NCBI GenBank assembly: GCA_030690305.1
Contig: JAUYHB010000020.1
Coordinates: forward strand, 23,535-87,534
Source of the DNA: a bacterium
GTDB lineage: Bacteria; Patescibacteriota; Minisyncoccia; Phycocordibacterales; JAGLPS01
Length of the DNA stretch: 64,000 nt
Reading direction: 5' to 3'
Positions 1 through 64,000 of this stretch are shown piece after piece. Positions within the stretch are counted from its first letter, which is position 1; every line of letters begins with the position of its first letter. A program made the translations under genes and the position numbers. The notes under the pieces are model-generated. The model did no database searches and was not told where the DNA came from. It was given only the letters and a program-made list of their open reading frames with translations.

Positions 1-642
1 GAGAAACTCCGCCGGAATTTCTTCTTCGCGGACCTCCTCTCCCATTTGTCCGTCAAAGTAAAACGCTTTCATTGTAAGCAGGTCAATAACTCCTTTATGA
101 TTTTCTTCATGACCGATGGGAATTTGCATGCGCACGGCTTTTTTACTTAGTCGGTCAAGAATTGTTTTATACGAGTGTTCAAAACTCGCTCCCATTCGGT
201 CGAGTTTGTTGATAAAACAAATACGGGGCACGTTCCCTTCGTCGGCATACCTCCAGTTTGTTTCGGACTGCGGTTCTACTCCGGCAACGCCGTCAAAGAC
301 GACAACCGCACCGTCAAGAACACGCAAAGAGCGTTTCACTTCGGCAGTAAAATCGATGTGCCCGGGAGTATCAATAATGTTAAAGCGACATTTTTCCGAA
401 ACATCCGTCTTCATGTAGGTTGGATTCCAAAAACAAGTAATGGCGGCGGCGGTAATCGTAATGCCGCGCTCTCGTTCCTGTTCCATCCAGTCCGTTACTG
501 TGTCTCCTTCGTGCACTTCCCCGATTTTGTGCGTCATTCCCGTGTAAAAGAGAACACGCTCTGACGTCGTTGTTTTGCCGGCGTCAATGTGAGCGATGAT
601 ACCGAAATTTCTGACTCTCTCTAGGGGATAATCGCGATTCAT
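1..642 (-). CDS. fusA: Elongation factor G, N-terminal part (partial; gene runs off the window start)
   Basis: The reverse-strand translation from ATG at 640-642 reads [63 protein letters not shown], the canonical EF-G G-domain. It follows rpsL-rpsG as in the str operon. Confidence 0.9.
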
Positions 643-678
643 AAAAAACTAAATGTATACTGCTCTATTAAAAAATAA

Positions 679-1149
679 TTACCAGGCGAAATGAGCGAAG
701 GCTTTGTTTGCTTCGGCCATTTTGTGAGTCATTTCTCGTTTTTTGACGGCCTCGCCTTGATTTTGGCTTGCCAAAAGAATTTCATCGGCAAGACGCATGT
801 GCATCGGTACTCCGGTTTTTGCTTTGGCGGCGTCAAGAATCCACTTCATTGCCAAGTACTGTCTTCGTTCCGGACGAACTTCGCGGGGAATCTGATAGTT
901 TGCCCCACCGACACGTCGGGAACGGACTTCAACCAAAGGCTCGGTGTTTTTGAGTGCGGTTTCAAAAATTTCAAGCGGGCTTTCGGTTTTCCCTTTTTCT
1001 TTCAGCACGTCAAATGTTGCGTACGCAAGCGTGCGTGCGGTGTTTTTCTTCCCGCTTTTCATTATGTAATTGATGAATTTCGAAATCTTTACGGACTGGT
1101 AGGTCGAATCGGGTCGAATTTCTATTTTTTTACTTAGTTTTCTGCGCAT
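679..1149 (-). CDS. rpsG: 30S ribosomal protein S7
   Basis: 156 aa ORF with a typical S7 sequence, in the str operon context. Confidence 0.9.
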   Translation of the reverse strand: MRRKLSKKIEIRPDSTYQSVKISKFINYIMKSGKKNTARTLAYATFDVLKEKGKTESPLEIFETALKNTEPLVEVRSRRVGGANYQIPREVRPERRQYLAMKWILDAAKAKTGVPMHMRLADEILLASQNQGEAVKKREMTHKMAEANKAFAHFAW

Positions 1150-1152
1150 ATG

Positions 1153-1575
1153 TTATGAAGATTTTGGTTTCTTGGTTCCATATTCACTTCTCTCTTTTCG
1201 GCGGGCTTCAACTCCAGACGCGTCAAGAATACCGCGAACGATTGTATAACGGAGACCGACGTCACGAACTTTTCCTCCGCGGACAAGCACAACCGAGTGT
1301 TCCTGAAGGTTGTGTCCTTCCCCGGGGATATAGGCGGTTACTTCCATTCCGTTTGTCAGACGCACACGGGCGATTTTACGGATAGCGGAGTTAGGCTTTC
1401 TTGGAGTTTTGGTCGTTACTTTCGTGCACACACCTCTCTTGAAAGGAGAGTTGTAAGCAATGGGACGGTTTTTGAGCACGTTGAAACCGCGTGTCAGAGC
1501 AAGGGTCTTTGACTTCCGTTTTGGGCTTTTTCTTTTGTGTTTTACCAATTGGTTGATCGTCGACATACTTGTCAA
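1153..1575 (-). CDS. rpsL: 30S ribosomal protein S12
   Basis: 140 aa ORF with S12 hallmarks (PKKPNSALRKV-like tract ...[20 protein letters not shown]...). Confidence 0.9.
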
Positions 1576-1626
1576 AATAAAAACCTGATTTTTGTTTTAA
1601 CGTTGCGGAAACATATGAGCAGGAAT

Positions 1627-1683
1627 GCCGCTCCTCGCTCGTCAAAATAAACAAAAAAGCGCTTCCGCTTTAGTAGCCAATAC
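1627..1683 (+). repeat. Intergenic repeat family, copy 1 (modules A+B: cgctcctcgctcgtcaaaataaa ... gcgcttccgctttagtagccaatac)
   Basis: Shares its core with copies 2-7. Confidence 0.5.
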
Positions 1684-1713
1684 TTTAATATGGTCGGCCT
1701 AAAAATGCAAGCA

Positions 1714-2337
1714 TCATTGGAACGAAATACCGGTAATAAGAGAGAAGAGAAAGGCGACAATTGGCGTAATAAATCCCCAAAGAAAGAATACAAATATAAG
1801 GAGGAGAAAAAGGCTCCATTCCTCAATGCGGGCCCGCCACTCATAGAGACGGTGCGGAAAAAGGGCAAAAAGGATTTTTGAACCATCAAGCGGTGGGATA
1901 GGGATAAGATTAAAAACCGCCAATATAAGATTTATCTGAACAAGAAGCACCGCGATTGAAAGAAAAGTTTCCGGAAGAAATCCGTATAAAAGACCGAAAC
2001 GCACGAGCAGCCCAAATACGCTAGCGAGTACAAGATTTGTTGCAGGACCGGCGCCGGCGACGAGGGCCTCTCCCCACCTTGGACTTTTAAGGTTGTACGG
2101 ATTGTACGGAACCGGTTTCGCCCACCCGAAAATAAATCCTCCCGCGTAGTAAGAAATCGCGGGAACAATTACCGATCCGAGGGGGTCGATATGGCGAAAC
2201 GGGTTAAGTGTCAGTCTTCCGGAAATTTTTGCCGTATCATCTCCCAGAGCAAGGGCCATATAGCCATGCGACACCTCGTGAGAAACAACGGACATAATAA
2301 GAATGGCTATGGCAAAAATGAAGTCCAACTCTTGCAT
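1714..2337 (-). CDS. Site-2 protease family (peptidase M50) zinc metalloprotease
   Basis: Polytopic membrane protein with an HEVSHG (HExxH) motif and a downstream NLIPIPPLDG motif typical of M50/SpoIVFB-like proteases. Confidence 0.7.
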   Translation of the reverse strand: MQELDFIFAIAILIMSVVSHEVSHGYMALALGDDTAKISGRLTLNPFRHIDPLGSVIVPAISYYAGGFIFGWAKPVPYNPYNLKSPRWGEALVAGAGPATNLVLASVFGLLVRFGLLYGFLPETFLSIAVLLVQINLILAVFNLIPIPPLDGSKILFALFPHRLYEWRARIEEWSLFLLLIFVFFLWGFITPIVAFLFSLITGISFQ

Positions 2338-2381
2338 AGTAATGTCGTTAATGATACCATCAGGTACTAAATTACAAAAAT

Positions 2382-2624
2382 ATGGCTAATATTTGCCCGA
2401 TAACAAACAAATCATCGAAAAACGGCGGTGGCTACAGCAACAGAACGCGTGCCACGCAGTTTAACCCTGTCGGGAAAAGCCGGAAGCAGGTCAACATTCA
2501 GAAAAAGAAAATCTATATTCCGGAACTCAAGAAAACAATTGCTCTGATGCTTTCCACAAAAGCAATAAAGACAATCCAAAAGAACGGTGCTTTCGCCACT
2601 CTAAAAAAAGCAGGCCTTATCTAA
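2382..2624 (+). CDS. rpmB: 50S ribosomal protein L28
   Basis: 80 aa basic protein MANICPITNKSSKNGGGYSNRTRATQFNPV... with the L28-like pattern (C.ITGK...S...T.R.F.PN). It is followed by a GC hairpin plus T-run. Confidence 0.6.
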   Translation: MANICPITNKSSKNGGGYSNRTRATQFNPVGKSRKQVNIQKKKIYIPELKKTIALMLSTKAIKTIQKNGAFATLKKAGLI

Positions 2625-2628
2625 CCCA

Positions 2629-2655
2629 ATCCGCCTCTCGGCGGATTTTAGTTTG
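2629..2655. terminator. Rho-independent terminator-like hairpin (atccgcc-tctc-ggcggat + ttta), shared between rpmB (+) and the convergent MBL gene (-)
   Basis: Perfect 7 bp GC-rich inverted repeat followed by a T-run, seen directly in the sequence. Confidence 0.5.
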
Positions 2656-3502
2656 CAAGTACGGGTTCTCCCCCGTCAGAGGTGAATATGATTGTTCCCA
2701 TTTCATCAGTTCGTACAATTTGTGCGCCAAAATCGGAGAGGGTCTGAAGGACTTCCGCGTGCGGATGCCCATATGAATTATTTTCACCCGCGGAAATCAC
2801 GGCATAGTCCGGAGAAGTCGCGCTTACGAATGCTTTTCCCGTGGAAGTTTTTGACCCGTGATGTCCGGCTTTTAAGACATCAACATCAACGCCTGTTGCG
2901 TTAAGAAATGTAAGATAATTTTCAATTTCTTTCGGAGAATCCCCGGTTAAAAGAAAGGATGATTCCTCATAAGTAAGAATTCCCACGATAGAGGCGGTAT
3001 TCGTTTCAAAATCAGTGACATCTCTGTCAGGAAACAGGACAAGAAAAGAGACGCCACTTCCCAAATTGATTTTCATTCCGCGCCTTGCAAGAATTTTTTT
3101 AGCACCTTCATTAGCAACAGATTTTCCAAGTGTCTTATATATCGCCGTATCGGAGGAAACTCCCGGTTCAATAAAAGTTTTTATATTGAAATGTTCAAAC
3201 ACCGAGGGAAGCCCACCGATATGGTCGGCGTCAGGGTGGGTGGCAAGCACGATATTTATAGATTTATCATATAAGGGCATCACTTTGGAAAGCTGCGAGA
3301 GCACCGCTTTCCCTTTTCCGCCGTCAATAAGCATTTGATTTCCGTTTGGTGCTTGAATAAAAATTGCATCACCTTGTCCGACATCAAGGAAGGTGACAGT
3401 AAGATGTCCCCTCTCTTCGCCATAAACCGCATACCATATAAAACCATTGACAATAAAAAGAAAGACGAGAACAAAAACCCTGAAACGTGTGTAGTAATTC
3501 AT
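2648..3502 (-). CDS. ComEC/Rec2-related metallo-beta-lactamase domain protein with N-terminal TM anchor (stand-alone C-terminal ComEC module)
   Basis: N-terminal hydrophobic helix, then an MBL signature (HPDADHIGG, GHHGS, YGHPH) resembling the ComEC C-terminal domain. The channel-domain ComEC gene is separate at 5587-7080. Confidence 0.65.
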   Translation of the reverse strand: MNYYTRFRVFVLVFLFIVNGFIWYAVYGEERGHLTVTFLDVGQGDAIFIQAPNGNQMLIDGGKGKAVLSQLSKVMPLYDKSINIVLATHPDADHIGGLPSVFEHFNIKTFIEPGVSSDTAIYKTLGKSVANEGAKKILARRGMKINLGSGVSFLVLFPDRDVTDFETNTASIVGILTYEESSFLLTGDSPKEIENYLTFLNATGVDVDVLKAGHHGSKTSTGKAFVSATSPDYAVISAGENNSYGHPHAEVLQTLSDFGAQIVRTDEMGTIIFTSDGGEPVLAN

Positions 3503-3687
3503 TGGAAACTACTTCTGTGTTTACGTTTCTTCAAGTGGGTACTTCGCGTTTTTGTTGGCCTGATGGATACCAAAAATGTTTCCTTCGCTGTCTATGTACA
3601 TGCAAATTGACTACGTGTGTTATTAATACAATGTTTTAGTTAACCTATTTTAGCACAAGGAGATTTTCTTAATTTCTTTAGGCTTGA

Positions 3688-3966
3688 TTATGAAACGTTG
3701 ACGTTTCGTGGAAGCCAATCGATAAGTTTTTTGCGATGCTGGTCAAGCGACCATAGGTTGCCGTGCTTAAAAAGCATTGAGTGTGCGCTTTGAAACTTTT
3801 TTAACAACTCGACAGAGGCGCGCGGATAGCCTTCGGGCATATTTTTATTATAGAATTCCAAAAAAGCAGAAAGAGATATCTGCATTTCGCTCGGTTTTAA
3901 TTCTTTCTCGCGTTTCATCTCATAATAATACCACATATCAATGGAAAAATCAATATTTAAGGCCAA
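3688..3966 (-). CDS. Hypothetical protein (92 aa)
   Basis: ORF of non-repetitive composition in a gap between genes; no recognisable motifs. Confidence 0.3.
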   Translation of the reverse strand: MALNIDFSIDMWYYYEMKREKELKPSEMQISLSAFLEFYNKNMPEGYPRASVELLKKFQSAHSMLFKHGNLWSLDQHRKKLIDWLPRNVNVS

Positions 3967-4021
3967 AAATTATCTGACTTTTTGAATTCAAAAAACACAA
4001 ATGTGATAAAATGGGAATATT

Positions 4022-4615
4022 ATGCATACATACTCACCACAAAAATTCAGCATCCCGACGTTAAAAGGAATCTCGCAAAAGCAGATTGATATACACTTGG
4101 TCCTCTACGATGGATACGTCAAGCACGTCAACCTCATCCGCGAGCGGATACAGGAATTGAACACCGAGCCGGAAAAGAATAATTATCTTGCTTCGGAAAT
4201 CCGTCGTCGCTTCGCTTTTGAATTCAACGGCATGCGTTTGCACGAATTTTATTTCACATCATTTGAAGGAGGCTCCAAGGAAGCGAATACCGAAAGCGAA
4301 TTGGCAAAAAGCGTTTCCGAAAAATACGGAAGCTGGCAAAAGTTTATCGAGCACTTTACGACCGTCGGACTCACGCGCGGAAACGGCTGGTCAATTCTCT
4401 ACTACGACCCCATTGGCAAAACTCCTCATGTCATTTGGGTAGACGAACATCACATCGGGCACCTCGGTTCTTTGCCTGTAATTTTGGCTATGGATATGTG
4501 GGAGCATGCATATATGGTGGACTATCTCCCCGCACAAAAAAAAGAGCATATTACAGCCTTTCTTTCCAACATTAATTGGGAGACTGTGGAAAAAAGATTG
4601 AAAGAGGTCATTTGA
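4022..4615 (+). CDS. sodA: Fe/Mn superoxide dismutase
   Basis: 197 aa with Fe/Mn-SOD motifs (FNGMRLHEFYF, DMWEHAYMVDY). An extended -10-like tgtgataaaat lies upstream. Confidence 0.85.
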   Translation: MHTYSPQKFSIPTLKGISQKQIDIHLVLYDGYVKHVNLIRERIQELNTEPEKNNYLASEIRRRFAFEFNGMRLHEFYFTSFEGGSKEANTESELAKSVSEKYGSWQKFIEHFTTVGLTRGNGWSILYYDPIGKTPHVIWVDEHHIGHLGSLPVILAMDMWEHAYMVDYLPAQKKEHITAFLSNINWETVEKRLKEVI

Positions 4616-4715
4616 CTTCTTGCAAAACAAGACTATTCTACGAGTAGAAGAGAGAGTCTGTTTGAGAGTCTATTTTAAAGATTAAGTTCATTGCCAACCG
4701 AAAAAGGAGGGGGCT

Positions 4716-5459
4716 ATGAGGTATAGAACCTTTATGCTTTTTGTTATTGCAATTGTTACAATCTTTTCGCTCTGCGGATGCGCCGCAACCCAGATTGCAA
4801 TGGAGCACAAAAACCTTGATGTTCAGACAAAAATGTCTGACACCATCTTTCTGTCTCCCGAGGAATTGGGGGACAAAACCGTTTGGGTTGATTTGAAAAA
4901 CACGTCCGACAAAGACGTCGACCTTGGAGGAATCATTTCAACTCTTCAAGCAAGGGGCTATAGAATAGTCTCAAGTTACAAAGAGCCTCACAACCTAAGG
5001 CTTCAGGTTAATTTGCTACAAGCCGAAAAGACATCGCTTTCGGCCGCACAGCAATCGCTTCTCAACGGCTACGGCGGAGCGCTTGTCGGCGGAGTGGCCG
5101 GAGCATCTATCGGATCTCGCGGAGGATACGGAACTGCGGCTGCAGGAGGTATCGGCGGTGCACTTCTGGGAGGACTGATTGAAACAATGATAAACGCGAG
5201 CGTGAAGGACGTAACCTATATGATGGTTACGGACGTGCAGGTTTCCGCCCATTCGAATAAAAAAGTTTCTCAACAAATGGCCGGGAGCATAAGGCAAGGA
5301 ACATCGACCTCTCTGACGCAGAACGTCAGCGACGAGTCGGATTGGATAATTTACAGGACTCGGATAGTCAGCACGGCAAACAAGGTCAACCTGAAATTCC
5401 CTCAAGCATTACCGGAATTGGAGGCTGGCCTCAATCGGGTTATAGGAAATATTCTATAA
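4716..5459 (+). CDS. traT: TraT-family surface-exclusion / complement-resistance-like lipoprotein
   Basis: Signal peptide with an LCGC lipobox. Blocks recalled from F-plasmid TraT match (HKNLDVQTKMSDTIFL..., LKNTSDKDVDLGG, YMMVTDVQVS, YRTRIVSTANKVNLKF), with a central glycine-zipper. Strong RBS aaaggaggg upstream. Confidence 0.7.
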   Translation: MRYRTFMLFVIAIVTIFSLCGCAATQIAMEHKNLDVQTKMSDTIFLSPEELGDKTVWVDLKNTSDKDVDLGGIISTLQARGYRIVSSYKEPHNLRLQVNLLQAEKTSLSAAQQSLLNGYGGALVGGVAGASIGSRGGYGTAAAGGIGGALLGGLIETMINASVKDVTYMMVTDVQVSAHSNKKVSQQMAGSIRQGTSTSLTQNVSDESDWIIYRTRIVSTANKVNLKFPQALPELEAGLNRVIGNIL

Positions 5460-5480
5460 ACGACTCTCTCAAAAACTCAC

Positions 5481-5522
5481 AGCCCGTCTTGATATACATC
5501 AAGACGGGCTGTTTTTTTTTGG
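5481..5522 (+). terminator. Rho-independent terminator after the traT-like gene
   Basis: agcccgtcttg-atatacat-caagacgggct hairpin followed by 10 T. Confidence 0.7.
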
Positions 5523-5541
5523 AAATAAAGGGTATTAAACA

Positions 5542-5626
5542 CTTTGTTTCGACTTCGACTCGAACGCTATGAACATGAAGACATGCTCACACGCTTCTCG
5601 CTCGTCGAAATAAAAATAGAAAAATA
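5542..5626 (+). repeat. Intergenic repeat family, copy 2 (long form: ggtattaaacactttgtttcgacttcgactcg ... cgcttctcgctcgtcgaaataaaaa)
   Basis: 5' and 3' modules are conserved with the other copies; terminal 7 bp inverted repeat tttcgac/gtcgaaa. Confidence 0.6.
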
Positions 5627-7080
5627 AAAATATATAACACAGCGGTTACAAAACCGGACAAATGAATCACCGCGACGGAAAACGGAAGATTTGAAAAGAA
5701 ATGGGCAACGGCAAAAACATATGAAGAAATAATAGAAGTGAAAAGAGAAAATGGCGCTGCAAGCACGGGAGAAAATAAACCGACACACGCCGTCACAAAA
5801 CCGCTAAACATGATAAGCGGAGTAAGAGGGAGGACTAAAAGATTGACCGGAAACGCCATAAGCGGGAACTCCCCTCCCCGGTAAACAATCAAAGGTAAGA
5901 CAAGGAGTTGCGTGGCAATGGTTGCAACGGCAATTTCTTTAAACTGTGCCGGAATTTTTGAAAAATATTTTTCTATGAGGGGAGAAATTGCTATGAGCCC
6001 GAGTGTGGCAAGAAAAGACAACTGGAATGACGGGTCGAAAGCGGCGGTATAAGGATTGAAAAGTATCATAAGAAAAGCGACAAGACATAACAGCCGCACC
6101 GGAGCGGCATGCCGATAAAGCAATTTCCCAAGAATAACAACAAGGGCCATGAGCGCCGCGCGGACAATGCTCGCTTCAAAACCAACCATTGAAACGAACA
6201 GCAACACAAATGTCGACGCGAGGACATATGCGATTGTACGCGGAAGAAAAGAAGAGAAAAGCCAAAGGCTTGCCAGCACCACGAGAGAAATGTTGTAACC
6301 GGACAAAACGACAATATGAATAATGCCCGTTTTCCTGAATTCATCTTCAACATCTTTCGGAATAGACTGTTTTTCACCGAGCAACATTCCCGCAACCAGG
6401 GAAGCGTGCGGTTCCGGAAGAGTGCGGATAAGGCTTTGGGTGAATGTCTTTTTCATGGCAAGCAATTCCCGTCTTAAAGAGAAACTTGCACTCGGCGAAA
6501 CCGATTGTATCTGCACATTTTTTATCGTATACAGAATGCCGTCTTTTTTCAGATACGAAACATAATCGAAGGTAATTCCATATTCATTTTCAAATGACTT
6601 CGGCTTTTCAAGTATGCCTAAAAGGAAAACCGTATCGCCGTACTGAAACGATTGATATGGATCTGTGGTAACAAGAATTTTGTTTTTCTTGGAAAAATTG
6701 GCCGGAATTTCAGTCCCATTTATGTTCTGCGCGAGAAGGATAATCCGAGCGGTCGTGTCCCCTTCCCGCGGCTCATCAACGATAATCCCGGAAACGGAAA
6801 TACGTTCTGAAACAAAATCCGTGAAACGCTCTTGCGGAACAGCGAAATGGAAACGTAATGACCCGAAAGCAAATGCCAAAAAGAAAACTGCCAGAGAGGC
6901 AAGCGGCACAAAGATTTTTCCGCGCGTTTTCTTCAGAAAGAAAAAATACACAAAGAGATAAAAGGAAATGAGAAAGAAAAAACAAATTGAATAAATATCA
7001 AGAGAAACAAAAGAGCGGAGGAAAACTCCGCCCACAAAGCCGAAAAATAAACTATACAACCCTGCCGCCAAGCCCTTCAT
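5587..7080 (-). CDS. comEC: DNA internalization competence protein ComEC/Rec2 (DUF4131 + competence channel domain; lacks MBL domain)
   Basis: 497 aa polytopic membrane protein. The N-terminal OB/DUF4131-like region and multi-TM competence domain are typical of ComEC. Its start overlaps the rnhA stop. Confidence 0.75.
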   Translation of the reverse strand: MKGLAAGLYSLFFGFVGGVFLRSFVSLDIYSICFFFLISFYLFVYFFFLKKTRGKIFVPLASLAVFFLAFAFGSLRFHFAVPQERFTDFVSERISVSGIIVDEPREGDTTARIILLAQNINGTEIPANFSKKNKILVTTDPYQSFQYGDTVFLLGILEKPKSFENEYGITFDYVSYLKKDGILYTIKNVQIQSVSPSASFSLRRELLAMKKTFTQSLIRTLPEPHASLVAGMLLGEKQSIPKDVEDEFRKTGIIHIVVLSGYNISLVVLASLWLFSSFLPRTIAYVLASTFVLLFVSMVGFEASIVRAALMALVVILGKLLYRHAAPVRLLCLVAFLMILFNPYTAAFDPSFQLSFLATLGLIAISPLIEKYFSKIPAQFKEIAVATIATQLLVLPLIVYRGGEFPLMAFPVNLLVLPLTPLIMFSGFVTACVGLFSPVLAAPFSLFTSIISSYVFAVAHFFSNLPFSVAVIHLSGFVTAVLYIFIFLFLFRRARSV

Positions 7081-7771
7081 ATTCCTTTATGAGCGCCGTC
7101 TCGTCCAAGTCGTCGCTTGTTTTTCGAAACCGGGCAGGTTTTCCCTTCACGGCCTTCTCGCACTCGCCCCATGTTGTGTGAATCCGAATAACACCGTCAA
7201 GCAGACTCACATACGAGTACGCTTTCACGTTTTTTCTTGACTTGCCTTCTTCGCGTTTTTCTCTTTTTCCTTCGTCATAGTCGGTATTTAAAATATCAAT
7301 GCCATATTTGGGAAGCGGGCCGATATAGAGTTTCATATCCGTGCTCGTTGAAAATGATGCGGCAATCATATCCACTCGCTCGTTTCCGGGAAGTCCACTA
7401 TGTCCGGAAACATGCCTCCACTCAATCTGTTTCTCTGAAATAAGACGGGCAAGATCTTGCCACAAAGAAAGATTAGCGACTTCTTTTTTGGCTTTTGTTT
7501 TCCATCCGCGTGTCTGCCAGTTCGTAAGCCACTTCTGCGCTCCGTTCACGACATATGCGGAATCGGTAAATAAGATGATCGGCGTATCATTTTTCACAGC
7601 CGAGAGTCCCCGCACAACCGCTTCCAATTCCATGGCATTGTTTGTTACGTTTTTTGCCGCACCTCCCAATTCCGCAACCGTTTCATTTTGGACAATAATA
7701 CTTCCCCATCCCCCATTACCTGGGTTCCCCGATGAAGCACCGTCCGCAAAAATAATCGTCTGATTCTTCAT
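7052..7771 (-). CDS. rnhA: Ribonuclease HI with C-terminal hybrid-binding (Cauli_VI-like) domain
   Basis: N-terminal RNase H fold (ADGASSGNPGNGGWGSI, TNNAMELEAV, HSGLPGNERVD). The C-terminal segment YSYVSLLDGVIRIHTTWGECEKAVKGKPARFRKTSDDLDETA matches the RNase H1 HBD consensus (TW.EC...V...PARFKKF...EA). Confidence 0.8.
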   Translation of the reverse strand: MKNQTIIFADGASSGNPGNGGWGSIIVQNETVAELGGAAKNVTNNAMELEAVVRGLSAVKNDTPIILFTDSAYVVNGAQKWLTNWQTRGWKTKAKKEVANLSLWQDLARLISEKQIEWRHVSGHSGLPGNERVDMIAASFSTSTDMKLYIGPLPKYGIDILNTDYDEGKREKREEGKSRKNVKAYSYVSLLDGVIRIHTTWGECEKAVKGKPARFRKTSDDLDETALIKEYEGLGGRVV

Positions 7772-7795
7772 TACACTCAGTATAACAAGAAAGAT

Positions 7796-9532
7796 TTATC
7801 CTACCGTATCAATGATGCGCAAGCGTAATTCCGTTCGACCAGCGAAATAAGATTTTTCAAGCGTCGCTACAAGATTTGTTTTTTCTCCTTTTTCAACGGG
7901 GAAAGAAAGATTTTCCGGTTTCATAAAAAATCCGATGGCTGAAACCCGATTGCCGTTGGGAGACGAGAGCGTGAGTTTGAGATGCTCTTTTCCTTTGCCG
8001 AACAGTGAAACGTCAAAAACATCCGCCTGTTTGAAAAGAAATGTCGGCTTGGGATTGGCAATTCCAAACGGCGCAAGCGACGAAACAATACCGTATGTTC
8101 TGTCGTTCACTTCATCGAGAGAAAGGGTTGTGTCAACGTGCATAAGCGATTCTTCGGCCACGTGTTCAATCGTTTTGAATACTTTATTGAGACTGTCTTC
8201 AAGTGTGTGAATATGTTCGTGCGAAACGGAAAATCCGCCGGCAAGTTTGTGCCCGCCGAATTTCAGAAAATGGTCTTTCGCACCTTCCATTAATAACACA
8301 ACATCCGTATTCCCCTCCGAACGGCACGAGCCTTTTATGGATTCCGATTCCGCTCGTCCCCACAAAAAAACCGGTCGTTCATATTCTTCGACAATACGCG
8401 TTGCAACAAGACCGAGCAAAGACGGTTTCCATTTAGGATTTCCAACCACGACAACATTTGAAAGTTTCCGTTCCGAAAGCACGTGTTTGATTTCTTTAAC
8501 GAGAGAAGAAACGATTCCTTTGCGTTCATCGTTTATGGAGTTTAAATGCGATGCAAGCATCTGTGCTTCCTGTCTGTCATCCGTCGACAATAATTTGAAC
8601 GCGTCATACGGGTCTCCCATTCTCGAGGCTGCATTGAGGCGCGGGGCAATCATAAAAGAAATATCGTCTTCGGAAAGTTTCGACGGGAAAATTTTCACCG
8701 ATTCAAGCAACGCTTTTACTCCTGGACGTCGTGCGTGACGCAAAACGGTAAGACCATAAAAAGCGAGTGCGCGGTTTTCACCCGTCAGAGGCACCATGTC
8801 GGAAAGTGTTGCGATACCTACCATGTCCAACATCCATTTTTCTTTTCCTTTCGGCAGATTAAAGTTTTTTACCAAAAGAAGCGCCTGAATAAGTTTAAAC
8901 GTCACTCCCGCTCCGCACAGCATGTCCTCGGGATATTCGCATCCGTCTCTTTTTGGGTTAAGAATCGCATATGCCGGAGGAAGTTTTTCTCCCGGCACAT
9001 GATGATCAACAATGATGACGTCGATGTTGCGAGATTGGGCGAGGGTGATGGGTGAAACATCCGTCGTACCACAGTCTATGGTAATGATGAGAGAAACATT
9101 TTGCTCCGAAAATTCGTCAATCGCCTCTTTATGCACCCCGTACCCTTCGTCATGGCGATGCGGAATGTATACGGAAACATTTGTGTAACCGATGTATTTG
9201 AAAAAATCCGAAAGTATGACTGCGCCCGGAATACCGTCCGCGTCATAATCGCTGTAAATAACGATTTTTTCTCCTTTTTCAACCGCCGAAAGAATGCGCT
9301 TGACGGCTTTGTCCATATCTTTCAATAGATACGGGTCATGGAGGTCTCGTTCATAGTCGGGGTTTAAAAAAATGTCCGCCTCTTTTGCGTTGTTCACTCC
9401 ACGATTGGAAAGGAGGGTAGCAAGAAGAACGGGTAAATCCATCAGTTCTTTCGGAATTTCCTGTTTTTTGAAGACAATCTTCCTCATGTATAATGAGTGT
9501 AACATGGAAGAAAAAGAGTGCATTTTTTGCAA
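7796..9532 (-). CDS. recJ: Single-stranded-DNA-specific exonuclease RecJ (DHH/DHHA1)
   Basis: 578 aa with DHH family motifs (IYSDYDADG, DHH, GGH). Confidence 0.8.
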   Translation of the reverse strand: MQKMHSFSSMLHSLYMRKIVFKKQEIPKELMDLPVLLATLLSNRGVNNAKEADIFLNPDYERDLHDPYLLKDMDKAVKRILSAVEKGEKIVIYSDYDADGIPGAVILSDFFKYIGYTNVSVYIPHRHDEGYGVHKEAIDEFSEQNVSLIITIDCGTTDVSPITLAQSRNIDVIIVDHHVPGEKLPPAYAILNPKRDGCEYPEDMLCGAGVTFKLIQALLLVKNFNLPKGKEKWMLDMVGIATLSDMVPLTGENRALAFYGLTVLRHARRPGVKALLESVKIFPSKLSEDDISFMIAPRLNAASRMGDPYDAFKLLSTDDRQEAQMLASHLNSINDERKGIVSSLVKEIKHVLSERKLSNVVVVGNPKWKPSLLGLVATRIVEEYERPVFLWGRAESESIKGSCRSEGNTDVVLLMEGAKDHFLKFGGHKLAGGFSVSHEHIHTLEDSLNKVFKTIEHVAEESLMHVDTTLSLDEVNDRTYGIVSSLAPFGIANPKPTFLFKQADVFDVSLFGKGKEHLKLTLSSPNGNRVSAIGFFMKPENLSFPVEKGEKTNLVATLEKSYFAGRTELRLRIIDTVG

Positions 9533-9920
9533 AATCGCGCGGGGAGAGGTGCCCTCGGATAAAATTTACGAGGACGAACACACGTTCGCTTTTTTAGACA
9601 TTGAACCGAACAACCTCGGACACAGCCTTGTTATACCAAAGGAGCATTTCAAAAACGTATATGAAACCCCCGATGAAGTTCTGGGACAGATAATGGCAAC
9701 CGTAAAGAAAGTGACTCTGGCCGTGAAGAAAGGGATGGGCGCGGAAGGAATAAATATTGCCAACAACAACGAACCTGCAGCGGGACAGCTTGTCTTCCAC
9801 ATCCACGTTCACATCATTCCCCGTTATTCAAACGACGGTTTTCATCATTGGCCGGCAAAACCAAATTTCACTCCTGAACAATTCAAAGAAGCCGCCGAGA
9901 ATATAAAAAAGGCATTGTAA
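9504..9920 (+). CDS. HIT-family (histidine triad) protein
   Basis: Begins CIFCKI and contains HIHVHIIPR (HxHxHxx). Start chosen at MEEKEC (9504) rather than the extended ORF start. Confidence 0.8.
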   Translation: MEEKECIFCKIARGEVPSDKIYEDEHTFAFLDIEPNNLGHSLVIPKEHFKNVYETPDEVLGQIMATVKKVTLAVKKGMGAEGINIANNNEPAAGQLVFHIHVHIIPRYSNDGFHHWPAKPNFTPEQFKEAAENIKKAL

Positions 9921-9981
9921 AAAATAAAATAAGAAATCGCCACACATACATATGTGTGGCGATTAGGATTCAAGAATACAT

Positions 9982-10245
9982 TCAAGAGAACATAGAAATA
10001 ATGATCACCCCAAAACCGGATATTGCTACAACCGATCGGAATGCGAGATTATCACTTGGCGGGGGTGGCAGAAAAAACTTCACTATTGAAGCAAATCCGC
10101 AAATTGCGACTGCCTCATAGAGATAGCGAGACACAGGCAAACCGGAGGATTCTAAAGAGAGTATCATATAAATAACTACCAGCAACAAAATTTGTAAGAT
10201 AGTGCAAAGAATGGCAAGTATGTCGAGCTTAAACTGGGAATACAT
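9982..10245 (-). CDS. Small hypothetical membrane protein (87 aa)
   Basis: Two predicted hydrophobic helices; no homology recognised. Confidence 0.3.
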   Translation of the reverse strand: MYSQFKLDILAILCTILQILLLVVIYMILSLESSGLPVSRYLYEAVAICGFASIVKFFLPPPPSDNLAFRSVVAISGFGVIIISMFS

Positions 10246-10324
10246 TCTGAACCTCCTTTTTTTAGTTCACAATCAAAGAGCTTTTTGCCAATGCTAATAC
10301 AAATTCTATATGCGTCAAGGGAAA

Positions 10325-11434
10325 CTACGACAGTGCCTCAATTCCCGGTAATGTTCCTTTTGCCAAGAAATCAAGCATTGCTCCTCCTCCCGTGGAAATA
10401 AAGGAGAACTTATCGTTTAGTTTGAGTTTTGCAATCGCAGCGATTGTGTCCCCTCCTCCGACAACAGAGTGCGCATCAGAATCGGCAATGGCTTTTGCAA
10501 CAGCAAGCGTCCCTTCGGTAAAACTTTCTTCATAGGCACCCAAGGGTCCGTTCCATAAAAGTGATTTTGAGCGCTTGACCGCGTCAACGATTTTTTCAAG
10601 CGTGTGTTCTCCCGCATCGACGATTCTGTCATTGTCCTGGATGTGAGAAACAGGAATCGAAAGAGACGTGCCACGCCTTTCTACAACGACATCTTCCGGA
10701 AGGATAAGGCGTTCGTCATTTAAAAAATTTCCAAGGTTAAAGTCTCCCTCGGTATACAAGGATTTTCCGATTGACAATCCTTTTTCTTTGAGAAAATTAT
10801 TTGCAAGTGCGCCCGCGACAACAACCGTATCGGCAAGAGAAAAGAATTTCTCTATAAGAGGCAGTTTGGTGTCAAATTTTGCGCCACCCAAAATAAATGT
10901 GAAAGGATGCTCCGGATTCATTATCCCCCCAAGCTGGGTTGCCTCTTCAATAAAACGAAATCCCGCATATCCGGGGATGAATTTTGGTACGCCAACGATT
11001 GAGGCATGTGTTCTGTGGGAGGCGGGGAAGGCTTCGTTGACGTAGACGTCGGCAAGAGAGGCAAGGGATTTGGCGAACTGTTCGTTATTTTCTTTTTCTC
11101 CCGGATTGAGACGCAGGTTTTCAAGGAGGACAATGTCACCCCCCTTCATTGTATCCACAAAAGCGGATGAGCCGAGATACTCCTTCTCGAAAGTAAGCGG
11201 GAAAAATTGTTGCAGATATTCAAATACCGGATACAAAGAGTTTTCCTCTTTTCCTTCAAAGTGGCTTGCGAGAATAATTTTTGCGCCGCGTTCTTTTAAG
11301 AAACGGATGGTGGGAAGCGCGGAAGCAATACGGAAATCGTCCATGACGGCTCCCGAGAGAACAGGCACATTGAAATCAGCGCGCAGAAAAACTCTGACAC
11401 CCGCGTAATTGTCTATGTCTTTAATGGTACGCAT
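10325..11434 (-). CDS. pgk: Phosphoglycerate kinase
   Basis: N-terminal RVFLRADFNVPV motif plus other PGK signatures. Confidence 0.9.
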   Translation of the reverse strand: MRTIKDIDNYAGVRVFLRADFNVPVLSGAVMDDFRIASALPTIRFLKERGAKIILASHFEGKEENSLYPVFEYLQQFFPLTFEKEYLGSSAFVDTMKGGDIVLLENLRLNPGEKENNEQFAKSLASLADVYVNEAFPASHRTHASIVGVPKFIPGYAGFRFIEEATQLGGIMNPEHPFTFILGGAKFDTKLPLIEKFFSLADTVVVAGALANNFLKEKGLSIGKSLYTEGDFNLGNFLNDERLILPEDVVVERRGTSLSIPVSHIQDNDRIVDAGEHTLEKIVDAVKRSKSLLWNGPLGAYEESFTEGTLAVAKAIADSDAHSVVGGGDTIAAIAKLKLNDKFSFISTGGGAMLDFLAKGTLPGIEALS

Positions 11435-11437
11435 GTT

Positions 11438-12232
11438 TTACAATTTTTCCGCGATTGAAAGAATTTCTCCAAAACCTTCGGGTTCAAGACTTTGTCGTCC
11501 AACCAAAAGACCGTCAACTTCACCTTTGCCCAAAATGTCTTCGGCGTTGCGGGGACTTACCGAACCCCCATAGAGAACCGCCATACTCATTCCCGCACTG
11601 TATCCGTATACATCGGACACGACTTTTTTTACGAAAAGCACCATTTCATGGAGCGAGGCGCCCGTGATAGCTTCACTGTCGCTTTTGCCAATCGCCCAGA
11701 CAGGTTCGTAGGCAACAATAACGTTCTCAAGAGATTTTTTTTGGACCTTGTCGAGAGACTGTTTTATTTGGGAAGAGAGGAATTGAAGATATTCTCCGTG
11801 AGTATCGCGTTCCCGTTCTCCGACGCAAAGAATAACCTTGAGTCCGTCTTTGAGAGCAATTTTTATTTTTTGATTGACTATTTCATTGGTCTCGCCGAGA
11901 GCGCGCCGTTCGGAGTGGCCGATGATTACGTATGTTACCCCAACGTTTTTAAGTATTTTTGACCCCACTTCCCCGGTAAACGCTCCTTCATTTTCCCAAA
12001 AAACATTTTGTGCACCAAGAATAATCTTTCCTTTTACAAGAGGCTGTAATAAAGAAAGGTACGGGAACGGAGGGCAGATTACCACCTTGCTTTTCCTTAT
12101 TTTTGCGAGCTTTTTGCGGATAGAGAGAAAGGTTTTTTTAGCCGTTTCTTTGCTTGTCGGGTTAAGTTTCCAGTTACCCACAATGAGTTTCTCTGATTTT
12201 TTCATTCCCCCATTATAGCAAGACCGCCCCAC
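11438..12232 (-). CDS. tpiA: Triosephosphate isomerase
   Basis: VGNWKLN and IIGHSERR motifs. The true start may be the internal MKKSEKL at 12205. Confidence 0.9.
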   Translation of the reverse strand: MGRSCYNGGMKKSEKLIVGNWKLNPTSKETAKKTFLSIRKKLAKIRKSKVVICPPFPYLSLLQPLVKGKIILGAQNVFWENEGAFTGEVGSKILKNVGVTYVIIGHSERRALGETNEIVNQKIKIALKDGLKVILCVGERERDTHGEYLQFLSSQIKQSLDKVQKKSLENVIVAYEPVWAIGKSDSEAITGASLHEMVLFVKKVVSDVYGYSAGMSMAVLYGGSVSPRNAEDILGKGEVDGLLVGRQSLEPEGFGEILSIAEKL

Positions 12233-12248
12233 TTGTGTGGGGCGGTCT

Positions 12249-13691
12249 TCAGATTTCTTTCCAGGAAATCGTTGAATACTGGTCGGAGGTCAAAGGAAAG
12301 TTCGGTGGAGGGCCGTATAAGAGATTGCCGTCGTAAATAATGTTTCTTGTTTCATAGCCGGTACCGTTGGTATACGCAAAACCATAACGTTGGTACGTGG
12401 CTATCATTCCATACGAAGTAATAGTGTCTCTGTCATGATACGGGGAACAACGTTGGGAACCTCCTGAAGGTGGAGCGTAATAAAACCGTCCGACTCGACC
12501 ATTCTGGGCAACAAGAGCGGCATCAATACGCAAATCGTTTTCGGATACCATACCTATGTTTATATTTCGTTGGGCAATAAGGGCAATAACGTCCTGGCCG
12601 TCATAATTTGTGTACAGAAGATCATTATTTACGGTAATGTCGCGGCGTTGTGTCGGATTATCCGGAAAACGTCCCGCGGCAATAGTGAGACGGGCCGTAT
12701 TTATGGTTCCATTTACCCACACATGGTCTTCAAGAAAAATGAGACCATTTGCCGGATTGGCGTATGTTCCGAGAAGTTGCTGGGTATTGATACTCCACGT
12801 TCCCCAGTTTTCTTGAGATGAAGCGCATCCCGACGGAGTCGAGACGACCGTATTGACGCGATACAAGTCAAACGTGTCGTTTGTTTTAAGCACAATATGG
12901 TATCCGAGTGAACCGGACGCGGCAAAATACCTTCCACCGGATTGCGCGAGGGCCTTTATATTGGAAAGGTCCGAAGTGATTCCCAAAAAGTCAACGGGGG
13001 CGACCGGGTATTGCCGTCCGGCCTCAAAGACATCGGGACGCAATGGCGGGTTCGTAGGAGGCACAGGATCCGCTGGGGAAAGACACGTGTGCACCGCCCA
13101 TGAGGCGACGGTACACGCATCGGAGTCGCTGTCTGTTGTTGTACTTTGACCGCTTGTGACAATATTGTGGGCCAAACCGTCAAAACGGATTCCGAAATTC
13201 GAGTGAATGGGCCCGAACACTTCGGTCCCTTCTCCAAAGCGCATTCTGTCACTTGCCACTACAGCGTATTTAGCAAAAGACGGAATGGCAAGACGGACCT
13301 CTATGGCACGGGACACGGAAATAGGCGACGTGACAATTCCTGTTGACCGAACAGTCACTATGGTTGAGCCCGTAGCAGGAGGAGTAATATCGAGTCTGTA
13401 CTGTCCGATTGTGTTTCCGTCCTTATCGTAAAAATCGTGATAATACGGGCCGGGACCTCCGGTTCCATCCTGATAATCATCGGCGTCATGAGCAAGATGC
13501 CAACGATAATAGTCGGCGCCGGCTTCGGCAATTTGGAACGCCTGTTCCCGGACTTCAATGTGCCGGATAGCCTTAAGCAAAAGCGAAGTCCAACTCACAA
13601 AGGCCGTTGTCACCACAATTGCGATGAAAGCGAAAACAAGGACGTTAACGATGATGACTCCCCTATTCTTTTTTCTTATGTCGTCTCTCAT
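12249..13691 (-). CDS. PilX-like type IV pilus minor component (PilX_N domain)
   Basis: N-terminal TM followed by the QAFQIAEAG motif of the PilX N-terminal domain, then a large Thr/Gly-rich extracellular region. Last gene of the pilus block. Confidence 0.55.
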   Translation of the reverse strand: MRDDIRKKNRGVIIVNVLVFAFIAIVVTTAFVSWTSLLLKAIRHIEVREQAFQIAEAGADYYRWHLAHDADDYQDGTGGPGPYYHDFYDKDGNTIGQYRLDITPPATGSTIVTVRSTGIVTSPISVSRAIEVRLAIPSFAKYAVVASDRMRFGEGTEVFGPIHSNFGIRFDGLAHNIVTSGQSTTTDSDSDACTVASWAVHTCLSPADPVPPTNPPLRPDVFEAGRQYPVAPVDFLGITSDLSNIKALAQSGGRYFAASGSLGYHIVLKTNDTFDLYRVNTVVSTPSGCASSQENWGTWSINTQQLLGTYANPANGLIFLEDHVWVNGTINTARLTIAAGRFPDNPTQRRDITVNNDLLYTNYDGQDVIALIAQRNINIGMVSENDLRIDAALVAQNGRVGRFYYAPPSGGSQRCSPYHDRDTITSYGMIATYQRYGFAYTNGTGYETRNIIYDGNLLYGPPPNFPLTSDQYSTISWKEI

Positions 13692-14317
13692 AGGTTATCT
13701 TTCAGATTCCGAAGTGATACCTGGCTTGTGAATGTTTTGGGAGCAGGTTCCCGATTAGGGTCCGCGTCAATAACAATGCTGATTTTCACAAGACGGATGG
13801 TTGCGGTGGTTACGGGCTGAGAAAGAGGTGCGGTCGTGCCGTCATAGTTCGTATCGTAGTAGGTAAAAACGGGCTGTGCTCCGTTTTGAACGTTACGAGC
13901 AAGAAGTGTTGTTACCTGTTCGGATGCCGGATTGTATTGCAAAGGACTCCCCGTCGGTTCAATCACTCCCTTTTTTAGATCGGTCGCGGACAGAAAATAC
14001 CGCACCCTTTCTTGAATACCGTCATTGTCGATATCGCTGTAAAAGGCAAAACTTTGCGTTCCCGCCTCGGCTATCGGATACGCCCCGATGCCCGATGGCG
14101 AAGCGCTTCTCGCTTCACGAACCATAATACGCAACACGGAACGTGCATCCTGTGTTCCAAGCAAACTTTTGTCTATAAACCCCGCGAAATAAAGAATGTT
14201 CCTCTGAAATGTTCCCACGGCAAGGATGAGAATGCCGGCAATCGCTCCCACAACAACAAGTTCCGGGAGAGACATTCCTTTTTGTGGGTACGCTTGGTTT
14301 TTTTTCTTATTGAACAT
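13688..14317 (-). CDS. Type IV pilin-like / pseudopilin protein
   Basis: N-terminal prepilin-like leader and hydrophobic segment KGMSLPELVVVGAIAGIL with Glu at +5. Confidence 0.6.
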   Translation of the reverse strand: MFNKKKNQAYPQKGMSLPELVVVGAIAGILILAVGTFQRNILYFAGFIDKSLLGTQDARSVLRIMVREARSASPSGIGAYPIAEAGTQSFAFYSDIDNDGIQERVRYFLSATDLKKGVIEPTGSPLQYNPASEQVTTLLARNVQNGAQPVFTYYDTNYDGTTAPLSQPVTTATIRLVKISIVIDADPNREPAPKTFTSQVSLRNLKDNL

Positions 14318-14320
14318 TTT

Positions 14321-16141
14321 TTACGGACTTGGAATTAAAATAACCTCTCGTTGTTGCCACGCGCTACTCACAAGCACACCCTCAACAACAGTTGTATCGT
14401 ATCCGGGCTTGGAAACCGTCAATGTATAGGTATCTGCGGAAATTCCCGAAAAAATAATTTGCCCGGGAGGGGTACATTCGGAAGTGAAAGTAAAAGAAAT
14501 ATCGGCAACAGTCGGAGTGAAGGAGGAATTATCGGTGTGTAAAAATATTTTATACCGCAAATACCTGTCGCCGTTGTGGGCAGAAGCAATGTTGGAGTTT
14601 GAAACCGTATAATATGTGCCCGCCGTACCGTCCGGACCGAGATAATTCCACGTTGTTGTAGCCTGGTCATTTGTCGTCGCTATTTGGATGCGCACACTCT
14701 CCGCTCCGGTCGCCGGCGGTTGGTCTTGGGGTTGCCACATAATATTGTAAAAATTACTTTCCGAGCCCGTGTCAAATGTCGATGAGACAAGCCACCCATC
14801 GGAAGCATATGAACCGAATATTTGCTTAAGGGTCATGATACCGGCAGGGTTGTTGGTCTCAATATTGCTGTCGGAATCAAGGTATTTATTCGTGTCAACA
14901 AAAAACGCTTGTCCTGCACCGCCCGACCAATCAGTTTGGGTTAAGAAACCTCGTCCGGTCACAAGAGTTTCCGTATACGAAGCACCGTCATCCAGAGTAA
15001 CCGATGCCCCCGATAAAGGAAGTCCCGTCGCAGAGTCTTTTATCGTCACCATAAGGCTGTCGGGGTTTTCCGGAGCAAGTATGATTTGGACGTTATGTAT
15101 CGCCCCGGGATTGGCGTCAAAAGGAAATAAGGGATTCGAACCGATGAGATCGTGGGACGCGTCGGTAACCACCAATGTATAGGTGTCCCATTCCAAGCCT
15201 GTGATTGTTTCTGTTCCGTTGGAGTTGTCAGTTTGGTAATTCTGGCTGAACTTGATGACATTCGGGTCGGCCCCAATAAGTTTTGACCCTGTGAGCGTGA
15301 AAGGAACGTCAACCACAGCCGCACAATTGTCACGCACCGTTGAAAGATACAGCGTTGCGGTGTGATCTATGGCAAAACTTGACTGAGTCACCTGCTGTAA
15401 AACCACTGTCGCATGCGGAGAAACCGGATTATTGACTTCACTGCTTGAATACGTGGTTACGGTTGAATATCCTTCCTTGGAAACAGTAATTTTATACCGC
15501 TCAACTCCGGGCGGGATATCGACAATCTGGAGCATTCCTTGCGAATTGGTCACGTCGTTTATATTTATGGCGGGAGTTCCCGAGACGCTTTCAATATGGA
15601 CGGAGGCATCGGGTACGTCTACCCCGTTTGCATCAAACACACGAACAAACAAAGCACCGTTCGTCGAGGCGGTTTCAAGATTTTTCGGGGCAATTCGGGT
15701 TGTAAATGTAAGCGGTGTAAATATATTGCACGTCGTGCAATCAACGGTTATTTCGACAAGTTTATTATCAGCCGGGGAAAGGTCGTTCGGACTTCCGCCG
15801 ATAGTACCGTCAAAGGAAAGGTCAACATTACGGATGGTTGAGGTAACGAGAAACGTGTATGAGTCGCGCACAATCGTTTGTTGATACGGGATTTTCCCTG
15901 AAGGCAAACCTCCGATAATACCGACATCGCTATACGGAAGATTCCGAATGATTTCAAACTGTTCGTTTGCGAGGTTTGCCGCGACTATTTTGGACGTTGA
16001 AAGACGGACCGCCTGAAGCACCGACAAGTAGCCCTGATAAACACTTACGGCAATAACCAAAAACAACGCGGCCCCAATGAGCGTTTCAACAAGCGTAAAA
16101 CCTGTTTTTTGTTTTTTCATTCTACTGAATAACATCGACAA
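14321..16141 (-). CDS. Large type IV pilin-like protein (606 aa) with class III signal/N-methylation motif
   Basis: Canonical prepilin motif KTGFTLVETLIGAALFLV, followed by a long beta-rich Thr/Ser/Asn-rich region. Confidence 0.7.
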   Translation of the reverse strand: MSMLFSRMKKQKTGFTLVETLIGAALFLVIAVSVYQGYLSVLQAVRLSTSKIVAANLANEQFEIIRNLPYSDVGIIGGLPSGKIPYQQTIVRDSYTFLVTSTIRNVDLSFDGTIGGSPNDLSPADNKLVEITVDCTTCNIFTPLTFTTRIAPKNLETASTNGALFVRVFDANGVDVPDASVHIESVSGTPAININDVTNSQGMLQIVDIPPGVERYKITVSKEGYSTVTTYSSSEVNNPVSPHATVVLQQVTQSSFAIDHTATLYLSTVRDNCAAVVDVPFTLTGSKLIGADPNVIKFSQNYQTDNSNGTETITGLEWDTYTLVVTDASHDLIGSNPLFPFDANPGAIHNVQIILAPENPDSLMVTIKDSATGLPLSGASVTLDDGASYTETLVTGRGFLTQTDWSGGAGQAFFVDTNKYLDSDSNIETNNPAGIMTLKQIFGSYASDGWLVSSTFDTGSESNFYNIMWQPQDQPPATGAESVRIQIATTNDQATTTWNYLGPDGTAGTYYTVSNSNIASAHNGDRYLRYKIFLHTDNSSFTPTVADISFTFTSECTPPGQIIFSGISADTYTLTVSKPGYDTTVVEGVLVSSAWQQREVILIPSP

Positions 16142-17348
16142 GCGAGTACGTCGGACCGATCATGGCGAAAACAAAGAACCCGACACCGATTCCGACAAAA
16201 ATCATGAGAAGCGGTTCAATAATGGTCGACATGTCCCTTGTCTTTTGGTCGACTTCGTCTTCATAAAACTGGGCAACACCCATGAACATGTCGGTCAATT
16301 TCCCCGTCTCCTCTCCGACACTTGCCATTTCGGATACGAAAATCGGATACAAGTCGGTTCGCTGGGAAAGCACTTCGGAAATATTTTCTCCTTTTTCAAC
16401 CTGCATCTCCGCTTTTTTCAAAAGATCCTTGTAGAAAGAGTTTTGCAGCACGTCCCCGGTAATACGTATGGCAATAATCAAATCGACGCCGGCAGACAGA
16501 AGGGAGGAAAGTGTTCGTGCGGTGCGCGCCGAATTTATTTCTCTTGTAAGACCGTTTATGATGGGCGTTTTGAGCATAATGACATCAATAAGACGCGAGC
16601 CCTGTTTGGTGCGGGCAAAAGCGGTAATGGAAGAAAAGAAAAGAACAACAAATAGAATAGTGAGAATAAAATTATTACTCAAAAAATCGCTCACTCCGAT
16701 GAGAATACGCGTGGAAAGAGGAAGCTCAACGCCAAGCTCTTTAAACGTTAAAGTAAGGGTAGGTACAACAAATACAAGCATCAGAACGGCAATCACGGCC
16801 ATCAGCGCGACAATGACCGCCGGATACATCATGGCCCCCTGAATGCGTTTCTGTAAGGTGTATATTTTCTCCATTTGCATGGCAATGACTTTGAGGGATT
16901 GCGACATATTTCCGCTTTCCTCTCCCGCCTTAACCATGGAAATAAAGAGCGAGGTGAATACATCCGGAAATTTTTGCATTCCCTGACTCATCGTCTCTCC
17001 TTTATCAATTGATGCAATGAGCTCCGCGAGCACTTCCTTGAGTTTCTTGTTTTTCGTCTGTCGTTCCAAAACCGAAAGGGCACGGGAAACCGAGAGTCCG
17101 GCGTCAATCATTGAACCGAGGTTGCGGGCAAATTGTATTTTCTCCTGTGTTTTGACTTTACCGGCAAAAATATTTCCAAGGCGAAACATGCTGAGAAAAG
17201 AATTTTTTTGCCCGATTTCATGGACATATACAACCGCTTCCCCGTCATTTTTTATTTTTTGGTACACGCCGGCACGGTCTTGGGCTTCCATTGTTCCCTC
17301 ATAGGACTGTCCCTCCTTATTTATGGCTTTGAAAGTGAATAGTGGCAT
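16122..17348 (-). CDS. pilC: Type IV pilus assembly platform protein PilC (GspF family)
   Basis: Two GspF repeats and three TM segments. Start chosen at MPLFTFK (17348) just downstream of the pilB stop. Confidence 0.8.
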   Translation of the reverse strand: MPLFTFKAINKEGQSYEGTMEAQDRAGVYQKIKNDGEAVVYVHEIGQKNSFLSMFRLGNIFAGKVKTQEKIQFARNLGSMIDAGLSVSRALSVLERQTKNKKLKEVLAELIASIDKGETMSQGMQKFPDVFTSLFISMVKAGEESGNMSQSLKVIAMQMEKIYTLQKRIQGAMMYPAVIVALMAVIAVLMLVFVVPTLTLTFKELGVELPLSTRILIGVSDFLSNNFILTILFVVLFFSSITAFARTKQGSRLIDVIMLKTPIINGLTREINSARTARTLSSLLSAGVDLIIAIRITGDVLQNSFYKDLLKKAEMQVEKGENISEVLSQRTDLYPIFVSEMASVGEETGKLTDMFMGVAQFYEDEVDQKTRDMSTIIEPLLMIFVGIGVGFFVFAMIGPTYSLVDVIQ

Positions 17349-17361
17349 TGTGAAAATAAAA

Positions 17362-19119
17362 TTATTCCGAGGAGACGACCCGCAAAACTTCTTCAACGGT
17401 GGTAAGCCCCTGTGCGGATTTAAACAGCCCATCTTCAATCATGGTCATCATGCCCTCCTTCTTTGCCTGATCGTCTATGGCCTGCACCGGCGCGCCTTTA
17501 ATAATAAGATCCTTAATTGGAGGAGTCACTCGGAGCACTTCATAGATTCCTATGCGACCGGCATATCCGTCCGGAGCATCCGCGGATTTTTTTGGATGAT
17601 ACAGAGGAACTTGCGACCAATCGACGTCTTCTTTGACAATTTTTTCCTTTTTGAGAAAACCTAGAACTTTTTCCATATCAACGGAACTTTCGAGAGATTT
17701 AATTTCGTTCTTACTTAGGAAATACTCTTCTTTTGCACCTGAAAGTTTTCTGATGAGACGTTGGGCAATGACGATGTTTAAAACCGACACAAGAAGGAAT
17801 GGTTCGACTTTCATATCAACAAGACGAGGGATGGCTCCAGCAGCCGAGTTTGTGTGCAGAGTTGAAAGAACCAAATGACCGGTAAGAGAGGCGTTAACGG
17901 CAAGAGAAGCCGTTTCACCGTCGCGGATTTCACCAACCATGATAATGTCCGGATCCTGACGGACAAGCGTGCGCAAGCCGCTTGAAAACGTAAATCCGAT
18001 TTCCGGTTTTACCTGCGTCTGGTTGATTCGTTTCATTTGATACTCAATCGGGTCTTCAATGGTTGAAATATTCACATCGGGGGTATTGAGAATATCAAGC
18101 ATCGTATACAGAGTTGTTGTTTTTCCTGAACCCGTCGGACCAGTGGTTAAAATAATTCCCGTCGTGAGATTCATTGCGGTATGAATACTCTCGAGCGCCT
18201 CTCCGTGAAAACCAAGTGCTTCAAGGGTGAACCCGGAAACGCTTTCGCGGAGCACGCGCATCACGGTTTTTTCACCAAAATATGTCGGAAGCGTGGATAC
18301 GCGGAATGACACATTTTCACCGTTCAGCTCGATTTTGAAACGCCCGTCTTGCGGAAGACGTTTTTCGTCAAGTTTAAGATTTGAAAGCACTTTGATACGG
18401 GCGGTGATGGAGGGTGCACTGTTTTTGGGAAGTACCATGGCATCATGCAACAAACCGTCAATACGGTATCGGACAAGCAACTGTTCTTCCATCGGTTCAA
18501 TATGAATGTCAGAGGCATTTTGAATAATTGCGTGTTTGAGGAGTGTATCGACAATACGGATGACAGGAATGTCTTCGGCAAGTTTCTTCAGGTCGCTTTC
18601 CGACGCATCTCCCTCCCCCCCCTGTTCCGAAATCATCTTAAGAGAGGTCGCCTCCTTTTGAATAATGTCGCCAAATTCCGCCTTGAGGCTCTTTTGATAC
18701 TGCAACAGAGCACTTTTCATCGATTCCTTGTCGGTAAGCCGCGGAAGAATTTTTAAACCGGTTTTTTTCTTGATAAAGTCGATAGCCGCCAGGTCTTCGG
18801 TATCAAGCATTGCGACTTCAAGAGTTTTATCCGCGACCCGGAAAGGAATAATATTGTGGTTGCGCGCGATGGGCTCAGGGATGAGAGAAAGCACGTCAAA
18901 ATTTATTTTTTCTCCCTTCAAGTCCACAAAAGGAATACCGAGAATATGCGCCTGAATCTTCCTCAGGTCGTCATCGGTAATTTTTCCTTCTTCCACGAGT
19001 AATTGACCGACGCTTACTTTGCGCTCGGATGCTTTTTTATCCGCGGACTCAAAATCTTCCCGAGAAATCAGGTCGGAATCAAGGATAAATTCTTTTAATT
19101 GGGTTTCCTCAATGTGCAT
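17362..19119 (-). CDS. pilB: Type IV pilus assembly ATPase PilB (GspE family)
   Basis: Walker A GPTGSGKTT, Asp/His boxes, GspE N-terminal domain. Start chosen at MHIEETQL. Confidence 0.85.
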   Translation of the reverse strand: MHIEETQLKEFILDSDLISREDFESADKKASERKVSVGQLLVEEGKITDDDLRKIQAHILGIPFVDLKGEKINFDVLSLIPEPIARNHNIIPFRVADKTLEVAMLDTEDLAAIDFIKKKTGLKILPRLTDKESMKSALLQYQKSLKAEFGDIIQKEATSLKMISEQGGEGDASESDLKKLAEDIPVIRIVDTLLKHAIIQNASDIHIEPMEEQLLVRYRIDGLLHDAMVLPKNSAPSITARIKVLSNLKLDEKRLPQDGRFKIELNGENVSFRVSTLPTYFGEKTVMRVLRESVSGFTLEALGFHGEALESIHTAMNLTTGIILTTGPTGSGKTTTLYTMLDILNTPDVNISTIEDPIEYQMKRINQTQVKPEIGFTFSSGLRTLVRQDPDIIMVGEIRDGETASLAVNASLTGHLVLSTLHTNSAAGAIPRLVDMKVEPFLLVSVLNIVIAQRLIRKLSGAKEEYFLSKNEIKSLESSVDMEKVLGFLKKEKIVKEDVDWSQVPLYHPKKSADAPDGYAGRIGIYEVLRVTPPIKDLIIKGAPVQAIDDQAKKEGMMTMIEDGLFKSAQGLTTVEEVLRVVSSE

Positions 19120-19238
19120 GGAGCGATATGTACAAAAATTATACCATAGCCGCGCCGCAGATTGACTTATTGCGCTAATTGTGTATGATATAGGCATTAT
19201 CAAGTTCGCCTCACGGCGGACTCATTTTTTTATAACGT

Positions 19239-20438
19239 ATGTCATTTGATCTAAAAGTCATTCACTCGGTCTTCCAGCAACTTGAAGGAGAACGGGGAAT
19301 TCCAAAAGAAAAAGTTATTGAAGCCATTGAGATGGCGTTAGCAACCGCGTACCGAAAAGAGTACGGAAAAAAGGGCCAAATTGTCAGGGCCTCTTTCAAC
19401 GCGGAAAACGGAGAAACAAATTTCTACCAGGTAAAAATTGTGGTTGATCCTTCTCAGGTCATCATGGACGAGGAAGCGGCTGTTACAGAAACAAGCATTG
19501 AAGGTAAAGAGGGTGAAGTAAAAGAAGTTTTTAATTCCGAGAAGCATATTTTCCTCAATGATGCGAAAAAAATAAAAAAGGACGCAGAGCTCGGAGAAGA
19601 AATCATCTTTCCTCTTGAAGCAAAGGAAGATTTCGGCCGCATCGCATCGCAAACCGCGAAACAAATCATTATTCAAAAAATCAGAGAGGCCGAAAAAGTA
19701 TCCGTACTCGGAGAATTCGGGGAACGTGAAGAAGAAATCGTAAGCGGCACTGTTCAGCGAGTTGAACGGGGAAATATTTTTGTCGATATGGGACGGGCAA
19801 CAGGTTTTTTGCCGTATGAAGAACAAATCAGAGGAGAACATTACCGACCCGGGGAACGCATCAGGGCATATTTATATAAGGTGGAAGAAACTCCCAAAGG
19901 AGTATTTTTGCGTCTTTCCCGCTCACACCCGAAATTTCTTGAAAAACTATTTGAAGTTGAAACTCCGGAAATAGGAGCGGGAGTTGTTGAGATTAAAGCT
20001 ATCGCACGCGAAGCAGGTTCCCGAACAAAAGTTGCCGTATATTCAAAAGACGAGCATGTGGACCCTGTGGGCTCAATGGTTGGACAGCGTGGTGTTCGTG
20101 TTTCAACCGTTATGAGCGAATTGGGTGGAGAAAAAATCGACATTATAGAGTGGTCCGAGGACCCGAAGCAGTTTATTGAGGATGCGCTGTCTCCCGCCAA
20201 AGTATTAAGTGTGGCCATCATTGATGAGAACGAAAGAAAGGTTCGGGTTGAGGTTTCGGAAGACCAACAGTCCCTCGCTATCGGCAAAGGTGGACAAAAT
20301 GTGAGGCTCGCAGCAAAATTAACGGGGTGGAAAATAGATATTCAATCTCCCCAAGGAGAGTCCGTTGCCGCAACCGACGGTGAACATGTTGATGTATCGG
20401 AAACGGTTAAAACAGAGAAGAAAGAAGAGGCTGTATAA
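19239..20438 (+). CDS. nusA: Transcription termination/antitermination factor NusA
   Basis: S1 + KH domains; IGKGGQNVRLAAKLTGWKIDI. Confidence 0.9.
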   Translation: MSFDLKVIHSVFQQLEGERGIPKEKVIEAIEMALATAYRKEYGKKGQIVRASFNAENGETNFYQVKIVVDPSQVIMDEEAAVTETSIEGKEGEVKEVFNSEKHIFLNDAKKIKKDAELGEEIIFPLEAKEDFGRIASQTAKQIIIQKIREAEKVSVLGEFGEREEEIVSGTVQRVERGNIFVDMGRATGFLPYEEQIRGEHYRPGERIRAYLYKVEETPKGVFLRLSRSHPKFLEKLFEVETPEIGAGVVEIKAIAREAGSRTKVAVYSKDEHVDPVGSMVGQRGVRVSTVMSELGGEKIDIIEWSEDPKQFIEDALSPAKVLSVAIIDENERKVRVEVSEDQQSLAIGKGGQNVRLAAKLTGWKIDIQSPQGESVAATDGEHVDVSETVKTEKKEEAV

Positions 20439-20440
20439 GG

Positions 20441-20472
20441 AGTATTAAACCCTTAGTTACCGTCGCTCGTTC
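20441..20472 (+). repeat. Intergenic repeat family, copy 3 (short form, 2 nt after the nusA stop)
   Basis: ggagtattaaacccttagttaccgtcgctcgttcggaaataaa. Confidence 0.6.
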
Positions 20473-20524
20473 GGAAATAAATCAAAAAATTAAAACGTAA
20501 TAATTAATTATTTTTTAACACGTT

Positions 20525-22501
20525 ATGTCTACAATATACTGGCTCGTATTCGCTCCAATCACTATCGCGGTCTTATACAGTCTCTATATTATTCTGTGGC
20601 TCAGACGCCAGCCCGCCGGTAACGAGAAAATGGTCGCCATTTCCAAGGCAATTCAGGAGGGCTCGTCCGCGTATCTTAATCGTCAAAGCAAAACTATCGG
20701 AATAGTTGCTGTGGCCCTTTTTCTTCTTATCGGATTTTTGATTAATTGGACTGTGGCAACGGGATTTCTTCTCGGAGCTTTCCTTTCCGGACTTGCCGCG
20801 TATGTGGGTATGAATATCTCGGTTCGCAGTAACAGTAAAACCGCCGAAGCGGCCAAACAAGGGCTCGGGGCGTCATTTTCTCTTGCATTCAAAGCGGGTT
20901 CGGTTACCGGGCTTCTCGTTGTTGCCCTCGGACTTCTCGCAGTCGCAGGATTTTTTGCTTATACGGGAGACGTTAAATCTCTTATAGGCCTTGCGTTCGG
21001 TTCCAGTTTGATTTCCGTTTTCGCCCGTCTTGGGGGAGGGATTTTCACTAAAGCCGCCGATGTCGGAGCGGACCTCGTGGGGAAAGTTGAAGCGGGAATT
21101 CCGGAAGACGACCCACGCAACCCCGCGGTTATCGCGGACAACGTCGGGGACAACGTCGGGGATTGTGCCGGAATGGCTGCCGATCTTTTTGAAACATATG
21201 TCGTCACACTTACCGCGACAATGCTTATCGGTTTAATGACATTCACAGGCACTCAAATCTGGTTTCCCCTTGTACTGGGAGGTTTGGGAATTCTTGCCTC
21301 GGTTATTGGGGGACTTTTTGTCCGTTTATCGAGCTCACAAAATATTATGGGCGCACTCTATAAGGGTATGGGAGCGGCACTTCTTCTTTCTCTCGGATTA
21401 TTTTACTTCGCAAGTTCAATGTTTTTCCCGGGTGAAACATGGCCGGTATTTTTAAGCACATGCATTGGTCTTGCCGTAACCGTTGCCATGGTTGTCATTA
21501 CCGACTATTACACGGCAAAAAATTTCAGACCCGTTAAACTTATTGCCGAAGCATCGCGTTCGGGACACGGAACAAATATCATCATCGGTCTCGCTGTCGG
21601 GATGGAAGCGACCTTCTTACCGATTATCGTTATCGTCGCGGGAATTTTATTGAGTCATTCTTTACTCGGACTTTTGGGAATTGCGATTGCCGCCACGGCA
21701 ATGCTTTCGGTTGCGGGCATTATTGTTGCCATTGATTCATTCGGCCCGATTACCGATAACGCGGGCGGAATCGCGGAAATGTCCGGCGCAGACAAAGGTG
21801 TAAGAACGATTACCGATGCGTTGGATTCGGTTGGAAACACGACAAAGGCGGTTACAAAAGGATACGCTATTGGTTCGGCGGGTCTTGCCGCTCTTGTATT
21901 GTTTGCCGGCTATGTCGAAGAACTTGCAGGCGCCGGAAAAGAAATTTCTTTCAGTCTTGGGGATCCGTTGGTTGTCGCAGGCCTTTTCATTGGAGGCACG
22001 GTTCCTTATTTGTTCGGCTCGCTTGCTATGCAAGCGGTCGGACAGGTTGCGGGTTCGGTAGTTGAAGAGGTGCGCCGACAATTCAGGGAAATAAAAGGCA
22101 TTATGGAGTTTAAGGCAAAACCCGACTACAGCCGCGCCGTGGACATTGTCACCAAAGCAGCTTTGCAAAAAATGATTATTCCTTCCCTCTTGCCGATTGC
22201 GGCGGTGTTGTTCGTTGGTTTTTTCCTCGGTCCAATCGCCCTTGGCGGCGCACTTATGGGTGTTATCATTTCGGGTCTTTTCATGGCCATCTCAATGACA
22301 TCCGGAGGTGCTGCATGGGATAATGCCAAAAAATATATCGAGGATGGAAATTTCGGAGGAAAAGGAAGTGAGGCGCACAAGGCTGCCGTGACAGGAGACA
22401 CCGTAGGCGACCCGTACAAAGACACGGCGGGACCGGCAATCAATCCTCTTATTAAAGTAATGAACATCGTGGCCCTGTTGTTGGCGCCATTTCTGCTTTA
22501 A
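20525..22501 (+). CDS. hppA: Membrane-bound proton-translocating pyrophosphatase (V-PPase)
   Basis: 658 aa polytopic membrane protein with [16 protein letters not shown] and [10 protein letters not shown] motifs. Confidence 0.85.
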
Positions 22502-22528
22502 CAGTTTAATTTAAAAGTGACTCTTCAC

Positions 22529-22560
22529 TCCCCCGACATTGTTTGTCGGGGGTTTTTTAT
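22529..22560 (+). terminator. Rho-independent terminator after hppA
   Basis: cccccgaca-ttgtt-tgtcggggg hairpin followed by tttttt. Confidence 0.7.
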
Positions 22561-22635
22561 TTATAATTTCAGAACACCTTTCTTGTAAGCCCTCCGTTTT
22601 GAAAGTTATAAATTTAATATTCGTCTGTATACACT

Positions 22636-23274
22636 ATGAACATCCAAATGTGCGGCAAATCGTTATTCCTTGTTTTAGCTTCTGTCGCTTTCCTGTTTGC
22701 GGGCAACAGTGTTTTTGCCCAAATTACAAATACGGCGACAGGAACAACAACCGACGAAAAGGAGAGGAGTAGAGCAACTATCCAAGAGAAAAAAGATGGC
22801 ATCAGAACGAATGTGGAAGAGAAAAAAGAATCACTAAAAGATCGCCGTGAGGCTTTATCAAAAGAAATAAAAGACAGACTGAAAGCAAGAATAAGAGGTT
22901 TTGTCCAACAAATGGAAAGACGGCTGGGAGCCGCAATTGAACGAATGGAGAAAATCGCCGAGAGAATCGCATCCCGAATCGAAAAAATAAAAGTGACCGG
23001 AATCGATACCACGGAGGCTGAAACATATCTTGGAGCCATGAAAACCGATATTTCCGAAGCAAAAGCACTCGTAGGAAAAATCCCGGAAGCAATTGAAGAA
23101 AGTTTGCTTGCGGAAGAAATGCGTAAAGCGTTTGAAAATGTGAAAACTATTATTGAAGAAGCGAAAAGAGAGATACAGAGCGCGCATGATAATGCGAAAA
23201 AAGCGATCGGAAGCCTTATGGAGATGGTCAAGGAATCACAGTCGGACGCTTCCACTACCCCATCAATAAACTAA
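22636..23274 (+). CDS. Secreted coiled-coil protein (hypothetical)
   Basis: Signal peptide, then a highly charged K/E/R-rich helical sequence. Confidence 0.45.
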   Translation: MNIQMCGKSLFLVLASVAFLFAGNSVFAQITNTATGTTTDEKERSRATIQEKKDGIRTNVEEKKESLKDRREALSKEIKDRLKARIRGFVQQMERRLGAAIERMEKIAERIASRIEKIKVTGIDTTEAETYLGAMKTDISEAKALVGKIPEAIEESLLAEEMRKAFENVKTIIEEAKREIQSAHDNAKKAIGSLMEMVKESQSDASTTPSIN

Positions 23275-23286
23275 TTTCTTATCATT

Positions 23287-23628
23287 ATGGATAACCAAAA
23301 TATCTCAAATACAAACATGAATTCGAGGGATAACATGCAAAATCCTCTCCCAAACAAGCCAGTGGCTTCTTCCGTCGGACCGCTCGTCGGAATAATTATC
23401 GTCGTCATTATTATTGTTCTCGGTGGGATGTATTTTTGGGGACAACGAGTAGACAGGAGCGGAATAGATCCAATGCTTGAGAATGATGCGATGACTCAAT
23501 CTCTTGAAAACCAAAGTTCATCGGACGACCTTACTGCCATTGAAGCGGATATAGATAACACCGATCTTGAGAATCTTGACGCCGAGCTCAACCAAATAAA
23601 CTCCGATTTGGAAGCATCCGGGCTCTAG
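23287..23628 (+). CDS. Small single-pass membrane protein with acidic C-terminus (hypothetical)
   Basis: One TM helix (LVGIIIVVIIIVLGGMYFW) and a D/E-rich tail; a terminator follows. Confidence 0.4.
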   Translation: MDNQNISNTNMNSRDNMQNPLPNKPVASSVGPLVGIIIVVIIIVLGGMYFWGQRVDRSGIDPMLENDAMTQSLENQSSSDDLTAIEADIDNTDLENLDAELNQINSDLEASGL

Positions 23629-23644
23629 TGTCCATTTCTGCCCG

Positions 23645-23674
23645 CCACCCCGTTTCAAGCGGGGTGGTTTTTGC
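23645..23674 (+). terminator. Rho-independent terminator
   Basis: ccaccccg-tttcaa-gcggggtgg hairpin followed by ttttt. Confidence 0.65.
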
Positions 23675-23715
23675 TAGACAACAAAAAGAAGAACGGATAG
23701 ACTAAGAACTTAATT

Positions 23716-24771
23716 ATGTCGGAACAAAAAACACATTACCAAAATATCAAAGTGACCGCGCTTCCGGATGCGGAAGTGGAAATTGAGGGTGAAATTGACG
23801 CCCAAAGAATGAACGATTTGAGAAATAAGGCGCTCGACACAATTTCAAAAGAAATTGAAATTCCCGGTTTTCGCAAAGGCAAGGCGCCAACTGAAATCGT
23901 GGTTAAGAAAGTCGGAGAAATGCGCCTCCTTGAAGAAGCCGCGGAAATGGCTCTGCAGGAGGAATATCCGATTATTCTGTTCAATGAAAAAATAAACGCT
24001 ATCGGGCTTCCTCATATTCATATCACCAAACTCGCCCCCGGAAACCCCCTTGGATTCAAATTACATACTGCGGTTATGCCGACGATAACGCTCCCCGACT
24101 ATATGCGTATCGCTAAAACCGAAATGGAGAAAAAAGACAGTGTCGAGGTGGAAGAGAAAGAAATCGACCGCGTCATTGAGGAAATACGCAAACAAAAAGC
24201 GGGGAAAAAAGAAAAAGACGCTTCGGAAGAAAACGAACTTCCAGCGCTTACTGATGAATTTGTGAAATCCCTCGGAAATTTTGAGCATGTTGAAGATTTT
24301 AAAAATAAAATAAAGGAAAATCTCTCGTACGAGAAAAAAATCAAAGCGAGAGAGAAAAAAAGAGGGGCAACGATAGACGAACTTCTAAAAAAATCCTCGA
24401 TAACGTTGCCGAAAATTTTGATTGTAAACGAACTTGAAAAAATGCTTTCCCAATTTACGGGCGAAGTCGAGCACATGGGAATCACATGGAATGATTACCT
24501 TGCGCAGACAAAAAAAACCGAGGAAGAGCTCAAAAACGAATGGAGACCGACAGCAGAAAAAAGAGCTAAAACCCAGCTTATTTTGGATGAAATCGCCGTA
24601 AAAGAAAAAATAGAGCCGGAAGAAGACCAGGTGAAAAAGGAGGTGGAACATATTCTCTCCCACTATCCGAAAGCCGACCCGGAACGGGCTCGTGTGTACG
24701 TCAAAGGAATTTTAAGAAACGAAAAGGTTTTTGAGTTTCTTGAATCAGGCCTCGCCAAAGAAAGCGAATAA
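23716..24771 (+). CDS. tig: Trigger factor (short form, apparently lacking the PPIase domain)
   Basis: N-terminal ribosome-binding signature PGFRKGKAP. At 351 aa versus about 430 aa, the FKBP-like middle domain appears absent. Confidence 0.6.
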   Translation: MSEQKTHYQNIKVTALPDAEVEIEGEIDAQRMNDLRNKALDTISKEIEIPGFRKGKAPTEIVVKKVGEMRLLEEAAEMALQEEYPIILFNEKINAIGLPHIHITKLAPGNPLGFKLHTAVMPTITLPDYMRIAKTEMEKKDSVEVEEKEIDRVIEEIRKQKAGKKEKDASEENELPALTDEFVKSLGNFEHVEDFKNKIKENLSYEKKIKAREKKRGATIDELLKKSSITLPKILIVNELEKMLSQFTGEVEHMGITWNDYLAQTKKTEEELKNEWRPTAEKRAKTQLILDEIAVKEKIEPEEDQVKKEVEHILSHYPKADPERARVYVKGILRNEKVFEFLESGLAKESE

Positions 24772-24802
24772 AGATTCCCAGGGCAAAGCCCCGAGGAATT
24801 AA

Positions 24803-24920
24803 CCTTTGTTTCGTCTTCGCTCGCAGGTCATGAGAGCACAGTACCGCTCTCGCGACACCGCTCGCTCGCCGAAATAAAAAGTACCGAGCCTTTTGTTGTT
24901 GTTTAGACAATAAGCAAAAG
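24803..24920 (+). repeat. Intergenic repeat family, copy 4 (long form + B module, after tig)
   Basis: ttaacctttgtttcgtcttcgctcgc ... ccgctcgctcgccgaaataaaaa ... gtttagacaataagc. Confidence 0.6.
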
Positions 24921-25595
24921 TGAGGCGGCGGCAAGAGCCGCCGTTTCGCTTTTAAGAGTCATTGTGCCAAGACTGAGCGACGGAATATTTTTTTCTCCGA
25001 AGATTTCTTTTTCTTTCTCGCTCCAACCTCCTTCCGGCCCGATAAATACGGCCACGGTGTTTTCTGAGGCAGAGTGGGTAAACACCGCCCCCGCAGCATC
25101 AAAAAAAATAGCGGGTACGGAAAGTGTCTCAAGTGCCTCTTTCAAAGAAACAACCGGGTGCAGGGTTGGAAGCACGGCGTGCCCGGATTGTTCCGCCGCC
25201 TCCACAAGAATACGTTTCAGCCGTTCGAGATTTAAATTCTTTTTTTCGCTTCTTTCGGAGATAACGGGAACAAAGTGCGACACGCCGATTTCAGTTCCCT
25301 TCTCAACCACCCATTCGAATTTATCTTTTTTTATAAGAGAGGAATAAAGCCAGACTTCCCGTTTTGGTATGACAATATTTTTTTGAGAGCTCAAAACGGA
25401 AAGGACTGCGTTTTGTTTTGTTAAAACGGAGATTTCACATAAAAAATCAAAACCGGAACCGTTAAACAATACAACGCGCTCCCCCGCCTTAAAACGAAAC
25501 ACATTCCGCCATTGATTAAGAGTGTCGGTGTTTTCTATATCAAGCGTCTTTTTTGATGCAAAAGATGAGTCAATAAAAAATCTATGAATGCGCAT
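24903..25595 (-). CDS. rsmE: 16S rRNA (uracil1498-N3)-methyltransferase
   Basis: MRIHRFF start, PUA-like N-terminus and a SPOUT C-terminal domain ([12 protein letters not shown]). Confidence 0.75.
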
Positions 25596-25689
25596 AGGGT
25601 CAGTATGGGCAAAGCATTCTTCTTGCGCAAGTTATTTGAAATTATCGTCAACTTGTTATATTGTGTTGACATTAATCATTGAAACAACC

Positions 25690-26274
25690 ATGTTAATTCC
25701 AACAGTTATCGAAAAATCACAGTTTGGAGAACGGGCATATGACATCTATTCCCGCCTTTTGCGCGACAGAATCATATTTCTCGGAGGGCCGATTGACGAC
25801 AACGTGGCGAACATCGTCATTGCCCAGCTTCTCTTTCTTGAATCCGAAGACCCTAAAAAGGATGTGGAACTTTATGTCAACTCTCCCGGCGGCTCCGTTA
25901 CCGCAACCCTTGCCATTATAGACACAATGACCCACATCAAACCCGACGTTAAAACCTTTTGCATCGGTCTTGCCGCATCGGGAGCAGCCTGGATTCTTTC
26001 TTCCGGGGCAAAAGGCAAGCGTGCCATCCTGCCAAACGGAGAAGTTATGATTCATCAACCGTTGGGCGGCGCAGAAGGGCAGGCAACCGACATTGAAATT
26101 TCGGCAAAACACATACTCAAACTGCGAGACAAGCTTAATAAAATAATGTCAAAAAACACGGGGAAATCTCTTTCGGAAATAGAAAAAGACGTGGAACGCG
26201 ACTTTTTCATGAGTGCCGAGGAAGCGGTTAAATATGGAGTCGCGGATATGGTACTTGAAAAGAAACAAAAATAA
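25690..26274 (+). CDS. clpP: ATP-dependent Clp protease proteolytic subunit
   Basis: ClpP motifs ([11 protein letters not shown], Ser in GLAASGAAW, His in MIHQPLGG). Start at MLIPTV (25690). Confidence 0.9.
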
Positions 26275-26287
26275 AAAGTTTTGAACT

Positions 26288-26364
26288 TTTTGTTGTCGTC
26301 GCTCGTTCGGAAATAAAAAAGGGAGCTTTTTTATTCCACTTACTCGCTAGACAATAACAAAACC
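26288..26364 (+). repeat. Intergenic repeat family, copy 5 (short A + B module, after clpP)
   Basis: tttttgttgtcgtcgctcgttcggaaataaaaaa ... ttccacttactcgctagacaataacaaaacc. Confidence 0.6.
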
Positions 26365-26386
26365 CCGCCTCTCGGCGGGGTTTTCG
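26362..26386 (+). terminator. Rho-independent terminator downstream of clpP
   Basis: ccccgcc-tctc-ggcgggg hairpin followed by tttt. Confidence 0.6.
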
Positions 26387-26616
26387 CAAAAACCGGGCCC
26401 GTTTACAAAACAGAAAAAACCTTATACTATTAGGGCGTTAATCAAATTAATTTTTACGCTTCCGCTTTTTGGTATGCACCCCTACCTTCACACTCAGAGG
26501 AGAAAAGATGACAATCTGGATGATCTAGAGGATATTCGTTAAAATCAGAGGTTTTTCTATCTATTTCCTTAAATGTAATAAGGCTGGGATTCTAAAAAGC
26601 GAGGGGTAACGCTACC

Positions 26617-28146
26617 ATGTCATTAAAAATAGCGCTTCTCTTCGCTCTTTCGGCAGCACTCCTTGGAGTGGCGTTTGGTTATTTCCTGCGATGGATTATC
26701 TCGCTGGGAAACAAGACGTCCATGGAGCTGCGAATCAAGCAGATGTTGCTTGAGGCGAAAGACGGAGCCACGCGCATTGCCGCTGAGGCAGAAAAGAAAG
26801 CCGAGGAAACTCTAAAAGAGGCTCGGGTAGAGATAAAGGGAAAAGAAGACAGTCTTAAAAAAACCGAGGAGCGTCTCGTTAAAAAAGAAGAATTCCTCGA
26901 TAAACGACAGGTTGATATCGACAAAGAAGTCGAGAATATAAAGCAGAAAATCACCGAAATAAAGACGATTCGAGAAAAAACAGACGCTCTTGAAGTCGAA
27001 CGAAAGGGCGCTCTTGAAAAAGTGGCCCGATTAAGCGCGGAGGAAGCAAAAAAAGAAATTATGGAAATTGTCGAGAAGGAAACCGAGGAAGATCTTCTTG
27101 TCCGGATGCAAAAACTTGAGGCTTTTGGAAAAGAGAAGCTTGAGCGCAGAGCGCGTGAAATACTCACGACATCCATTCACCGGTATGCCAACTCCGTCTC
27201 TTCGGACATCATGACAACAACAGTTGCCATTCCGTCGGATGAAATAAAAGGAAAAATCATCGGGAAAGAAGGAAGGAATATCAAAGCATTTGAACGCGCG
27301 AGTGGTATTGAAGTTATTGTTGACGACACGCCGGGACTTATTACCCTCTCATCATTCGACCCCGTACGACGTCAAGTTGCCAAAGTAGCTCTTGAAAAAC
27401 TTATCGCGGACGGGCGTATTCAACCTGCAAAAATCGAGGAAATGATGGAAAAAGCAAAGCAGGAAATCAATGAAACAATAAAAGAAAAGGGTGAGCAGGC
27501 CGTGTATGAATGCGGAGTGTACAATCTTGACTCACGTATTGTTGCCATTCTTGGACGCCTCCACTATCGCACCAGTTACGGACAAAATGTTTTGCAGCAC
27601 TCGATTGAAATGGCGCATATCGCAGGTATGATTGCCGAGGAGATAGGCGCCGATGTCTATGTTGCCAAGGCAGGAGCATTGCTTCACGATATTGGAAAAG
27701 CGGTTGACCATGAAGTTGCCGGAACGCATGTTGAAATAGGTATCCGTATACTCCAAAAATTCGGTGCCGATGAAAAAATTATCAAAGCGATGCGTTCTCA
27801 TCATGACGAATACCCCTATGAGACGCCGGAATCATACGTTGTGCAGGCCGCAGATGCGATTTCCGGAAGCCGTCCAGGCGCGCGGCGTGATACCGTGGAA
27901 AATTACCTTAAACGGCTTGGAGACCTTGAGGCTGTTGCCAATTCGTTTTCCGGCGTTGAGAAGGCGTACGCCATTTCCGCCGGTCGTGAGGTAAGAATTT
28001 TCGTGAGATCGGAGGAAATTTCCGACCTCGATGCCCAAAAACTGGCTCGTGATATAGCTCTACGGATAGAACAGGAGCTTAAATACCCCGGTGAAATCAA
28101 GGTAAACGTTATCAGGGAAACGCGCGCTATTGAATTCGCACGATAA
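26617..28146 (+). CDS. rny: Ribonuclease Y
   Basis: N-terminal TM, coiled-coil, KH domain (GKIIGKEGRNIKAFE) and HD domain (LLHDIGKAVDHE). Confidence 0.9.
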   Translation: MSLKIALLFALSAALLGVAFGYFLRWIISLGNKTSMELRIKQMLLEAKDGATRIAAEAEKKAEETLKEARVEIKGKEDSLKKTEERLVKKEEFLDKRQVDIDKEVENIKQKITEIKTIREKTDALEVERKGALEKVARLSAEEAKKEIMEIVEKETEEDLLVRMQKLEAFGKEKLERRAREILTTSIHRYANSVSSDIMTTTVAIPSDEIKGKIIGKEGRNIKAFERASGIEVIVDDTPGLITLSSFDPVRRQVAKVALEKLIADGRIQPAKIEEMMEKAKQEINETIKEKGEQAVYECGVYNLDSRIVAILGRLHYRTSYGQNVLQHSIEMAHIAGMIAEEIGADVYVAKAGALLHDIGKAVDHEVAGTHVEIGIRILQKFGADEKIIKAMRSHHDEYPYETPESYVVQAADAISGSRPGARRDTVENYLKRLGDLEAVANSFSGVEKAYAISAGREVRIFVRSEEISDLDAQKLARDIALRIEQELKYPGEIKVNVIRETRAIEFAR

Positions 28147-28157
28147 AGGATATTAAT

Positions 28158-28234
28158 CCTTTGTTGCCGTCGCTCGTTCGGGAAGTAAAAATAAGAATTT
28201 TTCTTTCCGCTCACTCTCTAGGCAATAAAAAACC
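28158..28234 (+). repeat. Intergenic repeat family, copy 6 (short A + B module, after rny)
   Basis: ggatattaatcctttgttgccgtcgctcgttcgggaagtaaaaa ... ttccgctcactctctaggcaataaaaaacc. Confidence 0.6.
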
Positions 28235-28249
28235 TTTGTGTAAAGCCCT

Positions 28250-28277
28250 TGCGGGAGAAAAACCCTTGTATATAATT
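28250..28277 (+). promoter_or_regulatory. Sigma70-like promoter candidate for hup (TTGCGG-16nt-TATAAT)
   Basis: Near-consensus -35/-10 with canonical spacing, about 90 bp upstream of the hup start. Confidence 0.4.
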
Positions 28278-28366
28278 ACTTTAAGGCTTAACTCAGGCTT
28301 TTCGCTGTTCTTAGAGCTTGGGTTCCAGGGGGTCGAGAGAATTATTAGTAAACCTACAAGGAATCT

Positions 28367-28639
28367 ATGAACAAACAATCAATCGTAGACGTTGTCGCGG
28401 AAAAAATCGGCGTAACGAAAACCCAAGCAGAACAAGCTGTAGACGCTTTTATTGACTCTATTGTTTCAACTTTGACAAAAGGCGAAGAAGTTTCGATAGC
28501 TGGTTTGGGAATTTTTGCAACCAAAACACGTGCAGCGCGACAAGCTCGTAACCCAAGAACTGGTGCAACTATTCAGGTCCCTTCGATGAAAGTTCCGAAG
28601 TTCCGACCCGCCAAGGCTCTTAAAGATGCAGTCAAGTAA
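28367..28639 (+). CDS. hup: DNA-binding protein HU
   Basis: 90 aa with HU/IHF fold motifs (GLGIFATKTRAARQARNPRTG). Confidence 0.9.
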   Translation: MNKQSIVDVVAEKIGVTKTQAEQAVDAFIDSIVSTLTKGEEVSIAGLGIFATKTRAARQARNPRTGATIQVPSMKVPKFRPAKALKDAVK

Positions 28640-28662
28640 AATTTTTCTCTAGAGGAAAAAAC

Positions 28663-28694
28663 AAAATCCGCCCAGAAGGCGGATTTTGTTTTTA
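28663..28694 (+). terminator. Rho-independent terminator after hup
   Basis: aatccgcc-caga-aggcggatt hairpin followed by ttgttttt. Confidence 0.7.
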
Positions 28695-28765
28695 TGCGGG
28701 TAGGGAGAATCGAACTCCCGACCACAGTTTGGAAAACTGTTGTTTTACCACTAAACTATACCCGC
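28695..28765 (-). tRNA. tRNA-Gly (anticodon TCC)
   Basis: Manual fold: acceptor GCGGGTA/TACCCGC, D-arm GTTT/AAAC, anticodon stem ACAGT/ACTGT with loop TTTCCAA, T-arm GGGAG-TTCGATT-CTCCC. No encoded CCA. Confidence 0.85.
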
Positions 28766-28780
28766 AGATAAAGGTATTCA

Positions 28781-28856
28781 CCTTTGCTTCGTTGTCGCTC
28801 GGACACCATGAAACCTAGAAGTTTTCGCGGCGCTTCTCGCTCGACGAAGTAAAAAC
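28781..28856 (+). repeat. Intergenic repeat family, copy 7 (long form, beside tRNA-Gly)
   Basis: aggtattcacctttgcttcgttgtcgctcgg ... cgcttctcgctcgacgaagtaaaaa; terminal inverted repeat cttcgt/acgaag. Confidence 0.6.
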
Positions 28857-28914
28857 TATAGTAGCAAAAATCCAGTTGTTGGGCAATTTTTTACCGATTG
28901 TTATAATCAAACAT

Positions 28915-30018
28915 ATGAACATATTTTTTCGATTTTTTATCCTCTTTTTTATTGCTCTCGCTACAAATTTTTCATTTACCACACCTGCTTCCGACCAAAA
29001 ACAAGATTTTCTTTTACAAGAAACTGAAGAAAAAGTCCCCGAAACCATTAAAGAAAAAGAGTCGGTTTTAGACACGAAAACTCCCGAAAAACCTGAAATG
29101 CTCGTGGTCTCCAGTGGAAACTTGCCTGAGCAACCACAAGTGAGTATTGTGGCAACTCAACCTGAAAAAAGCACGATTGACTTTGAAACAATCAACACAA
29201 GGGCTCGAGAATCTTTGGTAAATGTTCTCTGTCTTGCGAAAGGAGGAGGTCTTCTGCCCATTACCGGCAGCGGAGTTTTTGTGTCCGAAAAGGGCGTCAT
29301 TCTCACAAATGCCCATATAGGGCAATATTTTCTGCTTGATAATTTTGTTGATTGCTTCATCAGAACCGGAAGTCCGGCAACGGCAAAATACAAAGCCTCT
29401 CTCCTGTATATCTCAAAAAGATGGGTAGTGGAAAACTCAAAGAGTATCGTCACGGACAATCCTAAGGGTACGGGAGAAAACGATTACGCCTTACTTTTGG
29501 TGACAGAAACAACCAATAATTCACAGTTACCGGGCGTATTCCCCCACCTTGAAATGGAGCTTACGAATGAGCCTCAGCAAAATGATGCGGTTCTCATTGC
29601 CGGATATGCCGCAGGCTTTTTGGGAGGATTAACAATTGAAAATGGTCTGTCGATTCTTTCAACCATAAATAATATTGCAAATATTTTTACTTTCAAGGAG
29701 ACCACGGTTGACCTGCTTTCCATAAGTGGAAGTATTGTTTCTCAAAAAGGGTCGTCAGGGGGAGCAGTGGTCAACGAGAAGGGAAAACTTGCCGGAATTG
29801 TTGCAACAGCAACCCAAGAATCGGAAACCGAGACAAGAGAGTTGCGAGCAATAACCACAGGCCACGTCAACCGAAGTTTCTCTGAAGAAGTTGGTGAATC
29901 AATTCCATTATTCTTCTCTCAAAATCTTCAGGAAAAAATGAAGTTTTTTAGAGACTTTGAATTCCCTTCCTTACAAAAAATTCTCTTGGATAAAATAGCG
30001 GAAAAAAACAAAAACTGA
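28915..30018 (+). CDS. Secreted trypsin-like (S1 family) serine peptidase
   Basis: Signal peptide (MNIFFRFFILFFIALA); TNAHI (His) and GSSGGAV (the GDSGG-like Ser motif). Confidence 0.65.
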   Translation: MNIFFRFFILFFIALATNFSFTTPASDQKQDFLLQETEEKVPETIKEKESVLDTKTPEKPEMLVVSSGNLPEQPQVSIVATQPEKSTIDFETINTRARESLVNVLCLAKGGGLLPITGSGVFVSEKGVILTNAHIGQYFLLDNFVDCFIRTGSPATAKYKASLLYISKRWVVENSKSIVTDNPKGTGENDYALLLVTETTNNSQLPGVFPHLEMELTNEPQQNDAVLIAGYAAGFLGGLTIENGLSILSTINNIANIFTFKETTVDLLSISGSIVSQKGSSGGAVVNEKGKLAGIVATATQESETETRELRAITTGHVNRSFSEEVGESIPLFFSQNLQEKMKFFRDFEFPSLQKILLDKIAEKNKN

Positions 30019-30223
30019 GGATAGGATCATGGATTTAGTCCACGATTAGGTCTTTATCTTGAAATTCGGGGAACCGGGATTTGAATCTTACAGATTCTGT
30101 ACACCTTTCGCATTTTGAAAACAAAATGCTCAAGGTCTTGCAGCGCGCTCCCAGCACGCTTCACCCGGAGTCGTTTCTCCTTCGGAGCCACGGATATTCC
30201 CCGAATATCCGATCAATTCTCTG

Positions 30224-30294
30224 TCGGGGTGCCGAGAATCGAACTCGGGTCTTACGCTCCCAAAGCGTGAATACTACCATTGTACTACACCCCG
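30224..30294 (-). tRNA. tRNA-Pro (anticodon TGG)
   Basis: Manual fold: acceptor CGGGGTG/CACCCCG, anticodon stem CACGC/GCGTA with loop TTTGGGA, T-arm CCGAG-TTCGATT-CTCGG. No encoded CCA. Confidence 0.8.
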
Positions 30295-30345
30295 ACACAA
30301 AATTGATCCCAAAGCGAGTATGTTACCGTTGCACTATTCCCCGTC
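30295..30345 (-). pseudogene. Truncated 5'-half copy of tRNA-Pro(TGG), directly 5' of the intact gene in tandem
   Basis: Minus-strand CGGGGAATAGTGCAACGGTAACATACTCGCTTTGGGA aligns with positions 1-38 of the adjacent tRNA-Pro, including an identical anticodon loop, then diverges. Confidence 0.5.
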
Positions 30346-30394
30346 GCAAGAAGTCTAGCACAGCAAAGGAATTGCCGAAAGTTGTCCTTTAAAA

Positions 30395-30802
30395 TCAAAG
30401 GATTAAATCTTCGAGTAAATCAATTTTTGCCTTTTTCCCCTCTCTGTCGAGATAAATTGAAACAGCCCCGAACGTCCATTCAACATCTTCCATTTTTCTT
30501 TCTATCAGGTAGAGGGATATGGTTTCAGAAAGTCTCTTTAATTTTAAAGGATGAATGTTGTCCTCCGGTCTGTAAGTGTCTTTTGTTTCATAAGAAACAT
30601 CATGTTCGATGTTTTCACATGAAACAGTTTTGACTTCAAAAAAATAAGTCTTTGAGTCCTTTTTGGCGATAATGTCTATTTCTCCTTGTTTCTTTCTAAA
30701 ATTTCTTTCGAAAACCAAATATCCCTTAGATTTTAAAAATCGACAGGCAATATCTTCTCCCAAACGACCAACTTCTAGATGTCTTTGTTTCATGTCAAAC
30801 AT
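30395..30802 (-). CDS. yraN: YraN-family (UPF0102) endonuclease-like protein
   Basis: GEDIACRFLKSKGYLVFERNFRKKQGEIDIIAKK...FFEVKT matches the UPF0102 signature. Confidence 0.7.
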   Translation of the reverse strand: MFDMKQRHLEVGRLGEDIACRFLKSKGYLVFERNFRKKQGEIDIIAKKDSKTYFFEVKTVSCENIEHDVSYETKDTYRPEDNIHPLKLKRLSETISLYLIERKMEDVEWTFGAVSIYLDREGKKAKIDLLEDLIL

Positions 30803-31051
30803 TTAAAAGTTTTCACGTGAAACCTTTTATCGTATTTTTGTTCTTTACAACGTCTTTTATAATTTAATGGCTTATATTAGGCCTTTTGTCTATTATTCAG
30901 AGACATCTCCCTTGTCTTTTATACACGGTATCAACAGAGTTATTAACATTTTTCAAATTTTCTGTTGATATTTTTGCTGAAAATAAGGATAAAAACATAA
31001 ACCTGTCTAAGAGACAAAAGACAGACAGCCTGGGCATAGGGTTGAAATATT

Positions 31052-31125
31052 TGGTGCGAGTAGGGGGAATCGAACCCCCACCATCTGATTGGCAACCAAA
31101 TGTTCTACCATTAAACTATACTCGC
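31052..31125 (-). tRNA. tRNA-Gly (anticodon GCC), CCA encoded
   Basis: Manual fold: acceptor GCGAGTA/TACTCGC, anticodon loop TTGCCAA, T-arm GGGGG-TTCGATT-CCCCC, and a genomically encoded 3' CCA. Confidence 0.85.
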
Positions 31126-31220
31126 AATAAGCGCAATTATAGCCCTATTCAAAAATATTTACAATTGACCTCATCCTGCCCACCACAAGGCGGTTTGCGG
31201 CTCATTAGAGGCACTACGTG

Positions 31221-31292
31221 CGCTCCTGGCAGGATTCGAACCCGCAATAGCGGTTCCGAAGACCGCTGTGATATCCATTTCACCACAGGAGC
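31221..31292 (-). tRNA. tRNA-Arg (anticodon TCG)
   Basis: Manual fold: acceptor GCTCCTG/CAGGAGC, D-arm GTGA/TCAC, anticodon stem GCGGT/ACCGC with loop CTTCGGA, T-arm GCGGG-TTCGAAT-CCTGC. Confidence 0.8.
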
Positions 31293-31350
31293 ATGAACAT
31301 ACATCATAACGCGGTTAGGAAAAAAACGAAATATATAATAAAATGGAACG

Positions 31351-32838
31351 ATGAAAAAGGCTGAAAATAAGGTCAATTCTAAAATACCGGACGAAGTTTC
31401 ACGAATAACAGAAGCTTTGGAAAAAGCTGGCTTTGAGGCTTACATTGTCGGTGGGTGTGTCAGAGATTTGCTTTTAGGCAGACGGCCAAAGGACTGGGAC
31501 ATAACCACAAACGCGAAGCCTGAAGAAATTATTTCTTTATTTGATGAAACATTCTATGAAAATGAGTACGGAACGGTGGGGGTGGTAAATAAAGGAATAG
31601 AAGACAAAACTCTTTCTATTGTTGAGGTTACCCCGTATAGACTTGAGGCGGAATATTCAGACAATCGCCGGCCTGATTCGGTTACTTTTAGTGAAAAAAT
31701 AGAAGACGACCTAAAAAGAAGAGATTTTACAATAAACGCCATTGCGTACAGTGTTTCGGGGAACACAGTAGTTGATCTGCACGACGGCAGAGGTGACTTG
31801 TCACAAAAAATATTGCGCACGGTTGGGAACCCCCTCGAACGCTTTGAAGAAGACGGACTAAGAATTTTGAGAGCCATTAGGCTTCACGCAGAACTTGGTT
31901 TCACGATAGAAAAAGAGACCTTGGAGGCAATAAAAAGAGCAGGGGGCTTACTTAAAAAAATTTCAAAGGAACGAATCAGGGACGAATTTGTCCGAATTAT
32001 AATGTCTGACAATCCTGTTAATTCCCTTGTTTTAAGCCGTGAATTGGGAATTTTGGAACACATCATACCTGAGCTTGAAAAAGGGGTAGGGATTGAACAA
32101 AATCAGGCCCACTCATATGACGTTTGGGAACACGGCCTCAAAACGCTTCAGCACGCAGTGAGTAAAAAATGGGGATTAAGCCTGCGGCTTTCTGCGATGT
32201 TCCACGACATTGGGAAACCACCGACAAGACAATGGTCCCCGGAAAAAAAGGATTGGACATTTTATGGCCATGACGTCGTGGGGGCCCGCATTACGGAAAA
32301 AACTCTTAAAGATTTGAAATTCCCTAAAGAGGTTATCGATAAAGTTGGTAAATTGGTCCGTTGGCATATGTTTTTTTCCGACACGGACCAGATAACCCTG
32401 TCGGCGGTGCGTAGGCTCGTTTCGCGCGTAGGACAAGAGAATGTGTGGGATTTGATGAATCTTCGGGTGTGCGACAGGATAGGCACAGGGAGACCGAAAG
32501 AGAGCCCCTACAGGCTCAGGAAGTACCAATCAATGATCGAGGAGGTTATGGCTGACCCTATTTCCGTCGGGATGTTAAAAATAGACGGGAATGTACTTAT
32601 AAAAAAATTAAAATTGAGTCCCGGACCCAAAATCGGCTATATTTTACATGCCCTCTTAGAGGAGGTGTTGGAAAATCCCCTTAACAATACAGAGGACTAT
32701 CTTGAGAAAAAATCAAGGGAATTAGCCGCATTATCTGATTCCGAGCTTAAAAAAATGGGAGAGAAGGGAAAAGTTGAAAAAGAAAACCTCCAGGAGGAAA
32801 AAATCAAAGAAATTCGAGATAAATATTGGGTTAAATAA
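31351..32838 (+). CDS. cca: CCA-adding enzyme / tRNA nucleotidyltransferase with C-terminal HD domain
   Basis: Pol-beta head motif GGCVRDLLLGRRPKDWDI, the RDFTINA motif and an HD domain (FHDIGKP). Confidence 0.8.
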   Translation: MKKAENKVNSKIPDEVSRITEALEKAGFEAYIVGGCVRDLLLGRRPKDWDITTNAKPEEIISLFDETFYENEYGTVGVVNKGIEDKTLSIVEVTPYRLEAEYSDNRRPDSVTFSEKIEDDLKRRDFTINAIAYSVSGNTVVDLHDGRGDLSQKILRTVGNPLERFEEDGLRILRAIRLHAELGFTIEKETLEAIKRAGGLLKKISKERIRDEFVRIIMSDNPVNSLVLSRELGILEHIIPELEKGVGIEQNQAHSYDVWEHGLKTLQHAVSKKWGLSLRLSAMFHDIGKPPTRQWSPEKKDWTFYGHDVVGARITEKTLKDLKFPKEVIDKVGKLVRWHMFFSDTDQITLSAVRRLVSRVGQENVWDLMNLRVCDRIGTGRPKESPYRLRKYQSMIEEVMADPISVGMLKIDGNVLIKKLKLSPGPKIGYILHALLEEVLENPLNNTEDYLEKKSRELAALSDSELKKMGEKGKVEKENLQEEKIKEIRDKYWVK

Positions 32839-33025
32839 GAGCCGTTCGTAATCCCTTTTTCAAAGCACGAATATTTTTCTGCTAAAAAATTCCTTGAGCT
32901 CATGCCGTCGCATTCGCTAGTCTCTGAAAAAGGGATTACTTACTCCAACCGGCAGAAAGACAAAAGGAGAATAATAAAAAGATATAGAGCAACGGCTTTT
33001 CCCGACAGTTCCTGTGGGGGTTTTT

Positions 33026-33062
33026 TATGTACAAAAACAACCGCCTCAACGTGGAGGCGGTT
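33026..33062 (-). terminator. Terminator-like hairpin downstream of xth (minus strand)
   Basis: aaccgcctc-aacgt-ggaggcggtt inverted repeat with a T-rich run following on the minus strand. Confidence 0.45.
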
Positions 33063-33321
33063 CTAAGAGCTATACAGTAAAATATATTGTCCTTTATCAT
33101 ACCCAAGGAGAAAAATTAAGAGAGGTTTTTGTTGCGAGTATGTATATGTGTGACAAAACTCTTACCATAAGAGTCTTAGTAAGTCGACTTAATTCCAAAG
33201 AACTAACGTCAGATTTTTTCTTTGTTCAAGATTTCCATCCAACGTCTAATTGAAAGTATATCAGTGGTAAAGGACAAGTAAAGATCTTGGGTGTTGATAA
33301 CTGTCTTTTATAGTTTGTCCT

Positions 33322-34098
33322 TTATTCTAGGCCTTTGAGGGTAAGAGAAATCGGACAATGATCGGAGCCCGTTACATCTTTCAAAATCTTTGTAGAAATA
33401 ACATTTTTTTCGGTATCCGGACTAATGAAAAAGTAGTCGATTCTCCACCCAACATTTCTTACTCTCGCAAAAGTTTTCATATCCCAGTATGTATACGCGT
33501 CTCGTGTTTCCGGATTTAATTTTCGGAAAATGTCTATGTATCCTTTGCTTATAACTTCGTCTATCCACGCCCTTTCTTCAGGAAGAAAGCCCGTATTTTT
33601 TTCGTTTTCTTTCGGCCGTGCAAGGTCTATTTCTTCATGGGCGGTATTTACATCACCGCAAAAAATAACTTTGAAGCCTTTGGCTCGAAGACGCTCAACA
33701 TAAGCAAGAAAGGCCTTGTAAAATTCAAGTTTAAACTTTATCCGATGAGGCCCTCCGCCTCCGTTAGGGAAGTAGGCATTTGAAATTGCGAAGTTTTTAA
33801 AAAGAGCGGTAACCATTCGTCCCTCTTGATCAAGTTCGGGAATTCCGAGACCGATTTCCACTTTTTCCGGCCTTTGTTTAGTGTAAAGAGCGACTCCGCT
33901 GTATCCTTTTTTTGTTTTTGCATGGTCAAAATACGCGGAAAAACCTTTCGGGTTCCGTACTTCTTCCGGTAATTGGTCGGGGTGCGCCTTTGTTTCTTGA
34001 AGACATAAGATATCGGGGCTCTCCTTTATAAGCCAGTCCCAACAACCTTTCTTGTGGCATGCCCTGATTCCATTTACGTTCCAAGAGATAATGTTCAT
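33322..34098 (-). CDS. xth: Exodeoxyribonuclease III (AP endonuclease)
   Basis: MNIISWNVNG start with ExoIII/EEP motifs (LCLQETK, GDVNTAHEEID, SDHCPI). Start at 34098, 14 bp after the integrase stop. Confidence 0.85.
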   Translation of the reverse strand: MNIISWNVNGIRACHKKGCWDWLIKESPDILCLQETKAHPDQLPEEVRNPKGFSAYFDHAKTKKGYSGVALYTKQRPEKVEIGLGIPELDQEGRMVTALFKNFAISNAYFPNGGGGPHRIKFKLEFYKAFLAYVERLRAKGFKVIFCGDVNTAHEEIDLARPKENEKNTGFLPEERAWIDEVISKGYIDIFRKLNPETRDAYTYWDMKTFARVRNVGWRIDYFFISPDTEKNVISTKILKDVTGSDHCPISLTLKGLE

Positions 34099-34111
34099 AG
34101 TTAATCTAAAA

Positions 34112-35041
34112 TTACTTTTGATTGCCCTTGTTATGGAATCGATGGTGCACATCACGAAGATGCTTATCCGTAACATGAGTATAGATTTGCGTTGTCCCAA
34201 TGTGCGCGTGGCCCAAAAGGGCTTGAACCGAGCGTAAATCTGCGCCGCTCTCAAGAAGATCAGTCGCAAAACTATGCCGGATGACATGCGGCGTTACTTT
34301 TTTGGTGATACCCGCCTTAATGGCATAGTATTTTACAATTCGTTCTACCGAACGTGAAGTAAGTCTTTTGGCATTAGTGTCGTGCCTGCTTACATGGATG
34401 AATAAGGCATCTTCCATGTCGGTTCGTTTTCCAAGGTACTGGCGTATTGCCTCCTTCGCACGCGGGGAAATAAAAACTACGCGCACTTTGTCTCCTTTTC
34501 CACGGATGGAAACTTCATCTTTCCTCAAATCAATATCTCGGGGAAGAGAGCAAAGTTCTGAAACACGAAGACCTGTGGAAAAAAGCAATTCAAGTATCGC
34601 CCTGTCCCGCAAATCCTTAACTGTTTTGGCATTTGGGGCTTCAATAAGGCGTTGCAGTTCATCCGCCGAAATGAGATCCAGGGAGCGTTCTCCCACTTTG
34701 GCAAGCTCTATACGATCCGGAGACAGAGACTGTATTTTCCGGCGCATAAGATACTTAAGGAAGGAACGAAGGGCAATAAGATAATAATTTTGGGTACGTT
34801 TTTTGAGCGTGTCGTAAGGGCCTCCGCTTTTCGTCTTTTTTCTGTTAAGAAAAAGGCGGTATTCCCTGATTAAATCGTCGGAAATATCTTCCGGTTGCTC
34901 GGTTCCGATAAAAATAAGAAAGGAGTCCAGGTAATGGGCGTAATTTTCAACTGTTTTGAGGCTTCTGCCTTTCTCGATTTCAAGATATTCGAGAAATTCT
35001 CGTTTGAGCTGGGTAAGCGTCATAACAACATTGTGCGACAT
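34112..35041 (-). CDS. xerC: Tyrosine recombinase, XerC/XerD family
   Basis: C-terminal catalytic motifs R...HSFATDLLESGADLRSVQALLGHAHIGTTQIYTHV (R-H-R-Y), with an N-terminal SAM-like domain. Confidence 0.8.
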   Translation of the reverse strand: MSHNVVMTLTQLKREFLEYLEIEKGRSLKTVENYAHYLDSFLIFIGTEQPEDISDDLIREYRLFLNRKKTKSGGPYDTLKKRTQNYYLIALRSFLKYLMRRKIQSLSPDRIELAKVGERSLDLISADELQRLIEAPNAKTVKDLRDRAILELLFSTGLRVSELCSLPRDIDLRKDEVSIRGKGDKVRVVFISPRAKEAIRQYLGKRTDMEDALFIHVSRHDTNAKRLTSRSVERIVKYYAIKAGITKKVTPHVIRHSFATDLLESGADLRSVQALLGHAHIGTTQIYTHVTDKHLRDVHHRFHNKGNQK

Positions 35042-35106
35042 TTGACAAAAGAGGGAAAGGAAAAAAGTCTTGCAAAAGAAGGACTTTCGTGCTATATTTC
35101 ACCCAC

Positions 35107-35373
35107 ATGCTTACGAAATTGAAGAAAAAAAGAGTTATAGAAGGCGTTAAAATACACGACACCGATACCGGCTCGGCGGAGGTTCAGATTGCACTTTTAA
35201 CGAGACGGATTGAAGAATTGACTGACCACCTCAAGAAAAACAAGAAAGACAAGCATTCAAGACGGGGTCTTCTCAAGATGGTGGCCACCAGACAGACACA
35301 TATGGGGTATCTCCATAAGAAAAACGTGAGACGCTACAACTCCCTCGCAAAAAAACTCAATATTAAAAAATAA
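35107..35373 (+). CDS. rpsO: 30S ribosomal protein S15
   Basis: GSAEVQIALLTRRIEELTDHLKKNKKDKHSRRGLLKMV is a typical S15 sequence. Confidence 0.9.
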   Translation: MLTKLKKKRVIEGVKIHDTDTGSAEVQIALLTRRIEELTDHLKKNKKDKHSRRGLLKMVATRQTHMGYLHKKNVRRYNSLAKKLNIKK

Positions 35374-35378
35374 TCGCC

Positions 35379-35406
35379 CCCGCCCTTAAGGCGGGTTCGG
35401 TTTTTA
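35379..35406 (+). terminator. Rho-independent terminator after rpsO
   Basis: cccgcc-cttaa-ggcggg hairpin followed by ttcggttttta. Confidence 0.6.
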
Positions 35407-35424
35407 CTTAAATTTTATTACGTT

Positions 35425-35946
35425 ATGACAGTTATCAAACATCCGGGACAAAGAGTGGGAGTTTTTATTGATTCACAGAATCTTTATCACAGTGCCAAGA
35501 ACCTTTATAAGAGGAGAGTCAACTTCGGACAAGTTGTCAAAGAGGGTCTCGCGGGTAGGGCGCTTATACGCGCTATTGCTTACGTTGTGAAAACCGAAAG
35601 CGGAGAAGAGCAAGCGTTTATTGACGCTCTGGAAAAGTCCGGCATAGAAACAAAAACAAAAGATCTTCAGATATTTTGGGGAGGAGCAAAAAAGGGCGAC
35701 TGGGATGTCGGTATCGCGGTGGACGCCATTAATCTTTCTCCCAAACTCGACGCGGTGATTCTCGTTTCCGGAGACGGTGACTTTGTTCCGCTTGTCGAAT
35801 ATCTAAAATACAATAAGGGATGCCAGGTGGAGGTTATCGCGTTCGGGAAATCGTCTTCGGCACGACTCATTGAAGCGGCAGACGATTTTATTGACCTGGA
35901 CGTCAATTCAAAAAAATATCTCATGCCGGGTTCCGACTACAGATAG
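35425..35946 (+). CDS. NYN/LabA-like (PIN-related) domain protein
   Basis: VGVFIDSQNLY ... VSGDGDF is characteristic of NYN/DUF88 RNase-like domains. It is inserted between rpsO and pnp. Confidence 0.65.
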   Translation: MTVIKHPGQRVGVFIDSQNLYHSAKNLYKRRVNFGQVVKEGLAGRALIRAIAYVVKTESGEEQAFIDALEKSGIETKTKDLQIFWGGAKKGDWDVGIAVDAINLSPKLDAVILVSGDGDFVPLVEYLKYNKGCQVEVIAFGKSSSARLIEAADDFIDLDVNSKKYLMPGSDYR

Positions 35947-36093
35947 TGGAGAGTGTGTGGGTGTGTGAGAAAGTCTTGAACAAAAAATAGGTTTTGTTAG
36001 ACTGGCATCATTACTAGGTTAATCGGTGGTCTTTGGATAGATAGATTTGAAAGACACTTTCAAGTCTGGAATCCAAGGATCACTCCACAATGT

Positions 36094-38262
36094 ATGCAGA
36101 AAAAAGAATATTCGTTTGAGTTCGCAGGCAGGCCTCTCGTTGCCGAGTTTAGCGACCTTGCTGACCAGACAAACGGTTCAGTAATGGTTCGTTATGGAGA
36201 CACTGTTGTTTTGGGTACTGTGGTTATGTCAAAGAACCCAAAACCGGATATCGGCTATTTCCCTTTGACCGTCGATTACGAGGAAAGATTTTACGCGGCA
36301 GGACTTATTCTCGGAAGTCGCTTCGTACGGCGTGAGGGAAGACCGTCGGAAGAAGCAATTTTGAGCGGACGAATTACCGACAGAACCATTCGGCCTCTTT
36401 TCGACAGAAATTTAAGAAACGAGGTTCAGGTTGTCATTACCGTTTTATCGCTTGGTGATTATGACCCCGACGTTCTTGGCGTTATTGCCGCCTCACTTGC
36501 CTTAGGCACTTCGGATGTTCCGTGGGACGGACCGGTAAGCGCCGTGAGAATCGGAAAACTTAAAGGAAAAAACGAATTTGAAACCAATCCGACGTTCGCC
36601 CTCCGACAAAACGATGACTTTGAAACCGACATTCTCGCCTGCGGGAAAGACGGGGTCATCAACATGATTGAGATTGGTGCGAAAGAAACGGGAGAGGAAA
36701 CAGTGCTCCAGGGACTTGAACGTGCAAAAGAAGAAATTGAAAAAATTCAAATTTTTCAAAAGAAAATAATTTCGGAAATAGGAAAAGAAAAACAGGAGAT
36801 AAAAATTGAAACACTTTCTTCCGAAGCCCGCGATTTATTTAAGGAAAAGTTTGCTTCACGCCTGCATGAGTATGTGTTCACCGGAGTGCCGGGAAAGGCA
36901 AGAATCGAGGAATCAAAAAATGAATGGCTTGCGGCCGTTTCTGAAACTCTTCCCGAAGAAAGGACCCTTCTTGCGGGAGAATATTATGAAGAAAAACTTG
37001 ATGAGCTTGTACATGAAGAAGCGATCAAAAAAGGAAATAGGCCCGATGGACGGAAACTCGACGAACTGCGTCCTCTTTATGTCAAAGCGGGAGGTGTGTC
37101 GCCCGTGCTTCATGGTTCCGGAATTTTTTACAGAGGCGGAACCCATATACTTTCCGTAGCCACTCTTGGCGGACCGGGCGATTCGCAACTTATCGATGCC
37201 ATGGAAGAACAACAGACGCAAAAGCGTTTCATGCACCATTATAATTTTCCGCCATTCTCAACAGGTGAAACAGGAAGAATAGGATCGACAAACCGCCGCA
37301 TGATAGGACACGGCGCCCTTGCCGAAAAAGCGCTTGCTGCAGTCATTCCTCCCAAAGAAATATTTCCATATACCGTTCGTGTCGTATCCGAAGCAATGGC
37401 TTCAAACGGTTCAACCTCTATGGGTTCGGTGTGCGGAGGCACGCTTGCCCTTATGGATGCGGGGGTTCCGATTCTCGCTCCCGTCGCAGGTATCGCTATG
37501 GGTCTTATGATGGAATCTCACGACACATATAAAGTTTTGACCGACATCCAGGGACCGGAAGACCACCATGGCGATATGGATTTCAAAATTGCCGGGACCC
37601 GAAACGGCGTAACTGCGGTTCAGCTTGATGTCAAAATCAACGGGATACCGACGGCAATTCTTAAAGAAGCCCTTGAGGGCGCAAGAAAGGCCAGACTTGC
37701 CATTCTTGATGTCATTGAAAAAGAAATTCCTGCTCCACGAACAGAATTGCCCGCAAACGCGCCGAGAATTACGACAATAAAAATTAAAAAGGAACAAATC
37801 GGATTGGTTATCGGCTCGGGAGGAAAAACAATAAACGAAATCAGAGAGAAAACAAAAACGGAAATCGACATTGAAGAAGACGGAACGGTCTTTATTACCG
37901 GAAAGGGAGATGGACCGGGAGAAGCGGCACGAATTATAGGTGAAATGACCCGTGAATATAAAGCGGGAGAAACATTTGAAGGAGAGGTCGTTAAAATTAC
38001 CGACTTCGGGGCCTTCGTTAAAATAGGAGCGAATGCCGAAGGACTTGTCCATGTTTCGGAAATTGCGCCCTTCAGAATCGAAAGAGTGGACAGTGTGCTG
38101 AAGGCTGGAGACAAAGTTCCTGTTATTATAAAGGGGATAGACGAAAAAGAAAGAATAAAACTTTCTATTAAAGACAGGGACCCGAACTTCATTAAAAAAC
38201 CCGAACTTAATCACAATGCCCCCAACAAACCTCCCTACACAGGACACCAACACGGACAATAA
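36094..38262 (+). CDS. pnp: Polyribonucleotide nucleotidyltransferase (PNPase)
   Basis: 722 aa with two RNase PH domains, KH (IGSGGKTINEIRE) and a C-terminal S1 domain. Confidence 0.9.
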   Translation: MQKKEYSFEFAGRPLVAEFSDLADQTNGSVMVRYGDTVVLGTVVMSKNPKPDIGYFPLTVDYEERFYAAGLILGSRFVRREGRPSEEAILSGRITDRTIRPLFDRNLRNEVQVVITVLSLGDYDPDVLGVIAASLALGTSDVPWDGPVSAVRIGKLKGKNEFETNPTFALRQNDDFETDILACGKDGVINMIEIGAKETGEETVLQGLERAKEEIEKIQIFQKKIISEIGKEKQEIKIETLSSEARDLFKEKFASRLHEYVFTGVPGKARIEESKNEWLAAVSETLPEERTLLAGEYYEEKLDELVHEEAIKKGNRPDGRKLDELRPLYVKAGGVSPVLHGSGIFYRGGTHILSVATLGGPGDSQLIDAMEEQQTQKRFMHHYNFPPFSTGETGRIGSTNRRMIGHGALAEKALAAVIPPKEIFPYTVRVVSEAMASNGSTSMGSVCGGTLALMDAGVPILAPVAGIAMGLMMESHDTYKVLTDIQGPEDHHGDMDFKIAGTRNGVTAVQLDVKINGIPTAILKEALEGARKARLAILDVIEKEIPAPRTELPANAPRITTIKIKKEQIGLVIGSGGKTINEIREKTKTEIDIEEDGTVFITGKGDGPGEAARIIGEMTREYKAGETFEGEVVKITDFGAFVKIGANAEGLVHVSEIAPFRIERVDSVLKAGDKVPVIIKGIDEKERIKLSIKDRDPNFIKKPELNHNAPNKPPYTGHQHGQ

Positions 38263-39385
38263 TTCCTTGTCCTTAAATCAAAACGAAAAAAGTACCGTCC
38301 CGGTAATAGACGAGAGCTCACCGCTTACGCAAGAAGTGGCGGGAGAGTTGGCACGGATGGAAGAAAAAGCGGGAGTTCTTGAAAATCTTGGAAACAAAAT
38401 GTCGAAGAATCAGTTCGATGCTTTTGCCAAACAGAGAGAAATCAAACAGTCTACGCAAGCGCCCGTACAAGACAATCGTCCATCGCGTGTACAAGAGCTT
38501 ATACGTAGTAAATATTCCGATTACCCGATCAAGCCGTTGCGTACATATCGCGGCGATGTCGAGGAAGCGATTCAAAATAAAAACGCGTCCGTTACAAGCA
38601 TCGCTATCGCGGAAAAAAAACGAAAGGAAACAAGAGGGGAAAAAACATCTACCCAAAAAAGAGCGGGACCGCAGAACATGCTTATCGTTATTCTCATTCT
38701 TGTCCTTGTGATTGCGGGCGCAGGTTCATTGTTTATTTTTCTGTATGCAAAATACGAACAGAGCAAAGCGGTAATCACCCTCTATAAGCAAACTATTGTT
38801 CCTTCCGATACCGGAACCCAAATAACATTTATACCCGAATCAATTATTCAAAACCGTCTTTCAATACGGGAGAACATTCTTTCCAAGGAAGCGAAAATCG
38901 GGTCGGTTGTTTACTTTGACCTCATAAAGAACATGGGCGGAGAAAAATTGGCGCCGACTTCCGTGCCCGTCAGTGAGTTGGTCTCCGTTATCGCGCCGTC
39001 CATTCCTCCATATCTTGAACGTTCGTTCGAAAAAGATTACATGCTCGGACTTTATGTCCTCTCGGGAAATGAGCCGTTTCTCATAATTAAAACAAATTCG
39101 TATGAAACCGCGTTTTCAGGAATGCTTGCATGGGAGGAAACACTTCTTTCCGACGCTACTTCCGTTTTTTTTGCAAGCGACCAGATGTTCGCCACAACGA
39201 CAGGATCGACAATTTTTGAAGACAAAATTGTAAAAAATAAGGATACGCGCATCGCCAAGAATATAAACGGGGAAACAGTTCTTCTGTATTCCTTTCTTGA
39301 TAAAAAAACGCTGATTATCACCACAAAAGAAAGTGTATTTTCCGAAATTCTCGGGAGATATCTCAATTCAAAACTTGTTCGGTAA
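38216..39385 (+). CDS. Hypothetical membrane protein (start uncertain)
   Basis: Single TM (MLIVILILVLVIAGAGSLFIFLYA) with a polar N-terminal region. The ORF start overlaps the pnp 3' end, so the real start is probably internal. Confidence 0.4.
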   Translation: MPPTNLPTQDTNTDNNSLSLNQNEKSTVPVIDESSPLTQEVAGELARMEEKAGVLENLGNKMSKNQFDAFAKQREIKQSTQAPVQDNRPSRVQELIRSKYSDYPIKPLRTYRGDVEEAIQNKNASVTSIAIAEKKRKETRGEKTSTQKRAGPQNMLIVILILVLVIAGAGSLFIFLYAKYEQSKAVITLYKQTIVPSDTGTQITFIPESIIQNRLSIRENILSKEAKIGSVVYFDLIKNMGGEKLAPTSVPVSELVSVIAPSIPPYLERSFEKDYMLGLYVLSGNEPFLIIKTNSYETAFSGMLAWEETLLSDATSVFFASDQMFATTTGSTIFEDKIVKNKDTRIAKNINGETVLLYSFLDKKTLIITTKESVFSEILGRYLNSKLVR

Positions 39386-39427
39386 CGTTTTCTTTTCTTA
39401 CCGCATTACTTTTGTTATCATAGGGCC

Positions 39428-39793
39428 ATGGAACAAAAAAATATCGAGCTTTTCAAAAAGAAAATTGAGGATGAAATGGCTCTCCTTGAAAAAGAGCTTT
39501 CTTCGGTGGGACGTAAAAATCCCGCAAACCCCAATGACTGGGAGGCGGTGACGGAAGCTTCGGGAATGTCTGCTGTCGCGGACGCCAATGAATCGGCGGA
39601 CACAATTGAAGAATATGAAGAAAATACCGCTATTTTGAAACAGCTGGAAATCAGATACAACGAATTAAAAGGTGCTCTTAAACGCATCAAAGACGGGGCA
39701 TACGGAATGTGCGAGAAGGGTGGTGAACCGATTGAGCAGGAGCGCTTAGAAGCAAATCCCGCCGCGCGCACATGCAAGGCGCACATGGAGTAA
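39428..39793 (+). CDS. DksA/TraR-family protein with degenerate zinc finger
   Basis: Coiled-coil N-terminus. The C-terminal ...CEKGGEPIEQERLEANPAARTCKAH resembles the DksA/TraR C4 finger (RLEA.P.A..C) but has only two Cys. Confidence 0.5.
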   Translation: MEQKNIELFKKKIEDEMALLEKELSSVGRKNPANPNDWEAVTEASGMSAVADANESADTIEEYEENTAILKQLEIRYNELKGALKRIKDGAYGMCEKGGEPIEQERLEANPAARTCKAHME

Positions 39794-39799
39794 GCTTAT

Positions 39800-41350
39800 A
39801 TGTTTGGAAAAGTATATAGCGCCCAGCTTTCCTTTCTTTCCGCTCATATTGTGCACATTGAAGTAGACCTCTCCCGAGGTCTATATTCTTTTTCAATCGT
39901 GGGACTTCCCGATAAGGCGGTTGAGGAGGCGCGCGACAGAATATCGGCGGCAATAAAAAATTCCGGATTTAAATCACCTAAAAACAAAAATCAGAAAGTG
40001 GTTATATCTCTTGCACCCGCCGAACTCAAAAAAGAAGGTTCGTTGTTTGACTTGCCGATGGCTCTTGCTTATCTTCTTGCATCGGAAGATGTTTCTTTCT
40101 CTCCCGAAAAACGTTTGTTTCTGGGTGAATTGTCGCTTGACGGGACGTTACGGAAAATTCAAGGTGCATTACCTCTTGTTGAAAAAGCAAAACGTGAAGG
40201 GTTTACCGAAGTTTTTCTTCCAAAAGATAACGCGAGAGAAGCGGCTTTTGTTCGAAACATAAAAATTTTCGGAGTACGAAATTTGAAAGAGGTTGCCGAA
40301 CATCTCGAAGAAAAAAAAGAAAAACAAAAAAAATTTCTTATCGAGCCGCAAAAAGAAACCGCGATTGTCTTTGAAAATGCACCGCAGAAAATAACTTTCG
40401 GGGATATAAAAGGGCAAGAAGGGGCAAAACGGGGGCTAGAGATTGCAGCCGCGGGAGGGCACAATATTGCGATGTACGGGCCGCCCGGAACAGGAAAGAC
40501 CATGCTTGCAAAAGCATTTTGCGGTATCTTACCACCTCTTTCCCGTGAAGATATTTTTGAGGTAACAAGCATTCATTCGGCTACCGGAATCCTAAAGGAC
40601 GACCTTCTCATACATCCTCCTTTCCGTGCACCACACCACACTTCTTCGTACGTATCCCTCATTGGCGGCGGGACAATTCCGAAACCGGGTGAAGTGACGT
40701 TGGCACATAATGGTGTACTGTTTCTCGACGAATTTCCCGAGTTTGAAAGCAGGGTTATTGATTCTCTGCGAGAACCGCTCGAGGAAAGGGTCGCCCGGGT
40801 GTCACGGGCACGGGGCTCGGTTCAGTTTCCTGCAAAATTTATCCTTATTGCCGCCATGAATCCTTGTCCATGCGGATATTTCGGAGTAAAAGGAAAATCG
40901 TGCGTGTGCAGACCGGCAGATATATTGCGATATAAAAGAAAAATCTCCGGACCGATTATAGACAGAATCGATTTGTGGGTTGAGGTCGCAAACATCGGAC
41001 ATGAGAAACTTATGGAAAAAGGGGAGGGGGTTGATTATGGAGAAACAGCGCGCAAACGGGTATTACATGCGCGAGAAATCCAAGAGAAAAGATTCAAGAG
41101 CCTAAATTTACAATTGAAAACCAACAGCGAGCTTGGGCCACGAAGTATCGTTAATCATATTTCTTTGGACACATCGGTAAAAAAGGTGCTCGATGATGCC
41201 GCCCGTCGGTTTGATTTATCTCCGCGAATGTATCATAGAATCATAAAGGTTGCCCGTACCATCGCCGATCTCGAGCCTTCGGAAAACATAAAAGAGGAAC
41301 ACCTGTTTGAGGCTCTGCAGTACAGACCGAAACAAGAAGAACGAGGGTAA
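39800..41350 (+). CDS. comM: YifB/ComM-family Mg-chelatase-like AAA+ ATPase
   Basis: N-terminal Lon-like domain, Walker A GPPGTGKT, and C-terminal Mg-chelatase-like region. Confidence 0.8.
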   Translation: MFGKVYSAQLSFLSAHIVHIEVDLSRGLYSFSIVGLPDKAVEEARDRISAAIKNSGFKSPKNKNQKVVISLAPAELKKEGSLFDLPMALAYLLASEDVSFSPEKRLFLGELSLDGTLRKIQGALPLVEKAKREGFTEVFLPKDNAREAAFVRNIKIFGVRNLKEVAEHLEEKKEKQKKFLIEPQKETAIVFENAPQKITFGDIKGQEGAKRGLEIAAAGGHNIAMYGPPGTGKTMLAKAFCGILPPLSREDIFEVTSIHSATGILKDDLLIHPPFRAPHHTSSYVSLIGGGTIPKPGEVTLAHNGVLFLDEFPEFESRVIDSLREPLEERVARVSRARGSVQFPAKFILIAAMNPCPCGYFGVKGKSCVCRPADILRYKRKISGPIIDRIDLWVEVANIGHEKLMEKGEGVDYGETARKRVLHAREIQEKRFKSLNLQLKTNSELGPRSIVNHISLDTSVKKVLDDAARRFDLSPRMYHRIIKVARTIADLEPSENIKEEHLFEALQYRPKQEERG

Positions 41351-41411
41351 TTTTGAGTTTATATTTGATTGGGGCTATTATTTGTAGAGCGCTACTTTAA
41401 CCCGAATATTA

Positions 41412-42476
41412 ATGATTAAAAAATATAGGTACCTTATAGTCTTTTCTCTTATGCTTCTTGTCGCTGTAAGTATTTTCTTACTGTGGGACAGGCTGAATCA
41501 AAAATTAAATCCTGAAAAAGAAATCTCGGAAGGAGAAGTGAAGGAAACCGTAGCCGACTCAAATATACCGATTTCCCAAAGAGTAACATTTGAAAAAATT
41601 TCGGAACCATCACGGGCATTTCCCGAAGAAAGCGGCCTTAATGTTCCGGTATTGCCAATTCCTCAGCCAAAAATGGATAAGGTTACGGAAAGCGAGGGGT
41701 TTCTCCCGAAATATGTCACCTTTTTTGAAAATATAAAAAAGGCGGCAGAGGCCGTCCAAGAAGTCGTGGAGAGAAAAGTAAGCACACCAACATCTTCAAG
41801 CCCGGGAGCTTTGTCTTCGACATTTTCCGCGACCTCAACGCAGGAAATCAAATTAACGCTCACGGACGAAGAGTTCAACTATCTGTATCCTTCTTATTTT
41901 TTACAAGATCTTCAGGATAGCCAAAATCTTCTGAAAGAGTACGACCCGAGCTATGAACCGCTTCCGGAAATAAAAAACGATTCACACGTCCGTTTTGTTC
42001 AGGAGAAGATCGTTGTCGCACTGCTCTCCGCAAACATGCTGAACACCGATGAGGCACAGCGGTATATCACGACCATTCGTTTTACACTTCCCCAAATTCA
42101 ATTTTTTGAGCTTGAATTACGAAAGCAAGCTCTCGAAAATCGCTCCTTCGTGCAAAAAATGACTGATTTTCTCATCGCAAATTTTTCAAAAACAAAACAA
42201 GCACCTCAAGGAATCTACCTGGCGGGACTTGCTGACCAACTGAAGAATCTTTTGCTTCCCACGGCACAAGCGGGAGGAGGGGGACCGTGCGGGGAATGCC
42301 ACATATTACCCGTGTGTGTTCAAGAGGGCGTGGCAACCCCTATAGCAGGTACGGAAACCTGGACGGCTTTTTGCCAGTGCACAGGATGTTTGTATGGGAA
42401 CGGGTGTCTTGATAGATGTTTCCCCTCAGCTGCTATTTGGGATCCGACGACCGGAATTTGCGGGTGCGGAATATAG
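41412..42476 (+). CDS. Hypothetical signal-anchored protein with cysteine-rich C-terminal domain
   Basis: N-terminal TM. The last 65 aa contain 10 Cys (GPCGECHILPVCVQEG...CQCTGCLYGNGCLDRC...GICGCGI). Confidence 0.45.
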   Translation: MIKKYRYLIVFSLMLLVAVSIFLLWDRLNQKLNPEKEISEGEVKETVADSNIPISQRVTFEKISEPSRAFPEESGLNVPVLPIPQPKMDKVTESEGFLPKYVTFFENIKKAAEAVQEVVERKVSTPTSSSPGALSSTFSATSTQEIKLTLTDEEFNYLYPSYFLQDLQDSQNLLKEYDPSYEPLPEIKNDSHVRFVQEKIVVALLSANMLNTDEAQRYITTIRFTLPQIQFFELELRKQALENRSFVQKMTDFLIANFSKTKQAPQGIYLAGLADQLKNLLLPTAQAGGGGPCGECHILPVCVQEGVATPIAGTETWTAFCQCTGCLYGNGCLDRCFPSAAIWDPTTGICGCGI

Positions 42477-43983
42477 AAAAAACAAGCACTGATAATGAAA
42501 TGATAACGGGCCAGTCTCCAAAACGGGTATAGGGGGTTTTGGTCTCTGAAGGACTTACTTGAACAAAAAGAATCTGGTCTTCAAAAGATGACGATTCTTT
42601 TATCACATCCCCCCTTGAGTCAATAAAAAACGATTGGCCGCCGTTTGACGCCTGAAGAAACGGGCGGGCGGTTGAAACCGCCTGGAAACGGGCCATTGTT
42701 TTTATTTGACGAAGAAAAAAAGGTTCGTTGCGAAATACTATCTGGCTTGCCGAGTTAACAAGGATTTCCGCTCCTTTATTGGCAAGGGAACGATACAGTG
42801 AAGGGGACACTATCCCCGAGCACATGAGCGCACCGATTTTTGTATCCCCAAACGGCACCGGCATTTCAAGAACGTCTCCCGGAATTCGTGTTCTTGAAGA
42901 ACTGAAGCGTTCAAGCAATGTCTTGTCCTGAAAATACAAAAAGGCTTTAAGAATCACAGGGAGATATTCTCCCCCGGGAATGAGAAATGTTTTGTCTTGT
43001 ACAGAGAGAATTTCATTATTTTGGGTTCGATATATCATTCGCTCCTTCGTGCCGGATTCATATGAAACGACACTGCTCGTGATAATAAGGCCGTCAGTAT
43101 CTTTTTTAGAGAAAATGTTTTCAAGCAAAGTCTTGTTGGAGTCATCGGAAAACAGAGTACCCCCTTCCGGAAAAATTACTACGTCAGGCTGTTGGAACCC
43201 TTTTTCTTTGGTAATCGCCTTTTCCCATAGTGAACTGAAGTCGTCCTGACTCAAGGACCCTAGTAGTTTTTCTGTGTGAACAAGGGCTATATTAAGAGGT
43301 TTTTCTTGGGGTCCTTCCTGGAAAAACAAATTGGGGGCATAAAATAAAAAGAGAAGAAAGAGCGTGACGGGAAAAATAAGGCGAAACTCTTTTTTAAAAA
43401 TGCGGAAAAGAAAGAAGTTTATGCATACAACAAGAAAACTTAACCCGTATAAACCTACAAGGCGAGACCAAAAAACAATCGGGGTATCAATGAAAACATA
43501 CCCAAGGTCCCCAAATGTCCAGTGAGGTCCGAGTGTTGCGCCTGGTCCCCATGCAAATACGCCGAAAAGCACGGCTCGGAAATATTCGGAGAGTATCCAT
43601 AGAGACGGAAGGGTGATGAATGGAAATATTTTTAAAAACTTCAAAGAAAGCAGACCGAATAATCCGAAGGGGAGACTGACAAAAAGAGAGGTCCCGAGCC
43701 AGGCTATCGCAAATAAAGGCGCGGCTGACAGGGTGTTATGCACACCCGCCCAGCCTCCCGGGAAAGAATACAAGATAAAACGAAACGTAAGGGAGAAGAA
43801 AACAAAACCCAAAAGCCAACCCCCAAGAAACACCTCCCTTCGTGTGTTTTTGTTTTGATTTCCCGTTATTTCAAGAAAAACAAAAAAGGGAATCTGGGCA
43901 AGGAGCACTACCCACCAGAAATAAGGTCTTTCAAGTGAAAGAGAGAGAAGAAGCCCGGAGAGAAGAGGTAAAAACCATTTCAT
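42433..43983 (-). CDS. lnt: Apolipoprotein N-acyltransferase-like protein (Lnt; polytopic N-terminus + CN-hydrolase domain)
   Basis: Multiple N-terminal TM helices followed by a carbon-nitrogen hydrolase-like domain (VVIFPEGG ... GALMCSG). Confidence 0.55.
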   Translation of the reverse strand: MKWFLPLLSGLLLSLSLERPYFWWVVLLAQIPFFVFLEITGNQNKNTRREVFLGGWLLGFVFFSLTFRFILYSFPGGWAGVHNTLSAAPLFAIAWLGTSLFVSLPFGLFGLLSLKFLKIFPFITLPSLWILSEYFRAVLFGVFAWGPGATLGPHWTFGDLGYVFIDTPIVFWSRLVGLYGLSFLVVCINFFLFRIFKKEFRLIFPVTLFLLFLFYAPNLFFQEGPQEKPLNIALVHTEKLLGSLSQDDFSSLWEKAITKEKGFQQPDVVIFPEGGTLFSDDSNKTLLENIFSKKDTDGLIITSSVVSYESGTKERMIYRTQNNEILSVQDKTFLIPGGEYLPVILKAFLYFQDKTLLERFSSSRTRIPGDVLEMPVPFGDTKIGALMCSGIVSPSLYRSLANKGAEILVNSASQIVFRNEPFFLRQIKTMARFQAVSTARPFLQASNGGQSFFIDSRGDVIKESSSFEDQILFVQVSPSETKTPYTRFGDWPVIISLSVLVFSIFRTRKFRSSDPK

Positions 43984-44018
43984 TTATAAAATTGTACATT
44001 AATTTAGGAAGTTACATA

Positions 44019-44046
44019 CAAAAACCGCCTCAGGGCGGTTTTTGTA
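44019..44046 (-). terminator. Bidirectional terminator-like hairpin downstream of the M23 peptidase gene
   Basis: aaccgcc-tca-gggcggtt hairpin flanked by an A-run and a T-run. Confidence 0.55.
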
Positions 44047-44157
44047 TTCGGAATACTATCTAGATTGTAAAGTTATTGCTTGGCGCAGCGAATGAGGTGA
44101 GGAAGTTCTTATATTATCTCCTACGAGCCGGTGACTGCAACAAAAGAACACCTTTTA

Positions 44158-45105
44158 TTAAAACGGATTTCGGGCGCCACGAACTTCAAAATGAAGGTGA
44201 CTTCCTGTTGAACGGCCGGTTGAACCAACATACCCGATAACTTCTCCCTGGGAAACGACTTGTCCTACCCTGGCAAGGACTCTGCTCATGTGGGCATACA
44301 AGGTCTGAGTACCGTTGTCATGCGCAATAACAACGTAATCTCCATACCCTCCGTTCCATCCGGAATCCCTGCTGATAATCACTACACCCGACGCGGAAGC
44401 AAAAACGGGAGTGCCCGACGGTGCCGCAATATCAATTCCGTTGTACCCGTGGAGTCCTTGACTACGAACACCTTGAACCGGGCGCATATAGTACCCTTCA
44501 TAATGAGGGTATGTTGTCCCTTTAACGCTTGAGCTTGTTATTGTAGCTGTCTGAGGTGCCTCTCCGTCAGGAATAATGACAACACTTCCCACTGCGAGGG
44601 AGGCGTTTGCGGAAATATTGTTATATTGGACTATTTCATCAAGGTCTCCTTTGTAGGTTTTGGCAATTTTGGCAAGAGTGTCGCCACTTTTTACCGTGTG
44701 TCGAATACCGGAAACCGGCAGAATCACCAGGGTTTGGCCTGGTTTGATGGTTGAACCACGTAGATTGTTGCCCCAGACGATAGTGTTGACCGATACGTTA
44801 AACATTTTTGCGATTTGCGACAGGGAGTCTCCTTCGTGAACAACATAGAGGCTGATTTGGTCACTTGAGGGGCGAACTTTCCCATATTCATCTCCACTTG
44901 GTCCAGTCTCAGGCAATAAAGCTGAGTCGTCAACAATAACAAGGTCGCCACCACCGCTTGCCGGGTTGAATGTGGGGTTGAGAACCCCTTGGAGTAAGGC
45001 TATATTTTGGGAATTAGCCTCGCGCTCATTAACAAAAGTAACGCGATTTATAAAATCAGAAAAAAGGGAAAGGAAGCCGGCGTGAAGACCGTTCGGAAAA
45101 AACAT
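44158..45105 (-). CDS. LysM-domain peptidase M23 (cell-wall endopeptidase)
   Basis: Two LysM repeats (YVVHEGDSLSQIAKMF..., HTVKSGDTLAKIAKTY...) and M23 motifs (GIDIAAPSGTPV, HLHFEV). Confidence 0.8.
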   Translation of the reverse strand: MFFPNGLHAGFLSLFSDFINRVTFVNEREANSQNIALLQGVLNPTFNPASGGGDLVIVDDSALLPETGPSGDEYGKVRPSSDQISLYVVHEGDSLSQIAKMFNVSVNTIVWGNNLRGSTIKPGQTLVILPVSGIRHTVKSGDTLAKIAKTYKGDLDEIVQYNNISANASLAVGSVVIIPDGEAPQTATITSSSVKGTTYPHYEGYYMRPVQGVRSQGLHGYNGIDIAAPSGTPVFASASGVVIISRDSGWNGGYGDYVVIAHDNGTQTLYAHMSRVLARVGQVVSQGEVIGYVGSTGRSTGSHLHFEVRGARNPF

Positions 45106-45421
45106 TATCGCAAGTAAAACAAAGACAACAGGATTCTTGAAAAGCCCGAAAAAAAGTGATTTTGTCGCCTGGTTTCTAGCTAAAGATTGGTTGCTAGGAA
45201 AGCCAGGGTCCTGGAAAGTGGGTAAAATAAGCCCTATTTTAATGATAACTCATCCTTCTCAGAAATAAATGGCTCAACTGAGCCATTTTTGGAAAAATCA
45301 GTATATTGCTGTATATTTGTGGATTATAGTCTCTGAGAACCAAAAGTCAACAAAGGAAACCCGCCGGTGTTGATAACAAAATTATGGTTTTAGGAAGTGT
45401 TTTTGAGAGATTTACAGAAAA

Positions 45422-47365
45422 ATGGAAGAGAAAAATTTTGCTCATCTTAACAACAAACAGAAAAAAGCCGTCCTAACTACACAAGGACCTCTGCTTGTTC
45501 TTGCGGGGGCAGGAGCGGGAAAGACAAAAACAATCACTTCCCGAATTTTCCACTTGATCAAACAAGGCACTTCTCCGGAAGAGATTCTAGCCATCACATT
45601 CACAAACAAAGCGGCAAGAGAAATGAAGGAACGGGTTAATTCCTTGCTCGAGCATGACCCGGGCACCGCACTGTCTCCCGAAGAGAGACCTTTCATAAGT
45701 ACATTTCACGCGCTTGCGGCATATATTTTGAGAATTCATGCGAAGGAGGCGGCATTGCCGAAACATTTCAAGATTTTTGACGGAAACGACTCACGAAGGG
45801 CGGTAAAAGAAGCCATTGAGCGTTCGGGACTCAATCCGAAAGAAGTGGACCCGGGAAAAATACAAAATATTATCTCCCGAGAAAAAGGTGAAGCGTATAC
45901 CGTCGAGGATTACAAAACAAATGTCGGCAGAGAAACAGGTTTAGTGGAAAATATATGGACCCACTACGAGCGGATTTTAAGAGAAGAGAGGGCCCTTGAT
46001 TTCGACGACCTTTTGCTCAAGGCGTTTTTGCTCCTGAAGGGAAACGAGATTGTTAGAGAAACATACCAAAATCGATGGAAATATATTCATGTCGACGAAT
46101 ACCAAGACACAAACAAAATTCAGTATCTTTTAGTACGACTTCTTTCGGAGAAACATCAAAATCTTTGCGTCGTCGGCGACATTGACCAAAACATCTACAG
46201 CTGGAGGGGCGCGAAACTGCGTAATATCCTTGATTTCGAGAAAGATTATCCAAAGGCAATTGTCATTCTCTTGGAGGAAAACTACCGCTCTACCCAGACA
46301 ATACTCAACGTCGCAAACACAATCATTGAAAAGAACAAATACAGAAAGAGCAAGCGACTATTTACTCAAAATTCTATTGGAGAAAAAATAGGTTTATTTG
46401 AGGGAGGAAACGAGACGGAGGAAGCGGAATTTGTGGCGGCACAAACAGCACACATTATTTCAAGCGGAGTCCGCCCGGAACACATTGCCGTTTTATACAG
46501 GGCGAATTTCCAGTCTCGGGTTCTTGAGGAAGCGTTTTTGGCGCGCACTATTCCGTACCAACTTATCGGAACGAAGTTTTTTGAACGCAAAGAAGTCAAG
46601 GATACGCTTGCTTTTATTCATGCGGCCCTCAATCCGGAAAGTTTTGGCGACATAAAACGTATTATTAATCTTCCTCCCCGGGGTATCGGAAAAGTGACAC
46701 TTTTGAAAATATTTGAAGGAAAAGAAGAGTCTCTGCCTCAAAAAACAAAAGAAAAAATTAAGGAATTTAAAAAACTGATTGAACGCATTAAAAATTATCT
46801 TCCGGAACACACTCCCTCGGAAAGCATAAAATACATCATGGAAGAAACGGGCATGAATGCGCTATATGAAAAAGAACTCGATACACTTGAAAATTTGAGG
46901 GAATTGGTGACTCTTGCGTCCCGATATGACGAGCATGGACCAAATGAAGGGTTGGAACGATTTCTTTCGGACGCCGCCCTTGTCGCAGACCAGGATGAAC
47001 TGGAAGACGGGAAAGAGGGAGTGAAACTTATGACTGTCCACGCTTCAAAGGGCCTTGAGTTCGAACATGTCTTCATTGTAGGACTGGAAGACAACCTTTT
47101 TCCCCATCGGAGAATTGACGAATCGAAAGTGAGCGAGGAAGACAAGGAAGAAGAGCGACGGCTTTTTTATGTTGCGCTTACCCGGGCAAAAAAGAAATTG
47201 ACTCTCTCGTACGCCCAGACACGAACGCTCTATGGCACAAAAACGGTAAGTATGCCATCAGAGTTTATTTTTGATATTCCACCCGAGTACCTGGAGAAAA
47301 AAGACTGGACGATTGACGAAAAAAGAAAAAGAGGAATTGCGGCGATTTTTAGCATAGAATTCTAG
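45422..47365 (+). CDS. pcrA: ATP-dependent DNA helicase UvrD/PcrA family
   Basis: GAGAGKTKTITSRI Walker A; helicase motifs through VALTRAKKKL. Confidence 0.85.
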   Translation: MEEKNFAHLNNKQKKAVLTTQGPLLVLAGAGAGKTKTITSRIFHLIKQGTSPEEILAITFTNKAAREMKERVNSLLEHDPGTALSPEERPFISTFHALAAYILRIHAKEAALPKHFKIFDGNDSRRAVKEAIERSGLNPKEVDPGKIQNIISREKGEAYTVEDYKTNVGRETGLVENIWTHYERILREERALDFDDLLLKAFLLLKGNEIVRETYQNRWKYIHVDEYQDTNKIQYLLVRLLSEKHQNLCVVGDIDQNIYSWRGAKLRNILDFEKDYPKAIVILLEENYRSTQTILNVANTIIEKNKYRKSKRLFTQNSIGEKIGLFEGGNETEEAEFVAAQTAHIISSGVRPEHIAVLYRANFQSRVLEEAFLARTIPYQLIGTKFFERKEVKDTLAFIHAALNPESFGDIKRIINLPPRGIGKVTLLKIFEGKEESLPQKTKEKIKEFKKLIERIKNYLPEHTPSESIKYIMEETGMNALYEKELDTLENLRELVTLASRYDEHGPNEGLERFLSDAALVADQDELEDGKEGVKLMTVHASKGLEFEHVFIVGLEDNLFPHRRIDESKVSEEDKEEERRLFYVALTRAKKKLTLSYAQTRTLYGTKTVSMPSEFIFDIPPEYLEKKDWTIDEKRKRGIAAIFSIEF

Positions 47366-47367
47366 AT

Positions 47368-48171
47368 ATGAATTCCGGACAACCTTTGGGTCAGCATTTT
47401 CTCCGCTCCGCCAAAGCATTGGCGGATATTGTTTCAGCCGCATCCCTTACTCCATCGGATACCGTCCTTGAGATCGGACCGGGGGAGGGGGTACTCACAA
47501 AAGAGTTACTCGCCCATGCGGGGAAGGTAATCGCCATAGAAAAAGACCCTGTGCTCGTCGAGTTTCTCAAAAGTCGGTTTGGAAATGAAATCGGAACCGA
47601 TAAACTTCTGGTGATTGAAAAAGATATAAGAGATTTCTTTCCTGAAAAGTACGGTCTCAAAAAAGGAAAGTACAAACTTGTCGCAAATATTCCTTACTAT
47701 ATTACGGGAGAAATCCTAAGAAAATTTGTTGGGGGGGAAACCCCGCCATCGCACGCGGTTCTTTTGGTTCAAAAGGAGGTCGCCGAACGTATCGTCGAAA
47801 AAGACGGTAAAGGGAGCCTTCTTTCTATATCGGTAAGAGCGTTTGGGGAACCGAAAAAAATGGCAGTGGTGAAAAACACCGCTTTCAGCCCCCAACCAAA
47901 GGTCGATTCGGCAATTCTTTCAATAGAAAACATTTCGGATAAATTTTTTGACGATATCTCGCAAGAAACGTTTTTTGAAACGGTAAAGATAGGATTTTCA
48001 CAAAAAAGAAAACAATTGAAAAATAATTTGAATAAAAAATTCGGGGAAAGCGCCGTTTCGGGTACGTTTAACACATGTTCAATCCCCGAAAAAGTTCGGG
48101 CTGAGAAACTAAGTTTGTCGCAGTGGAAGTGTCTCGCGCGTGAATTAAATAAAGCCTCTTCACACAATTAA
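47368..48171 (+). CDS. rsmA: 16S rRNA (adenine1518/1519-N6)-dimethyltransferase
   Basis: GQHFL, EIGPGEGVLT and NIPY motifs of KsgA/RsmA. Confidence 0.85.
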   Translation: MNSGQPLGQHFLRSAKALADIVSAASLTPSDTVLEIGPGEGVLTKELLAHAGKVIAIEKDPVLVEFLKSRFGNEIGTDKLLVIEKDIRDFFPEKYGLKKGKYKLVANIPYYITGEILRKFVGGETPPSHAVLLVQKEVAERIVEKDGKGSLLSISVRAFGEPKKMAVVKNTAFSPQPKVDSAILSIENISDKFFDDISQETFFETVKIGFSQKRKQLKNNLNKKFGESAVSGTFNTCSIPEKVRAEKLSLSQWKCLARELNKASSHN

Positions 48172-48188
48172 GGTGTTACAATACTCGT

Positions 48189-49172
48189 ATGGGTTGGTTA
48201 AAGAGCAGGTGGTTTAAAATCGGTATCGCCGTAATTTTTGCGGGGGGTCTTTTGTGGTGGGCTATAACAACCGTAAGCAAAGACACATACCGTTCGGAAA
48301 ATCTTTCAATAGACAGCTCCGTCAGAACTCTTCTTTCAGCACAGGCGCAGCAGGACGGAGACAACGATGGACTGAAAGACTGGGAGGAAGCGTTGTGGGG
48401 CACATCTCCTTCAAATGCTGATACGGACGGGGACGGTACGATAGATGGGAAGGAGGTGATGCTTGGAAGGAACCCCGCGGTTGCGGGCCCGAATGACACA
48501 CTGACCCAATCACAACTCGACGAAAAAACAAATTCCGGTCAAGAGGACTTAACTCTCACGGATAAATTTGCGAGAGAGTTTCTTTCCTCATACCTCACTC
48601 AAAAACAAGGGGGCGGGACAGTGGGGGCAGCATTTGAACAAGACCTTTTAAGCAAAGCGCTGGACCAGAATGCCATATCAAGGGGGAAAGTGTATACAAA
48701 AAATGACGTCACAGTAACTACCCAAAACGATTCCCAGTCAATTAAGGATTACGCCAATGCTGCGGGAAAAACTTTCAGAGTAAACACTCTTCCCCAAAGC
48801 GCGTATGACCCGCTTCTTATTTTGCAAAAGGCTTTTGAAAAAGAAGACGAGAGTGAAATCAAGAAATTGAAAGACATATATGAAACAAGCAGCAGAATAG
48901 TAGCCGACTTGCTTTCTGTTAAAGTCCCTTCAGACCTGGCAGAAAGGCATGTTCGACTTCTCAATGCAATGAGTGTTGTTTCCGAAAACTTCAAGGGGAT
49001 GGGTGACGGATTAAATGACCCGTTAAAGGCAATGCTTCATGTCCAGATGTATTACAATTCGTCCGTAGTGGAAATGCGGAACTCCGTAAAGGGAATCGGT
49101 GATTATCTCCGTGAACAGGGCGTTGTTTTTCAACAGGAAGAGGATGGTACTCTAATTATGAATACGATATAA
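48189..49172 (+). CDS. Membrane-anchored hypothetical protein with thrombospondin-type-3/dockerin-like Ca-binding repeats
   Basis: N-terminal TM; DGDNDGLKDWEE and DTDGDGTIDGKE repeats. Confidence 0.4.
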   Translation: MGWLKSRWFKIGIAVIFAGGLLWWAITTVSKDTYRSENLSIDSSVRTLLSAQAQQDGDNDGLKDWEEALWGTSPSNADTDGDGTIDGKEVMLGRNPAVAGPNDTLTQSQLDEKTNSGQEDLTLTDKFAREFLSSYLTQKQGGGTVGAAFEQDLLSKALDQNAISRGKVYTKNDVTVTTQNDSQSIKDYANAAGKTFRVNTLPQSAYDPLLILQKAFEKEDESEIKKLKDIYETSSRIVADLLSVKVPSDLAERHVRLLNAMSVVSENFKGMGDGLNDPLKAMLHVQMYYNSSVVEMRNSVKGIGDYLREQGVVFQQEEDGTLIMNTI

Positions 49173-49213
49173 TTTCAGGTAAGGATTTTCTATAACGAAC
49201 GCAGTTCGGCATA

Positions 49214-50101
49214 ATGCACCCGTATAATAAAAAAAGTTTCTTGGGACAAAAGGTTGTGGCAGCACTACTTGTATTTGTTTTTTTCTTTTCCAACCTTGCT
49301 TTTATGCCACAAAAAGTTCAGGCCGCTGTACCTACATTTGACGTAGGACTTAACCCTGCATTTGCAGCATATACTGCAGCATTTACAACATATGCCGGAA
49401 TAGAAACTGCAAACACAACATCTCTCACAGTAAAAGAAACCATCCTTGACGCCATTGCTTGGGCTGCCGCAAAAGTTATTATCCAGAACATGCTTCAAAG
49501 TATTGTTACCTGGGCCCAAAACGGCTTTAATGGTGGACCGTCTTTTATCCAAGACCCTGAAGGGTTTCTACGGGACGTTGGGGACCAGACAGCAGGACTT
49601 GTGATTAGCGACATCGCGCCTTTTCTCTGTGAACCTTTCCGTATCTCTCTTCAAACAAACCTTTCTTTGAGTTATTCTCTGCCTGTTTTTGATAAAATTG
49701 AATGTACACTTTCCGATGTCATCGACAACATTGACGGTTTCTTGAATGGAGATTTCACACAAGGAGGCTGGGATGGGTGGTTTTCAATGACACAAAACAA
49801 AAGAAACAACCCTTACGGAGCGTTTCTCTTGGCACAGTCGGAACTGAATGTGCAGGTGGCAAAAAAACAGGGAACAGAACTTAAGTTTCTTGATTGGGGA
49901 CAAGGCTTCTTTTCGTTCCGTGATGCTGACGGACTTGTTCAGACCCCGGGAAAAATTATTGAGAACCAGCTAAATCATTCCCTAGGCTCTGGAACACGCT
50001 CACTTGAAATTGCTGACGAAATTGATGAGGTAATCGGCGCTGTTGTCGCGGGCCTCGTCACACAGATGTTTAGCGGTGGTAGTGGTTTTCTTGGACTTTA
50101 A
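49214..50101 (+). CDS. Secreted hypothetical protein (first gene of the T4SS-like cluster)
   Basis: Signal peptide ending VQA; no recognised domain. Confidence 0.4.
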   Translation: MHPYNKKSFLGQKVVAALLVFVFFFSNLAFMPQKVQAAVPTFDVGLNPAFAAYTAAFTTYAGIETANTTSLTVKETILDAIAWAAAKVIIQNMLQSIVTWAQNGFNGGPSFIQDPEGFLRDVGDQTAGLVISDIAPFLCEPFRISLQTNLSLSYSLPVFDKIECTLSDVIDNIDGFLNGDFTQGGWDGWFSMTQNKRNNPYGAFLLAQSELNVQVAKKQGTELKFLDWGQGFFSFRDADGLVQTPGKIIENQLNHSLGSGTRSLEIADEIDEVIGAVVAGLVTQMFSGGSGFLGL

Positions 50102-50104
50102 ATT

Positions 50105-52081
50105 TTGATAATAATGTTTAAAAGAGAGAATAAAAAAATCTTCCTGAAACTCCTGTCATCCTTCTTACTGTTGCTTCTTGTCCTTGTTCCTTTCTTTGTA
50201 AATGCACAACAAGCCTCGACTCAGGAAAGCGGGGAAAAGTGTGGCTGGACTAACATGGCCGGATGTATAGAGATGGCGTGGGGCAAACTTGTAGGCTCCA
50301 TAGCGGATCTTATTCTCAGTCTTGCGGCATTTGTTACGTTTGCGGCAGGAACATTATTGGACTTCGTCATTAAATACACAATTGTTGATATGTCTGCGAA
50401 TGTAGGTGTAATTACCGGGATCAGCACTGCTTGGGCGGCGTTACGAGACCTTGCGAACATTTTCTTCATATTCATTCTCCTTTACGCGGCTATTGCTACC
50501 GTCCTTCAGATGGGAGGAGTAAATACAAAAAAAATAATCACCCGGGTGATTATTATTGCCCTTCTCATAAACTTCAGTCTTTTCTTCACGCGGGTGATGA
50601 TTGATGTGTCCAACGCCCTTTCGGTTGGCTTTTATAATGCCATTTTAAGTGGTGTTTCCGGAAGTGACGGCATTTCATATGCATATATGCAGAAACTTCT
50701 GCTCACAACCGTTTATCAACCCGGTAGTGGTGCTGGTGCTGACCTTACAAAGTTTCCGGAGGTAGGGTTTTTGGGTGCAATATTTTTCCTTGTAGCCGCC
50801 TTTGTTTTTCTTGCCGCAGCCGTAATGTTCATCACCCGTTTTGTTGTGCTTGTTTTCCTCATGATCACTTCTGCCCCTGCTTTTGCAGCTATGGCCCTCC
50901 CTAATGACAAATATTCCGGAGATTGGTGGAAAGCTTTGTGGGACCAACTAATTTTTGCCCCTGTTTTCTTTATTCTTTCATGGGCAACTCTTCAGGTGCT
51001 TGATGGTGCACTGGGCACCTTGGGCGCAGGAGCAAGCTTAAAAGACGCCATTGCAGGGAGTATGGATGCGAACGGAAACAAAACTGCGATTCCGGGTGCA
51101 GCCGCTGTGTTTGCCAACTTCGGAATCGCAATAACATTCATGATTGTTACTCTTACCATTTCTAAGAAACTTGCCGGAAGTGCCGGAAAAGGAATTCAGA
51201 GTTTTGTAGGTGGGGTTGTTGGTGGAGCAACTATTGGCGGAGCCGCGTGGCTTGGCAGGCGAACATTGGGTTGGGCTGGTGACAGATTAAGCCAAAACAC
51301 TTCCTTACAAGGAGCTGCAGGTCAAAATAATCTTGCGGGGAAAGCTGCTCGATTAACTCTTCAGGGTACCAAAAACTTATCGAGGGCAAGTTTTGATGCG
51401 CGCAATATAAAAACACTCGGTATTGGTGAAACTATTTCTAGAGAAGGTAGTTTGGGTAAAGGAAAAGGCCAGGGTGGTTATGTTACAAGTAAGGACAGCC
51501 AAAGAGAAAGGGTACTTAAGGATGACCAGCTAAGGGTTGCTGGAGCGAGAACAGCAATTGTTTCGACTGGTTTGGCGCCTACAGCCACAGGTGCGGATAT
51601 TCTTGCTATGCAACAACAAGTGAGCAAAATGAGTACAAACGATATTGAAAATACAAGCTTAGCAAATTTGCAAAGAAGTGAGTTTGCCACAGGATTATCA
51701 CACAGTCAAATGGAAGACATTAAGAAAAGCACTAAGTTTACACAAACAGAAAGTAATTTGATTGAAAATAGACGCGATGCAGGACTTGTCAATCTTTGGA
51801 ATGCATCTGGATCAGCAGGACTGTTCGCGGTTACAAAGCGTGCTAAACCAAATGAGATGGCAGAACTTCCGCAACCAATCCTTGTTGATCCTAACTTCGC
51901 ACAACATTTAAGTGTCCCTGCGTTACAGCGCATAACTAATGAAGGGACTCTTGGTTTCGTCGATAAAGCATTGGTAAGAGCTAATATTATTGCTGCAGCC
52001 GCACTTCCGACTAACATAGGGAATGTCCAGCTTCAGAAAACGGCATCGTGGCTTGCGAGCCCGCAGGGCAGCATCTTCTAA
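50105..52081 (+). CDS. VirB6/TrbL-like polytopic membrane protein (type IV secretion component candidate)
   Basis: Signal peptide plus 6 or more TM helices and a long hydrophilic C-terminal tail, as in VirB6/TrbL. Sits in the cluster with VirB4 and PrgI homologs. Confidence 0.5.
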   Translation: MIIMFKRENKKIFLKLLSSFLLLLLVLVPFFVNAQQASTQESGEKCGWTNMAGCIEMAWGKLVGSIADLILSLAAFVTFAAGTLLDFVIKYTIVDMSANVGVITGISTAWAALRDLANIFFIFILLYAAIATVLQMGGVNTKKIITRVIIIALLINFSLFFTRVMIDVSNALSVGFYNAILSGVSGSDGISYAYMQKLLLTTVYQPGSGAGADLTKFPEVGFLGAIFFLVAAFVFLAAAVMFITRFVVLVFLMITSAPAFAAMALPNDKYSGDWWKALWDQLIFAPVFFILSWATLQVLDGALGTLGAGASLKDAIAGSMDANGNKTAIPGAAAVFANFGIAITFMIVTLTISKKLAGSAGKGIQSFVGGVVGGATIGGAAWLGRRTLGWAGDRLSQNTSLQGAAGQNNLAGKAARLTLQGTKNLSRASFDARNIKTLGIGETISREGSLGKGKGQGGYVTSKDSQRERVLKDDQLRVAGARTAIVSTGLAPTATGADILAMQQQVSKMSTNDIENTSLANLQRSEFATGLSHSQMEDIKKSTKFTQTESNLIENRRDAGLVNLWNASGSAGLFAVTKRAKPNEMAELPQPILVDPNFAQHLSVPALQRITNEGTLGFVDKALVRANIIAAAALPTNIGNVQLQKTASWLASPQGSIF

Positions 52082-52082
52082 A

Positions 52083-52748
52083 ATGATGAACAATCAACTC
52101 AGAGAGAAAATAAAAAATGCACTTCAAAAATTCCCTAAGGAATTGAAATATGAAGTGACCTCCGAGGAGGCTTTTGATGCCTTCCTCGAGATAGTTAAAA
52201 AACATGGAATAGAAAAAGAGAAGACTGACAGATTTTCTGATGCTGTTTATTCGGTTGCATACGGTGTTGAGCCTTTAGAAACACTTACCGCACAAATTGA
52301 AAAGGCGTTGGACGGAAATATTCAAAAAGTACAACCAATAGCGGAGGACGTGAGAAAAATGATAATTACTGAGAATCTAAAAAATTATCTGGCGGCTCAA
52401 AAAACAGGCATGGCGTCTGGTATAGAAAAAATAGGTGGGCAGTACGTGTTCCCAGAAACAGGAAACATGATAAAAACTACCTCGGTGTCTGAGCAGACAA
52501 GCAACAGGTCTGTAATGGCAAACGGGGAAGTGATAAATAAGACGCAGGTTCTTCATGACATTGAAAATCCTCAAAAGGTTACTCCCGCATTTGAACATCT
52601 TCCTTCCGGAGTGGCTGGGGGGAACATCATCGACGACAAGCTCAACAAAATCGTTAAACTGCCACGGCAAGAAAAATATGATGAAAATGGAGGCCCTAAA
52701 CCAGAAGGACAGATTCAGTCGGACCCTTATCGGGAACCGATTGAGTAG
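52083..52748 (+). CDS. Hypothetical protein (T4SS-like cluster)
   Basis: ORF directly following the VirB6-like gene. Start taken at MMNNQ immediately after the upstream stop. Confidence 0.35.
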   Translation: MMNNQLREKIKNALQKFPKELKYEVTSEEAFDAFLEIVKKHGIEKEKTDRFSDAVYSVAYGVEPLETLTAQIEKALDGNIQKVQPIAEDVRKMIITENLKNYLAAQKTGMASGIEKIGGQYVFPETGNMIKTTSVSEQTSNRSVMANGEVINKTQVLHDIENPQKVTPAFEHLPSGVAGGNIIDDKLNKIVKLPRQEKYDENGGPKPEGQIQSDPYREPIE

Positions 52749-52763
52749 CGGGATTTTTTAACA

Positions 52764-53198
52764 ATGCAGTTTCAAACCCCACAATTCATTGACGTTGAGG
52801 ACAAGATTTTCGGTCCTCTGACGTTTAAACAGTTCGTATATCTTGCCGGAGGGGCAGGGCTTGTTGTCGTTTTGTGGACGTTGTTACCTCCCTTTTTTGC
52901 CGTTCTTTTAGGATTGCCGGTTATCGCTCTTTCACTGGCGCTTGCATTTTATACCGTAAACAACAAGCCTTTTGTAAATATCATGGAATCGTTTTTTTCG
53001 TATGTTTCCGGTAGTAAATTATATGTGTGGAAAAAAGAAGCGAAAAAGGCAATGCCTTCGGAACCAAAAGAAGGTGGAACCGACCTGGGACTTTACGTCC
53101 CCCGCCTTTCGGACAGTAAGTTAAAAGACCTTACCTGGAGTCTTGGTGTCAAAGACCAGACGCAACCGAAAGAAAAGAGTTCTGTTATTGGGCAATAG
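52764..53198 (+). CDS. PrgI-family (VirB3-like) T4SS membrane protein
   Basis: IDVEDKIFGPLTFKQFVYLAGGAGLVVVLW followed by a second TM matches the PrgI/TcpE-like family found beside VirB4 in Gram-positive-type T4SS. Confidence 0.55.
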   Translation: MQFQTPQFIDVEDKIFGPLTFKQFVYLAGGAGLVVVLWTLLPPFFAVLLGLPVIALSLALAFYTVNNKPFVNIMESFFSYVSGSKLYVWKKEAKKAMPSEPKEGGTDLGLYVPRLSDSKLKDLTWSLGVKDQTQPKEKSSVIGQ

Positions 53199-53326
53199 GT
53201 GAATAGACGGTATTACCATAGAAGTTTAATATCCCCGCAGATTATTGCGATTTGGGACAAACCTTCGAGCATAAAATGAGTCTGTCTGGCTTGCTCTGAG
53301 GTTTAATACCTCTTATTATTATACCA

Positions 53327-53971
53327 ATGGCTATCCAGGCACAGGCAACTCAAGACTTTGTTCCAATTAGTGAAATCAAAGACGGCATCGTCATTCTAAA
53401 GGACGGGTCATTGCGCTCAATAGTGATGGTTTCATCTCTTAATTTCGCGCTCAAAAGCGAGGAGGAAAAAAATGCCATCATTTCACAGTTTCAGAATTTT
53501 CTCAATTCACTGGATTTTTCCATGCAAATATTCATACAGTCCCGACGACTCGATATTCGGCCATATCTCGCGCTTATCGAACAGCGCTACAAGGAACAGG
53601 TAAATGAGCTCATGCGGATTCAGATTCAAGAATATATCGAGTTTATAAAAAACTTTACCGAAACAACGAATATTATGACGAAAAATTTCTTTATCGTTGT
53701 GCCGTATACCCCGGCTTTTCTTCAAACAAACAAATCAACGAGAGATTTGCTTAATTTCGGAAAAACAAAGTCTCAAAAAGAAACCCAAAAAACCAATGAG
53801 GCCGTCTTTGAGGAAAACCGCACCCAGCTTGAACAACGCGTTGCCGTCGTTGAACAAGGCCTTGTGCGCTGCGGCATCCGAAGCGTGCTCTTAGGCACGG
53901 AAGAGGTGATTGAGTTGTATTACAAAATTTTCAATCCCGGCGAAACCGAGAAAGCAATACAAACATCGTAA
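53327..53971 (+). CDS. VirB4/TraE-family ATPase, N-terminal domain fragment (separate ORF)
   Basis: TQDFVPISEIKDGIVILKDGSLRSIVMV ... NAIISQFQNFLNSLDFSMQIFIQSRRLDIRPYL matches the conserved N-terminus of Gram-positive VirB4 homologs (PrgJ/TcpF-like). It ends at TAA 53969-53971, 1 nt before the next ORF's ATG. Confidence 0.55.
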   Translation: MAIQAQATQDFVPISEIKDGIVILKDGSLRSIVMVSSLNFALKSEEEKNAIISQFQNFLNSLDFSMQIFIQSRRLDIRPYLALIEQRYKEQVNELMRIQIQEYIEFIKNFTETTNIMTKNFFIVVPYTPAFLQTNKSTRDLLNFGKTKSQKETQKTNEAVFEENRTQLEQRVAVVEQGLVRCGIRSVLLGTEEVIELYYKIFNPGETEKAIQTS

Positions 53972-53972
53972 T

Positions 53973-55784
53973 ATGGGGTTACTTGATTTTTTACAACCGA
54001 AAAAGAAAGAGGAGGAGGTCTCTATGATACTGCCGCAAGACGTATATGACGCGGGGGCTCTTGAATTAAAAGACATTATCGCTCCAAGCGCCTTGAAAGT
54101 CGGCACGAAAGACCTTAATCTTGGAGGAAAATCCGTCCGAAGTTTTTTTGTTATTTCTTATCCGCGATTTCTCGCGGAAAGTTGGTTTTCTCCGATCATT
54201 AACCTCGACAGGGTATTTGATGTCTCGATTTTCATTCATCCCATTGAAACCGCAACCATTCTAAGGCAGTTTCAAAAGAAAGTAGCGGAGGTTCAGAGCC
54301 AAATTCATGAACGCGAAGAAAAAGGCCTTGTCCGCGACCCGAAGCTTGATACCGCATATCGCGACTTGGAAGAATTGCGTGACCGACTGCAGCAAGCACA
54401 GGAGAAACTTTTCGATGTCGGATTATATATTTCAATATATGGAGAAAACGATGAAGACCTCAACAAAGCGGAAGGCCAGGTGAAGTCCATTCTTGAGTCA
54501 AAACTTGTATATGTAAAACCGGCGCTTTTCCAGCAAGAACAGGGGTACAAAAGCGTGTTGCCCGTAGGAACCGACCTTTTGGGAGTTCATTCGAAGTTTA
54601 ATTCCGCTCCTTTATCGAGTCTTTTTCCTTTTATCTCATTTGACCTGACTTCGGACAAAGGAATTTTGTATGGGATAAACAGGCATAACTCGAGTCTTGT
54701 GTTGTTTGACCGATTCAGCCTTGAAAATTACAACTCAATCACGTTCGCGAAATCAGGCGCGGGAAAGTCATATGCCACCAAACTTGAGATTCTTCGGTCA
54801 CTGATGTTCGATACTTCAATCATTGTCATCGACCCCGAGCGTGAATATGAATATCTCGCACAGGCCACCGGAGGAAGATACTTTAAAATATCTCTCACTT
54901 CGGAACACCACATTAACCCTTTTGATCTCCCCGTCCCTCAGGAAGGGGAATCGGGAGCAAATGTACTGCGCTCAAACATCATAAACCTTGTCGGACTGTT
55001 TAGAATTATGCTTGGAGGACTTACCTCAGAAGAAGACGCGGTTATTGACCGGGCAATTTCCGAAACATATGCACTTAAGGATATAAGCCCGAATTCGGAT
55101 TTTTCCGCCGTGACACCGCCTCTTTTGTCAGATTTTGAGCTTGTGTTGTCGGGTATGGAAGGGGGAGAGTCCCTGGCGCAACGATTAAGTAAGTACACAA
55201 AAGGAACGTGGTCAGGTTTCATCAACCAGCCGACCAACATTGACATAAACAAGAAATTTATCGTTTTCTCGGTTCGCGACATGGAAGATGAGCTGAAACC
55301 CATTGCCATTTACATCATCACCCACTACATATGGAATGCCATCAGAAAAGAAATCAAAAAACGCCTCCTCGTTATTGATGAGGCGTGGTGGATGATGAAA
55401 TCGGATGACACCGCGTCGTTTTTGCTTGGCCTTACCAAGCGCGGAAGAAAATATTATCTTGGCGTCGCGACCATTACCCAAGACGTTGACGACTTCCTTG
55501 GGTCTCAATACGGAATGCCCATCGTAACAAACTCTTCAATTCAGCTTCTTCTCAAACAAGCCCCGCCGGCCGCCGAGAAGTTGCAGAAAATTTTTAATCT
55601 TACAGACGAGGAAAAGTATCTGCTTCTTGAGTCTGACGTTGGGGAAGGGATATTCTTTGCAGGACTTAAGCACGTCGCCATAAAAATCATCGCCTCGTAT
55701 ACCGAAGACCAGATTATTACTTCCGACCCCTCACAAATACTTGCCATTGAAAAGTCGAAAAAGGATCTGGAGGTAAATTCTTAG
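53973..55784 (+). CDS. virB4: VirB4/TraE-family type IV secretion ATPase (ATPase portion)
   Basis: Walker A FAKSGAGKS and Walker B LLVIDEAWWM; conserved VirB4 middle and C-terminal regions. It starts in a different reading frame from the upstream fragment. Confidence 0.75.
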   Translation: MGLLDFLQPKKKEEEVSMILPQDVYDAGALELKDIIAPSALKVGTKDLNLGGKSVRSFFVISYPRFLAESWFSPIINLDRVFDVSIFIHPIETATILRQFQKKVAEVQSQIHEREEKGLVRDPKLDTAYRDLEELRDRLQQAQEKLFDVGLYISIYGENDEDLNKAEGQVKSILESKLVYVKPALFQQEQGYKSVLPVGTDLLGVHSKFNSAPLSSLFPFISFDLTSDKGILYGINRHNSSLVLFDRFSLENYNSITFAKSGAGKSYATKLEILRSLMFDTSIIVIDPEREYEYLAQATGGRYFKISLTSEHHINPFDLPVPQEGESGANVLRSNIINLVGLFRIMLGGLTSEEDAVIDRAISETYALKDISPNSDFSAVTPPLLSDFELVLSGMEGGESLAQRLSKYTKGTWSGFINQPTNIDINKKFIVFSVRDMEDELKPIAIYIITHYIWNAIRKEIKKRLLVIDEAWWMMKSDDTASFLLGLTKRGRKYYLGVATITQDVDDFLGSQYGMPIVTNSSIQLLLKQAPPAAEKLQKIFNLTDEEKYLLLESDVGEGIFFAGLKHVAIKIIASYTEDQIITSDPSQILAIEKSKKDLEVNS

Positions 55785-55787
55785 ATT

Positions 55788-56102
55788 ATGTTTAATGAAA
55801 CAAAACGGGTGGGGATGGCACATTTTTTAGTTGCCGGTATCGCTGACGGGTTGCAATTTGTAGTTAATTTCCTTCATTTGTTCCCCGTTATTGGAACTAT
55901 TCTTGCCTCAATGGTGTCTTTTGCCATCACCTTGGGAACATTTTTGACATTTGGTATTTTTTTCGGAACGTGGTTTCCTGTCACCTTTTTTGGGGAAACA
56001 ATTCCCGTCATCAACGGCCTTCCTTTCTGGACTGCCCGCGTCATGTTTGAAGCCGCAAAAGAGCGCGCACCTGCGGCAGCACCGGTGCCAAATAAAAAAT
56101 AA
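55788..56102 (+). CDS. Small membrane protein (hypothetical; T4SS-like cluster)
   Basis: Three hydrophobic helices; no homology recognised. Confidence 0.35.
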   Translation: MFNETKRVGMAHFLVAGIADGLQFVVNFLHLFPVIGTILASMVSFAITLGTFLTFGIFFGTWFPVTFFGETIPVINGLPFWTARVMFEAAKERAPAAAPVPNKK

Positions 56103-56138
56103 GTGTGGAAAAGTTGACAAAACATTGTGATACAATAA

Positions 56139-57275
56139 ATGCATATGCGTAGTATTTCTCTGATTAAAGTGTCTTTTGTGGTGTTTGTGTGTGCAATGTC
56201 TGCTTTTTCGTTTGCTCAAACTTCCGATCCGTATCAGCTGAGCCCGGAGGAATTGGCCCTTACACAAACAGGAAGCACGACGTCTTTTACTTCTACAACA
56301 AACAGTCAGTACCTGGGTGAACAGTTACAGAAACTCCAAGACGCGATTCAAAGCCAGTATGGGTCAATGATAAGTATCAGAAGCAAACCGGATGCGCCAA
56401 AACCTTTTGAGAAAATTATTGTGGAAATTGAAGGGTATAGCGTTAATCTCAACAGTTCCTATATCACTTGGTCCGTGAACGGAGTGGCACGGAAGGCGGG
56501 ACCGGGAGCAAAGAGCGTTGAACTTGTTTTGGGAGGGCTAGGAAGTGTTACCGTTGTTTCCGCAACAATTGAAGCCGATGGAGGAATAAATATTGAGAAA
56601 GAAATAACATTACGGCCGGTGGACGTTGACCTTGTTTGGGAGGCGCAGTCATACACACCTCCTTTCTATAAAGGCAAGGCTTTAAACGCGCCTCAGGGAA
56701 GTGTGGTTATAACCGCCATTCCATACGTTGTTGAGGGAGGAGTAAGGATAAATTCAGCAAATCTTATTTACAAATGGAGTAAGGACAATACGGTGCAAGG
56801 AAGTTTGTCGGGGTCTGGAAGAAATACGTTTGTTTTCAATGGCTCAATCATTTCAAGGCCCGTTACAATTTCCGTTGAAGTAACTTCACCCAAAAGCAAT
56901 ATAAAAGCGGTTAAAAAAATAACCATTAAGCCGTCTCAGGCAAAAGTGCTTCTTTACGAGATCAACCCACTATATGGTGTAGGATACGCGAGCGCGATCG
57001 GAAAAGAGTATGAGATGAGAGGAAAGGAACTGACGCTTATCGCTACTCCGTACTTTTTCAGCAGCCAAGACAAGGCGGGTGATAATTTAAGTCATGTCTG
57101 GTCTCTTAATAACAAGAAAATTGATGGCGAGGCGAACAAAAACGTCATTACATTCCGAAGGCCTGAAACCGTCGGAGTTTCGCAAATTGCCCTTGGTGTA
57201 GAGAGTGGGAATAAAATTCTTCAGTCCGCAAGAAACACCGTTCTGCTTAAATTTAGCGAGGAAAAAAGCGAGTAA
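56139..57275 (+). CDS. Secreted hypothetical protein with internal beta-rich repeats
   Basis: Signal peptide (AFSFAQTSD); repetitive Ig-like segments. Confidence 0.4.
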   Translation: MHMRSISLIKVSFVVFVCAMSAFSFAQTSDPYQLSPEELALTQTGSTTSFTSTTNSQYLGEQLQKLQDAIQSQYGSMISIRSKPDAPKPFEKIIVEIEGYSVNLNSSYITWSVNGVARKAGPGAKSVELVLGGLGSVTVVSATIEADGGINIEKEITLRPVDVDLVWEAQSYTPPFYKGKALNAPQGSVVITAIPYVVEGGVRINSANLIYKWSKDNTVQGSLSGSGRNTFVFNGSIISRPVTISVEVTSPKSNIKAVKKITIKPSQAKVLLYEINPLYGVGYASAIGKEYEMRGKELTLIATPYFFSSQDKAGDNLSHVWSLNNKKIDGEANKNVITFRRPETVGVSQIALGVESGNKILQSARNTVLLKFSEEKSE

Positions 57276-57284
57276 GATAAGAAA

Positions 57285-57713
57285 ATGGAAAAAATCTTTA
57301 ATTTAATAAAGAAAATATGGACAGTGGGACTTGTGTTTCCTTTGTTTGTTTTCGCACAAAGTGAGTACACTCTCTTAGAGCCCCTCACAAATCCTTCCGG
57401 CGGAACAATCAATTCGACTTCGGATCTTGGGAACTATCTTCAGTTTGCTTTTCAATTTACTATCGGCATCACAGGAGTGCTCGCGGTTATTATGATTATC
57501 CTTGGAGGAATCCGCTATCTCTCTACCGACGCAATCAGCGGCAAAGAAGAGGGCAGGAGCATGATTACAGGGGCTATAGGTGGACTTTTACTCGCAATTC
57601 TTTCTTGGCTTATCCTTAATACAATCAATCCGGACCTGTTGAAGTTTAATGTGATACCTTCGTCAAATTCTTCCGGTGGGGGAGGGGGCGGAGGGGGAGG
57701 AGGAGGTTTTTAA
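57285..57713 (+). CDS. VirB2/TrbC-like pilin candidate with poly-Gly C-terminus
   Basis: Signal peptide ending FAQSE, two hydrophobic helices and a C-terminal GGGGGGGGGGGF. The architecture resembles conjugative pilins. Confidence 0.4.
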   Translation: MEKIFNLIKKIWTVGLVFPLFVFAQSEYTLLEPLTNPSGGTINSTSDLGNYLQFAFQFTIGITGVLAVIMIILGGIRYLSTDAISGKEEGRSMITGAIGGLLLAILSWLILNTINPDLLKFNVIPSSNSSGGGGGGGGGGGF

Positions 57714-57725
57714 TTTAACACAATC

Positions 57726-58961
57726 ATGCTTAAAAAATTTCTCATACCCGTCATTATTTTTGTTATTATCGCAGGAGCACTGGGAGCATATTTTTTCTTT
57801 TTACAAAACAAAAATCCCAATAATACTTTTTTTGGAGACCTTTTTCCTTTCGGACAAGGCCCTGATTTGGGAAATGGCTCAACTGTGACAGAGAGTGGTG
57901 GGGAAAATGGTAACGGTAATGAAGAAGCGAATATTTTACCTGCCCCTCAGATACGCAAAATAACGGGGGAACAGGTGGCAGGGGTAACCCTTATTGACGC
58001 GGCTAGCACAACGGTTATCCGTTACATTGAAAGGGGTACGGGACATATATACGAAGCAGACGCCCTTACACTTGCTTTGAAAAAGATATCAAATACAACT
58101 ATCCCGAAAATTTATGAAGCTTTGTGGACCGGGAAAGGAGATTCGGTCATTCTTCGATATTTGAAAGACGACAACGAAACGATTGAGACATTTTATGCAA
58201 AGCTTTCAAAAAATTCTATCTCCGGAGCGGATGGAAATTCGGTCTCGGACCTTGAGGGAAGTTTTCTTCAAACCGACATAAGAGAAATTGCAGTTTCTCC
58301 GGATAAAAACAGTATTTTTTCCTTGGTTGCTTCAGTGACGAGTGGAAGCGGAGTCATTTCACGGCCCGATGGAACACAGAAACAAACTTTTCCTCTTCCC
58401 CTTAAAGAATGGGTTGTCTCATGGCCGACACAGGACACAGTTCTTCTTACAACAAAACCGAGCGCGGAGGTTGGAGGTTATGTATACACGTTTAACACCT
58501 CGACCGGAGAGCTGGGAAAAATCACAGGGGAAGTGGGTGGCATAACGGCAAGCGCAGACCAGTCTCTGAACTATCTGCTTTACTCCGAGAGCAAACAAAA
58601 AAGCTTCTTCCTGAATTTACTCAATATTGCTGACAAAACAATTACCAGGTCTCCGTCCCAAACCCTACCCGAAAAGTGTGTGTGGAGCAAGAAAGAGAAA
58701 TCTGTTATTTACTGTGCGGTCCCTAAAACAATACCAAGCAATGACTATCCGGACGCGTGGTACCAGGGGATTGTATCTTTTTCGGATAAAATATTGAAAA
58801 TAGATTTTGAGAATAACACAACTTCCGTAATCGCCGACACGAAAGAGGCGGTAGGGGAAGAGGTTGACGCAGTTTCACTTTCTCTCAATGCAGAAGAAAA
58901 CTATCTTGTCTTTCTGAATAAAAAAGATTCCTCTTTGTGGGGAATTCAAATTACTCCTTAG
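57726..58961 (+). CDS. Signal-anchored hypothetical extracellular protein
   Basis: N-terminal TM (IPVIIFVIIAGALGAYFFF) with a long beta-rich ectodomain. Confidence 0.4.
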   Translation: MLKKFLIPVIIFVIIAGALGAYFFFLQNKNPNNTFFGDLFPFGQGPDLGNGSTVTESGGENGNGNEEANILPAPQIRKITGEQVAGVTLIDAASTTVIRYIERGTGHIYEADALTLALKKISNTTIPKIYEALWTGKGDSVILRYLKDDNETIETFYAKLSKNSISGADGNSVSDLEGSFLQTDIREIAVSPDKNSIFSLVASVTSGSGVISRPDGTQKQTFPLPLKEWVVSWPTQDTVLLTTKPSAEVGGYVYTFNTSTGELGKITGEVGGITASADQSLNYLLYSESKQKSFFLNLLNIADKTITRSPSQTLPEKCVWSKKEKSVIYCAVPKTIPSNDYPDAWYQGIVSFSDKILKIDFENNTTSVIADTKEAVGEEVDAVSLSLNAEENYLVFLNKKDSSLWGIQITP

Positions 58962-59655
58962 GTTTTCTTTTAAGGAGCATCTCCTGGCCGATGGTAAAAA
59001 GATTACTCGTGGCCCAGTAAAGGCTCACGGCGGAAGAAATTTGATAAGCAAAAAAGCCCATCATCACGGGTAGTATATATTTCATTTGAACACGCATACT
59101 TTTTGCGAGTTCGTTTTCCTGCACGCCGGGAGCAGGGGCAGGAAGTGATATGCGCATTTGGAAAAAAGAAGAAACGCCAACAATGACAGCGAGAATAAGA
59201 CTGTTTTTTGTTACATCAAAGATACCGAGAAAAATCATATTTAAATTTTGAGGTATGCCCACAAAAGAATAGAGGATTCCTGTGTCAACGGAAGGGAGTC
59301 CGCTTTGCGCGAAAATAAAGTAGAGAGCAAAGATAATAGGAAACTGTATGAAAGCAAGAAGAATGCTCATGAAGGGGTTGACCCCGTTTTCTTTATATAA
59401 AGCAATAATTTGTTCCGCTTGGGCCTGCTGGTCTTTTATTTTTCCTTTTATTTCTGAAATTTTCGGTTCAAGAATTTTCAGTTTCTGCTGCGCATGAAGA
59501 GATTTTCGTGAAAGAGGGAAGAGAACCATTTTGATAATAATCGTAAAGAGAACAACAATAATTCCCACATCAAACCATGGAAGGAAATCAATAAGCAGGA
59601 TGAGCCCGTTATACAACGGCTGGTAAAAAAAGGTGTGAAAAAAGGAAGAAATCAT
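58951..59655 (-). CDS. yidC: Membrane protein insertase YidC/Oxa1 (short form)
   Basis: 234 aa 5-TM protein with the YidC core, in the conserved rpmH-rnpA-yidC arrangement. Confidence 0.8.
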   Translation of the reverse strand: MISSFFHTFFYQPLYNGLILLIDFLPWFDVGIIVVLFTIIIKMVLFPLSRKSLHAQQKLKILEPKISEIKGKIKDQQAQAEQIIALYKENGVNPFMSILLAFIQFPIIFALYFIFAQSGLPSVDTGILYSFVGIPQNLNMIFLGIFDVTKNSLILAVIVGVSSFFQMRISLPAPAPGVQENELAKSMRVQMKYILPVMMGFFAYQISSAVSLYWATSNLFTIGQEMLLKRKPKE

Positions 59656-59692
59656 TTTCGCATTGTAACGTATTTCAAAGGGCCGTTCAATG

Positions 59693-60034
59693 TCATTTTG
59701 GCGGGATCATTATTTTTGCTTTTACAAAAAGGTCAACGATTTTCTTTTGTATTTCCATTTGCGGAATCAAGGAAACGTCGGAGAGAACAAAAACAACCAC
59801 TTCTTTCTGAGACAGAGAGCCCATGACCGACCCAATTATCTCGTATACCAGGCGTCGGATGCTGTTTCTTTTTACTTTGGAACCGGCTATTTTTGAAGAA
59901 ATAACGACAGCATAGCCTTTTTTGTCGCTTTTTGAACTAACGCACAAGGAAAAAGGATGGGAAGAAACTTTTTTCCCTTCTCTTAGAAGATGACGGACCT
60001 CAGAGGAGGTTAGTCTTTGTCTCTTCGGAAGCAT
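59693..60034 (-). CDS. rnpA: Ribonuclease P protein component
   Basis: 113 aa basic protein MLPKRQRLTSSEVRHLLREGKK... typical of RnpA, downstream of rpmH. Confidence 0.8.
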   Translation of the reverse strand: MLPKRQRLTSSEVRHLLREGKKVSSHPFSLCVSSKSDKKGYAVVISSKIAGSKVKRNSIRRLVYEIIGSVMGSLSQKEVVVFVLSDVSLIPQMEIQKKIVDLFVKAKIMIPPK

Positions 60035-60042
60035 AAAAACAG

Positions 60043-60177
60043 CTACAAACCCAGGCGCGCCCTCCCTTTTCGTCTTCGACGCTGCACTACCTTTTTGCCG
60101 GCGTGTTTCCTCTGTCTCGAGAGGAAACCATGCGTTGTTTTTCTTTTTCTTTTCTTAGGTTGGTATGTTCGTGACAT
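60043..60177 (-). CDS. rpmH: 50S ribosomal protein L34
   Basis: Manual translation of the minus strand gives [44 protein letters not shown] (44 aa), a near-consensus L34. It is not in the supplied ORF track because of its size. Confidence 0.85.
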
Positions 60178-60333
60178 AAGTATTGTATTCTACAATGTTT
60201 GTATTACTTATTCAAGGTGTATTTCATGTTCCTTGTACACCCCTTATACACAACTTATTAACATAAATGAGAGAAAAAAGGAAGTTCTATAATTCAAAGA
60301 CGAGGATATAATTAACCCTACCTAAAAAGTACG

Positions 60334-61680
60334 ATGATGGATACAAAAAAACTTTGGGATAGCGTACTTACTGAAATAGAGTTGAATGTCTCACGGGCAA
60401 CTTTTACGACATGGTTTAAAGACACGTACGTTTCCAAGGAAGAAGACGGGGTTGTTTTTGTAAGTGTGCCAAACGCATTTGTAAAAGAGTGGCTTCTCAA
60501 CAAATACCACAACATTATCTTGAAGTCGCTGCGAAGCGCTCTTGAGACGATTCGTTCCGTGGAGTATACAATCTCAAGAAGCGAGGAAAAGCCGCAGGAA
60601 GAACAAAAAATAGAGCCTCAGAGGACTTTTTCCGAACTTCCACTACATGATTTATATATAAACAAGGAGGACAACTTAAACCCACGCTATACCTTCGAAT
60701 CTTTTGTTATCGGACCTTTTAACGAGCTTGCCTATGCTGCGTCCCAAGCGGTAATAAAAAAGCCCGGTATTACATATAATCCTCTTTTTATTTACGGAAA
60801 CACCGGACATGGAAAAACGCACCTGATTCAAGCGATTGGCAACCATATAAAAAGCACGCAGACGGAAAAAAGAATTCATTATGTTACCTCGGAAAAATTC
60901 GCTCTTGATTATATAAATTCAGTACAAAACAATAAAACAAATAATTTCAAACAAAAATACAGAAAGTATGATGTTTTGATTATGGACGATATCCATTTCC
61001 TATCAAATAAAGAGAAAACCCAAGAGGAATTGTTTCATCTTTTTAATTATCTTTACGACAACAACAAACAAATTATCTTCTCTTCTGACAAACATCCGAA
61101 TTATATTCCCAACCTTGAAGAAAGGCTTAAATCAAGGTTTGCGGCGGGAATGATTATAGATATACCGATTCCGGATCAAGAGTCACGCGCGGCGATTTTA
61201 AGGGCAAAATCACGCATGAACAACTTTATCTTAAATGAAGAAGTTATTGATTTTCTTGCCCAATCAATACCGAGTAATATCCGTGAATTGGAAGGAGTGC
61301 TCAACTCGTTGATTTTTCAAACACAATTAAAAGGAAAGGACTTACTCCTTCATGAAATAAAAAACCTTATTAAAGACAGCGCCAAACCAAAGAGAAGCCT
61401 TGCGCCAAAAGACGTGATAAAGATAATTGCCGATTTTTATAATATTGAAGAAGAGAATATATATAGAAAAACAAGAAAGAAGGAAATCATTAAACCGAGA
61501 CAGGTTACCATGTATCTTCTTCGTGAGGATTTTAATATTTCTTATCCTTCAATAGGGGAGAAGTTGGGGGGGAGGGACCACGCCACAATTATTCATTCAT
61601 GCGAGAAGATAAAAAATGAGTTGAAAACAAACCAACTACTTAATCAGGAGTTAAATCAGATACGAGCGATGATTTCATAG
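60334..61680 (+). CDS. dnaA: Chromosomal replication initiator protein DnaA
   Basis: AAA+ Walker A GNTGHGKTHL, Walker B LIMDDIHF, and a C-terminal DNA-binding domain. Confidence 0.9.
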   Translation: MMDTKKLWDSVLTEIELNVSRATFTTWFKDTYVSKEEDGVVFVSVPNAFVKEWLLNKYHNIILKSLRSALETIRSVEYTISRSEEKPQEEQKIEPQRTFSELPLHDLYINKEDNLNPRYTFESFVIGPFNELAYAASQAVIKKPGITYNPLFIYGNTGHGKTHLIQAIGNHIKSTQTEKRIHYVTSEKFALDYINSVQNNKTNNFKQKYRKYDVLIMDDIHFLSNKEKTQEELFHLFNYLYDNNKQIIFSSDKHPNYIPNLEERLKSRFAAGMIIDIPIPDQESRAAILRAKSRMNNFILNEEVIDFLAQSIPSNIRELEGVLNSLIFQTQLKGKDLLLHEIKNLIKDSAKPKRSLAPKDVIKIIADFYNIEEENIYRKTRKKEIIKPRQVTMYLLREDFNISYPSIGEKLGGRDHATIIHSCEKIKNELKTNQLLNQELNQIRAMIS

Positions 61681-61888
61681 TGTTAATAGCGAGTTGATAT
61701 ATTGAAGAAAGGGTGTTGGTAAGTTTATGAAAATAGTGTTAAAAAGATGAAAAGGGATTGTTATATACAGGTAGTTTTCTTAAATAAACATACTATTACC
61801 GAAAATTTCTCTAAAATAACCAGGTTTTAAGACAAAAAATAAACTTACCAACATATCCACTCCCTATATAAAAATAACTTCTTTATAT

Positions 61889-62986
61889 ATGAAAATAGAA
61901 TGTATTAAAGATAATATTCAAAGAGCTCTTTCTAAAGCTGAGCGAATTTCCGGTAAGAACCTTAATTTACAGATACTTAATAATATTTGTATTGAAGTAA
62001 AAAATAAGGAGGTTAAAATACGTTCAACAAACCTTGATTTAGGTATTGAAATCATCATACCTGCAAAAATACACTCGGAGGGTATTGTTGTTGTTCCAGG
62101 GAAAACACTAAGTCTTTTTCTTGAAAATATTAAAAATGATACAGTGGTTTCTTTGGAAAAAGATGAGAACGTTCTGAAGATTGTCACAAAACACAATTCC
62201 GCCACATTGAAAACATATTCTGAAAATGAATTTCCTACAATTCCATTAGTTGATGGGGTGCTCGCACAAGTTTCCGTAAAAGATTTTATTAACGGACTTC
62301 GTTCTGTTTGGTTTAGTGCGTCTTCTTTAAATATAAAACCCGAGCTCTCGAGTGTTTTTTTATGCCCGGAAAAAGGAAATTTATTTTTTGTTTCTACGGA
62401 CTCGTTCCGTCTCGCTGAAAAAAAGATTAAATTAAAAACATCCGACACTATTCCTCAAATACTTATTCCTATTAAAAATATTTCGGAAATTATACGAGTT
62501 TTCGAAGAATCGGATGGAGAAATAAAAGTACGTATAGATAAAAACCAAATTTCTTTCTCAAAAGACGGAGTATATCTCACATCCCGATTGGTTGACGGAA
62601 CGTTTCCGGATTATAAACAAATCATTCCTAAAGAGTCTCTCACTGAAATAATTCTTCTCAAAGAAGACCTGATAAACGCAATGAAGATATCTCAGATATT
62701 TTCCGACCACTTCAATCAAGTCAGCTTTCTTATAGACCCGAAAAAGAAAAGTTTTGAGTTGAAAACAAAAAATTCGGAAGTGGGAGAAAGTGTTCAGTCT
62801 ATTGACGCGGTTGTGAGGGGTGAACCGATCTCTCTTAATTTTAATTATAAATATATCTTTGACGCGTTTCAGTCGATTGCAAGTGACAGTTTGTCATTAA
62901 AGATGAGCGGGGCCGGGAAGCCAATGGTAATACAGGGAGTATCAGACCAGACATTTACATACATTGTTATGCCTATGAATAAATAG
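61889..62986 (+). CDS. dnaN: DNA polymerase III beta sliding clamp
   Basis: 365 aa three-domain clamp, directly downstream of dnaA. Confidence 0.85.
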   Translation: MKIECIKDNIQRALSKAERISGKNLNLQILNNICIEVKNKEVKIRSTNLDLGIEIIIPAKIHSEGIVVVPGKTLSLFLENIKNDTVVSLEKDENVLKIVTKHNSATLKTYSENEFPTIPLVDGVLAQVSVKDFINGLRSVWFSASSLNIKPELSSVFLCPEKGNLFFVSTDSFRLAEKKIKLKTSDTIPQILIPIKNISEIIRVFEESDGEIKVRIDKNQISFSKDGVYLTSRLVDGTFPDYKQIIPKESLTEIILLKEDLINAMKISQIFSDHFNQVSFLIDPKKKSFELKTKNSEVGESVQSIDAVVRGEPISLNFNYKYIFDAFQSIASDSLSLKMSGAGKPMVIQGVSDQTFTYIVMPMNK

Positions 62987-62988
62987 GA

Positions 62989-63240
62989 ATGAGACCTCTT
63001 GAAGATTTTCTTGAGAAAATAAAAAAAACGATTCTCAAAGGACAGGTTCTAAAGGGCGACATCGTTTGTATTATAAAAAAAGAAACCGGTATAGAAGTGC
63101 CGGTAAATGAGATAACGGTCTCGAATAAAAAAATTAAAATTTCCTCCCATCCTGCGATAAAAAACGAAATTTTCTTAAAAAAAAGTTCTATTCTTTCAGG
63201 CCTTAAGGAGCGAGGAATATTTATCGACGGAATTTTTTAA
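62989..63240 (+). CDS. Small protein downstream of dnaN, possibly DUF721/DciA-like
   Basis: 83 aa located where DUF721/DciA-type proteins commonly occur. Composition is compatible, but the call is weak. Confidence 0.3.
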   Translation: MRPLEDFLEKIKKTILKGQVLKGDIVCIIKKETGIEVPVNEITVSNKKIKISSHPAIKNEIFLKKSSILSGLKERGIFIDGIF

Positions 63241-64000
63241 TTTTCCGCCACATCAAAGAAAATCGAAGTCTGGTTTTTGTTGTACACGGAATCGTATATA
63301 ACCACCCTCAGTTCGTTGGTTTTTTCGATGTAACTTTCAAATTCTTGGGGGATAAAGGAAAAATTAAACGGAGACTTTGACGAATTTCCGATATAGTTTC
63401 CATTGAGGTAATATTCTATTTTTTGTAACGGATATGTTCCACTGTAACTTATAGACACGAACAGACTCTCTTGCCTGTCATATTGCTTCCCGAACGCAGG
63501 ACTTACAATAGAAACCTTTGGTGCGTATTCTGGTTTATGGATATCGTCAAATGTTTGGGGGACGGACATATCTGTCGTTTCCACGATATTGTGTGTAACC
63601 ACCCACCGGCGCACCTGATATTCCCAGCGCTCAAACTGAGGGTCATTTAGGGGGTTTACAGGACCCACACCAAGGGGGTCTTCTTTGTTTACCCAATAAA
63701 GGATTGAGTGCACTCCACCGGTCAAGATCTCTCCAAGGGTCTCTTGGGGCGTGTAAGGAGAGGCTTTTTTACCGGAAACCGTATCGATGGGGAAGGATAT
63801 TCCTCCTTGCCATTTTCCTCTTATCACGGGCTTGATGTTGTACAGGGCGCTCTCACTTAACGGCTGTGGTTTAACAAAATACTCATTGGGCAGTGTTTTT
63901 AGAACCTCTTGCATAAAGGCGTTCCAAAGAGGGGCAATAATAAACCCTGCAACTTTTTTTTCCATAGGGCGGTTGTCGTTGTTCCCGGCCCATGCTCCGA
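63237..64000 (-). CDS. Hypothetical protein, C-terminal part (partial; continues beyond the window end)
   Basis: The reading frame stays open upstream of the annotated Met to the window edge. Confidence 0.4.
   Translation of the reverse strand, partial: GAWAGNNDNRPMEKKVAGFIIAPLWNAFMQEVLKTLPNEYFVKPQPLSESALYNIKPVIRGKWQGGISFPIDTVSGKKASPYTPQETLGEILTGGVHSILYWVNKEDPLGVGPVNPLNDPQFERWEYQVRRWVVTHNIVETTDMSVPQTFDDIHKPEYAPKVSIVSPAFGKQYDRQESLFVSISYSGTYPLQKIEYYLNGNYIGNSSKSPFNFSFIPQEFESYIEKTNELRVVIYDSVYNKNQTSIFFDVAEN

Follow-up and report, generated by a model that had tools for sequence, protein, structure and literature searches.

A tRNA gene that stands between tRNA-like fragments raises the question of how such a locus was assembled, and whether any of the surrounding sequence is a genetic unit in its own right. 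We addressed this question for a tRNA-Pro locus in a 64,000-nt stretch of DNA (GCA_030690305.1, contig JAUYHB010000020.1, positions 23,535-87,534, forward strand), hereafter the window, in which an earlier note had described an intact minus-strand tRNA-Pro(TGG) placed between a copy of its own 5' half and a tRNA-like element of about 138 nt. The window was compared with three orthologous loci, L207, L036 and L208, the last lying on a related metagenome contig. The ancestral gene order at this locus is a YraN-like gene, tRNA-Pro and the gene of a trypsin-like protease. Since the MAFFT alignment of the four orthologous loci misplaced the short remnants, the junctions were read by eye and from pairwise alignments. 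The intact tRNA-Pro was confirmed by ARAGORN and by Rfam (RF00005, 61.9 bits) at 30223/4-30294 on the minus strand, and it is identical to its counterpart in L207 at 71/71 positions. This tRNA-Pro(UGG), which we call B, is presumably the intact, working gene of the locus.

The segment on the 5' side of tRNA B had been taken for a copy of its neighbour. At the locus of L208 we found a single intact tRNA-Pro(UGG), gene A (CGGGGAATGGTGTAACGGTAACATACTCGCTTTGGGAGCGAGCGACTCCGGGTTCAAATCCCGGTTCCCCGA), and the segment, F (30307..30343, minus strand), corresponds to nucleotides 1-38 of that gene, with the acceptor 5' strand, the D arm, the 5' strand of the anticodon stem and the loop TTTGGGA. F does share this loop with tRNA B. 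However, because F is identical to the tRNA-Pro of L208 at 35/37 positions and to the adjacent tRNA at only 29/37, its sequence identifies it as what is left of the 5' half of another, older gene and not as a copy of its neighbour. Fragments orthologous to F are present in L207 and L036. Two further pieces of gene A lie on the other side of tRNA B, also on the minus strand. Nucleotides 44-53 (30164..30173), which comprise the variable loop CGACT and the T-stem 5' strand CCGGG, are the same as in L208 and in the tRNA-Pro of the L008/L019 type. Nucleotides 54-73 (30066..30085), with the T loop TTCAAAT, the T-stem 3' strand CCCGG, the acceptor 3' strand TTCCCCG and the discriminator A, show no difference from L208. 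The canonical T arm that the earlier note could not fold is there, split into CCGGG (30164-30168) and TTCAAAT-CCCGG (30073-30085) with 78 nt between the two parts.

Identity between the window and L207 ranges by segment from 86 to 100% from the promoter region through A73, and drops to 49% directly after A73. The conserved region upstream of F (30344..30395, minus strand; 94% identical to L207 and largely kept in L208) is the presumed promoter or leader of gene A and would now drive the whole composite. A simple promoter scan returned one weak site only, upstream of this region. The acceptor pair 6:67 of gene A is complementary in 4/4 genomes (A-T, A-T, C-G and T-A), and the acceptor 3' strand stays complementary to the far-upstream F, not to the start of the 138-nt stretch. 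Complementarity kept in this way within a dead gene is not predicted by a pure scar.

Comparison with L208, L036 and L207 delimited a cassette of 133 nt (30174-30306, minus strand), which takes the place of nucleotides 39-43 of gene A (GCGAG). Its 5' leader, TCAATTTTGTGT (30295..30306, minus strand), occurs in the window, in L207 and in L036 but not in L208. The cassette also brought an 8-bp inverted repeat that brackets tRNA B, the left arm GATCAATT (30301-30308, minus strand) being made of the leader and the last bases of F, and the right arm AATTGATC lying at 30211-30218 (minus strand). The 3' tail of the cassette (30174..30223, minus strand; 94% identical to L207) contains the hairpins CGGATATT-CGGGG-AATATCCG (30191-30211, minus strand), of which CGGGGAATA is the loop and 3' arm, and CTCC-GAA-GGAG (30177-30187, minus strand), which shows a compensatory change in L036, TTCC(T)/(A)GGAA. 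The three perfect hairpins listed by the earlier note within 30066-30203 are all present in the sequence. The acceptor-like pairing CGGGGAA/TTCCCCG between the two ends of the 138-nt stretch also forms in the window, but it is not conserved: in L036 the segment reads CGGAAAATA (CGGAAAA), unable to pair with TACCCCG, and in L207 the same segment leaves an A.G mismatch against the 3' strand. With its terminal 7-bp stem unconserved in both relatives that have the segment, the stretch is not a natural unit; it is a mosaic of cassette tail, nucleotides 44-53 of gene A, an insert E and nucleotides 54-73 of gene A.

These relatives also provide the order of events. Since L036 has the cassette without E, its T arm being uninterrupted (CCCGG|TTCGAAT), and L207 has both, E was the last arrival. 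We consider it secure from this comparison that the ancestor had one gene A, that the cassette split A first and that E entered the surviving T arm later. By landing directly after the anticodon loop, the cassette killed gene A and supplied gene B. The earlier proposal of a disrupted tRNA or recombination scar was right in substance, gene A being intact in L208 and carrying one insertion in L036. That of an intron-containing tRNA was not supported, as nucleotides 39-43, which made up the 3' strand of the anticodon stem, are gone, so that splicing could not rescue gene A, and removal of the insert in silico yields no callable tRNA here. ARAGORN and the Rfam model RF00005 (gathering threshold 29 bits; E up to 10) returned no tRNA in 30066-30203, yet the orthologous loci show insertions and constraint rather than free spacer, and the refuting outcome set out by the earlier note did not occur. 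Overall, the comparison partly confirmed the earlier observation, which is real but grouped the parts wrongly.

Insert E (30086..30163, minus strand) is 78 nt long and matched the covariance model (CM) of a family E1, as its type 2, with 61.4 bits (E = 8e-13). It lies between T-arm nucleotides 53 and 54 of gene A, with a boundary ambiguous by one T, and is missing at that exact point in L036 and L208. On the minus strand, UGA is followed by a hairpin H (30142-30160), GCAAG by P2/P3 (30102-30137) and GUAC (30099-30102) by the 5' strand and loop of P4. The P4 hairpin GAATC-TGTAA-GATTC (30083..30097) ends with a TTC (30083-30085) that is T-loop 54-56 of gene A, and the layout GAANN-UGUAA-NN|UUC recurs in many family members. 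Folding of 30066-30203 gave a minimum free energy of -61.2 kcal/mol (z = -5.7; 0/200 shuffles as good). Between the window and L207, E is identical at 76/78 positions (97.4%), the two differences compensating each other within a single base pair, A-U ↔ G-C. The window copy has neither a target-site duplication nor constant terminal inverted repeats, and its flanks, CCGGG| and |TTCAAAT, are unique. E is on the same strand as tRNA B, with no terminator between the two in the window, where the CM search counted one E copy for four tRNAs. In the window, ARAGORN reported no tmRNA, and no Rfam intron, group I or small self-cleaving ribozyme model matched E at E up to 10. The suggestion of an unannotated structured ncRNA was borne out for these inner 78 nt, which belong to a family with covariation, and not for the rest of the 138 nt.

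The covariance model recovered 175 copies on 124 Patescibacteria-type contigs, with up to 5-6 copies in one 15-kb locus, which places E in a large family of elements that fold and measure 80-100 nt. In the covariation test, 83% of cells were paired compared to 61.5% in shuffles, 0/500 shuffles being as good, with P2 paired at 100% and P4 at 96.7%; the covariation score was 0.504, against 0.168 for shuffles and ≤0.17 for slid controls. From 30 type-2 copies, RNAalifold independently predicted H, P2 and P4, with covariation at 11/16 pairs, and P4 covaried at 3-4 pairs. The type-2 form was shown to be a four-way junction that is closed by the host T stem and continues with H, P2-P3 (a long arm with a G/A-rich internal loop), GUAC and P4 with its loop UGUAA. 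In 31 copies, H sits flush on GUGA...GCAAG with many different stem sequences and loops; the loop contains GG in 26/31, and H is also found in non-tRNA contexts. A strand test of G.U against A.C (RNA versus single-stranded DNA) gave a modest excess, 104 vs 77, a weak argument for folding as RNA. Related elements, E2, were found as well, E1 and E2 being at least two core variants in one shell.

As for location, copies are seated at the T-loop position in stems of tRNA origin, most of them immediately 3' of an intact tRNA on the same strand. In 80/175 cases, a same-strand tRNA lies ≤120 nt upstream of the copy, and a further 18 are second copies; among the first 128 hits, 25 tRNA species stood beside copies. 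The flanking stems copy the T arm and the acceptor end of their own tRNA, with longest exact matches of 9.7 and 11.7 nt, where comparison with other tRNA species gives 5.5 and 5.2 nt (p ~1e-30), and in type-1 copies they match each local tRNA over ~12 nt or more. Type-1 copies have an inverted copy of the tRNA end 5' of the element in addition to a direct repeat, and many are bracketed by repeats of the tRNA 3' end. The window E matches the remnant of gene A and not the working tRNA B beside it. Occurrence is patchy, at 28/131 tRNAs (21%) and 17/50 loci in an unbiased sample of Paceibacteria-type loci, where about one-fifth of the tRNA genes are trailed by a family member or by a tRNA 3'-end repeat. 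Removal of E in silico with many boundary choices gave a junction-spanning tRNA in 7/128 cases, mostly artefacts of the adjacent intact tRNA.

Empty and filled sites were identified for type 1 (L160 compared with L015 and L044), with a 17-33-nt repeat at the site in L160. Tandem and truncated copies occur in the family, and one antisense copy was seen. Within one genome, copies at different tRNAs have near-identical central cores and locus-specific flanks. Two copies follow rplK (L143, L108) and others lie between accessory genes. An L1/L11 autoregulatory site was considered and rejected: in L143, rplK is followed by a terminator and unrelated ORFs, rplA not among them.

Searches of existing catalogues gave no counterpart. 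Rfam 15 had no match to the family at E up to 10 in the window, 8 copy-rich loci and the E2 copies. Rejected on Rfam searches of E1/E2 at that threshold were tmRNA, YrlA-type RNA, T-box, RNase P, hammerhead, HDV and twister, and CM searches of the window, the 8 copy-rich loci and E2 gave no match to twister-sister, pistol, hatchet, HDV-like or hairpin ribozymes. A hammerhead likeness, 'UUGA[stem]GAAA', proved to be merely a tandem G.A internal loop that is missing in some variants, and TIGR-Tas guide arrays consist of unrelated 36-nt units. A viral origin was also rejected, as BLAST against phage and plasmid sequences gave no family matches and a pattern scan of IMG/VR gave 5 chance matches and 0 CM hits. 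There is no ORF inside the inserts (78-200 nt). Clustering of 499 ORFs from 120 loci returned only housekeeping families, with no mobile-element gene or integrase recurring near copies, and a protein partner encoded nearby was rejected on this basis. The Xer-type recombinase gene pointed out 4 kb away does exist (34112-35041), but nothing ties it to the locus, and in other loci an Xer-like gene is not adjacent to the copies. In the literature searched, we found no description of such tRNA-linked folded elements.

Taking the evidence together, we regard the split-gene history as established and lean, without strong conviction, towards E as an insertion element that is non-autonomous, depends on its own fold and is carried along on tRNA transcripts. 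Regarding its spread, we infer that E would enter T-arm-like hairpins at the point where stem meets loop, GGG|UUCRA, where the target's UUC (in type 1 also nucleotides 57-65) would become the second strand of the E helices. E would then be transcribed within the tRNA precursor, and would be moved or homogenised by machinery that is probably encoded elsewhere, because no ORF lies inside E or regularly beside the copies. Insertion into the sole copy of a tRNA would be lethal, which would explain why the survivors are found in dead or duplicated tRNA ends. The empty and filled sites, the tandem, truncated and antisense copies, the patchiness and the shared cores count for mobility, whereas the lack of a mobilising enzyme and of classical end signatures counts against it. 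The match of type-1 flanks to the local tRNA is, moreover, unexplained by simple cut-and-paste. A rod-like circle with Campbell-style integration, fold-back copying at a terminator hairpin, IS200/IS605-like insertion of single-stranded DNA and recombination at the palindromic TTCGAA core were each considered, and each fits some copies but not all.

A minority possibility that we take seriously is that E and E2 are host-useful RNAs tied to tRNAs, forming a structured 3'-trailer module of the tRNA precursor. Such RNAs could act as a processing or decay boundary, as a mimic of the tRNA elbow or minihelix, or as a partner or decoy of the 3' half of their own tRNA. The 97.4% identity of E between the window and L207, with its single compensatory pair and a conserved block that ends exactly at A73, compared to 49% in the spacer, puts its conservation on a par with that of a working gene and is more in keeping with an RNA that serves the host than with a parasite in decay. 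Gene conversion that keeps copies alike is an exception to this argument. The invariable position of copies on the same strand as the tRNA and shortly after it, the stems tailored to the local tRNA, the cloverleaf-like topology with its GG hairpin loop and U...A pentaloop, and the two or more core variants (E1, E2) in the same shell are also in favour of a host role. However, a host-useful RNA would sit poorly with the patchy occurrence at 21% of tRNAs and 17/50 loci and the single copy per four tRNAs in the window, with the truncated, tandem and antisense copies, or with copies at the rplK end and between accessory genes. Moreover, the window copy lies in a dead remnant and matches this remnant rather than the working tRNA.

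We entertain, about as tentatively, that E1/E2 represent a new class of tRNA-shaped RNAs, specific to the T-loop position of helices of tRNA origin in Patescibacteria, being either a self-propagating T-loop invader or per-locus cognate partner RNAs. In the former case, the element would be ribozyme-driven or reverse-transcriptase-dependent and would copy the 3' end of its target into its own stems. In the latter, the variable stems would show complementarity to the 3' half of the adjacent tRNA, and the conserved junction would recruit a factor. The composite at our locus, with the long-range acceptor pairing of gene A, would on either form be a functional precursor architecture and not wreckage.

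We regard it as improbable that E is a new small ribozyme or a spliceable intervening sequence, which would cleave the RNA at the T-loop junction, with or without rejoining it, and would have spread by the reverse reaction, reverse transcription and recombination. Its compact three-/four-way junction with ~15 near-invariant unpaired bases (GUGA, GCAAG/UCGAAG, UUGAG, GUAC, UGUAA), its duplication-free and precise insertion at 53/54 and the pairing of P4 with the start of the 'exon' that follows would suit such an activity. In archaea, tRNA introns are known at 53/54, and the T loop of a clostridial tmRNA contains a group I intron. At 78 nt, however, E is far under the size of known self-splicing introns and too short for a group I core, and the Rfam ribozyme and intron models are silent at E up to 10. 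In addition, the hosts of E are not functional tRNAs, as reflected in the few and mostly artefactual tRNAs restored by its removal in silico.

Very improbable, in our judgement, is a reading of the segments as attL/attR-type scars of larger integrase-borne elements, mostly deleted, with E as a conserved arm. The type-1 direct repeats of the tRNA 3' end do begin in the T loop, which is the classical integrase pattern, the cassette that brought tRNA B entered at the anticodon loop, a classical integration point in tRNA genes, and a Xer-type recombinase lies 4 kb off. Nevertheless, the helices covary like a folded single strand, which is unexpected for att arms, and the inverted tRNA-end copy 5' of E is foreign to att scars. 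Moreover, the window E is without a flanking repeat, no integrase adjoins the copies, and we saw no full-length parent element and no viral, phage or plasmid matches. Finally, an unusual functional tRNA-Pro(GGG) with expansions, closed by the perfect 7-bp terminal stem next to a discriminator A and using AGCGUG-CUGGGAG-CGCGCU (a 6-bp stem with a 7-nt loop) as its anticodon arm, is scarcely credible and already contradicted by the comparative data, since the terminal stem is unconserved in L036 and L207, the 'anticodon' hairpin is the family hairpin H, which has many other loops in non-tRNA contexts, ARAGORN and the Rfam tRNA model are silent and the stretch is pieced together from cassette tail, tRNA remnant and E.

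Overall, a tRNA locus of a streamlined CPR genome reached its present form through three datable stages, from an intact gene through a replacement cassette to a T-loop insertion, and this history accounts for sequences left blank by tRNA finders and Rfam. It also exposed a large, covariation-supported family of folded elements, absent from the searched catalogues, whose outer helices take over the sequence of the adjacent tRNA or its complement. If the family is mobile, it would represent a new way to target biology's most conserved hairpin; if it is functional, tRNA biology would gain a new layer, in a phylum already noted for unusual RNA genes. In both cases, a testable RNA of 80-100 nt, with natural variants in the hundreds, becomes available for work on ribozyme activity, structure and processing.

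Several known systems share some of these features. Williams (2002) reportedly describes integrative elements in tRNA genes at anticodon-loop and T-loop sublocations, with tRNA ends displaced or duplicated. Like these, both insertions in the window are at classical points (one just past the anticodon loop, the other at the T loop), the function that was lost is made good by the tRNA on the incoming cassette, and direct repeats of the tRNA 3' end lie on both sides of type-1 copies. In contrast, the inserts here measure 78-133 nt and have no integrase, the window E is without a flanking repeat, E is a folded module with covariation, and the cassette carries a whole tRNA instead of completing the broken one.

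The small non-autonomous repeats of bacteria include REP/BIME, Correia/NEMIS, RUP, the Rickettsia palindromic elements and MITEs. E resembles REP/MITE-type repeats in being short, ORF-less and stably folded with many dispersed copies, in lying at gene 3' ends co-transcribed with neighbours, and in its patchiness among related genomes. Unlike them, E shows neither constant terminal inverted repeats nor a short target-site duplication, it is directed to one particular position in a tRNA-type hairpin, its outer helices come from the target's own sequence and vary by copy, and no cognate transposase was found for it. With the T-loop introns (archaeal 53/54 and clostridial tmRNA group I), E shares the insert position 53/54 and the sense orientation, whereas its hosts are dead or truncated tRNA copies that need no splicing and it has no group I core; to our knowledge, the archaeal splicing endonuclease is absent from bacteria.

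Folded single-strand recombination sites are known from integron attC and from CTX-phi attP. In type 1, similarly, a variable branched centre lies between an inverted and a direct copy of the target, so that the folded strand rebuilds a duplex resembling the 3' end of a tRNA gene. For E, however, there is no integron integrase or phage context, the branched centre and not the stem is conserved, and the window copy is without the inverted arm. SINEs and tRNA-like domains are tRNA-derived elements; for a descent of E from tRNA, the comparison would suggest resemblance only. E is invisible to tRNA models, the linker after its GG arm is 5 nt and not 1, and its long arm is without a 7-nt anticodon loop. 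Like a tRNA, nevertheless, type-2 E has its four helices in cloverleaf order, with a closing stem, a short GG-loop arm and a long arm, and ends with a 4-5-nt linker and a 5-bp arm with a U...A loop.

On the minus strand of the window, four tRNAs were called by ARAGORN and Rfam, including tRNA-Pro(TGG) (gene B, 30223/4-30294, called by ARAGORN; Rfam 61.9 bits). Upstream of gene B we observed a 5'-half segment, F (CGGGGAATAGTGCAACGGTAACATACTCGCTTTGGGA, 30307-30343, minus strand), and downstream a 138-nt stretch (30066-30203, minus strand) whose minimum free energy of -61.2 kcal/mol (z = -5.7) is far below that of shuffled sequences. The locus is surrounded by housekeeping genes, RNase Y, ClpP and RsmE among them, and its neighbours encode a trypsin-like protease (28876-30018), a YraN/UPF0102 protein (30395-30802), a CCA-adding enzyme and a XerD-like recombinase (34112-35041). 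Judged by its RNase Y relatives, the window belongs to the Paceibacteria/Parcubacteria group of the Patescibacteria, and its protease is 100% identical to a protein from a "Patescibacteria group bacterium" MAG. The checks suggested in the earlier note, tRNA and Rfam scans and a comparison of orthologues, gave no call for the 138 nt by the tRNA finder or any Rfam family at E-values up to 10, and insertions in the orthologous loci.

We compared this locus, between the YraN-like and protease genes, in three relatives. The first, L208 (protease 69% identical), carries one intact tRNA-Pro(UGG), gene A (CGGGGAATGGTGTAACGGTAACATACTCGCTTTGGGA-GCGAG-CGACTCCGGG-TTCAAATCCCGGTTCCCCGA), which is found in pieces on the minus strand of the window: nt 1-38 at 30307-30343, nt 44-53 at 30164-30173 and nt 54-73 at 30066-30085. 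The 5' half, read earlier as a copy of the adjacent tRNA, is 35/37 identical to A versus 29/37 to B. Between A nt 38 and 44 lies a 133-nt cassette (30174-30306, minus strand) made up of a 12-nt leader, the intact gene B and 50 nt of tail, whose two hairpins are conserved in the window, L036 and L207; B itself lies between the arms of an 8-bp inverted repeat (GATCAATT/AATTGATC). Directly after the anticodon loop of A, the cassette has taken the place of GCGAG, the 5-nt 3' strand of the anticodon stem, and A is therefore dead as a tRNA. The same cassette with the same junctions is present in L036 (RNase Y 80% identical), where the T arm is unbroken (CGACTCCCGG|TTCGAATCCGAG), while in L207 (protease 83% identical) the cassette is joined by an additional 78 nt, in just the arrangement of the window. 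These 78 nt, named E (30086-30163), sit between T-arm positions 53 and 54 of A, with no duplicated bases at the window junctions and a boundary ambiguous by one T. With A intact in L208, one insertion in L036 and two in L207 and the window, A was therefore intact at first, the cassette carrying B arrived next and E came last, and the disrupted tRNA or recombination scar considered earlier is borne out. This reconstruction, in which a replacement cassette split an older tRNA-Pro and a second insertion then entered the T loop, is secure, and the cassette looks like an in-place swap of the resident A-type tRNA-Pro for a foreign B-type allele.

Other features attributed to the 138 nt were reassigned. 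Its acceptor-like stem opens with CGGGGAATA, which makes up the loop and 3' arm in a cassette hairpin (CGGATATT-CGGGG-AATATCCG); the terminal 7-nt pairing is lost in L036, which reads CGGAAAATA and is unable to pair with TACCCCG, and has an A.G mismatch in L207. The T arm that the earlier note could not fold is not missing but split by E. A "GGG anticodon" loop was rejected as a tRNA feature, since the hairpin that carries it is a conserved part of E. Finally, the idea of an unannotated structured ncRNA holds for E, a covariation-supported family, and not for the remainder, which consists of the cassette tail and remnants of A.

BLAST and nhmmer searches with the 138 nt gave partial matches in other Paceibacteria loci, located behind tRNA genes, and a covariance model of the family, E1, was built from 13 copies. 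This model gave 24 matches in the window and 80 RNase-Y-anchored genome loci (23 credible, 1 in the window and the others in 12 loci), at least 104 among those listed for 80 metagenome loci picked by core pattern, and 48 in 42 further sources. One marginal match being dropped, E1 totals at least 175 matches in at least 124 sources. Paired cells reached 83% versus 61.5% in shuffles, 0/500 shuffles being as good, and the signal collapsed when the pairing partner was slid by 1-3 columns; P2 was paired in 100% and P4 in 96.7%. The window copy is of type 2, with the layout GUGA, hairpin H, GCAAG, P2, a G/A internal loop, P3, P2', GUAC(W) and P4 (loop UGUAA). Independently of our model, RNAalifold on 30 type-2 copies predicted H, P2 and P4, with 11/16 pairs covarying. 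H lies flush between GUGA and GCAAG despite many different stems and has GG in its loop in 26/31 copies, and the only two differences between E of the window and of L207 fall on both sides of one base pair (A-U to G-C). E is a genuine structured family, absent from Rfam 15, without a match in phage and plasmid collections or, by pattern scan, in IMG/VR, and without a description in the searched literature.

Among the 175 listed E1 copies, 80 follow a same-strand tRNA at a distance of no more than 120 nt; the others comprise 18 tandem second copies, 12 at contig edges and 65 with no tRNA call nearby. The first 128 matches involve 25 tRNA species, with a median gap of 58 nt. Type-1 copies wrap their core in a shell matched to the tRNA. 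In 5'-to-3' order, the part ahead of the core begins with the reverse complement of the acceptor 3' strand and discriminator (sometimes with CCA and trailer) and a hairpin H, and continues with T-loop nt 57-60 and the T-stem 3' strand, again as reverse complement; behind the core, the 3' end of the tRNA recurs as a second direct copy. The longest exact matches of the flanks are 9.7 and 11.7 nt to their own tRNA versus 5.5 and 5.2 nt to other tRNAs (p ~1e-30). At several loci, the inverted copy, spacer hairpin and tRNA end form one long palindrome. In the metagenome loci L123 and L086, the element lies within a decayed tRNA copy, after the T-stem 5' strand, and is followed by an intact version of that tRNA; in many copies, including that of the window, the UUC that closes the P4 3' strand is the target's (54-56). 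E1, a repeat of the tRNA 3' end, or both come after 28/131 tRNAs, in 17/50 loci, of the unbiased RNase-Y sample. The commonest protein neighbour of E1, in 8 of ~120 metagenome loci (L086-L205) and at the window locus, is YraN/UPF0102 (PD-(D/E)XK-like), probably through synteny with tRNA clusters.

The same shell holds a second core, E2, behind other tRNAs, with the signature ...GGCCGGAG-hairpin-GAGGCGGGGUCGCG-hairpin-UGUGACC.... Three tRNAs are concerned in L001 (7150-7350, 9990-10086 and 10230-10362, minus strand), the second-closest relative by RNase Y identity (78%), and further sites occur in L010 (14060-14200, plus strand), L036 (10090-10282, minus strand), L014, L078 and L080. In its longer form the signature reads GAA-AGGCCGGAG-hairpin-GAGGCGGGGUCGCG-hairpin-UGUGACC-GAUUC; a regular expression gave 46 candidate sites, ~30 of them seemingly genuine, and E2 has no match in Rfam. 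P2/P3 of E1 and the first half of E2 look homologous, and E1-E2 module chimeras exist (L173, L107).

Several individual loci deserve description. In L015 and L044 the next gene starts 2-4 nt behind tRNA-Pro, where L160 holds E1 units (1925-2230, plus strand), the partial one supplying GUGAGGAGAGG, a Shine-Dalgarno-like sequence 10 nt ahead of the start codon. Two E1 copies, in L143 (4590-4700, plus strand) and L108 (5240-5380, plus strand), have their start at the final codons of rplK (ribosomal protein L11) or inside them. The L143 copy is flanked by these codons together with one inverted and one further direct copy of them, and the junction seems to provide the stop codon. L101, a 9.5-kb contig with no tRNA called, has four units, two in tandem, at three places between accessory-type genes (2540-2935, 4396-4610 and 6437-6650, plus strand), the first unit at each opening with the same 29-nt tRNA-3'-end-like fragment and palindromic hairpin; by eye, we take one long neighbouring ORF to be RhuM/Fic-like and another zeta-toxin-like. 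L207, the closest relative, has a second, weak E1 match (25 bits; 2068-2151, minus strand) near its contig end, past the YraN-like gene, and no counterpart was found near tRNA-Gly(GCC) (31052-31125) in the window. The Logan contig of the window's genome (L206) ends inside E (4105-4189), and ~100-N runs, probably assembly gaps, lie inside large tRNA-Arg-linked elements related to E in L018 (14500-14756) and L045 (12400-12647), which suggests that E-type repeats break assemblies.

We consider it about an even chance that E is a non-autonomous, structure-dependent element, which would insert where stem meets loop in T-arm-like hairpins and would be carried on tRNA transcripts. No terminator lies between B and E in the window, and E is therefore probably transcribed with the tRNA. 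The main rival is a host-useful tRNA-linked RNA, for E shows gene-like conservation: identity between the window and L207 is 97.4% for E versus 49% for the spacer of 47 nt after A73, with 100% for tRNA B, 94% for the promoter region, 94% for the cassette tail, 92% for F and 86% for A nt 54-73. This conservation, together with E1 copies having no ORF, no recurring mobile-element gene adjoining and no constant terminal repeats, counts against a simple parasite. However, mobility is favoured by empty and filled sites, both of type 2 (L036 and L208 without E, the window and L207 with it) and of type 1 (nothing after tRNA-Pro in L015 and L044; in L160, two 134-nt units that are 100% identical, plus part of a third), by truncated and tandem copies, by an antisense copy within a tRNA-Pro 3' duplicate, and by a patchy distribution in the unbiased RNase-Y sample. 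Also in its favour, copies at different tRNAs of one genome have nearly identical central cores and locus-specific P1, P4 and H, others lie at the rplK end and among accessory genes, the Logan contig breaks inside E, and the ~100-N runs fall inside related elements. A new ribozyme is a smaller rival, and the intron-containing tRNA of the earlier note is not supported, since in silico removal of E almost never restores a tRNA.

In the dead gene A, pair 6:67 (within 30337-30343 and 30067-30073) is complementary in 4/4 genomes (A-T, A-T, C-G and T-A), a further point against a simple parasite. Selection on a long-range precursor stem could have kept it, as could gene conversion from other tRNA-Pro genes or a cassette that spread into differing intact alleles and left their flanks in place.

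With the host T stem as closing helix, type 2 forms a four-way junction whose arms follow the cloverleaf order: closing stem, GG-loop arm, long arm, a 4-5-nt linker and a 5-bp arm with a U...A pentaloop. Type-2 E thus shares its order of arms with the tRNA cloverleaf, a resemblance rather than a proven kinship.

Follow-up and report, generated by a model that had tools for sequence, protein, structure and literature searches.

In the window, that is, the whole 64-kb stretch of DNA analyzed here, 11 ORFs (g1–g11, Table 1) occupy positions 48189–58961 on a single strand, all of them intact and separated by gaps of 1–41 bp, with the exception of a 128-bp gap ahead of position 53327. The original prediction was right about the shared strand but had counted roughly ten genes. 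The cluster is flanked upstream by KsgA and UvrD and directly downstream by YidC, RnpA, and RpmH on the opposite strand, followed by DnaA and DnaN, which agrees with the predicted location beside yidC-rnpA-rpmH/dnaA. The GC content of the cluster (0.42–0.44) equals that of the flanks and is uniform, with no compositional break. Transmembrane (TM) and signal prediction assigned five of the six products without a family match (g1, g2, g8, g9, and g11, but not g4) to the cell envelope. The Rfam scan returned four tRNAs and nothing else, and the promoter and terminator scans gave hits at chance level only. ComEC, RecJ, and type IV pilus genes are present in the same window.

Table 1. Genes of the cluster and other features referred to in the text
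Feature	Position	Strand	Basis of assignment
g1, signal-anchored 327-aa protein	48189..49172	+	TM prediction, profile matches
g2, secreted, mainly helical 295-aa protein	49214..50101	+	signal peptide; directly upstream of g3
g3, VirB6-like polytopic channel protein ('extended VirB6')	50114..52081	+	fold comparison
g4, soluble ~221-aa protein, no TM	52083..52748	+	alternative start ATG 52023
g5, PrgI/VirB3-like two-TM protein	52764..53198	+	PF12666
g6, TrsD-like, free-standing VirB4 N-terminal domain homologue	53327..53971	+	NCBIfam, synteny
g7, VirB4 ATPase, MPF_FATA/CD1110 type	53973..55784	+	NCBIfam, Pfam, motifs
g8, small 104-aa membrane protein, 2–3 TM segments	55788..56102	+	hydropathy
g9, secreted 378-aa protein, three homologous ~100-aa domains	56139..57275	+	signal peptide, hhalign
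g10, VirB2-like T4SS pilin	57285..57713	+	PF18895, topology
g11, signal-anchored 411-aa protein	57726..58961	+	one N-terminal TM segment
LysM + M23 peptidoglycan peptidase	44158..45105	-	Pfam Peptidase_M23, LysM; outside operon
XerC/D-type recombinase	34112..35041		
RpmH	60043..60177	-	

A synteny comparison with related genomes had been proposed as a check on the cluster, and the gene order proved to be the same in 47 species-level genomes: KsgA-g1...g11-YidC-RnpA-DnaA-DnaN is common to essentially all of the full loci (~47/47). By gene order only, the cluster would thus lie near the replication origin. Of the earlier claim that it abuts the origin, the dnaA neighborhood was recovered, whereas the compositional signals were not: the DnaA-box consensus was not enriched (17 observed vs 13.9 expected), the rpmH-dnaA spacer holds a single near-consensus DnaA box, and neither a sign change of the GC skew nor a cluster of DnaA boxes was seen.

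The product of g7 scored 360.5 bits against the NCBIfam model conju_CD1110 (cut-off 325), covering positions 183–733 of 752, and also matched the TraG P-loop and AAA_10 models. Its Walker A (AKSGAGKS) and Walker B (LLVIDEAW) motifs are intact. At least 575 matches, at 75–83% identity, came from genomes of Parcubacteria, Paceibacterota, Zambryskibacteria, and Taylorbacteria, whereas identity to plasmid VirB4 proteins is at most 35.5%, the best of these matches being from monoderm plasmids. In the same genomes the median identity of VirB4 is 78.6%, compared with 62.9% for DnaA. A single VirB4 gene had been predicted at 53327–55784; the ATPase identity stands with the conju_CD1110 match, but the region is read in two different frames, with the stop codon TAA of g6 at 53969–53971 followed by the ATG of g7 at 53973. 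The g6 product matched positions 102–284 of the NCBIfam model VirB4_plasma (E 2.7e-12) and positions 2–118 of the CD1110 model, and scored 31 bits against the TrsD model, under its cut-off of 200; its median identity across loci is 63%. A frameshifted or pseudogenized VirB4 was ruled out because each of the 47 related loci has one ORF for the TrsD-like protein and another for VirB4, and the split into a TrsD-like gene and an ATPase gene is ancestral. A separate TrsD-like gene has been published for Patescibacteria T4SSs, and the g6/g7 arrangement agrees with that account (PMC12102498).

Two other core components were assigned as originally predicted. The PrgI/VirB3-like protein g5, with two TM segments, scored 39.9 bits against PF12666 (cut-off 27) and is found in 47/47 loci with a median identity of 52%. 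The VirB2-like pilin g10 scored 26.6 bits against PF18895 (T4SS_pilin), exactly at the cut-off, and its positional orthologues scored 29.7–37.4 bits. It has a signal peptide, two TM helices, and the predicted poly-Gly tail, which consists of 11 Gly residues at the C-terminus encoded by mixed GGN codons. Cell-wall hydrolase domains considered for the C-terminal extensions of pilin orthologues had no Pfam support.

The assignment of g3 is of a different kind. Its product, which is 100% identical to a protein from a 'Patescibacteria group bacterium' MAG, has a signal peptide, approximately six TM helices, and a hydrophilic C-terminal domain of ~290 aa. The original prediction of a VirB6-like ORF had called for an HMM match, the lack of which was to count against it, and neither Pfam nor NCBIfam gave one, nor did a profile search against the sequences of the PDB; the PF19590 tag that some g3 homologues carry could not be recovered at E≤0.01 either. 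Comparison of the predicted structure, on the other hand, suggests a VirB6-like polytopic protein by fold only, at a weak Foldseek E of 0.27. Relative to R388 TrwI/VirB6 and Legionella DotA, which form the inner-membrane channel or stalk, g3 shows 10–13% identity and no HMM match, and its C-terminal hydrophilic domain is an addition, as in 'extended VirB6' proteins.

The remaining six genes (g1, g2, g4, g8, g9, and g11) have no assignable role. Four of them, g1, g2, g9, and g11, encode proteins with a signal peptide or signal anchor and no family above threshold, in line with the earlier count of at least four such products. The g1 product has one N-terminal TM segment, an Asp-rich TSP3/EF-hand-like Ca-binding stretch at residues ~53–90 (TSP3_bac and EF-hand matches weak, below cut-off), and a C-terminal domain to which no fold could be assigned. 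Searched against the PDB, the g1 profile matched Ca-binding segments only, and a VirB8-like identity was rejected on this ground. An orthologue of g1 at the same position was found in 32/47 (tblastn) to 40/47 (ORF-based blastp) loci. The signal peptide of g2, which is present in 45/47 loci, ends in ...KVQA/AV. Family profile scans with g2 gave no match, its profile search of the PDB was empty, and an AF2 model from a 22-sequence alignment (pLDDT 49.8) was too poor for use; a VirB5-like (stalk/tip) role had been suspected. Each of the three domains of g9 carries a conserved Trp, and the segments were mutually aligned by hhalign with a probability of 93–97% and E of 4e-10 to 3e-7, while searches of PDB and Pfam returned nothing; the gene occurs in 47/47 loci. 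So does g11, the 3' end of which overlaps that of yidC by 11 bp. Its profile matched many TolB chains weakly (best E 0.13), and the protein may possibly be a TolB-like beta-propeller. The sequence of g4, which has no family match in Pfam or NCBIfam, evolves fast and is barely conserved, but the position is kept, with a TM-less ORF of 160–390 aa between the VirB6-like and PrgI genes in 43/45 loci. The sequence of g8 is barely conserved as well; hydropathy is consistent with the small 3-TM protein predicted here, and a small ORF with 1–5 predicted TM segments (mostly 2–5) follows VirB4 in ~36/46 loci.

Given that the six lack any family match above threshold and that g4 and g8 are so variable, these genes might be unrelated passengers of a system comprising only PrgI-TrsD-VirB4, the VirB6-like protein, and the pilin. 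We consider this very unlikely, since g2, g9, and g11 are retained in 45–47 of the 47 loci and g1 in 32–40, the same order and strand are kept, with gaps of 1–41 bp in the window, g4-like and g8-like ORFs persist by position, and five of the six (not g4) are predicted envelope proteins.

VirB4 scores and identities place the cluster in the 'Patescibacteria clade' of T4SSs, which derives from monoderm MPF_FATA conjugation machinery. The TrsD-like protein, VirB4, PrgI/VirB3, VirB6, and the PF18895 VirB2-like pilin are shared with the T4SSs described for this clade (Quinonero-Coronel et al. 2025, PMC12102498) and for its experimentally studied example in Southlakia epibionticum (SEML1_0006-0019; Wang et al. 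2023, PMC10633639). According to the 2025 survey (PMC12102498), systems of the clade likewise have no nearby relaxase or T4CP, and Paceibacteria loci are also chromosomal and lie beside dnaA, dnaN, rnpA, rpmH, and ksgA; the survey text consulted does not name the Paceibacteria-specific accessory genes g1, g2, g9, and g11. The locus differs from that of Southlakia in having a single pilin gene instead of a six-gene pilin array and in having no peptidase/lysozyme genes directly downstream of virB4. With the MPF_FATA systems (C. difficile CTn2 of the CD1110 type, E. faecalis pCF10 Prg/Pcf, and S. aureus pGO1 Trs), the cluster shares PrgI, a TrsD-like protein, and a CD1110-type VirB4, and here too there is no outer-membrane core (VirB7/9/10). 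In contrast to them, it is not mobile, contains no relaxase, T4CP, operon-encoded VirB1-type hydrolase, PrgL/VirB8-like protein, or adhesin, encodes a VirB2-like pilin, which is normally absent from MPF_FATA, and has a VirB4 at most 35.5% identical to plasmid homologues. Matches to genes of the Mycoplasma ICE, all below the equivalog cut-offs, were obtained for g6 and g7 with the Mbov_0397 VirB4 model (E 2.7e-12 and 1.2e-74) and, weakly, for g10 with the Mbov_0395 pilin-like family (E 4.6e-4). Unlike the genes described here, those of Mycoplasma belong to a mobile ICE that encodes a transposase of its own.

The Helicobacter pylori ComB system is, like this cluster, a T4SS subset without coupling protein or relaxase and is non-conjugative, although, unlike this cluster, it works in a diderm and includes a VirB7-10 core. 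We weighed a DNA-uptake T4SS run in reverse, as in ComB or archaeal Ced, that would feed ComEC for transformation or nucleotides, an idea raised in the literature (PMC11665869). With T4CP and relaxase both missing, VirB4, the VirB3-like and VirB6-like proteins, and the VirB2-like pilin make up a ComB-like set, the window also encodes ComEC, RecJ, and type IV pilus proteins, and g7 matched the CedB model weakly (E 8.6e-9; 34.6 bits, well under the cut-off of 700). However, Southlakia loses competence but stays viable when comEC is deleted, whereas its T4SS is essential (PMC12857230), indicating that the essential role is not ComEC-dependent DNA uptake. In addition, competence in Southlakia needs type IV pili, which this genome encodes too. 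The Saccharibacteria essentiality data thus oppose ComEC-linked uptake as the main role (PMC12857230), and we give this reading little credence.

Among the ORFs scanned in the 64-kb window, there was no relaxase, T4CP, or element integrase, and none of the three was found in the 9 kb past the window on a 99.9%-identical contig, which leaves 48 kb upstream and ~14 kb downstream of the cluster free of relaxase and T4CP. The sole recombinase is a 309-aa protein of the XerC/D type, 13 kb upstream, with housekeeping genes between. The original prediction had reported no adjacent relaxase, VirD4, or integrase and had argued for a chromosomal rather than a conjugative system; the former holds in the window and 9 kb beyond, and the latter is supported by the conserved synteny in 47 genomes, the flank-like GC, and the absence of mobility genes. 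An integrated conjugative element or its decaying remnant, beside dnaA by chance, to which the homology of VirB4, PrgI, and TrsD to monoderm plasmid/ICE proteins and the presence of a tyrosine recombinase could point, is largely refuted and almost certainly wrong, given the identical position and order in 47 species, with the same housekeeping genes on either side, the unbroken composition, the long span free of relaxase and T4CP, the type and distance of the recombinase, the intact genes, and a VirB4 better conserved than DnaA. VirD4-like genes are distant from virB4 in many Patescibacteria, according to the 2025 survey (PMC12102498). Genes for a relaxase or a coupling protein could lie in other parts of this genome.

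On the basis of the gene content, the VirB6-like fold, the split VirB4, the taxon, the synteny, and the absence of mobility genes, we conclude that the cluster is very probably a vertically inherited chromosomal T4SS of Parcubacteria/Paceibacteria, most likely a contact-dependent conduit between epibiont and host; with neither relaxase nor coupling protein in the sequence covered, the system does not mobilize itself. Patescibacteria account for much of bacterial diversity and live at the expense of other cells, and the Parcubacteria/Paceibacteria are ultra-small, host-dependent "CPR" bacteria. The cluster is real and biologically important as a known T4SS locus of Patescibacteria: it lies beside dnaA in nearly all Parcubacteria/Paceibacteria, and because papers of 2023–2025 had already described its genes, the lack of a relaxase, and the dnaA-side position, it is no new discovery and adds little. 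It does provide a clean, complete Paceibacteria example of the T4SS, and the six conserved partners that match no family are obvious targets for learning how the machine contacts its host.

In such a conduit, VirB4, split between a TrsD-like protein for the N-domain and a separate ATPase core, would dock on the PrgI/VirB3-like and VirB6-like proteins to form a membrane translocon, which would power the assembly of a VirB2-like pilus. The products of g1, g2, g8, g9, and g11 may be lineage-specific envelope proteins that replace the absent VirB5/7/8/9/10 and contact the host cell. The host-contact role suggested in the original prediction draws on published work: in Saccharibacteria, the T4SS homologue and pilins are essential for epibiotic growth and comEC is dispensable (PMC10633639; PMC12857230), the requirement in epibiotic growth having been established by Tn-seq in Southlakia epibionticum only (PMC10633639). 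For one cultivated member of the phylum, which acquires RNA from its host, tubular structures that may be T4SS pili were observed to penetrate the host (bioRxiv 10.64898/2026.06.21.733656). As for the cargo, import of cytoplasmic material of the host (nucleic acids or nucleotides) has the best, though a less than even, claim, export of effector proteins comes second as a tentative candidate, and other transport, including DNA transfer, seems somewhat unlikely. A more specific and still less probable proposal is that all six orphans form a Paceibacteria-specific host-contact envelope module in place of VirB5/7/8/9/10 that, together with the pilus, would make of a motor of conjugative origin a feeding tube importing RNA or nucleotides from the host cytoplasm; the import idea has already been published, whereas the composition of such a module has not.

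Outside the operon, the window contains the LysM + M23 peptidase gene, which was seen in 10/47 loci only, at the edge of the flank retrieved. VirB1-like proteins with M23/LysM domains accompany virB4 in Paceibacteria, according to the 2025 survey (PMC12102498), and this gene is an uncertain candidate for a VirB1-type wall hydrolase accessory to the T4SS.

Eleven ORFs (g1 to g11) lie on the forward strand within positions 48189-58961 of the window, spaced by 1-41 bp except for 128 bp ahead of 53327. The original prediction of a type IV secretion system (T4SS)-like cluster of about ten genes was confirmed with corrections: the cluster is contiguous and on one strand, the count is eleven with the soluble g4 added, and PrgI, VirB4 and T4SS_pilin were matched by Pfam or NCBIfam models, the PrgI and VirB2-like pilin assignments both being recovered in the HMM searches. 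Both nucleotide-binding motifs of VirB4 are intact, Walker A as AKSGAGKS and Walker B as LLVIDEAW. A hydropathy scan agreed with the membrane topologies proposed earlier, predicting a signal peptide or signal anchor for g1, g2, g9 and g11, a signal peptide and about six TM helices for the 655-aa g3, two TM segments for PrgI, two to three for g8 (104 aa), and two for the pilin in addition to a signal peptide.

Features of the window and pilin orthologues from related genomes
Feature	Position	Strand	Remarks
ComEC	5587-7080	-	Pfam
RecJ	7796-9532	-	Pfam
CarboxypepD_reg/SpaA-like surface protein, 606 aa	14321-16141	-	amid competence/type IV pilus genes
PilC/T2SSF	16122-17438	-	Pfam
PilB/T2SSE	17362-19203	-	Pfam
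tRNA cluster	28694-31292		Gly, Pro, Gly, Arg
Exo_endo_phos nuclease family	33322-34287	-	176-bp overlap with recombinase ORF as listed
XerC/D-type tyrosine recombinase	34112-35041	-	ORF
g1	48189-49172	+	
g2	49214-50101	+	
g3, VirB6-like	50114-52081	+	
g4, soluble, ~221 aa	52083-52748	+	eleventh gene of cluster
g5, PrgI family protein	52764-53198	+	PF12666, 39.9 bits (cut-off 27)
g6, TrsD-like	53327-53971	+	
g7, VirB4-like ATPase	53973-55784	+	Pfam TraG P-loop and AAA_10; NCBIfam conju_CD1110, 360.5 bits (cut-off 325)
g8	55788-56102	+	
g9	56139-57275	+	
g10, T4SS_pilin	57285-57713	+	PF18895, 26.6 bits (exactly the cut-off)
g11	57726-58961	+	
Class A penicillin-binding protein, C-terminal part	63237-64000	-	242-aa ORF at window end
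Pilin orthologues	L020:13287-14162, L023:13269-14252, L025:13517-15016, L075:13323-14624		counterparts of 57285-57713

The span 53327-55784 had been read as a single VirB4, but a TAA at 53969-53971, followed after one base by an ATG at 53973, divides it into two genes in different frames. The upstream product, g6 (214 aa), aligns with the N-terminal region in models of complete VirB4 (E 2.7e-12 over VirB4_plasma positions 102-284; CD1110 positions 2-118) and scored 31 bits against TrsD, under the cut-off of that model, while g7 spans CD1110 positions 183-733. Because g6 and g7 are distinct ORFs in all 47 related loci, a frameshift is ruled out as the cause, and the comparison indicates that the VirB4 split is ancestral.

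The VirB6-like identity proposed for g3 was not borne out by HMM search, as g3 was unrecognised in every library searched; PDB sequence and profile searches gave no match, and the precomputed PF19590 tag carried by some of its homologues was not reproducible. We accept g3 as VirB6-like at the level of predicted fold. An AF2 model built on an alignment of 40 sequences (mean pLDDT 76.7, above 90 across most of the membrane domain) matched 8rtd_L of R388 in a Foldseek search with a probability of 0.98 and an E-value of only 0.27. Because of an additional hydrophilic C-terminus of about 290 aa, g3 can be described as an "extended VirB6". It is 100% identical to the NCBI protein U1D31_03000 from a "Patescibacteria group bacterium" MAG.

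Judged by sequence, g1, g2, g9 and g11 fit no known family. The first contains an Asp-rich, TSP3/EF-hand-like stretch. The position of g2 relative to g3 is that of virB5 relative to virB6 in classical operons; its structure model was unusable (pLDDT 49.8), and it had no match in the PDB. In the public annotation g2 is U1D31_03005 (265 aa), with a start 30 codons past the first ATG that would cost it the predicted signal peptide. The secreted g9 comprises three mutually homologous domains of about 100 aa (hhalign probability 93-97%), to which no known fold could be assigned by sequence; each carries one invariant Trp (W111, W213 and W321). The g11 profile weakly yet repeatedly hit TolB beta-propellers (best E 0.13), which is only suggestive of such a fold. 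Pilin orthologues in related species range from 140 to 499 aa, compared with 142 aa in the window, through highly variable, mainly C-terminal and in some cases Cys-rich extensions, none of them matched by Pfam; all that is left of this region in the window is a tail of 11 Gly residues, for which various GGN codons are used. A variable appendage exposed on the pilin surface might have a bearing on host specificity.

The synteny comparison covered 47 loci whose 10-kb flanks were complete. Gene order is nearly invariant among them, running UvrD-KsgA-g1-g2-VirB6-like-(g4)-PrgI-TrsD-VirB4-(g8)-g9-pilin-g11-YidC(-)-RnpA(-)-DnaA-DnaN, which places the cluster beside YidC-RnpA-DnaA as predicted. The divergence of g4 and g8 is too rapid for BLAST to trace them across these loci; in 43 of 45 loci the space separating VirB6-like from PrgI holds an ORF without TM segments, and in about 36 of 46 VirB4 is followed by a small ORF with several TM segments. 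The GC content of the cluster (0.42-0.44) is the same as that of the remainder of the window, whose other large ORFs matched housekeeping genes in Pfam together with ComEC, RecJ, PilB and PilC. Neither a relaxase nor a VirD4/TcpA-type coupling protein was found among the large window ORFs scanned with Pfam, in line with the earlier reading; no integrase adjoins the cluster either, the one XerC/D-type recombinase (309 aa) lying 13 kb upstream. Contig L082, which is 99.9% identical to 60063-64000 and runs 9 kb beyond the window, continues with PBP1A, a class-I tRNA synthetase, RuvC, YebC, RuvB, a PilB-like ATPase, TsaE and PolA. The near-invariant order, the uniform GC and the lack of a relaxase or coupling protein in the window rule out an ICE and, together with the flank content, argue that the cluster is a vertically inherited chromosomal system, supporting the non-conjugative interpretation first proposed.

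A search of GTDB species genomes gave at least 575 VirB4 relatives, the best 80 of them 75-83% identical. Where a lineage label is attached, it is Parcubacteria, Paceibacterota, Zambryskibacteria, Taylorbacteria, Campbellbacteria or that of a generic Patescibacteria MAG; about 27 are tagged "uncultured Candidatus Saccharibacteria" and about 11 merely "bacterium". Among 72,556 plasmids, the best VirB4 matches are monoderm (Streptomyces, Embleya, Pontibacillus, Clostridium, Bacillus) with identities of only 29-35.5%, several annotated as CD1110 family. Across the 47 loci (drawn from L001-L080), VirB4 shows the highest conservation of any protein in the neighbourhood. Its median identity of 78.6%, versus 62.9% for DnaA and 48% for DnaN (UvrD 53.6%, YidC 45.6%), indicates strong purifying selection, the contrast with DnaA and DnaN being somewhat inflated because the loci were picked by VirB4 similarity.

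The window has exactly the arrangement described for Patescibacteria T4SSs by Quinonero-Coronel et al. 2025, who surveyed 3,035 genomes (PMC12102498). In that survey VirB4s form a monophyletic clade inside MPF_FATA, TrsD is the commonest associated component, and PrgI/VirB3, VirB6 and VirB2-like pilins (detected with PF18895 among other profiles) are present; relaxases are nearly absent, T4CP is seldom close to virB4, and in Paceibacteria and Microgenomatia virB4 lies near dnaA, dnaN, rnpA, ksgA and rpmH (PMC12102498). By Tn-seq, Wang et al. 2023 found the Southlakia T4SS (SEML1_0006-0019, including pilins), which has no recognisable coupling and relaxase proteins, to be essential for epibiotic growth (PMC10633639). 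Reviews stress that comEC is dispensable in Southlakia, so that the essential T4SS role there is not ComEC-linked DNA uptake, and speculate on a pilus conduit for uptake or exchange of signals (PMC12857230; PMC11665869). A 2026 preprint on a member of the phylum that has been brought into culture, and that takes up RNA from its host, reports host-penetrating tubular structures; its authors name T4SS pili as a possible identity for the tubes and do not settle how uptake works (bioRxiv 10.64898/2026.06.21.733656). The cluster, seemingly unusual features included, is a typical member of a T4SS already in the literature.

The analysis itself shows the gene content, the VirB6 fold, the taxon, the synteny and, over the stretch scanned, the lack of mobility genes. 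By analogy, PrgI and the VirB6-like channel would be the docking site of the split VirB4, which would power assembly of a VirB2-like pilus, with lineage-specific envelope proteins supplying the parts that span the wall and touch the host. Most likely the machine would form a conduit to the host cell that depends on contact, and would not serve self-transfer. For the direction of transport, import of host material is slightly favoured over export of effectors, each being somewhat less likely than not, and other roles are less likely still. The remaining value of the locus lies in its conserved orphan components and in the question of its function.

RpmH (60043-60177, reverse strand), RnpA and YidC are divergent from DnaA-DnaN, an arrangement found at many bacterial origins. 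The rpmH-dnaA (60178-60333) and dnaA-dnaN spacers are AT-rich (GC 0.295 and 0.26), the former with only one near-consensus DnaA box and no box cluster. The predicted location at the replication origin holds for the yidC-rnpA-rpmH/dnaA order, while consensus DnaA boxes are not enriched and GC skew does not change sign in the window; proximity to the origin is a reasonable inference. Should the rpmH-dnaA spacer contain oriC, a conserved, presumably important operon would be transcribed towards it, head-on to replication. The 3' ends of g11 and yidC overlap tail-to-tail by 11 bp (58951-58961).

Genes for competence and type IV pili also occur together in the window (5587-19203, reverse strand), and a second PilB-like ATPase, the one on L082, lies about 7 kb beyond the window end. 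The true start codon of the Exo_endo_phos nuclease is probably downstream of the one listed, and the ORF at 30886-31296, lying over the tRNA cluster, is probably spurious. The full class A penicillin-binding protein in L082 has 847 aa with Transgly, Transpeptidase and Big_7 domains.

Follow-up and report, generated by a model that had tools for sequence, protein, structure and literature searches.

A trsD–short virB4 gene pair with the sequence content of one VirB4 in a chromosomal T4SS-like cluster of Patescibacteria

Organization of the gene cluster

The window, that is, the whole 64,000-nucleotide stretch of DNA analysed, contains a T4SS-like cluster of tightly packed genes that share one orientation (Table 1). 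The cluster is flanked by ksgA on one side and by yidC, rnpA, dnaA and dnaN on the other. A polytopic membrane protein of 658 residues within it contains eight hydrophobic segments and has no match in Pfam or NCBIfam; by position and topology it is a candidate VirB6-like channel subunit. The small PrgI-family (VirB3-like) protein contains two hydrophobic segments at residues 19–56 and matches its Pfam model with an E-value of 6.5e-10 (39.9 bits; the cutoff is 27). The VirB2-like pilin scores 26.6 bits on PF18895 (T4SS_pilin), a value equal to the cutoff. Neither a relaxase nor a VirD4/TraG coupling protein is found among the scanned ORFs in and around the cluster and the ten longest of the window's remaining ORFs. 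At the centre of the cluster lie two ORFs in different frames, ORF1 and ORF2, which are the subject of this study.

Table 1. Coordinates of the T4SS-like cluster, its genes and its flanks in the window
Feature	Position	Strand	Basis
ksgA, flanks cluster	47368–48171		
Co-oriented T4SS-like gene cluster	49214–58961	+	ORF list, tightly packed
Uncharacterised ORF	49214–50101	+	ORF list
658-aa polytopic membrane protein, candidate VirB6-like channel subunit	50105–52081	+	Position, topology
Uncharacterised ORF	52023–52748	+	ORF list
PrgI-family (VirB3-like) small membrane protein, immediately upstream of trsD	52764–53198	+	Pfam PF12666
trsD-like gene (ORF1), 214 aa	53327–53971	+	NCBIfam, AF2 model, homologues
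Gene junction TAA-T-ATG (trsD stop, 1-nt spacer, virB4 start)	53969–53975	+	Sequence
Short virB4 (ORF2), 603 aa	53973–55784	+	NCBIfam CD1110-family, VirB4_plasma
VirB4 N-terminal domain, second half (ORF2 residues 1–227)	53973–54653	+	TraC_F_IV, TrwK alignment
VirB4 C-terminal ATPase domain (ORF2 residues 228–584)	54654–55724	+	phmmer vs 4AG5, Pfam
Walker A, SGAGKS	54753–54770	+	ORF2 residues 261–266, intact
Walker B, LLVIDEAW	55365–55388	+	ORF2 residues 465–472, intact
Uncharacterised ORF	55788–56102	+	ORF list
Uncharacterised ORF	56139–57275	+	ORF list
VirB2-like T4SS pilin, C-terminal poly-Gly tail	57285–57713	+	Pfam PF18895, translation
Uncharacterised ORF	57726–58961	+	ORF list
yidC/rnpA/dnaA/dnaN, flank cluster	58951–62986		

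ORF1 encodes a TrsD-like protein

ORF1 encodes a soluble stand-alone protein, without any hydrophobic segment, whose counterpart in a full-length VirB4 is the initial ∼180 residues. It aligns with positions 102–284 of the 894 in the NCBIfam model VirB4_plasma, with positions 2–118 of the 752 in the CD1110-family VirB4 model, and with positions 15–174 of Pfam TraC_F_IV. On the NCBIfam TrsD/TraD model (NF041427) it covers positions 13–143 of 201 with 31 bits (E 2.1e-7), against a curated cutoff of 200 bits, and it is therefore a distant relative of plasmid TrsD and not a member of that family at the NCBI threshold. ORF1 is a TrsD in the broad sense, which is that of the CONJScan MPF_FATA TrsD profile (PMC12102498); it is placed there not by the profile itself but by its homology to the VirB4 N-terminus and its adjacency to virB4, seen in 80 of 80 related loci. 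PF26593 (TraC-like) is listed for ORF1 and for all its homologues in precomputed database annotations; the Pfam scan of ORF1 gave no match to it at E ≤ 10, and the copy used presumably lacks this model.

A phmmer search of the PDB sequences with ORF1 returns nothing, even at E ≤ 10, so that a fold search is needed to see the relation to VirB4. The AF2 model of ORF1 is of moderate confidence (pLDDT 72). The predicted fold matches only TrwK/VirB4 of R388: the top 14 matches found by Foldseek in the PDB are all TrwK/VirB4 chains, the best of them with an E-value of 4.8e-4 and a TMq of 0.48, and the next match after these has a probability of 0.35. The Foldseek E-values are modest, ranging from 5e-4 to 1e-2. 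ORF1 has more than 8000 homologues, which carry the annotations Patescibacteria, Paceibacterota or Parcubacteria; each of the best 120 is between 210 and 230 residues long. The original prediction recognized neither the family of ORF1 (TrsD/TraD) nor that the arrangement had been published.

ORF2 encodes a short VirB4

On the evidence of its profile matches ORF2 is a VirB4-family ATPase that lacks the first N-terminal subdomain. It scores 360.5 bits (E 1.8e-107) on the CD1110-family VirB4 model (NF045971), above the cutoff of 325, and covers positions 183–733 of 752; on VirB4_plasma it covers positions 278–893 of 894. The C-terminal part of ORF2 is the ATPase domain, which is matched by phmmer to the C-terminal domain of Thermoanaerobacter VirB4 (4AG5, E 1.2e-40) and by Pfam P-loop_TraG (E 6.7e-24), and in which both Walker motifs are intact. 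ORF2 had been described as the Walker A/B ATPase portion of VirB4. The motifs are indeed there, but the first ∼227 residues are still N-terminal-domain sequence: residues 119–198 match positions 295–373 of the 375 in TraC_F_IV (PF11130), and residues 113–550 align with TrwK 289–735. Alone, ORF2 does not hold a complete N-terminal domain, since it begins at position 183 of the CD1110 model and 278 of VirB4_plasma, and the missing segment is found in ORF1.

The two products are complementary

In profile alignments the two products cover neighbouring stretches of the full-length VirB4 models that do not overlap, and the short VirB4 therefore lacks exactly what TrsD supplies. The order of the genes, trsD then virB4, is also that of the domains in VirB4. 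The canonical N-terminal domain of VirB4 spans residues 15–400 of TrwK (PMC9259494), and the extrapolated alignment of ORF2 with TrwK puts the break at about TrwK residue 175. The break had been thought to lie exactly at a domain boundary; it lies instead roughly halfway through the N-terminal domain, the second half of which is in ORF2, and not at the border of the ATPase domain.

A VirB4 N-terminus that stands alone could also have acquired a role of its own. TrsD would then be an independent accessory factor, a diverged paralogue acting for example in regulation, substrate recruitment or assembly chaperoning, and not a structural piece of VirB4. Long C-terminal tails of 60–230 residues, rich in Pro, Ala, Gln and Thr, are found on TrsD in 42 of the 150 top representatives, and these tails show that the free protein has evolved independently. 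The adjoining and non-overlapping segments and the shared order of genes and domains argue against an accessory factor, as does the synteny of trsD and virB4 in all 80 loci examined. In one relative (P0201/L087) the two are moreover joined in a natural in-frame fusion of 797 residues, and a covalent link between TrsD and VirB4 is thus tolerated. The accessory role is considered improbable.

The gene junction

The coordinates of the two ORFs and the junction between them are exactly as first described. The TAA stop codon of ORF1 (53969–53971) is followed by a single T (53972) and then by the ATG of ORF2, which is in the +1 frame relative to ORF1. The ORF1 product (P0001) is found in identical copy on two contigs from two sources (NCBI and Logan), and TAA-T-ATG is also the junction in a relative with 93% identity (L084); these findings make a local assembly error very unlikely.

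Judging from its spacing, the junction is probably a site of termination–reinitiation, that is, of translational coupling. The ribosome binding site before 53973 had been described as weak, which proves to be uninformative because any Shine–Dalgarno-like motif is present in just 8 of the 51 genes of the window. The start at 53973 is supported by the ATG of the homologues, which aligns with residue 1 of ORF2 in most of the 80 loci. A second candidate start, the ATG at 54024 with AGGAGGAGG upstream at 54010–54018, was rejected: in most of the 80 relatives the start codon of the homologue lines up with residue 1 of ORF2, the E-rich stretch behind the Shine–Dalgarno-like sequence lacks conservation (L006 and L076 are examples), and such motifs are rare in this genome.

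Conservation of the split

In 80 of 80 genomes of related species, ORF1 ends in a stop codon at the same position of the protein and is followed by a VirB4 gene. An aligned ATG of the ORF2 homologue could be scored in 78 of them; one of the two others has a frameshift-broken VirB4. The reading frame of ORF2 relative to ORF1 is 0, +1 and +2 in 13, 32 and 35 loci, respectively. The spacer varies from a 4-nt ATGA overlap to ∼470 nt (median 7 nt in the 78 scored loci, 11 of which have a 1-nt spacer, as has L084), and its sequence is A/T-rich and unconserved. In four loci an unrelated gene for a 23S_rRNA_IVP/four-helix-bundle protein is inserted between trsD and virB4. Beyond these relatives, a profile search with ORF1 of 1.84 billion representatives (50% identity) gave 3135 matches, and among the best 150 of these ORF1 is stand-alone in 149 and fused in one.

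Both ORFs are under strong purifying selection, with dN values against the 93%-identical L084 of 0.040 for ORF1 and 0.031 for ORF2. Synonymous sites are saturated even against this closest relative, and dN and the comparison of nucleotide with protein identity are for this reason given in place of a dN/dS ratio.

These observations bear on two further explanations of the paired ORFs. The first is programmed recoding, in which a +1 frameshift or a bypass of the stop would produce a fused VirB4, either with or instead of the two products. The ORF2 frame is open from 53910, ∼60 nt into the end of ORF1, and the 797-residue fusion in P0201/L087 shows that a covalent link is tolerated. Recoding, however, requires that both the frame relation and a slippery or stimulatory sequence be conserved, whereas all three frame relations occur and the spacers are not conserved, and the N-terminus of ORF2 is conserved from its ATG (MG[IL][FL]D...), as for a true initiation site. 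The second is that a continuous VirB4 has been broken by a 1-nt change, in a frameshift pseudogene or through an assembly or sequencing indel; two ORFs 1 nt apart in different frames would fit, and other MAGs do contain real indel-broken copies (the ORF2 of L051 falls into four frame segments), but a lesion would hardly recur at one protein position in every relative and in 149 of the 150 distant representatives, with frames and spacers that differ by lineage, a whole gene between the halves in some loci, selection on both ORFs and an identical ORF1 from two sources. Recoding and a shared frameshift lesion are effectively ruled out because the frame relation and the spacer vary freely, and each is given next to no probability.

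A VirB4 in two polypeptides

A genuine two-polypeptide VirB4 was the option favoured by the original prediction, and it is borne out by the conserved stop and VirB4 gene together with the varying frame and spacer; the split is shared by all the related genomes and by nearly all the distant representatives, and is not unique to this genome. The best explanation, to which a probability of about 0.88 is given, is that trsD and the short virB4 are separate, co-transcribed genes of a chromosomal T4SS of Paceibacteria-type Patescibacteria, which together contain the sequence that forms a single VirB4 polypeptide in most other T4SSs. TrsD matches the subdomain with which the VirB4 N-terminal domain begins, and the short VirB4 has the second half of this domain and the Walker A/B ATPase domain. 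Ribosomes that end at the trsD UAA would reinitiate one base further on, at the AUG of virB4, so that the two products are made in roughly equimolar amounts, although this coupling cannot be obligatory as the spacer is long or contains a gene in several relatives. TrsD would then associate, through non-covalent contacts, with the short VirB4 at its N-terminal region and with the PrgI/VirB3 anchor, rebuilding a complete N-terminal domain, and by homology to R388 the resulting complex may form the membrane-docked hexameric motor of the T4SS.

For annotation, a VirB4 of Patescibacteria that appears 'in two frames' should be read as trsD plus virB4 and not as a pseudogene or frameshift. The pair also represents a natural experiment, in which the VirB4 N-terminal domain remains under strong selection although it is severed near residue 175 (TrwK numbering). 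The cut domain is maintained in thousands of genomes, and epibiotic growth of the one species tested requires the system that contains it. The exact complementarity of the two proteins, and the fusion of PrgI to TrsD in Actinomycetota (see below), lead to the testable hypothesis that TrsD is the VirB3-binding piece of VirB4.

A broader and rather doubtful proposal is that the subdomain at the start of the VirB4 N-terminal domain may be an adaptor module of ancient origin that can be separated, and the covalent partner of which depends on the lineage: it has none in Patescibacteria and in some plasmids of Bacillota, is joined to PrgI/VirB3 in Actinomycetota, and is part of VirB4 elsewhere. If so, a free TrsD could let the ATPase dock onto the PrgI/VirB6 platform in a regulated or sub-stoichiometric manner, and the Pro/Ala/Gln-rich tails present on many of the free TrsD proteins could contribute interactions specific to a lineage. 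Were the free state ancestral, a gene fusion would have given rise to the canonical VirB4.

Comparison with known systems

The trsD–virB4 pair described here is real, functional and already known. Part of the text of Quiñonero-Coronel et al. (2025, Microb Genom, PMC12102498) reports that no T4SS component is more abundant in Patescibacteria than TrsD and that TrsD next to VirB4 is the commonest component set; 1,664 of 2,272 TrsD homologues are associated with virB4. In Southlakia epibionticum TrsD is essential (PMC12102498; for the T4SS of this species see also Wang et al., 2023, PMC10633639), and the T4SS of Paceibacteria is located near dnaA, dnaN, rnpA and ksgA (PMC12102498). The window is an instance of this system, with no substantive difference: it has the same prgI–trsD–virB4 order, the same chromosomal site by yidC/rnpA/dnaA/dnaN and ksgA and a VirB2-like pilin, and the scanned ORFs likewise include no relaxase or coupling protein. 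The same part of the paper describes TrsD as 'remotely homologous to the N-terminal portion of VirB4', assigns it no function and contains no statement of an exact complementarity of TrsD and the short VirB4 as VirB4 halves, which is thus a modest refinement of the published work and not a discovery. The main text of Guglielmini et al. (2014, PMC4027160) makes no explicit statement on TrsD, and the papers on plasmids pELF and pNP40 use differently named proteins and are uninformative.

A similar arrangement is formed by TrsD/TraD and TrsE/TraE of the staphylococcal and enterococcal plasmids pGO1, pSK41 and pIP501 (MPF_FATA, pGO1 subclass; NCBIfam NF041427), in which a soluble protein of ∼200 residues is encoded directly upstream of a VirB4-like ATPase of ∼650 residues. 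These systems lie on plasmids, are conjugative and include both a relaxase and a coupling protein, whereas that of the window is chromosomal, adjoins oriC and apparently has neither. The split is also present in plasmids of other Bacillota. A Mesobacillus plasmid encodes TrsD (212 aa, 271.7 bits on the TrsD/TraD model) followed by a 657-aa DUF87 ATPase, and in Pontibacillus the gene for a 274-aa TrsD-like protein (hhalign 99.5%) overlaps that of a 621-aa CD1110-family VirB4.

The single-chain VirB4 proteins, such as TrwK of R388 (PDB 7O41, 7O43 and 8RTB) and the monoderm CD1110 and Mbov_0397 families, have the same content and domain order as ORF1 and ORF2 joined. The Walker motifs are intact in them as in ORF2, and the predicted fold of ORF1 matches TrwK; they differ in being one polypeptide, where the window has two with the break inside the N-terminal domain. 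In R388, VirB3 is wound around VirB4's N-terminal domain (PMC9259494), and VirB3–VirB4 fusions occur in some MPF_T systems (PMC4027160 and the part of PMC12102498 cited above). An Embleya plasmid encodes a single 349-aa protein that combines a PrgI domain with a TrsD-like domain. The Embleya PrgI–TrsD and MPF_T VirB3–VirB4 fusions show that the anchor VirB3, the subdomain at the start of the VirB4 N-terminal domain and the remainder of VirB4 make up one functional unit with covalent links that vary by lineage; in the window all three are separate proteins.

A VirB4 encoded in two pieces

The trsD-like gene (ORF1) and the short virB4 gene (ORF2) lie in different frames on either side of a TAA-T-ATG junction, with coordinates as in the original prediction (see table), and no hydrophobic segments were found in either product. 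Plasmids of the pGO1/pSK41/pIP501 type encode a ~200-aa protein, TrsD/TraD, upstream of a VirB4-like ATPase. ORF1 matches this family with an E-value of 2e-7, but at 31 bits it lies far under the cutoff of 200 (NCBIfam). ORF2 falls within the CD1110 family of VirB4-like conjugal transfer ATPases (360.5 bits against a curated cutoff of 325; NCBIfam) and its Walker A (SGAGKS) and Walker B (LLVIDEAW) motifs are both intact.

ORF1 covers positions 2-118 of the CD1110 model (752 positions; NCBIfam) and ORF2 only 183-733. The corresponding regions are 102-284 and 278-893 in the Mbov_0397/VirB4_plasma model (894 positions), and 15-174 and 295-373 in the TraC_F_IV N-terminal-domain model (Pfam, 375 positions). 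Because they cover complementary positions on VirB4 models, the two ORFs are, by their profile matches, adjoining and non-overlapping pieces of one VirB4; this coverage also rules out ORF1 as a duplicate of the N-terminus beside a whole VirB4.

Searching the PDB with the ORF1 sequence gave no match. An AlphaFold2 model of ORF1 was built from 62 homologues (pLDDT 72), and its top 14 Foldseek matches are TrwK/VirB4 chains of the R388 type IV secretion system (T4SS), the best having an E-value of 4.8e-4, a probability of 1.00 and a TMq of ~0.47; the first match after these chains has a probability of only 0.35. The N-terminal domain of TrwK, the R388 VirB4, spans residues 15-400 (PMC9259494). ORF2 residues 113-550 align with TrwK 289-735, and the solved VirB4 C-terminal domain from Thermoanaerobacter (4AG5) aligns from ORF2 residue 228 onward (E 1e-40). 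On these alignments ORF2 therefore keeps part of the N-terminal domain, and the break falls about halfway through that canonical domain rather than at its border with the ATPase domain, where the original prediction had placed it.

The start of ORF2 at 53973 is supported by its conserved N-terminus in related loci, MG[IL][FL]D...; an alternative in-frame ATG at 54024, after AGGAGGAGG, was rejected, that segment encoding a non-conserved Glu-rich stretch. The ribosome-binding site before 53973 had been called weak. A Shine-Dalgarno (SD) motif is indeed absent, but this says nothing about ORF2, because GGAG/GAGG/AGGA occurs upstream of only 8 of the 51 candidate genes in the whole window, dnaA, dnaN and yidC being among those without an SD-like motif. 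With so few such motifs, initiation of translation in the source genome appears to be largely SD-independent.

Coordinates of the features discussed (window positions, or handle and position for loci from other genomes)
Feature	Position	Strand	Description
T4SS-like cluster	49.2-59.0 kb		co-oriented
658-aa protein	50105-52081		eight hydrophobic segments
241-aa ORF	52023-52748		
PrgI/VirB3-like protein	52764-53198		directly upstream of ORF1
ORF1	ATG 53327 to TAA 53969-53971	+	214 aa
Spacer ORF1/ORF2	53972		single T
ORF2	ATG 53973, end 55784	+	603 aa; +1 frame relative to ORF1
VirB2-like T4SS pilin	57285-57713		
ComEC (Competence, DUF4131)	5587-7080	-	
PilB-like T2SS/T4P ATPase	17362-19203	-	T2SSE + MshEN
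ComM-like protein	39800-41350	+	Mg-chelatase family
Inserted gene	L005:4351-4752		23S_rRNA_IVP/four-helix-bundle
Inserted gene	L006:4684-5067		23S_rRNA_IVP/four-helix-bundle
Inserted gene	L075:4684-5043		23S_rRNA_IVP/four-helix-bundle
Inserted gene	L076:4690-5049		23S_rRNA_IVP/four-helix-bundle
Broken VirB4 homologue	L051:4662-6455		MFD01223 MAG
TrsD-VirB4 fusion P0201	L087:544-2937		CAZTUR010000004.1; 797 aa
Salinirubellus salinus protein	L083:3986-5563		NZ_CP104004.1; 525 aa
Embleya sp. 'PrgI family protein'	L086:865-1914		NZ_CP108778.1; 349 aa

Conservation of the split

The databases contain more than 8000 homologues of ORF1, and the top 120 share 65-100% identity, are all 210-230 aa long and come from Patescibacteria, Parcubacteria or Paceibacterota; the identical protein is found on two contigs from two sources. 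To survey the junction, 80 related loci were compared (62-74% identity), each from a different GTDB species; in every one a stop codon ends ORF1, with a VirB4 gene downstream. For 78 of them (all except L048 and L051) an aligned ATG start was scorable, mostly at residue 1 of the window ORF2. ORF2 shares the frame of ORF1 (0) in 13 loci and is shifted by +1 in 32 and by +2 in 35. Over the 78 scored loci the median spacer length is 7 nt; the extremes are a 4-nt ATGA overlap (L074) and ~470 nt, and 11 loci have the exact 1-nt spacer of the window. The TAA-T-ATG junction itself recurs in a 93% identical relative, L084. Nucleotide identity between the window and L084 is only 80%; dN is low (0.040 for ORF1, 0.031 for ORF2) while synonymous sites are saturated, and both ORFs are therefore under strong purifying selection.

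The original prediction had favoured a genuine, functional two-polypeptide split and proposed looking for it in orthologues, and the aligned loci bear it out. An assembly indel at the junction is excluded by the two sources of identical ORF1, the matching L084 junction and the conserved split, and a pseudogene by that conservation, the selection on both ORFs and the variable frame and spacer. Programmed recoding is likewise excluded, since relative frame and spacer length vary among the loci.

The VirB4 homologue of L051 lies in four segments and three frames with breaks at arbitrary positions, probably an indel error in assembly or a genuine pseudogene; nothing like this is seen in the window pair.

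In four loci (L005, L006, L075 and L076) trsD and virB4 are separated by a complete gene of the 23S_rRNA_IVP/four-helix-bundle family (PF05635, TIGR02436), which encodes 119-133 aa and is weakly similar to DGR Avd; the ~460-nt gap of L048 probably carries another. It looks as though a small, mobile-looking gene had entered this gap repeatedly or been inherited there.

When 1.84 billion representatives (50% identity) were searched with a profile, 3135 relatives emerged, and the best 150 were classed by length. Ninety-three are stand-alone proteins of 190-260 aa, 14 are fragments under 190 aa, and 42 (~28%) of 261-450 aa have the same domain followed by a low-complexity, Pro/Ala/Gln/Thr-rich C-terminal tail of 60-230 aa (e.g. 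P0177, P0200, P0214); the tailed proteins are distant stand-alone TrsD representatives among P0142-P0270, and the window ORF1 product has no such tail. The remaining one, P0201, is the sole TrsD-VirB4 fusion among these 150. Its halves are linked in frame by nine codons (RGEVIGRQG) and its context, prgI...yidC-rnpA-dnaA, is that of the window. P0201, known from a single contig, may be a natural re-fusion that arose by stop loss, or else a MAG assembly artefact.

Gene context

ksgA borders the T4SS-like cluster on one side, and yidC, rnpA, dnaA and dnaN border it on the other; the cluster is therefore chromosomal, beside the replication origin. Upstream of the PrgI gene, the 658-aa membrane protein is a VirB6-like candidate by topology only. 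The 241-aa ORF, which has no family match, overlaps the end of the 658-aa gene by 59 nt, and an in-frame ATG further downstream is probably its real start. The VirB2-like pilin ends in 12 uninterrupted glycines (…SSNSSGGGGGGGGGGGGF). Several ORFs in the remainder of the cluster are without assignment, and no relaxase or coupling protein was found among the ORFs scanned in the window. The rest of the window holds ordinary chromosomal genes (PNPase, H+-PPase, RecJ, RNase Y, PilB-like ATPase, ComEC, ComM), of which ComEC, the PilB-like ATPase and the ComM-like protein belong to the DNA-uptake/type IV pilus machinery typical of Patescibacteria.

Proposed role of TrsD

The N-terminal domain of the R388 VirB4 mediates VirB4 dimerisation and has VirB3 wrapped around it (PMC9259494). 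The profile alignments show TrsD as supplying exactly the part of VirB4 missing from the short protein, the predicted model shows it with the VirB4 N-terminal fold, and the gene order trsD-virB4 is the VirB4 domain order. Going by its domain assignments, the PrgI-TrsD protein of an Embleya plasmid ties the TrsD module to the VirB3 anchor in the manner of a Rosetta-stone fusion. Given these observations, it is proposed that TrsD would bind both PrgI, at the membrane, and the short VirB4, at its N-terminal region; this would restore the whole N-terminal domain and dock the hexameric ATPase onto the channel. The main surviving alternative, in which TrsD acts on its own as an accessory factor and does not structurally complement VirB4, is considered improbable. 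The 1-nt UAA-U-AUG junction probably couples translation of trsD and virB4, giving about equal amounts of product. To judge from the relatives, such coupling cannot be obligatory, because some have long spacers or an inserted gene.

Comparison with known systems

The split pair is real, functional and already described. In the survey of Patescibacteria T4SS by Quiñonero-Coronel et al., 2025 (PMC12102498), TrsD is the most abundant component retrieved (2,272 homologues, 1,664 with virB4), is otherwise confined to the MPF_FATA subclass pGO1 and is essential in Southlakia epibionticum; Paceibacteria T4SS are reported to cluster near dnaA, dnaN, rnpA, ksgA and rpmH. The window pair is an instance of the TrsD/VirB4 arrangement set out there (PMC12102498). 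The additions made here are small: explicit evidence of exact TrsD/short-VirB4 complementarity, the variability of the junction, the four-helix-bundle gene insertions, one rare TrsD-VirB4 fusion (natural or artefactual) and a PrgI-TrsD fusion pointing to a function of TrsD.

The same split is found on Bacillota plasmids. In Mesobacillus a 212-aa trsD product precedes a 657-aa ATPase, and in Pontibacillus a 274-aa TrsD-like protein (hhalign probability 99.5%, E 8e-23) overlaps a 621-aa CD1110-family VirB4. In Jeotgalibacillus a 306-aa protein corresponding to CD1110 positions 2-176 is followed by a VirB4-like protein. On the haloarchaeal Salinirubellus salinus plasmid, a 525-aa protein resembles TrsD in its N-terminal region (tblastn E 3e-5, query residues 4-203) and also has a DUF7139 domain; a 773-aa ATP-binding protein is encoded immediately downstream, which suggests that the split architecture also occurs in archaeal conjugation-like systems. 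The 349-aa protein of the Embleya plasmid (Actinomycetota) has an N-terminal PrgI domain (Pfam, 64.6 bits), and its residues 136-245 form a TrsD-like domain (hhalign probability 96%, E 4.5e-9), with a separate 643-aa VirB4-like ATPase two genes downstream; it thus represents another covalent arrangement of modules that are separate proteins in the window.
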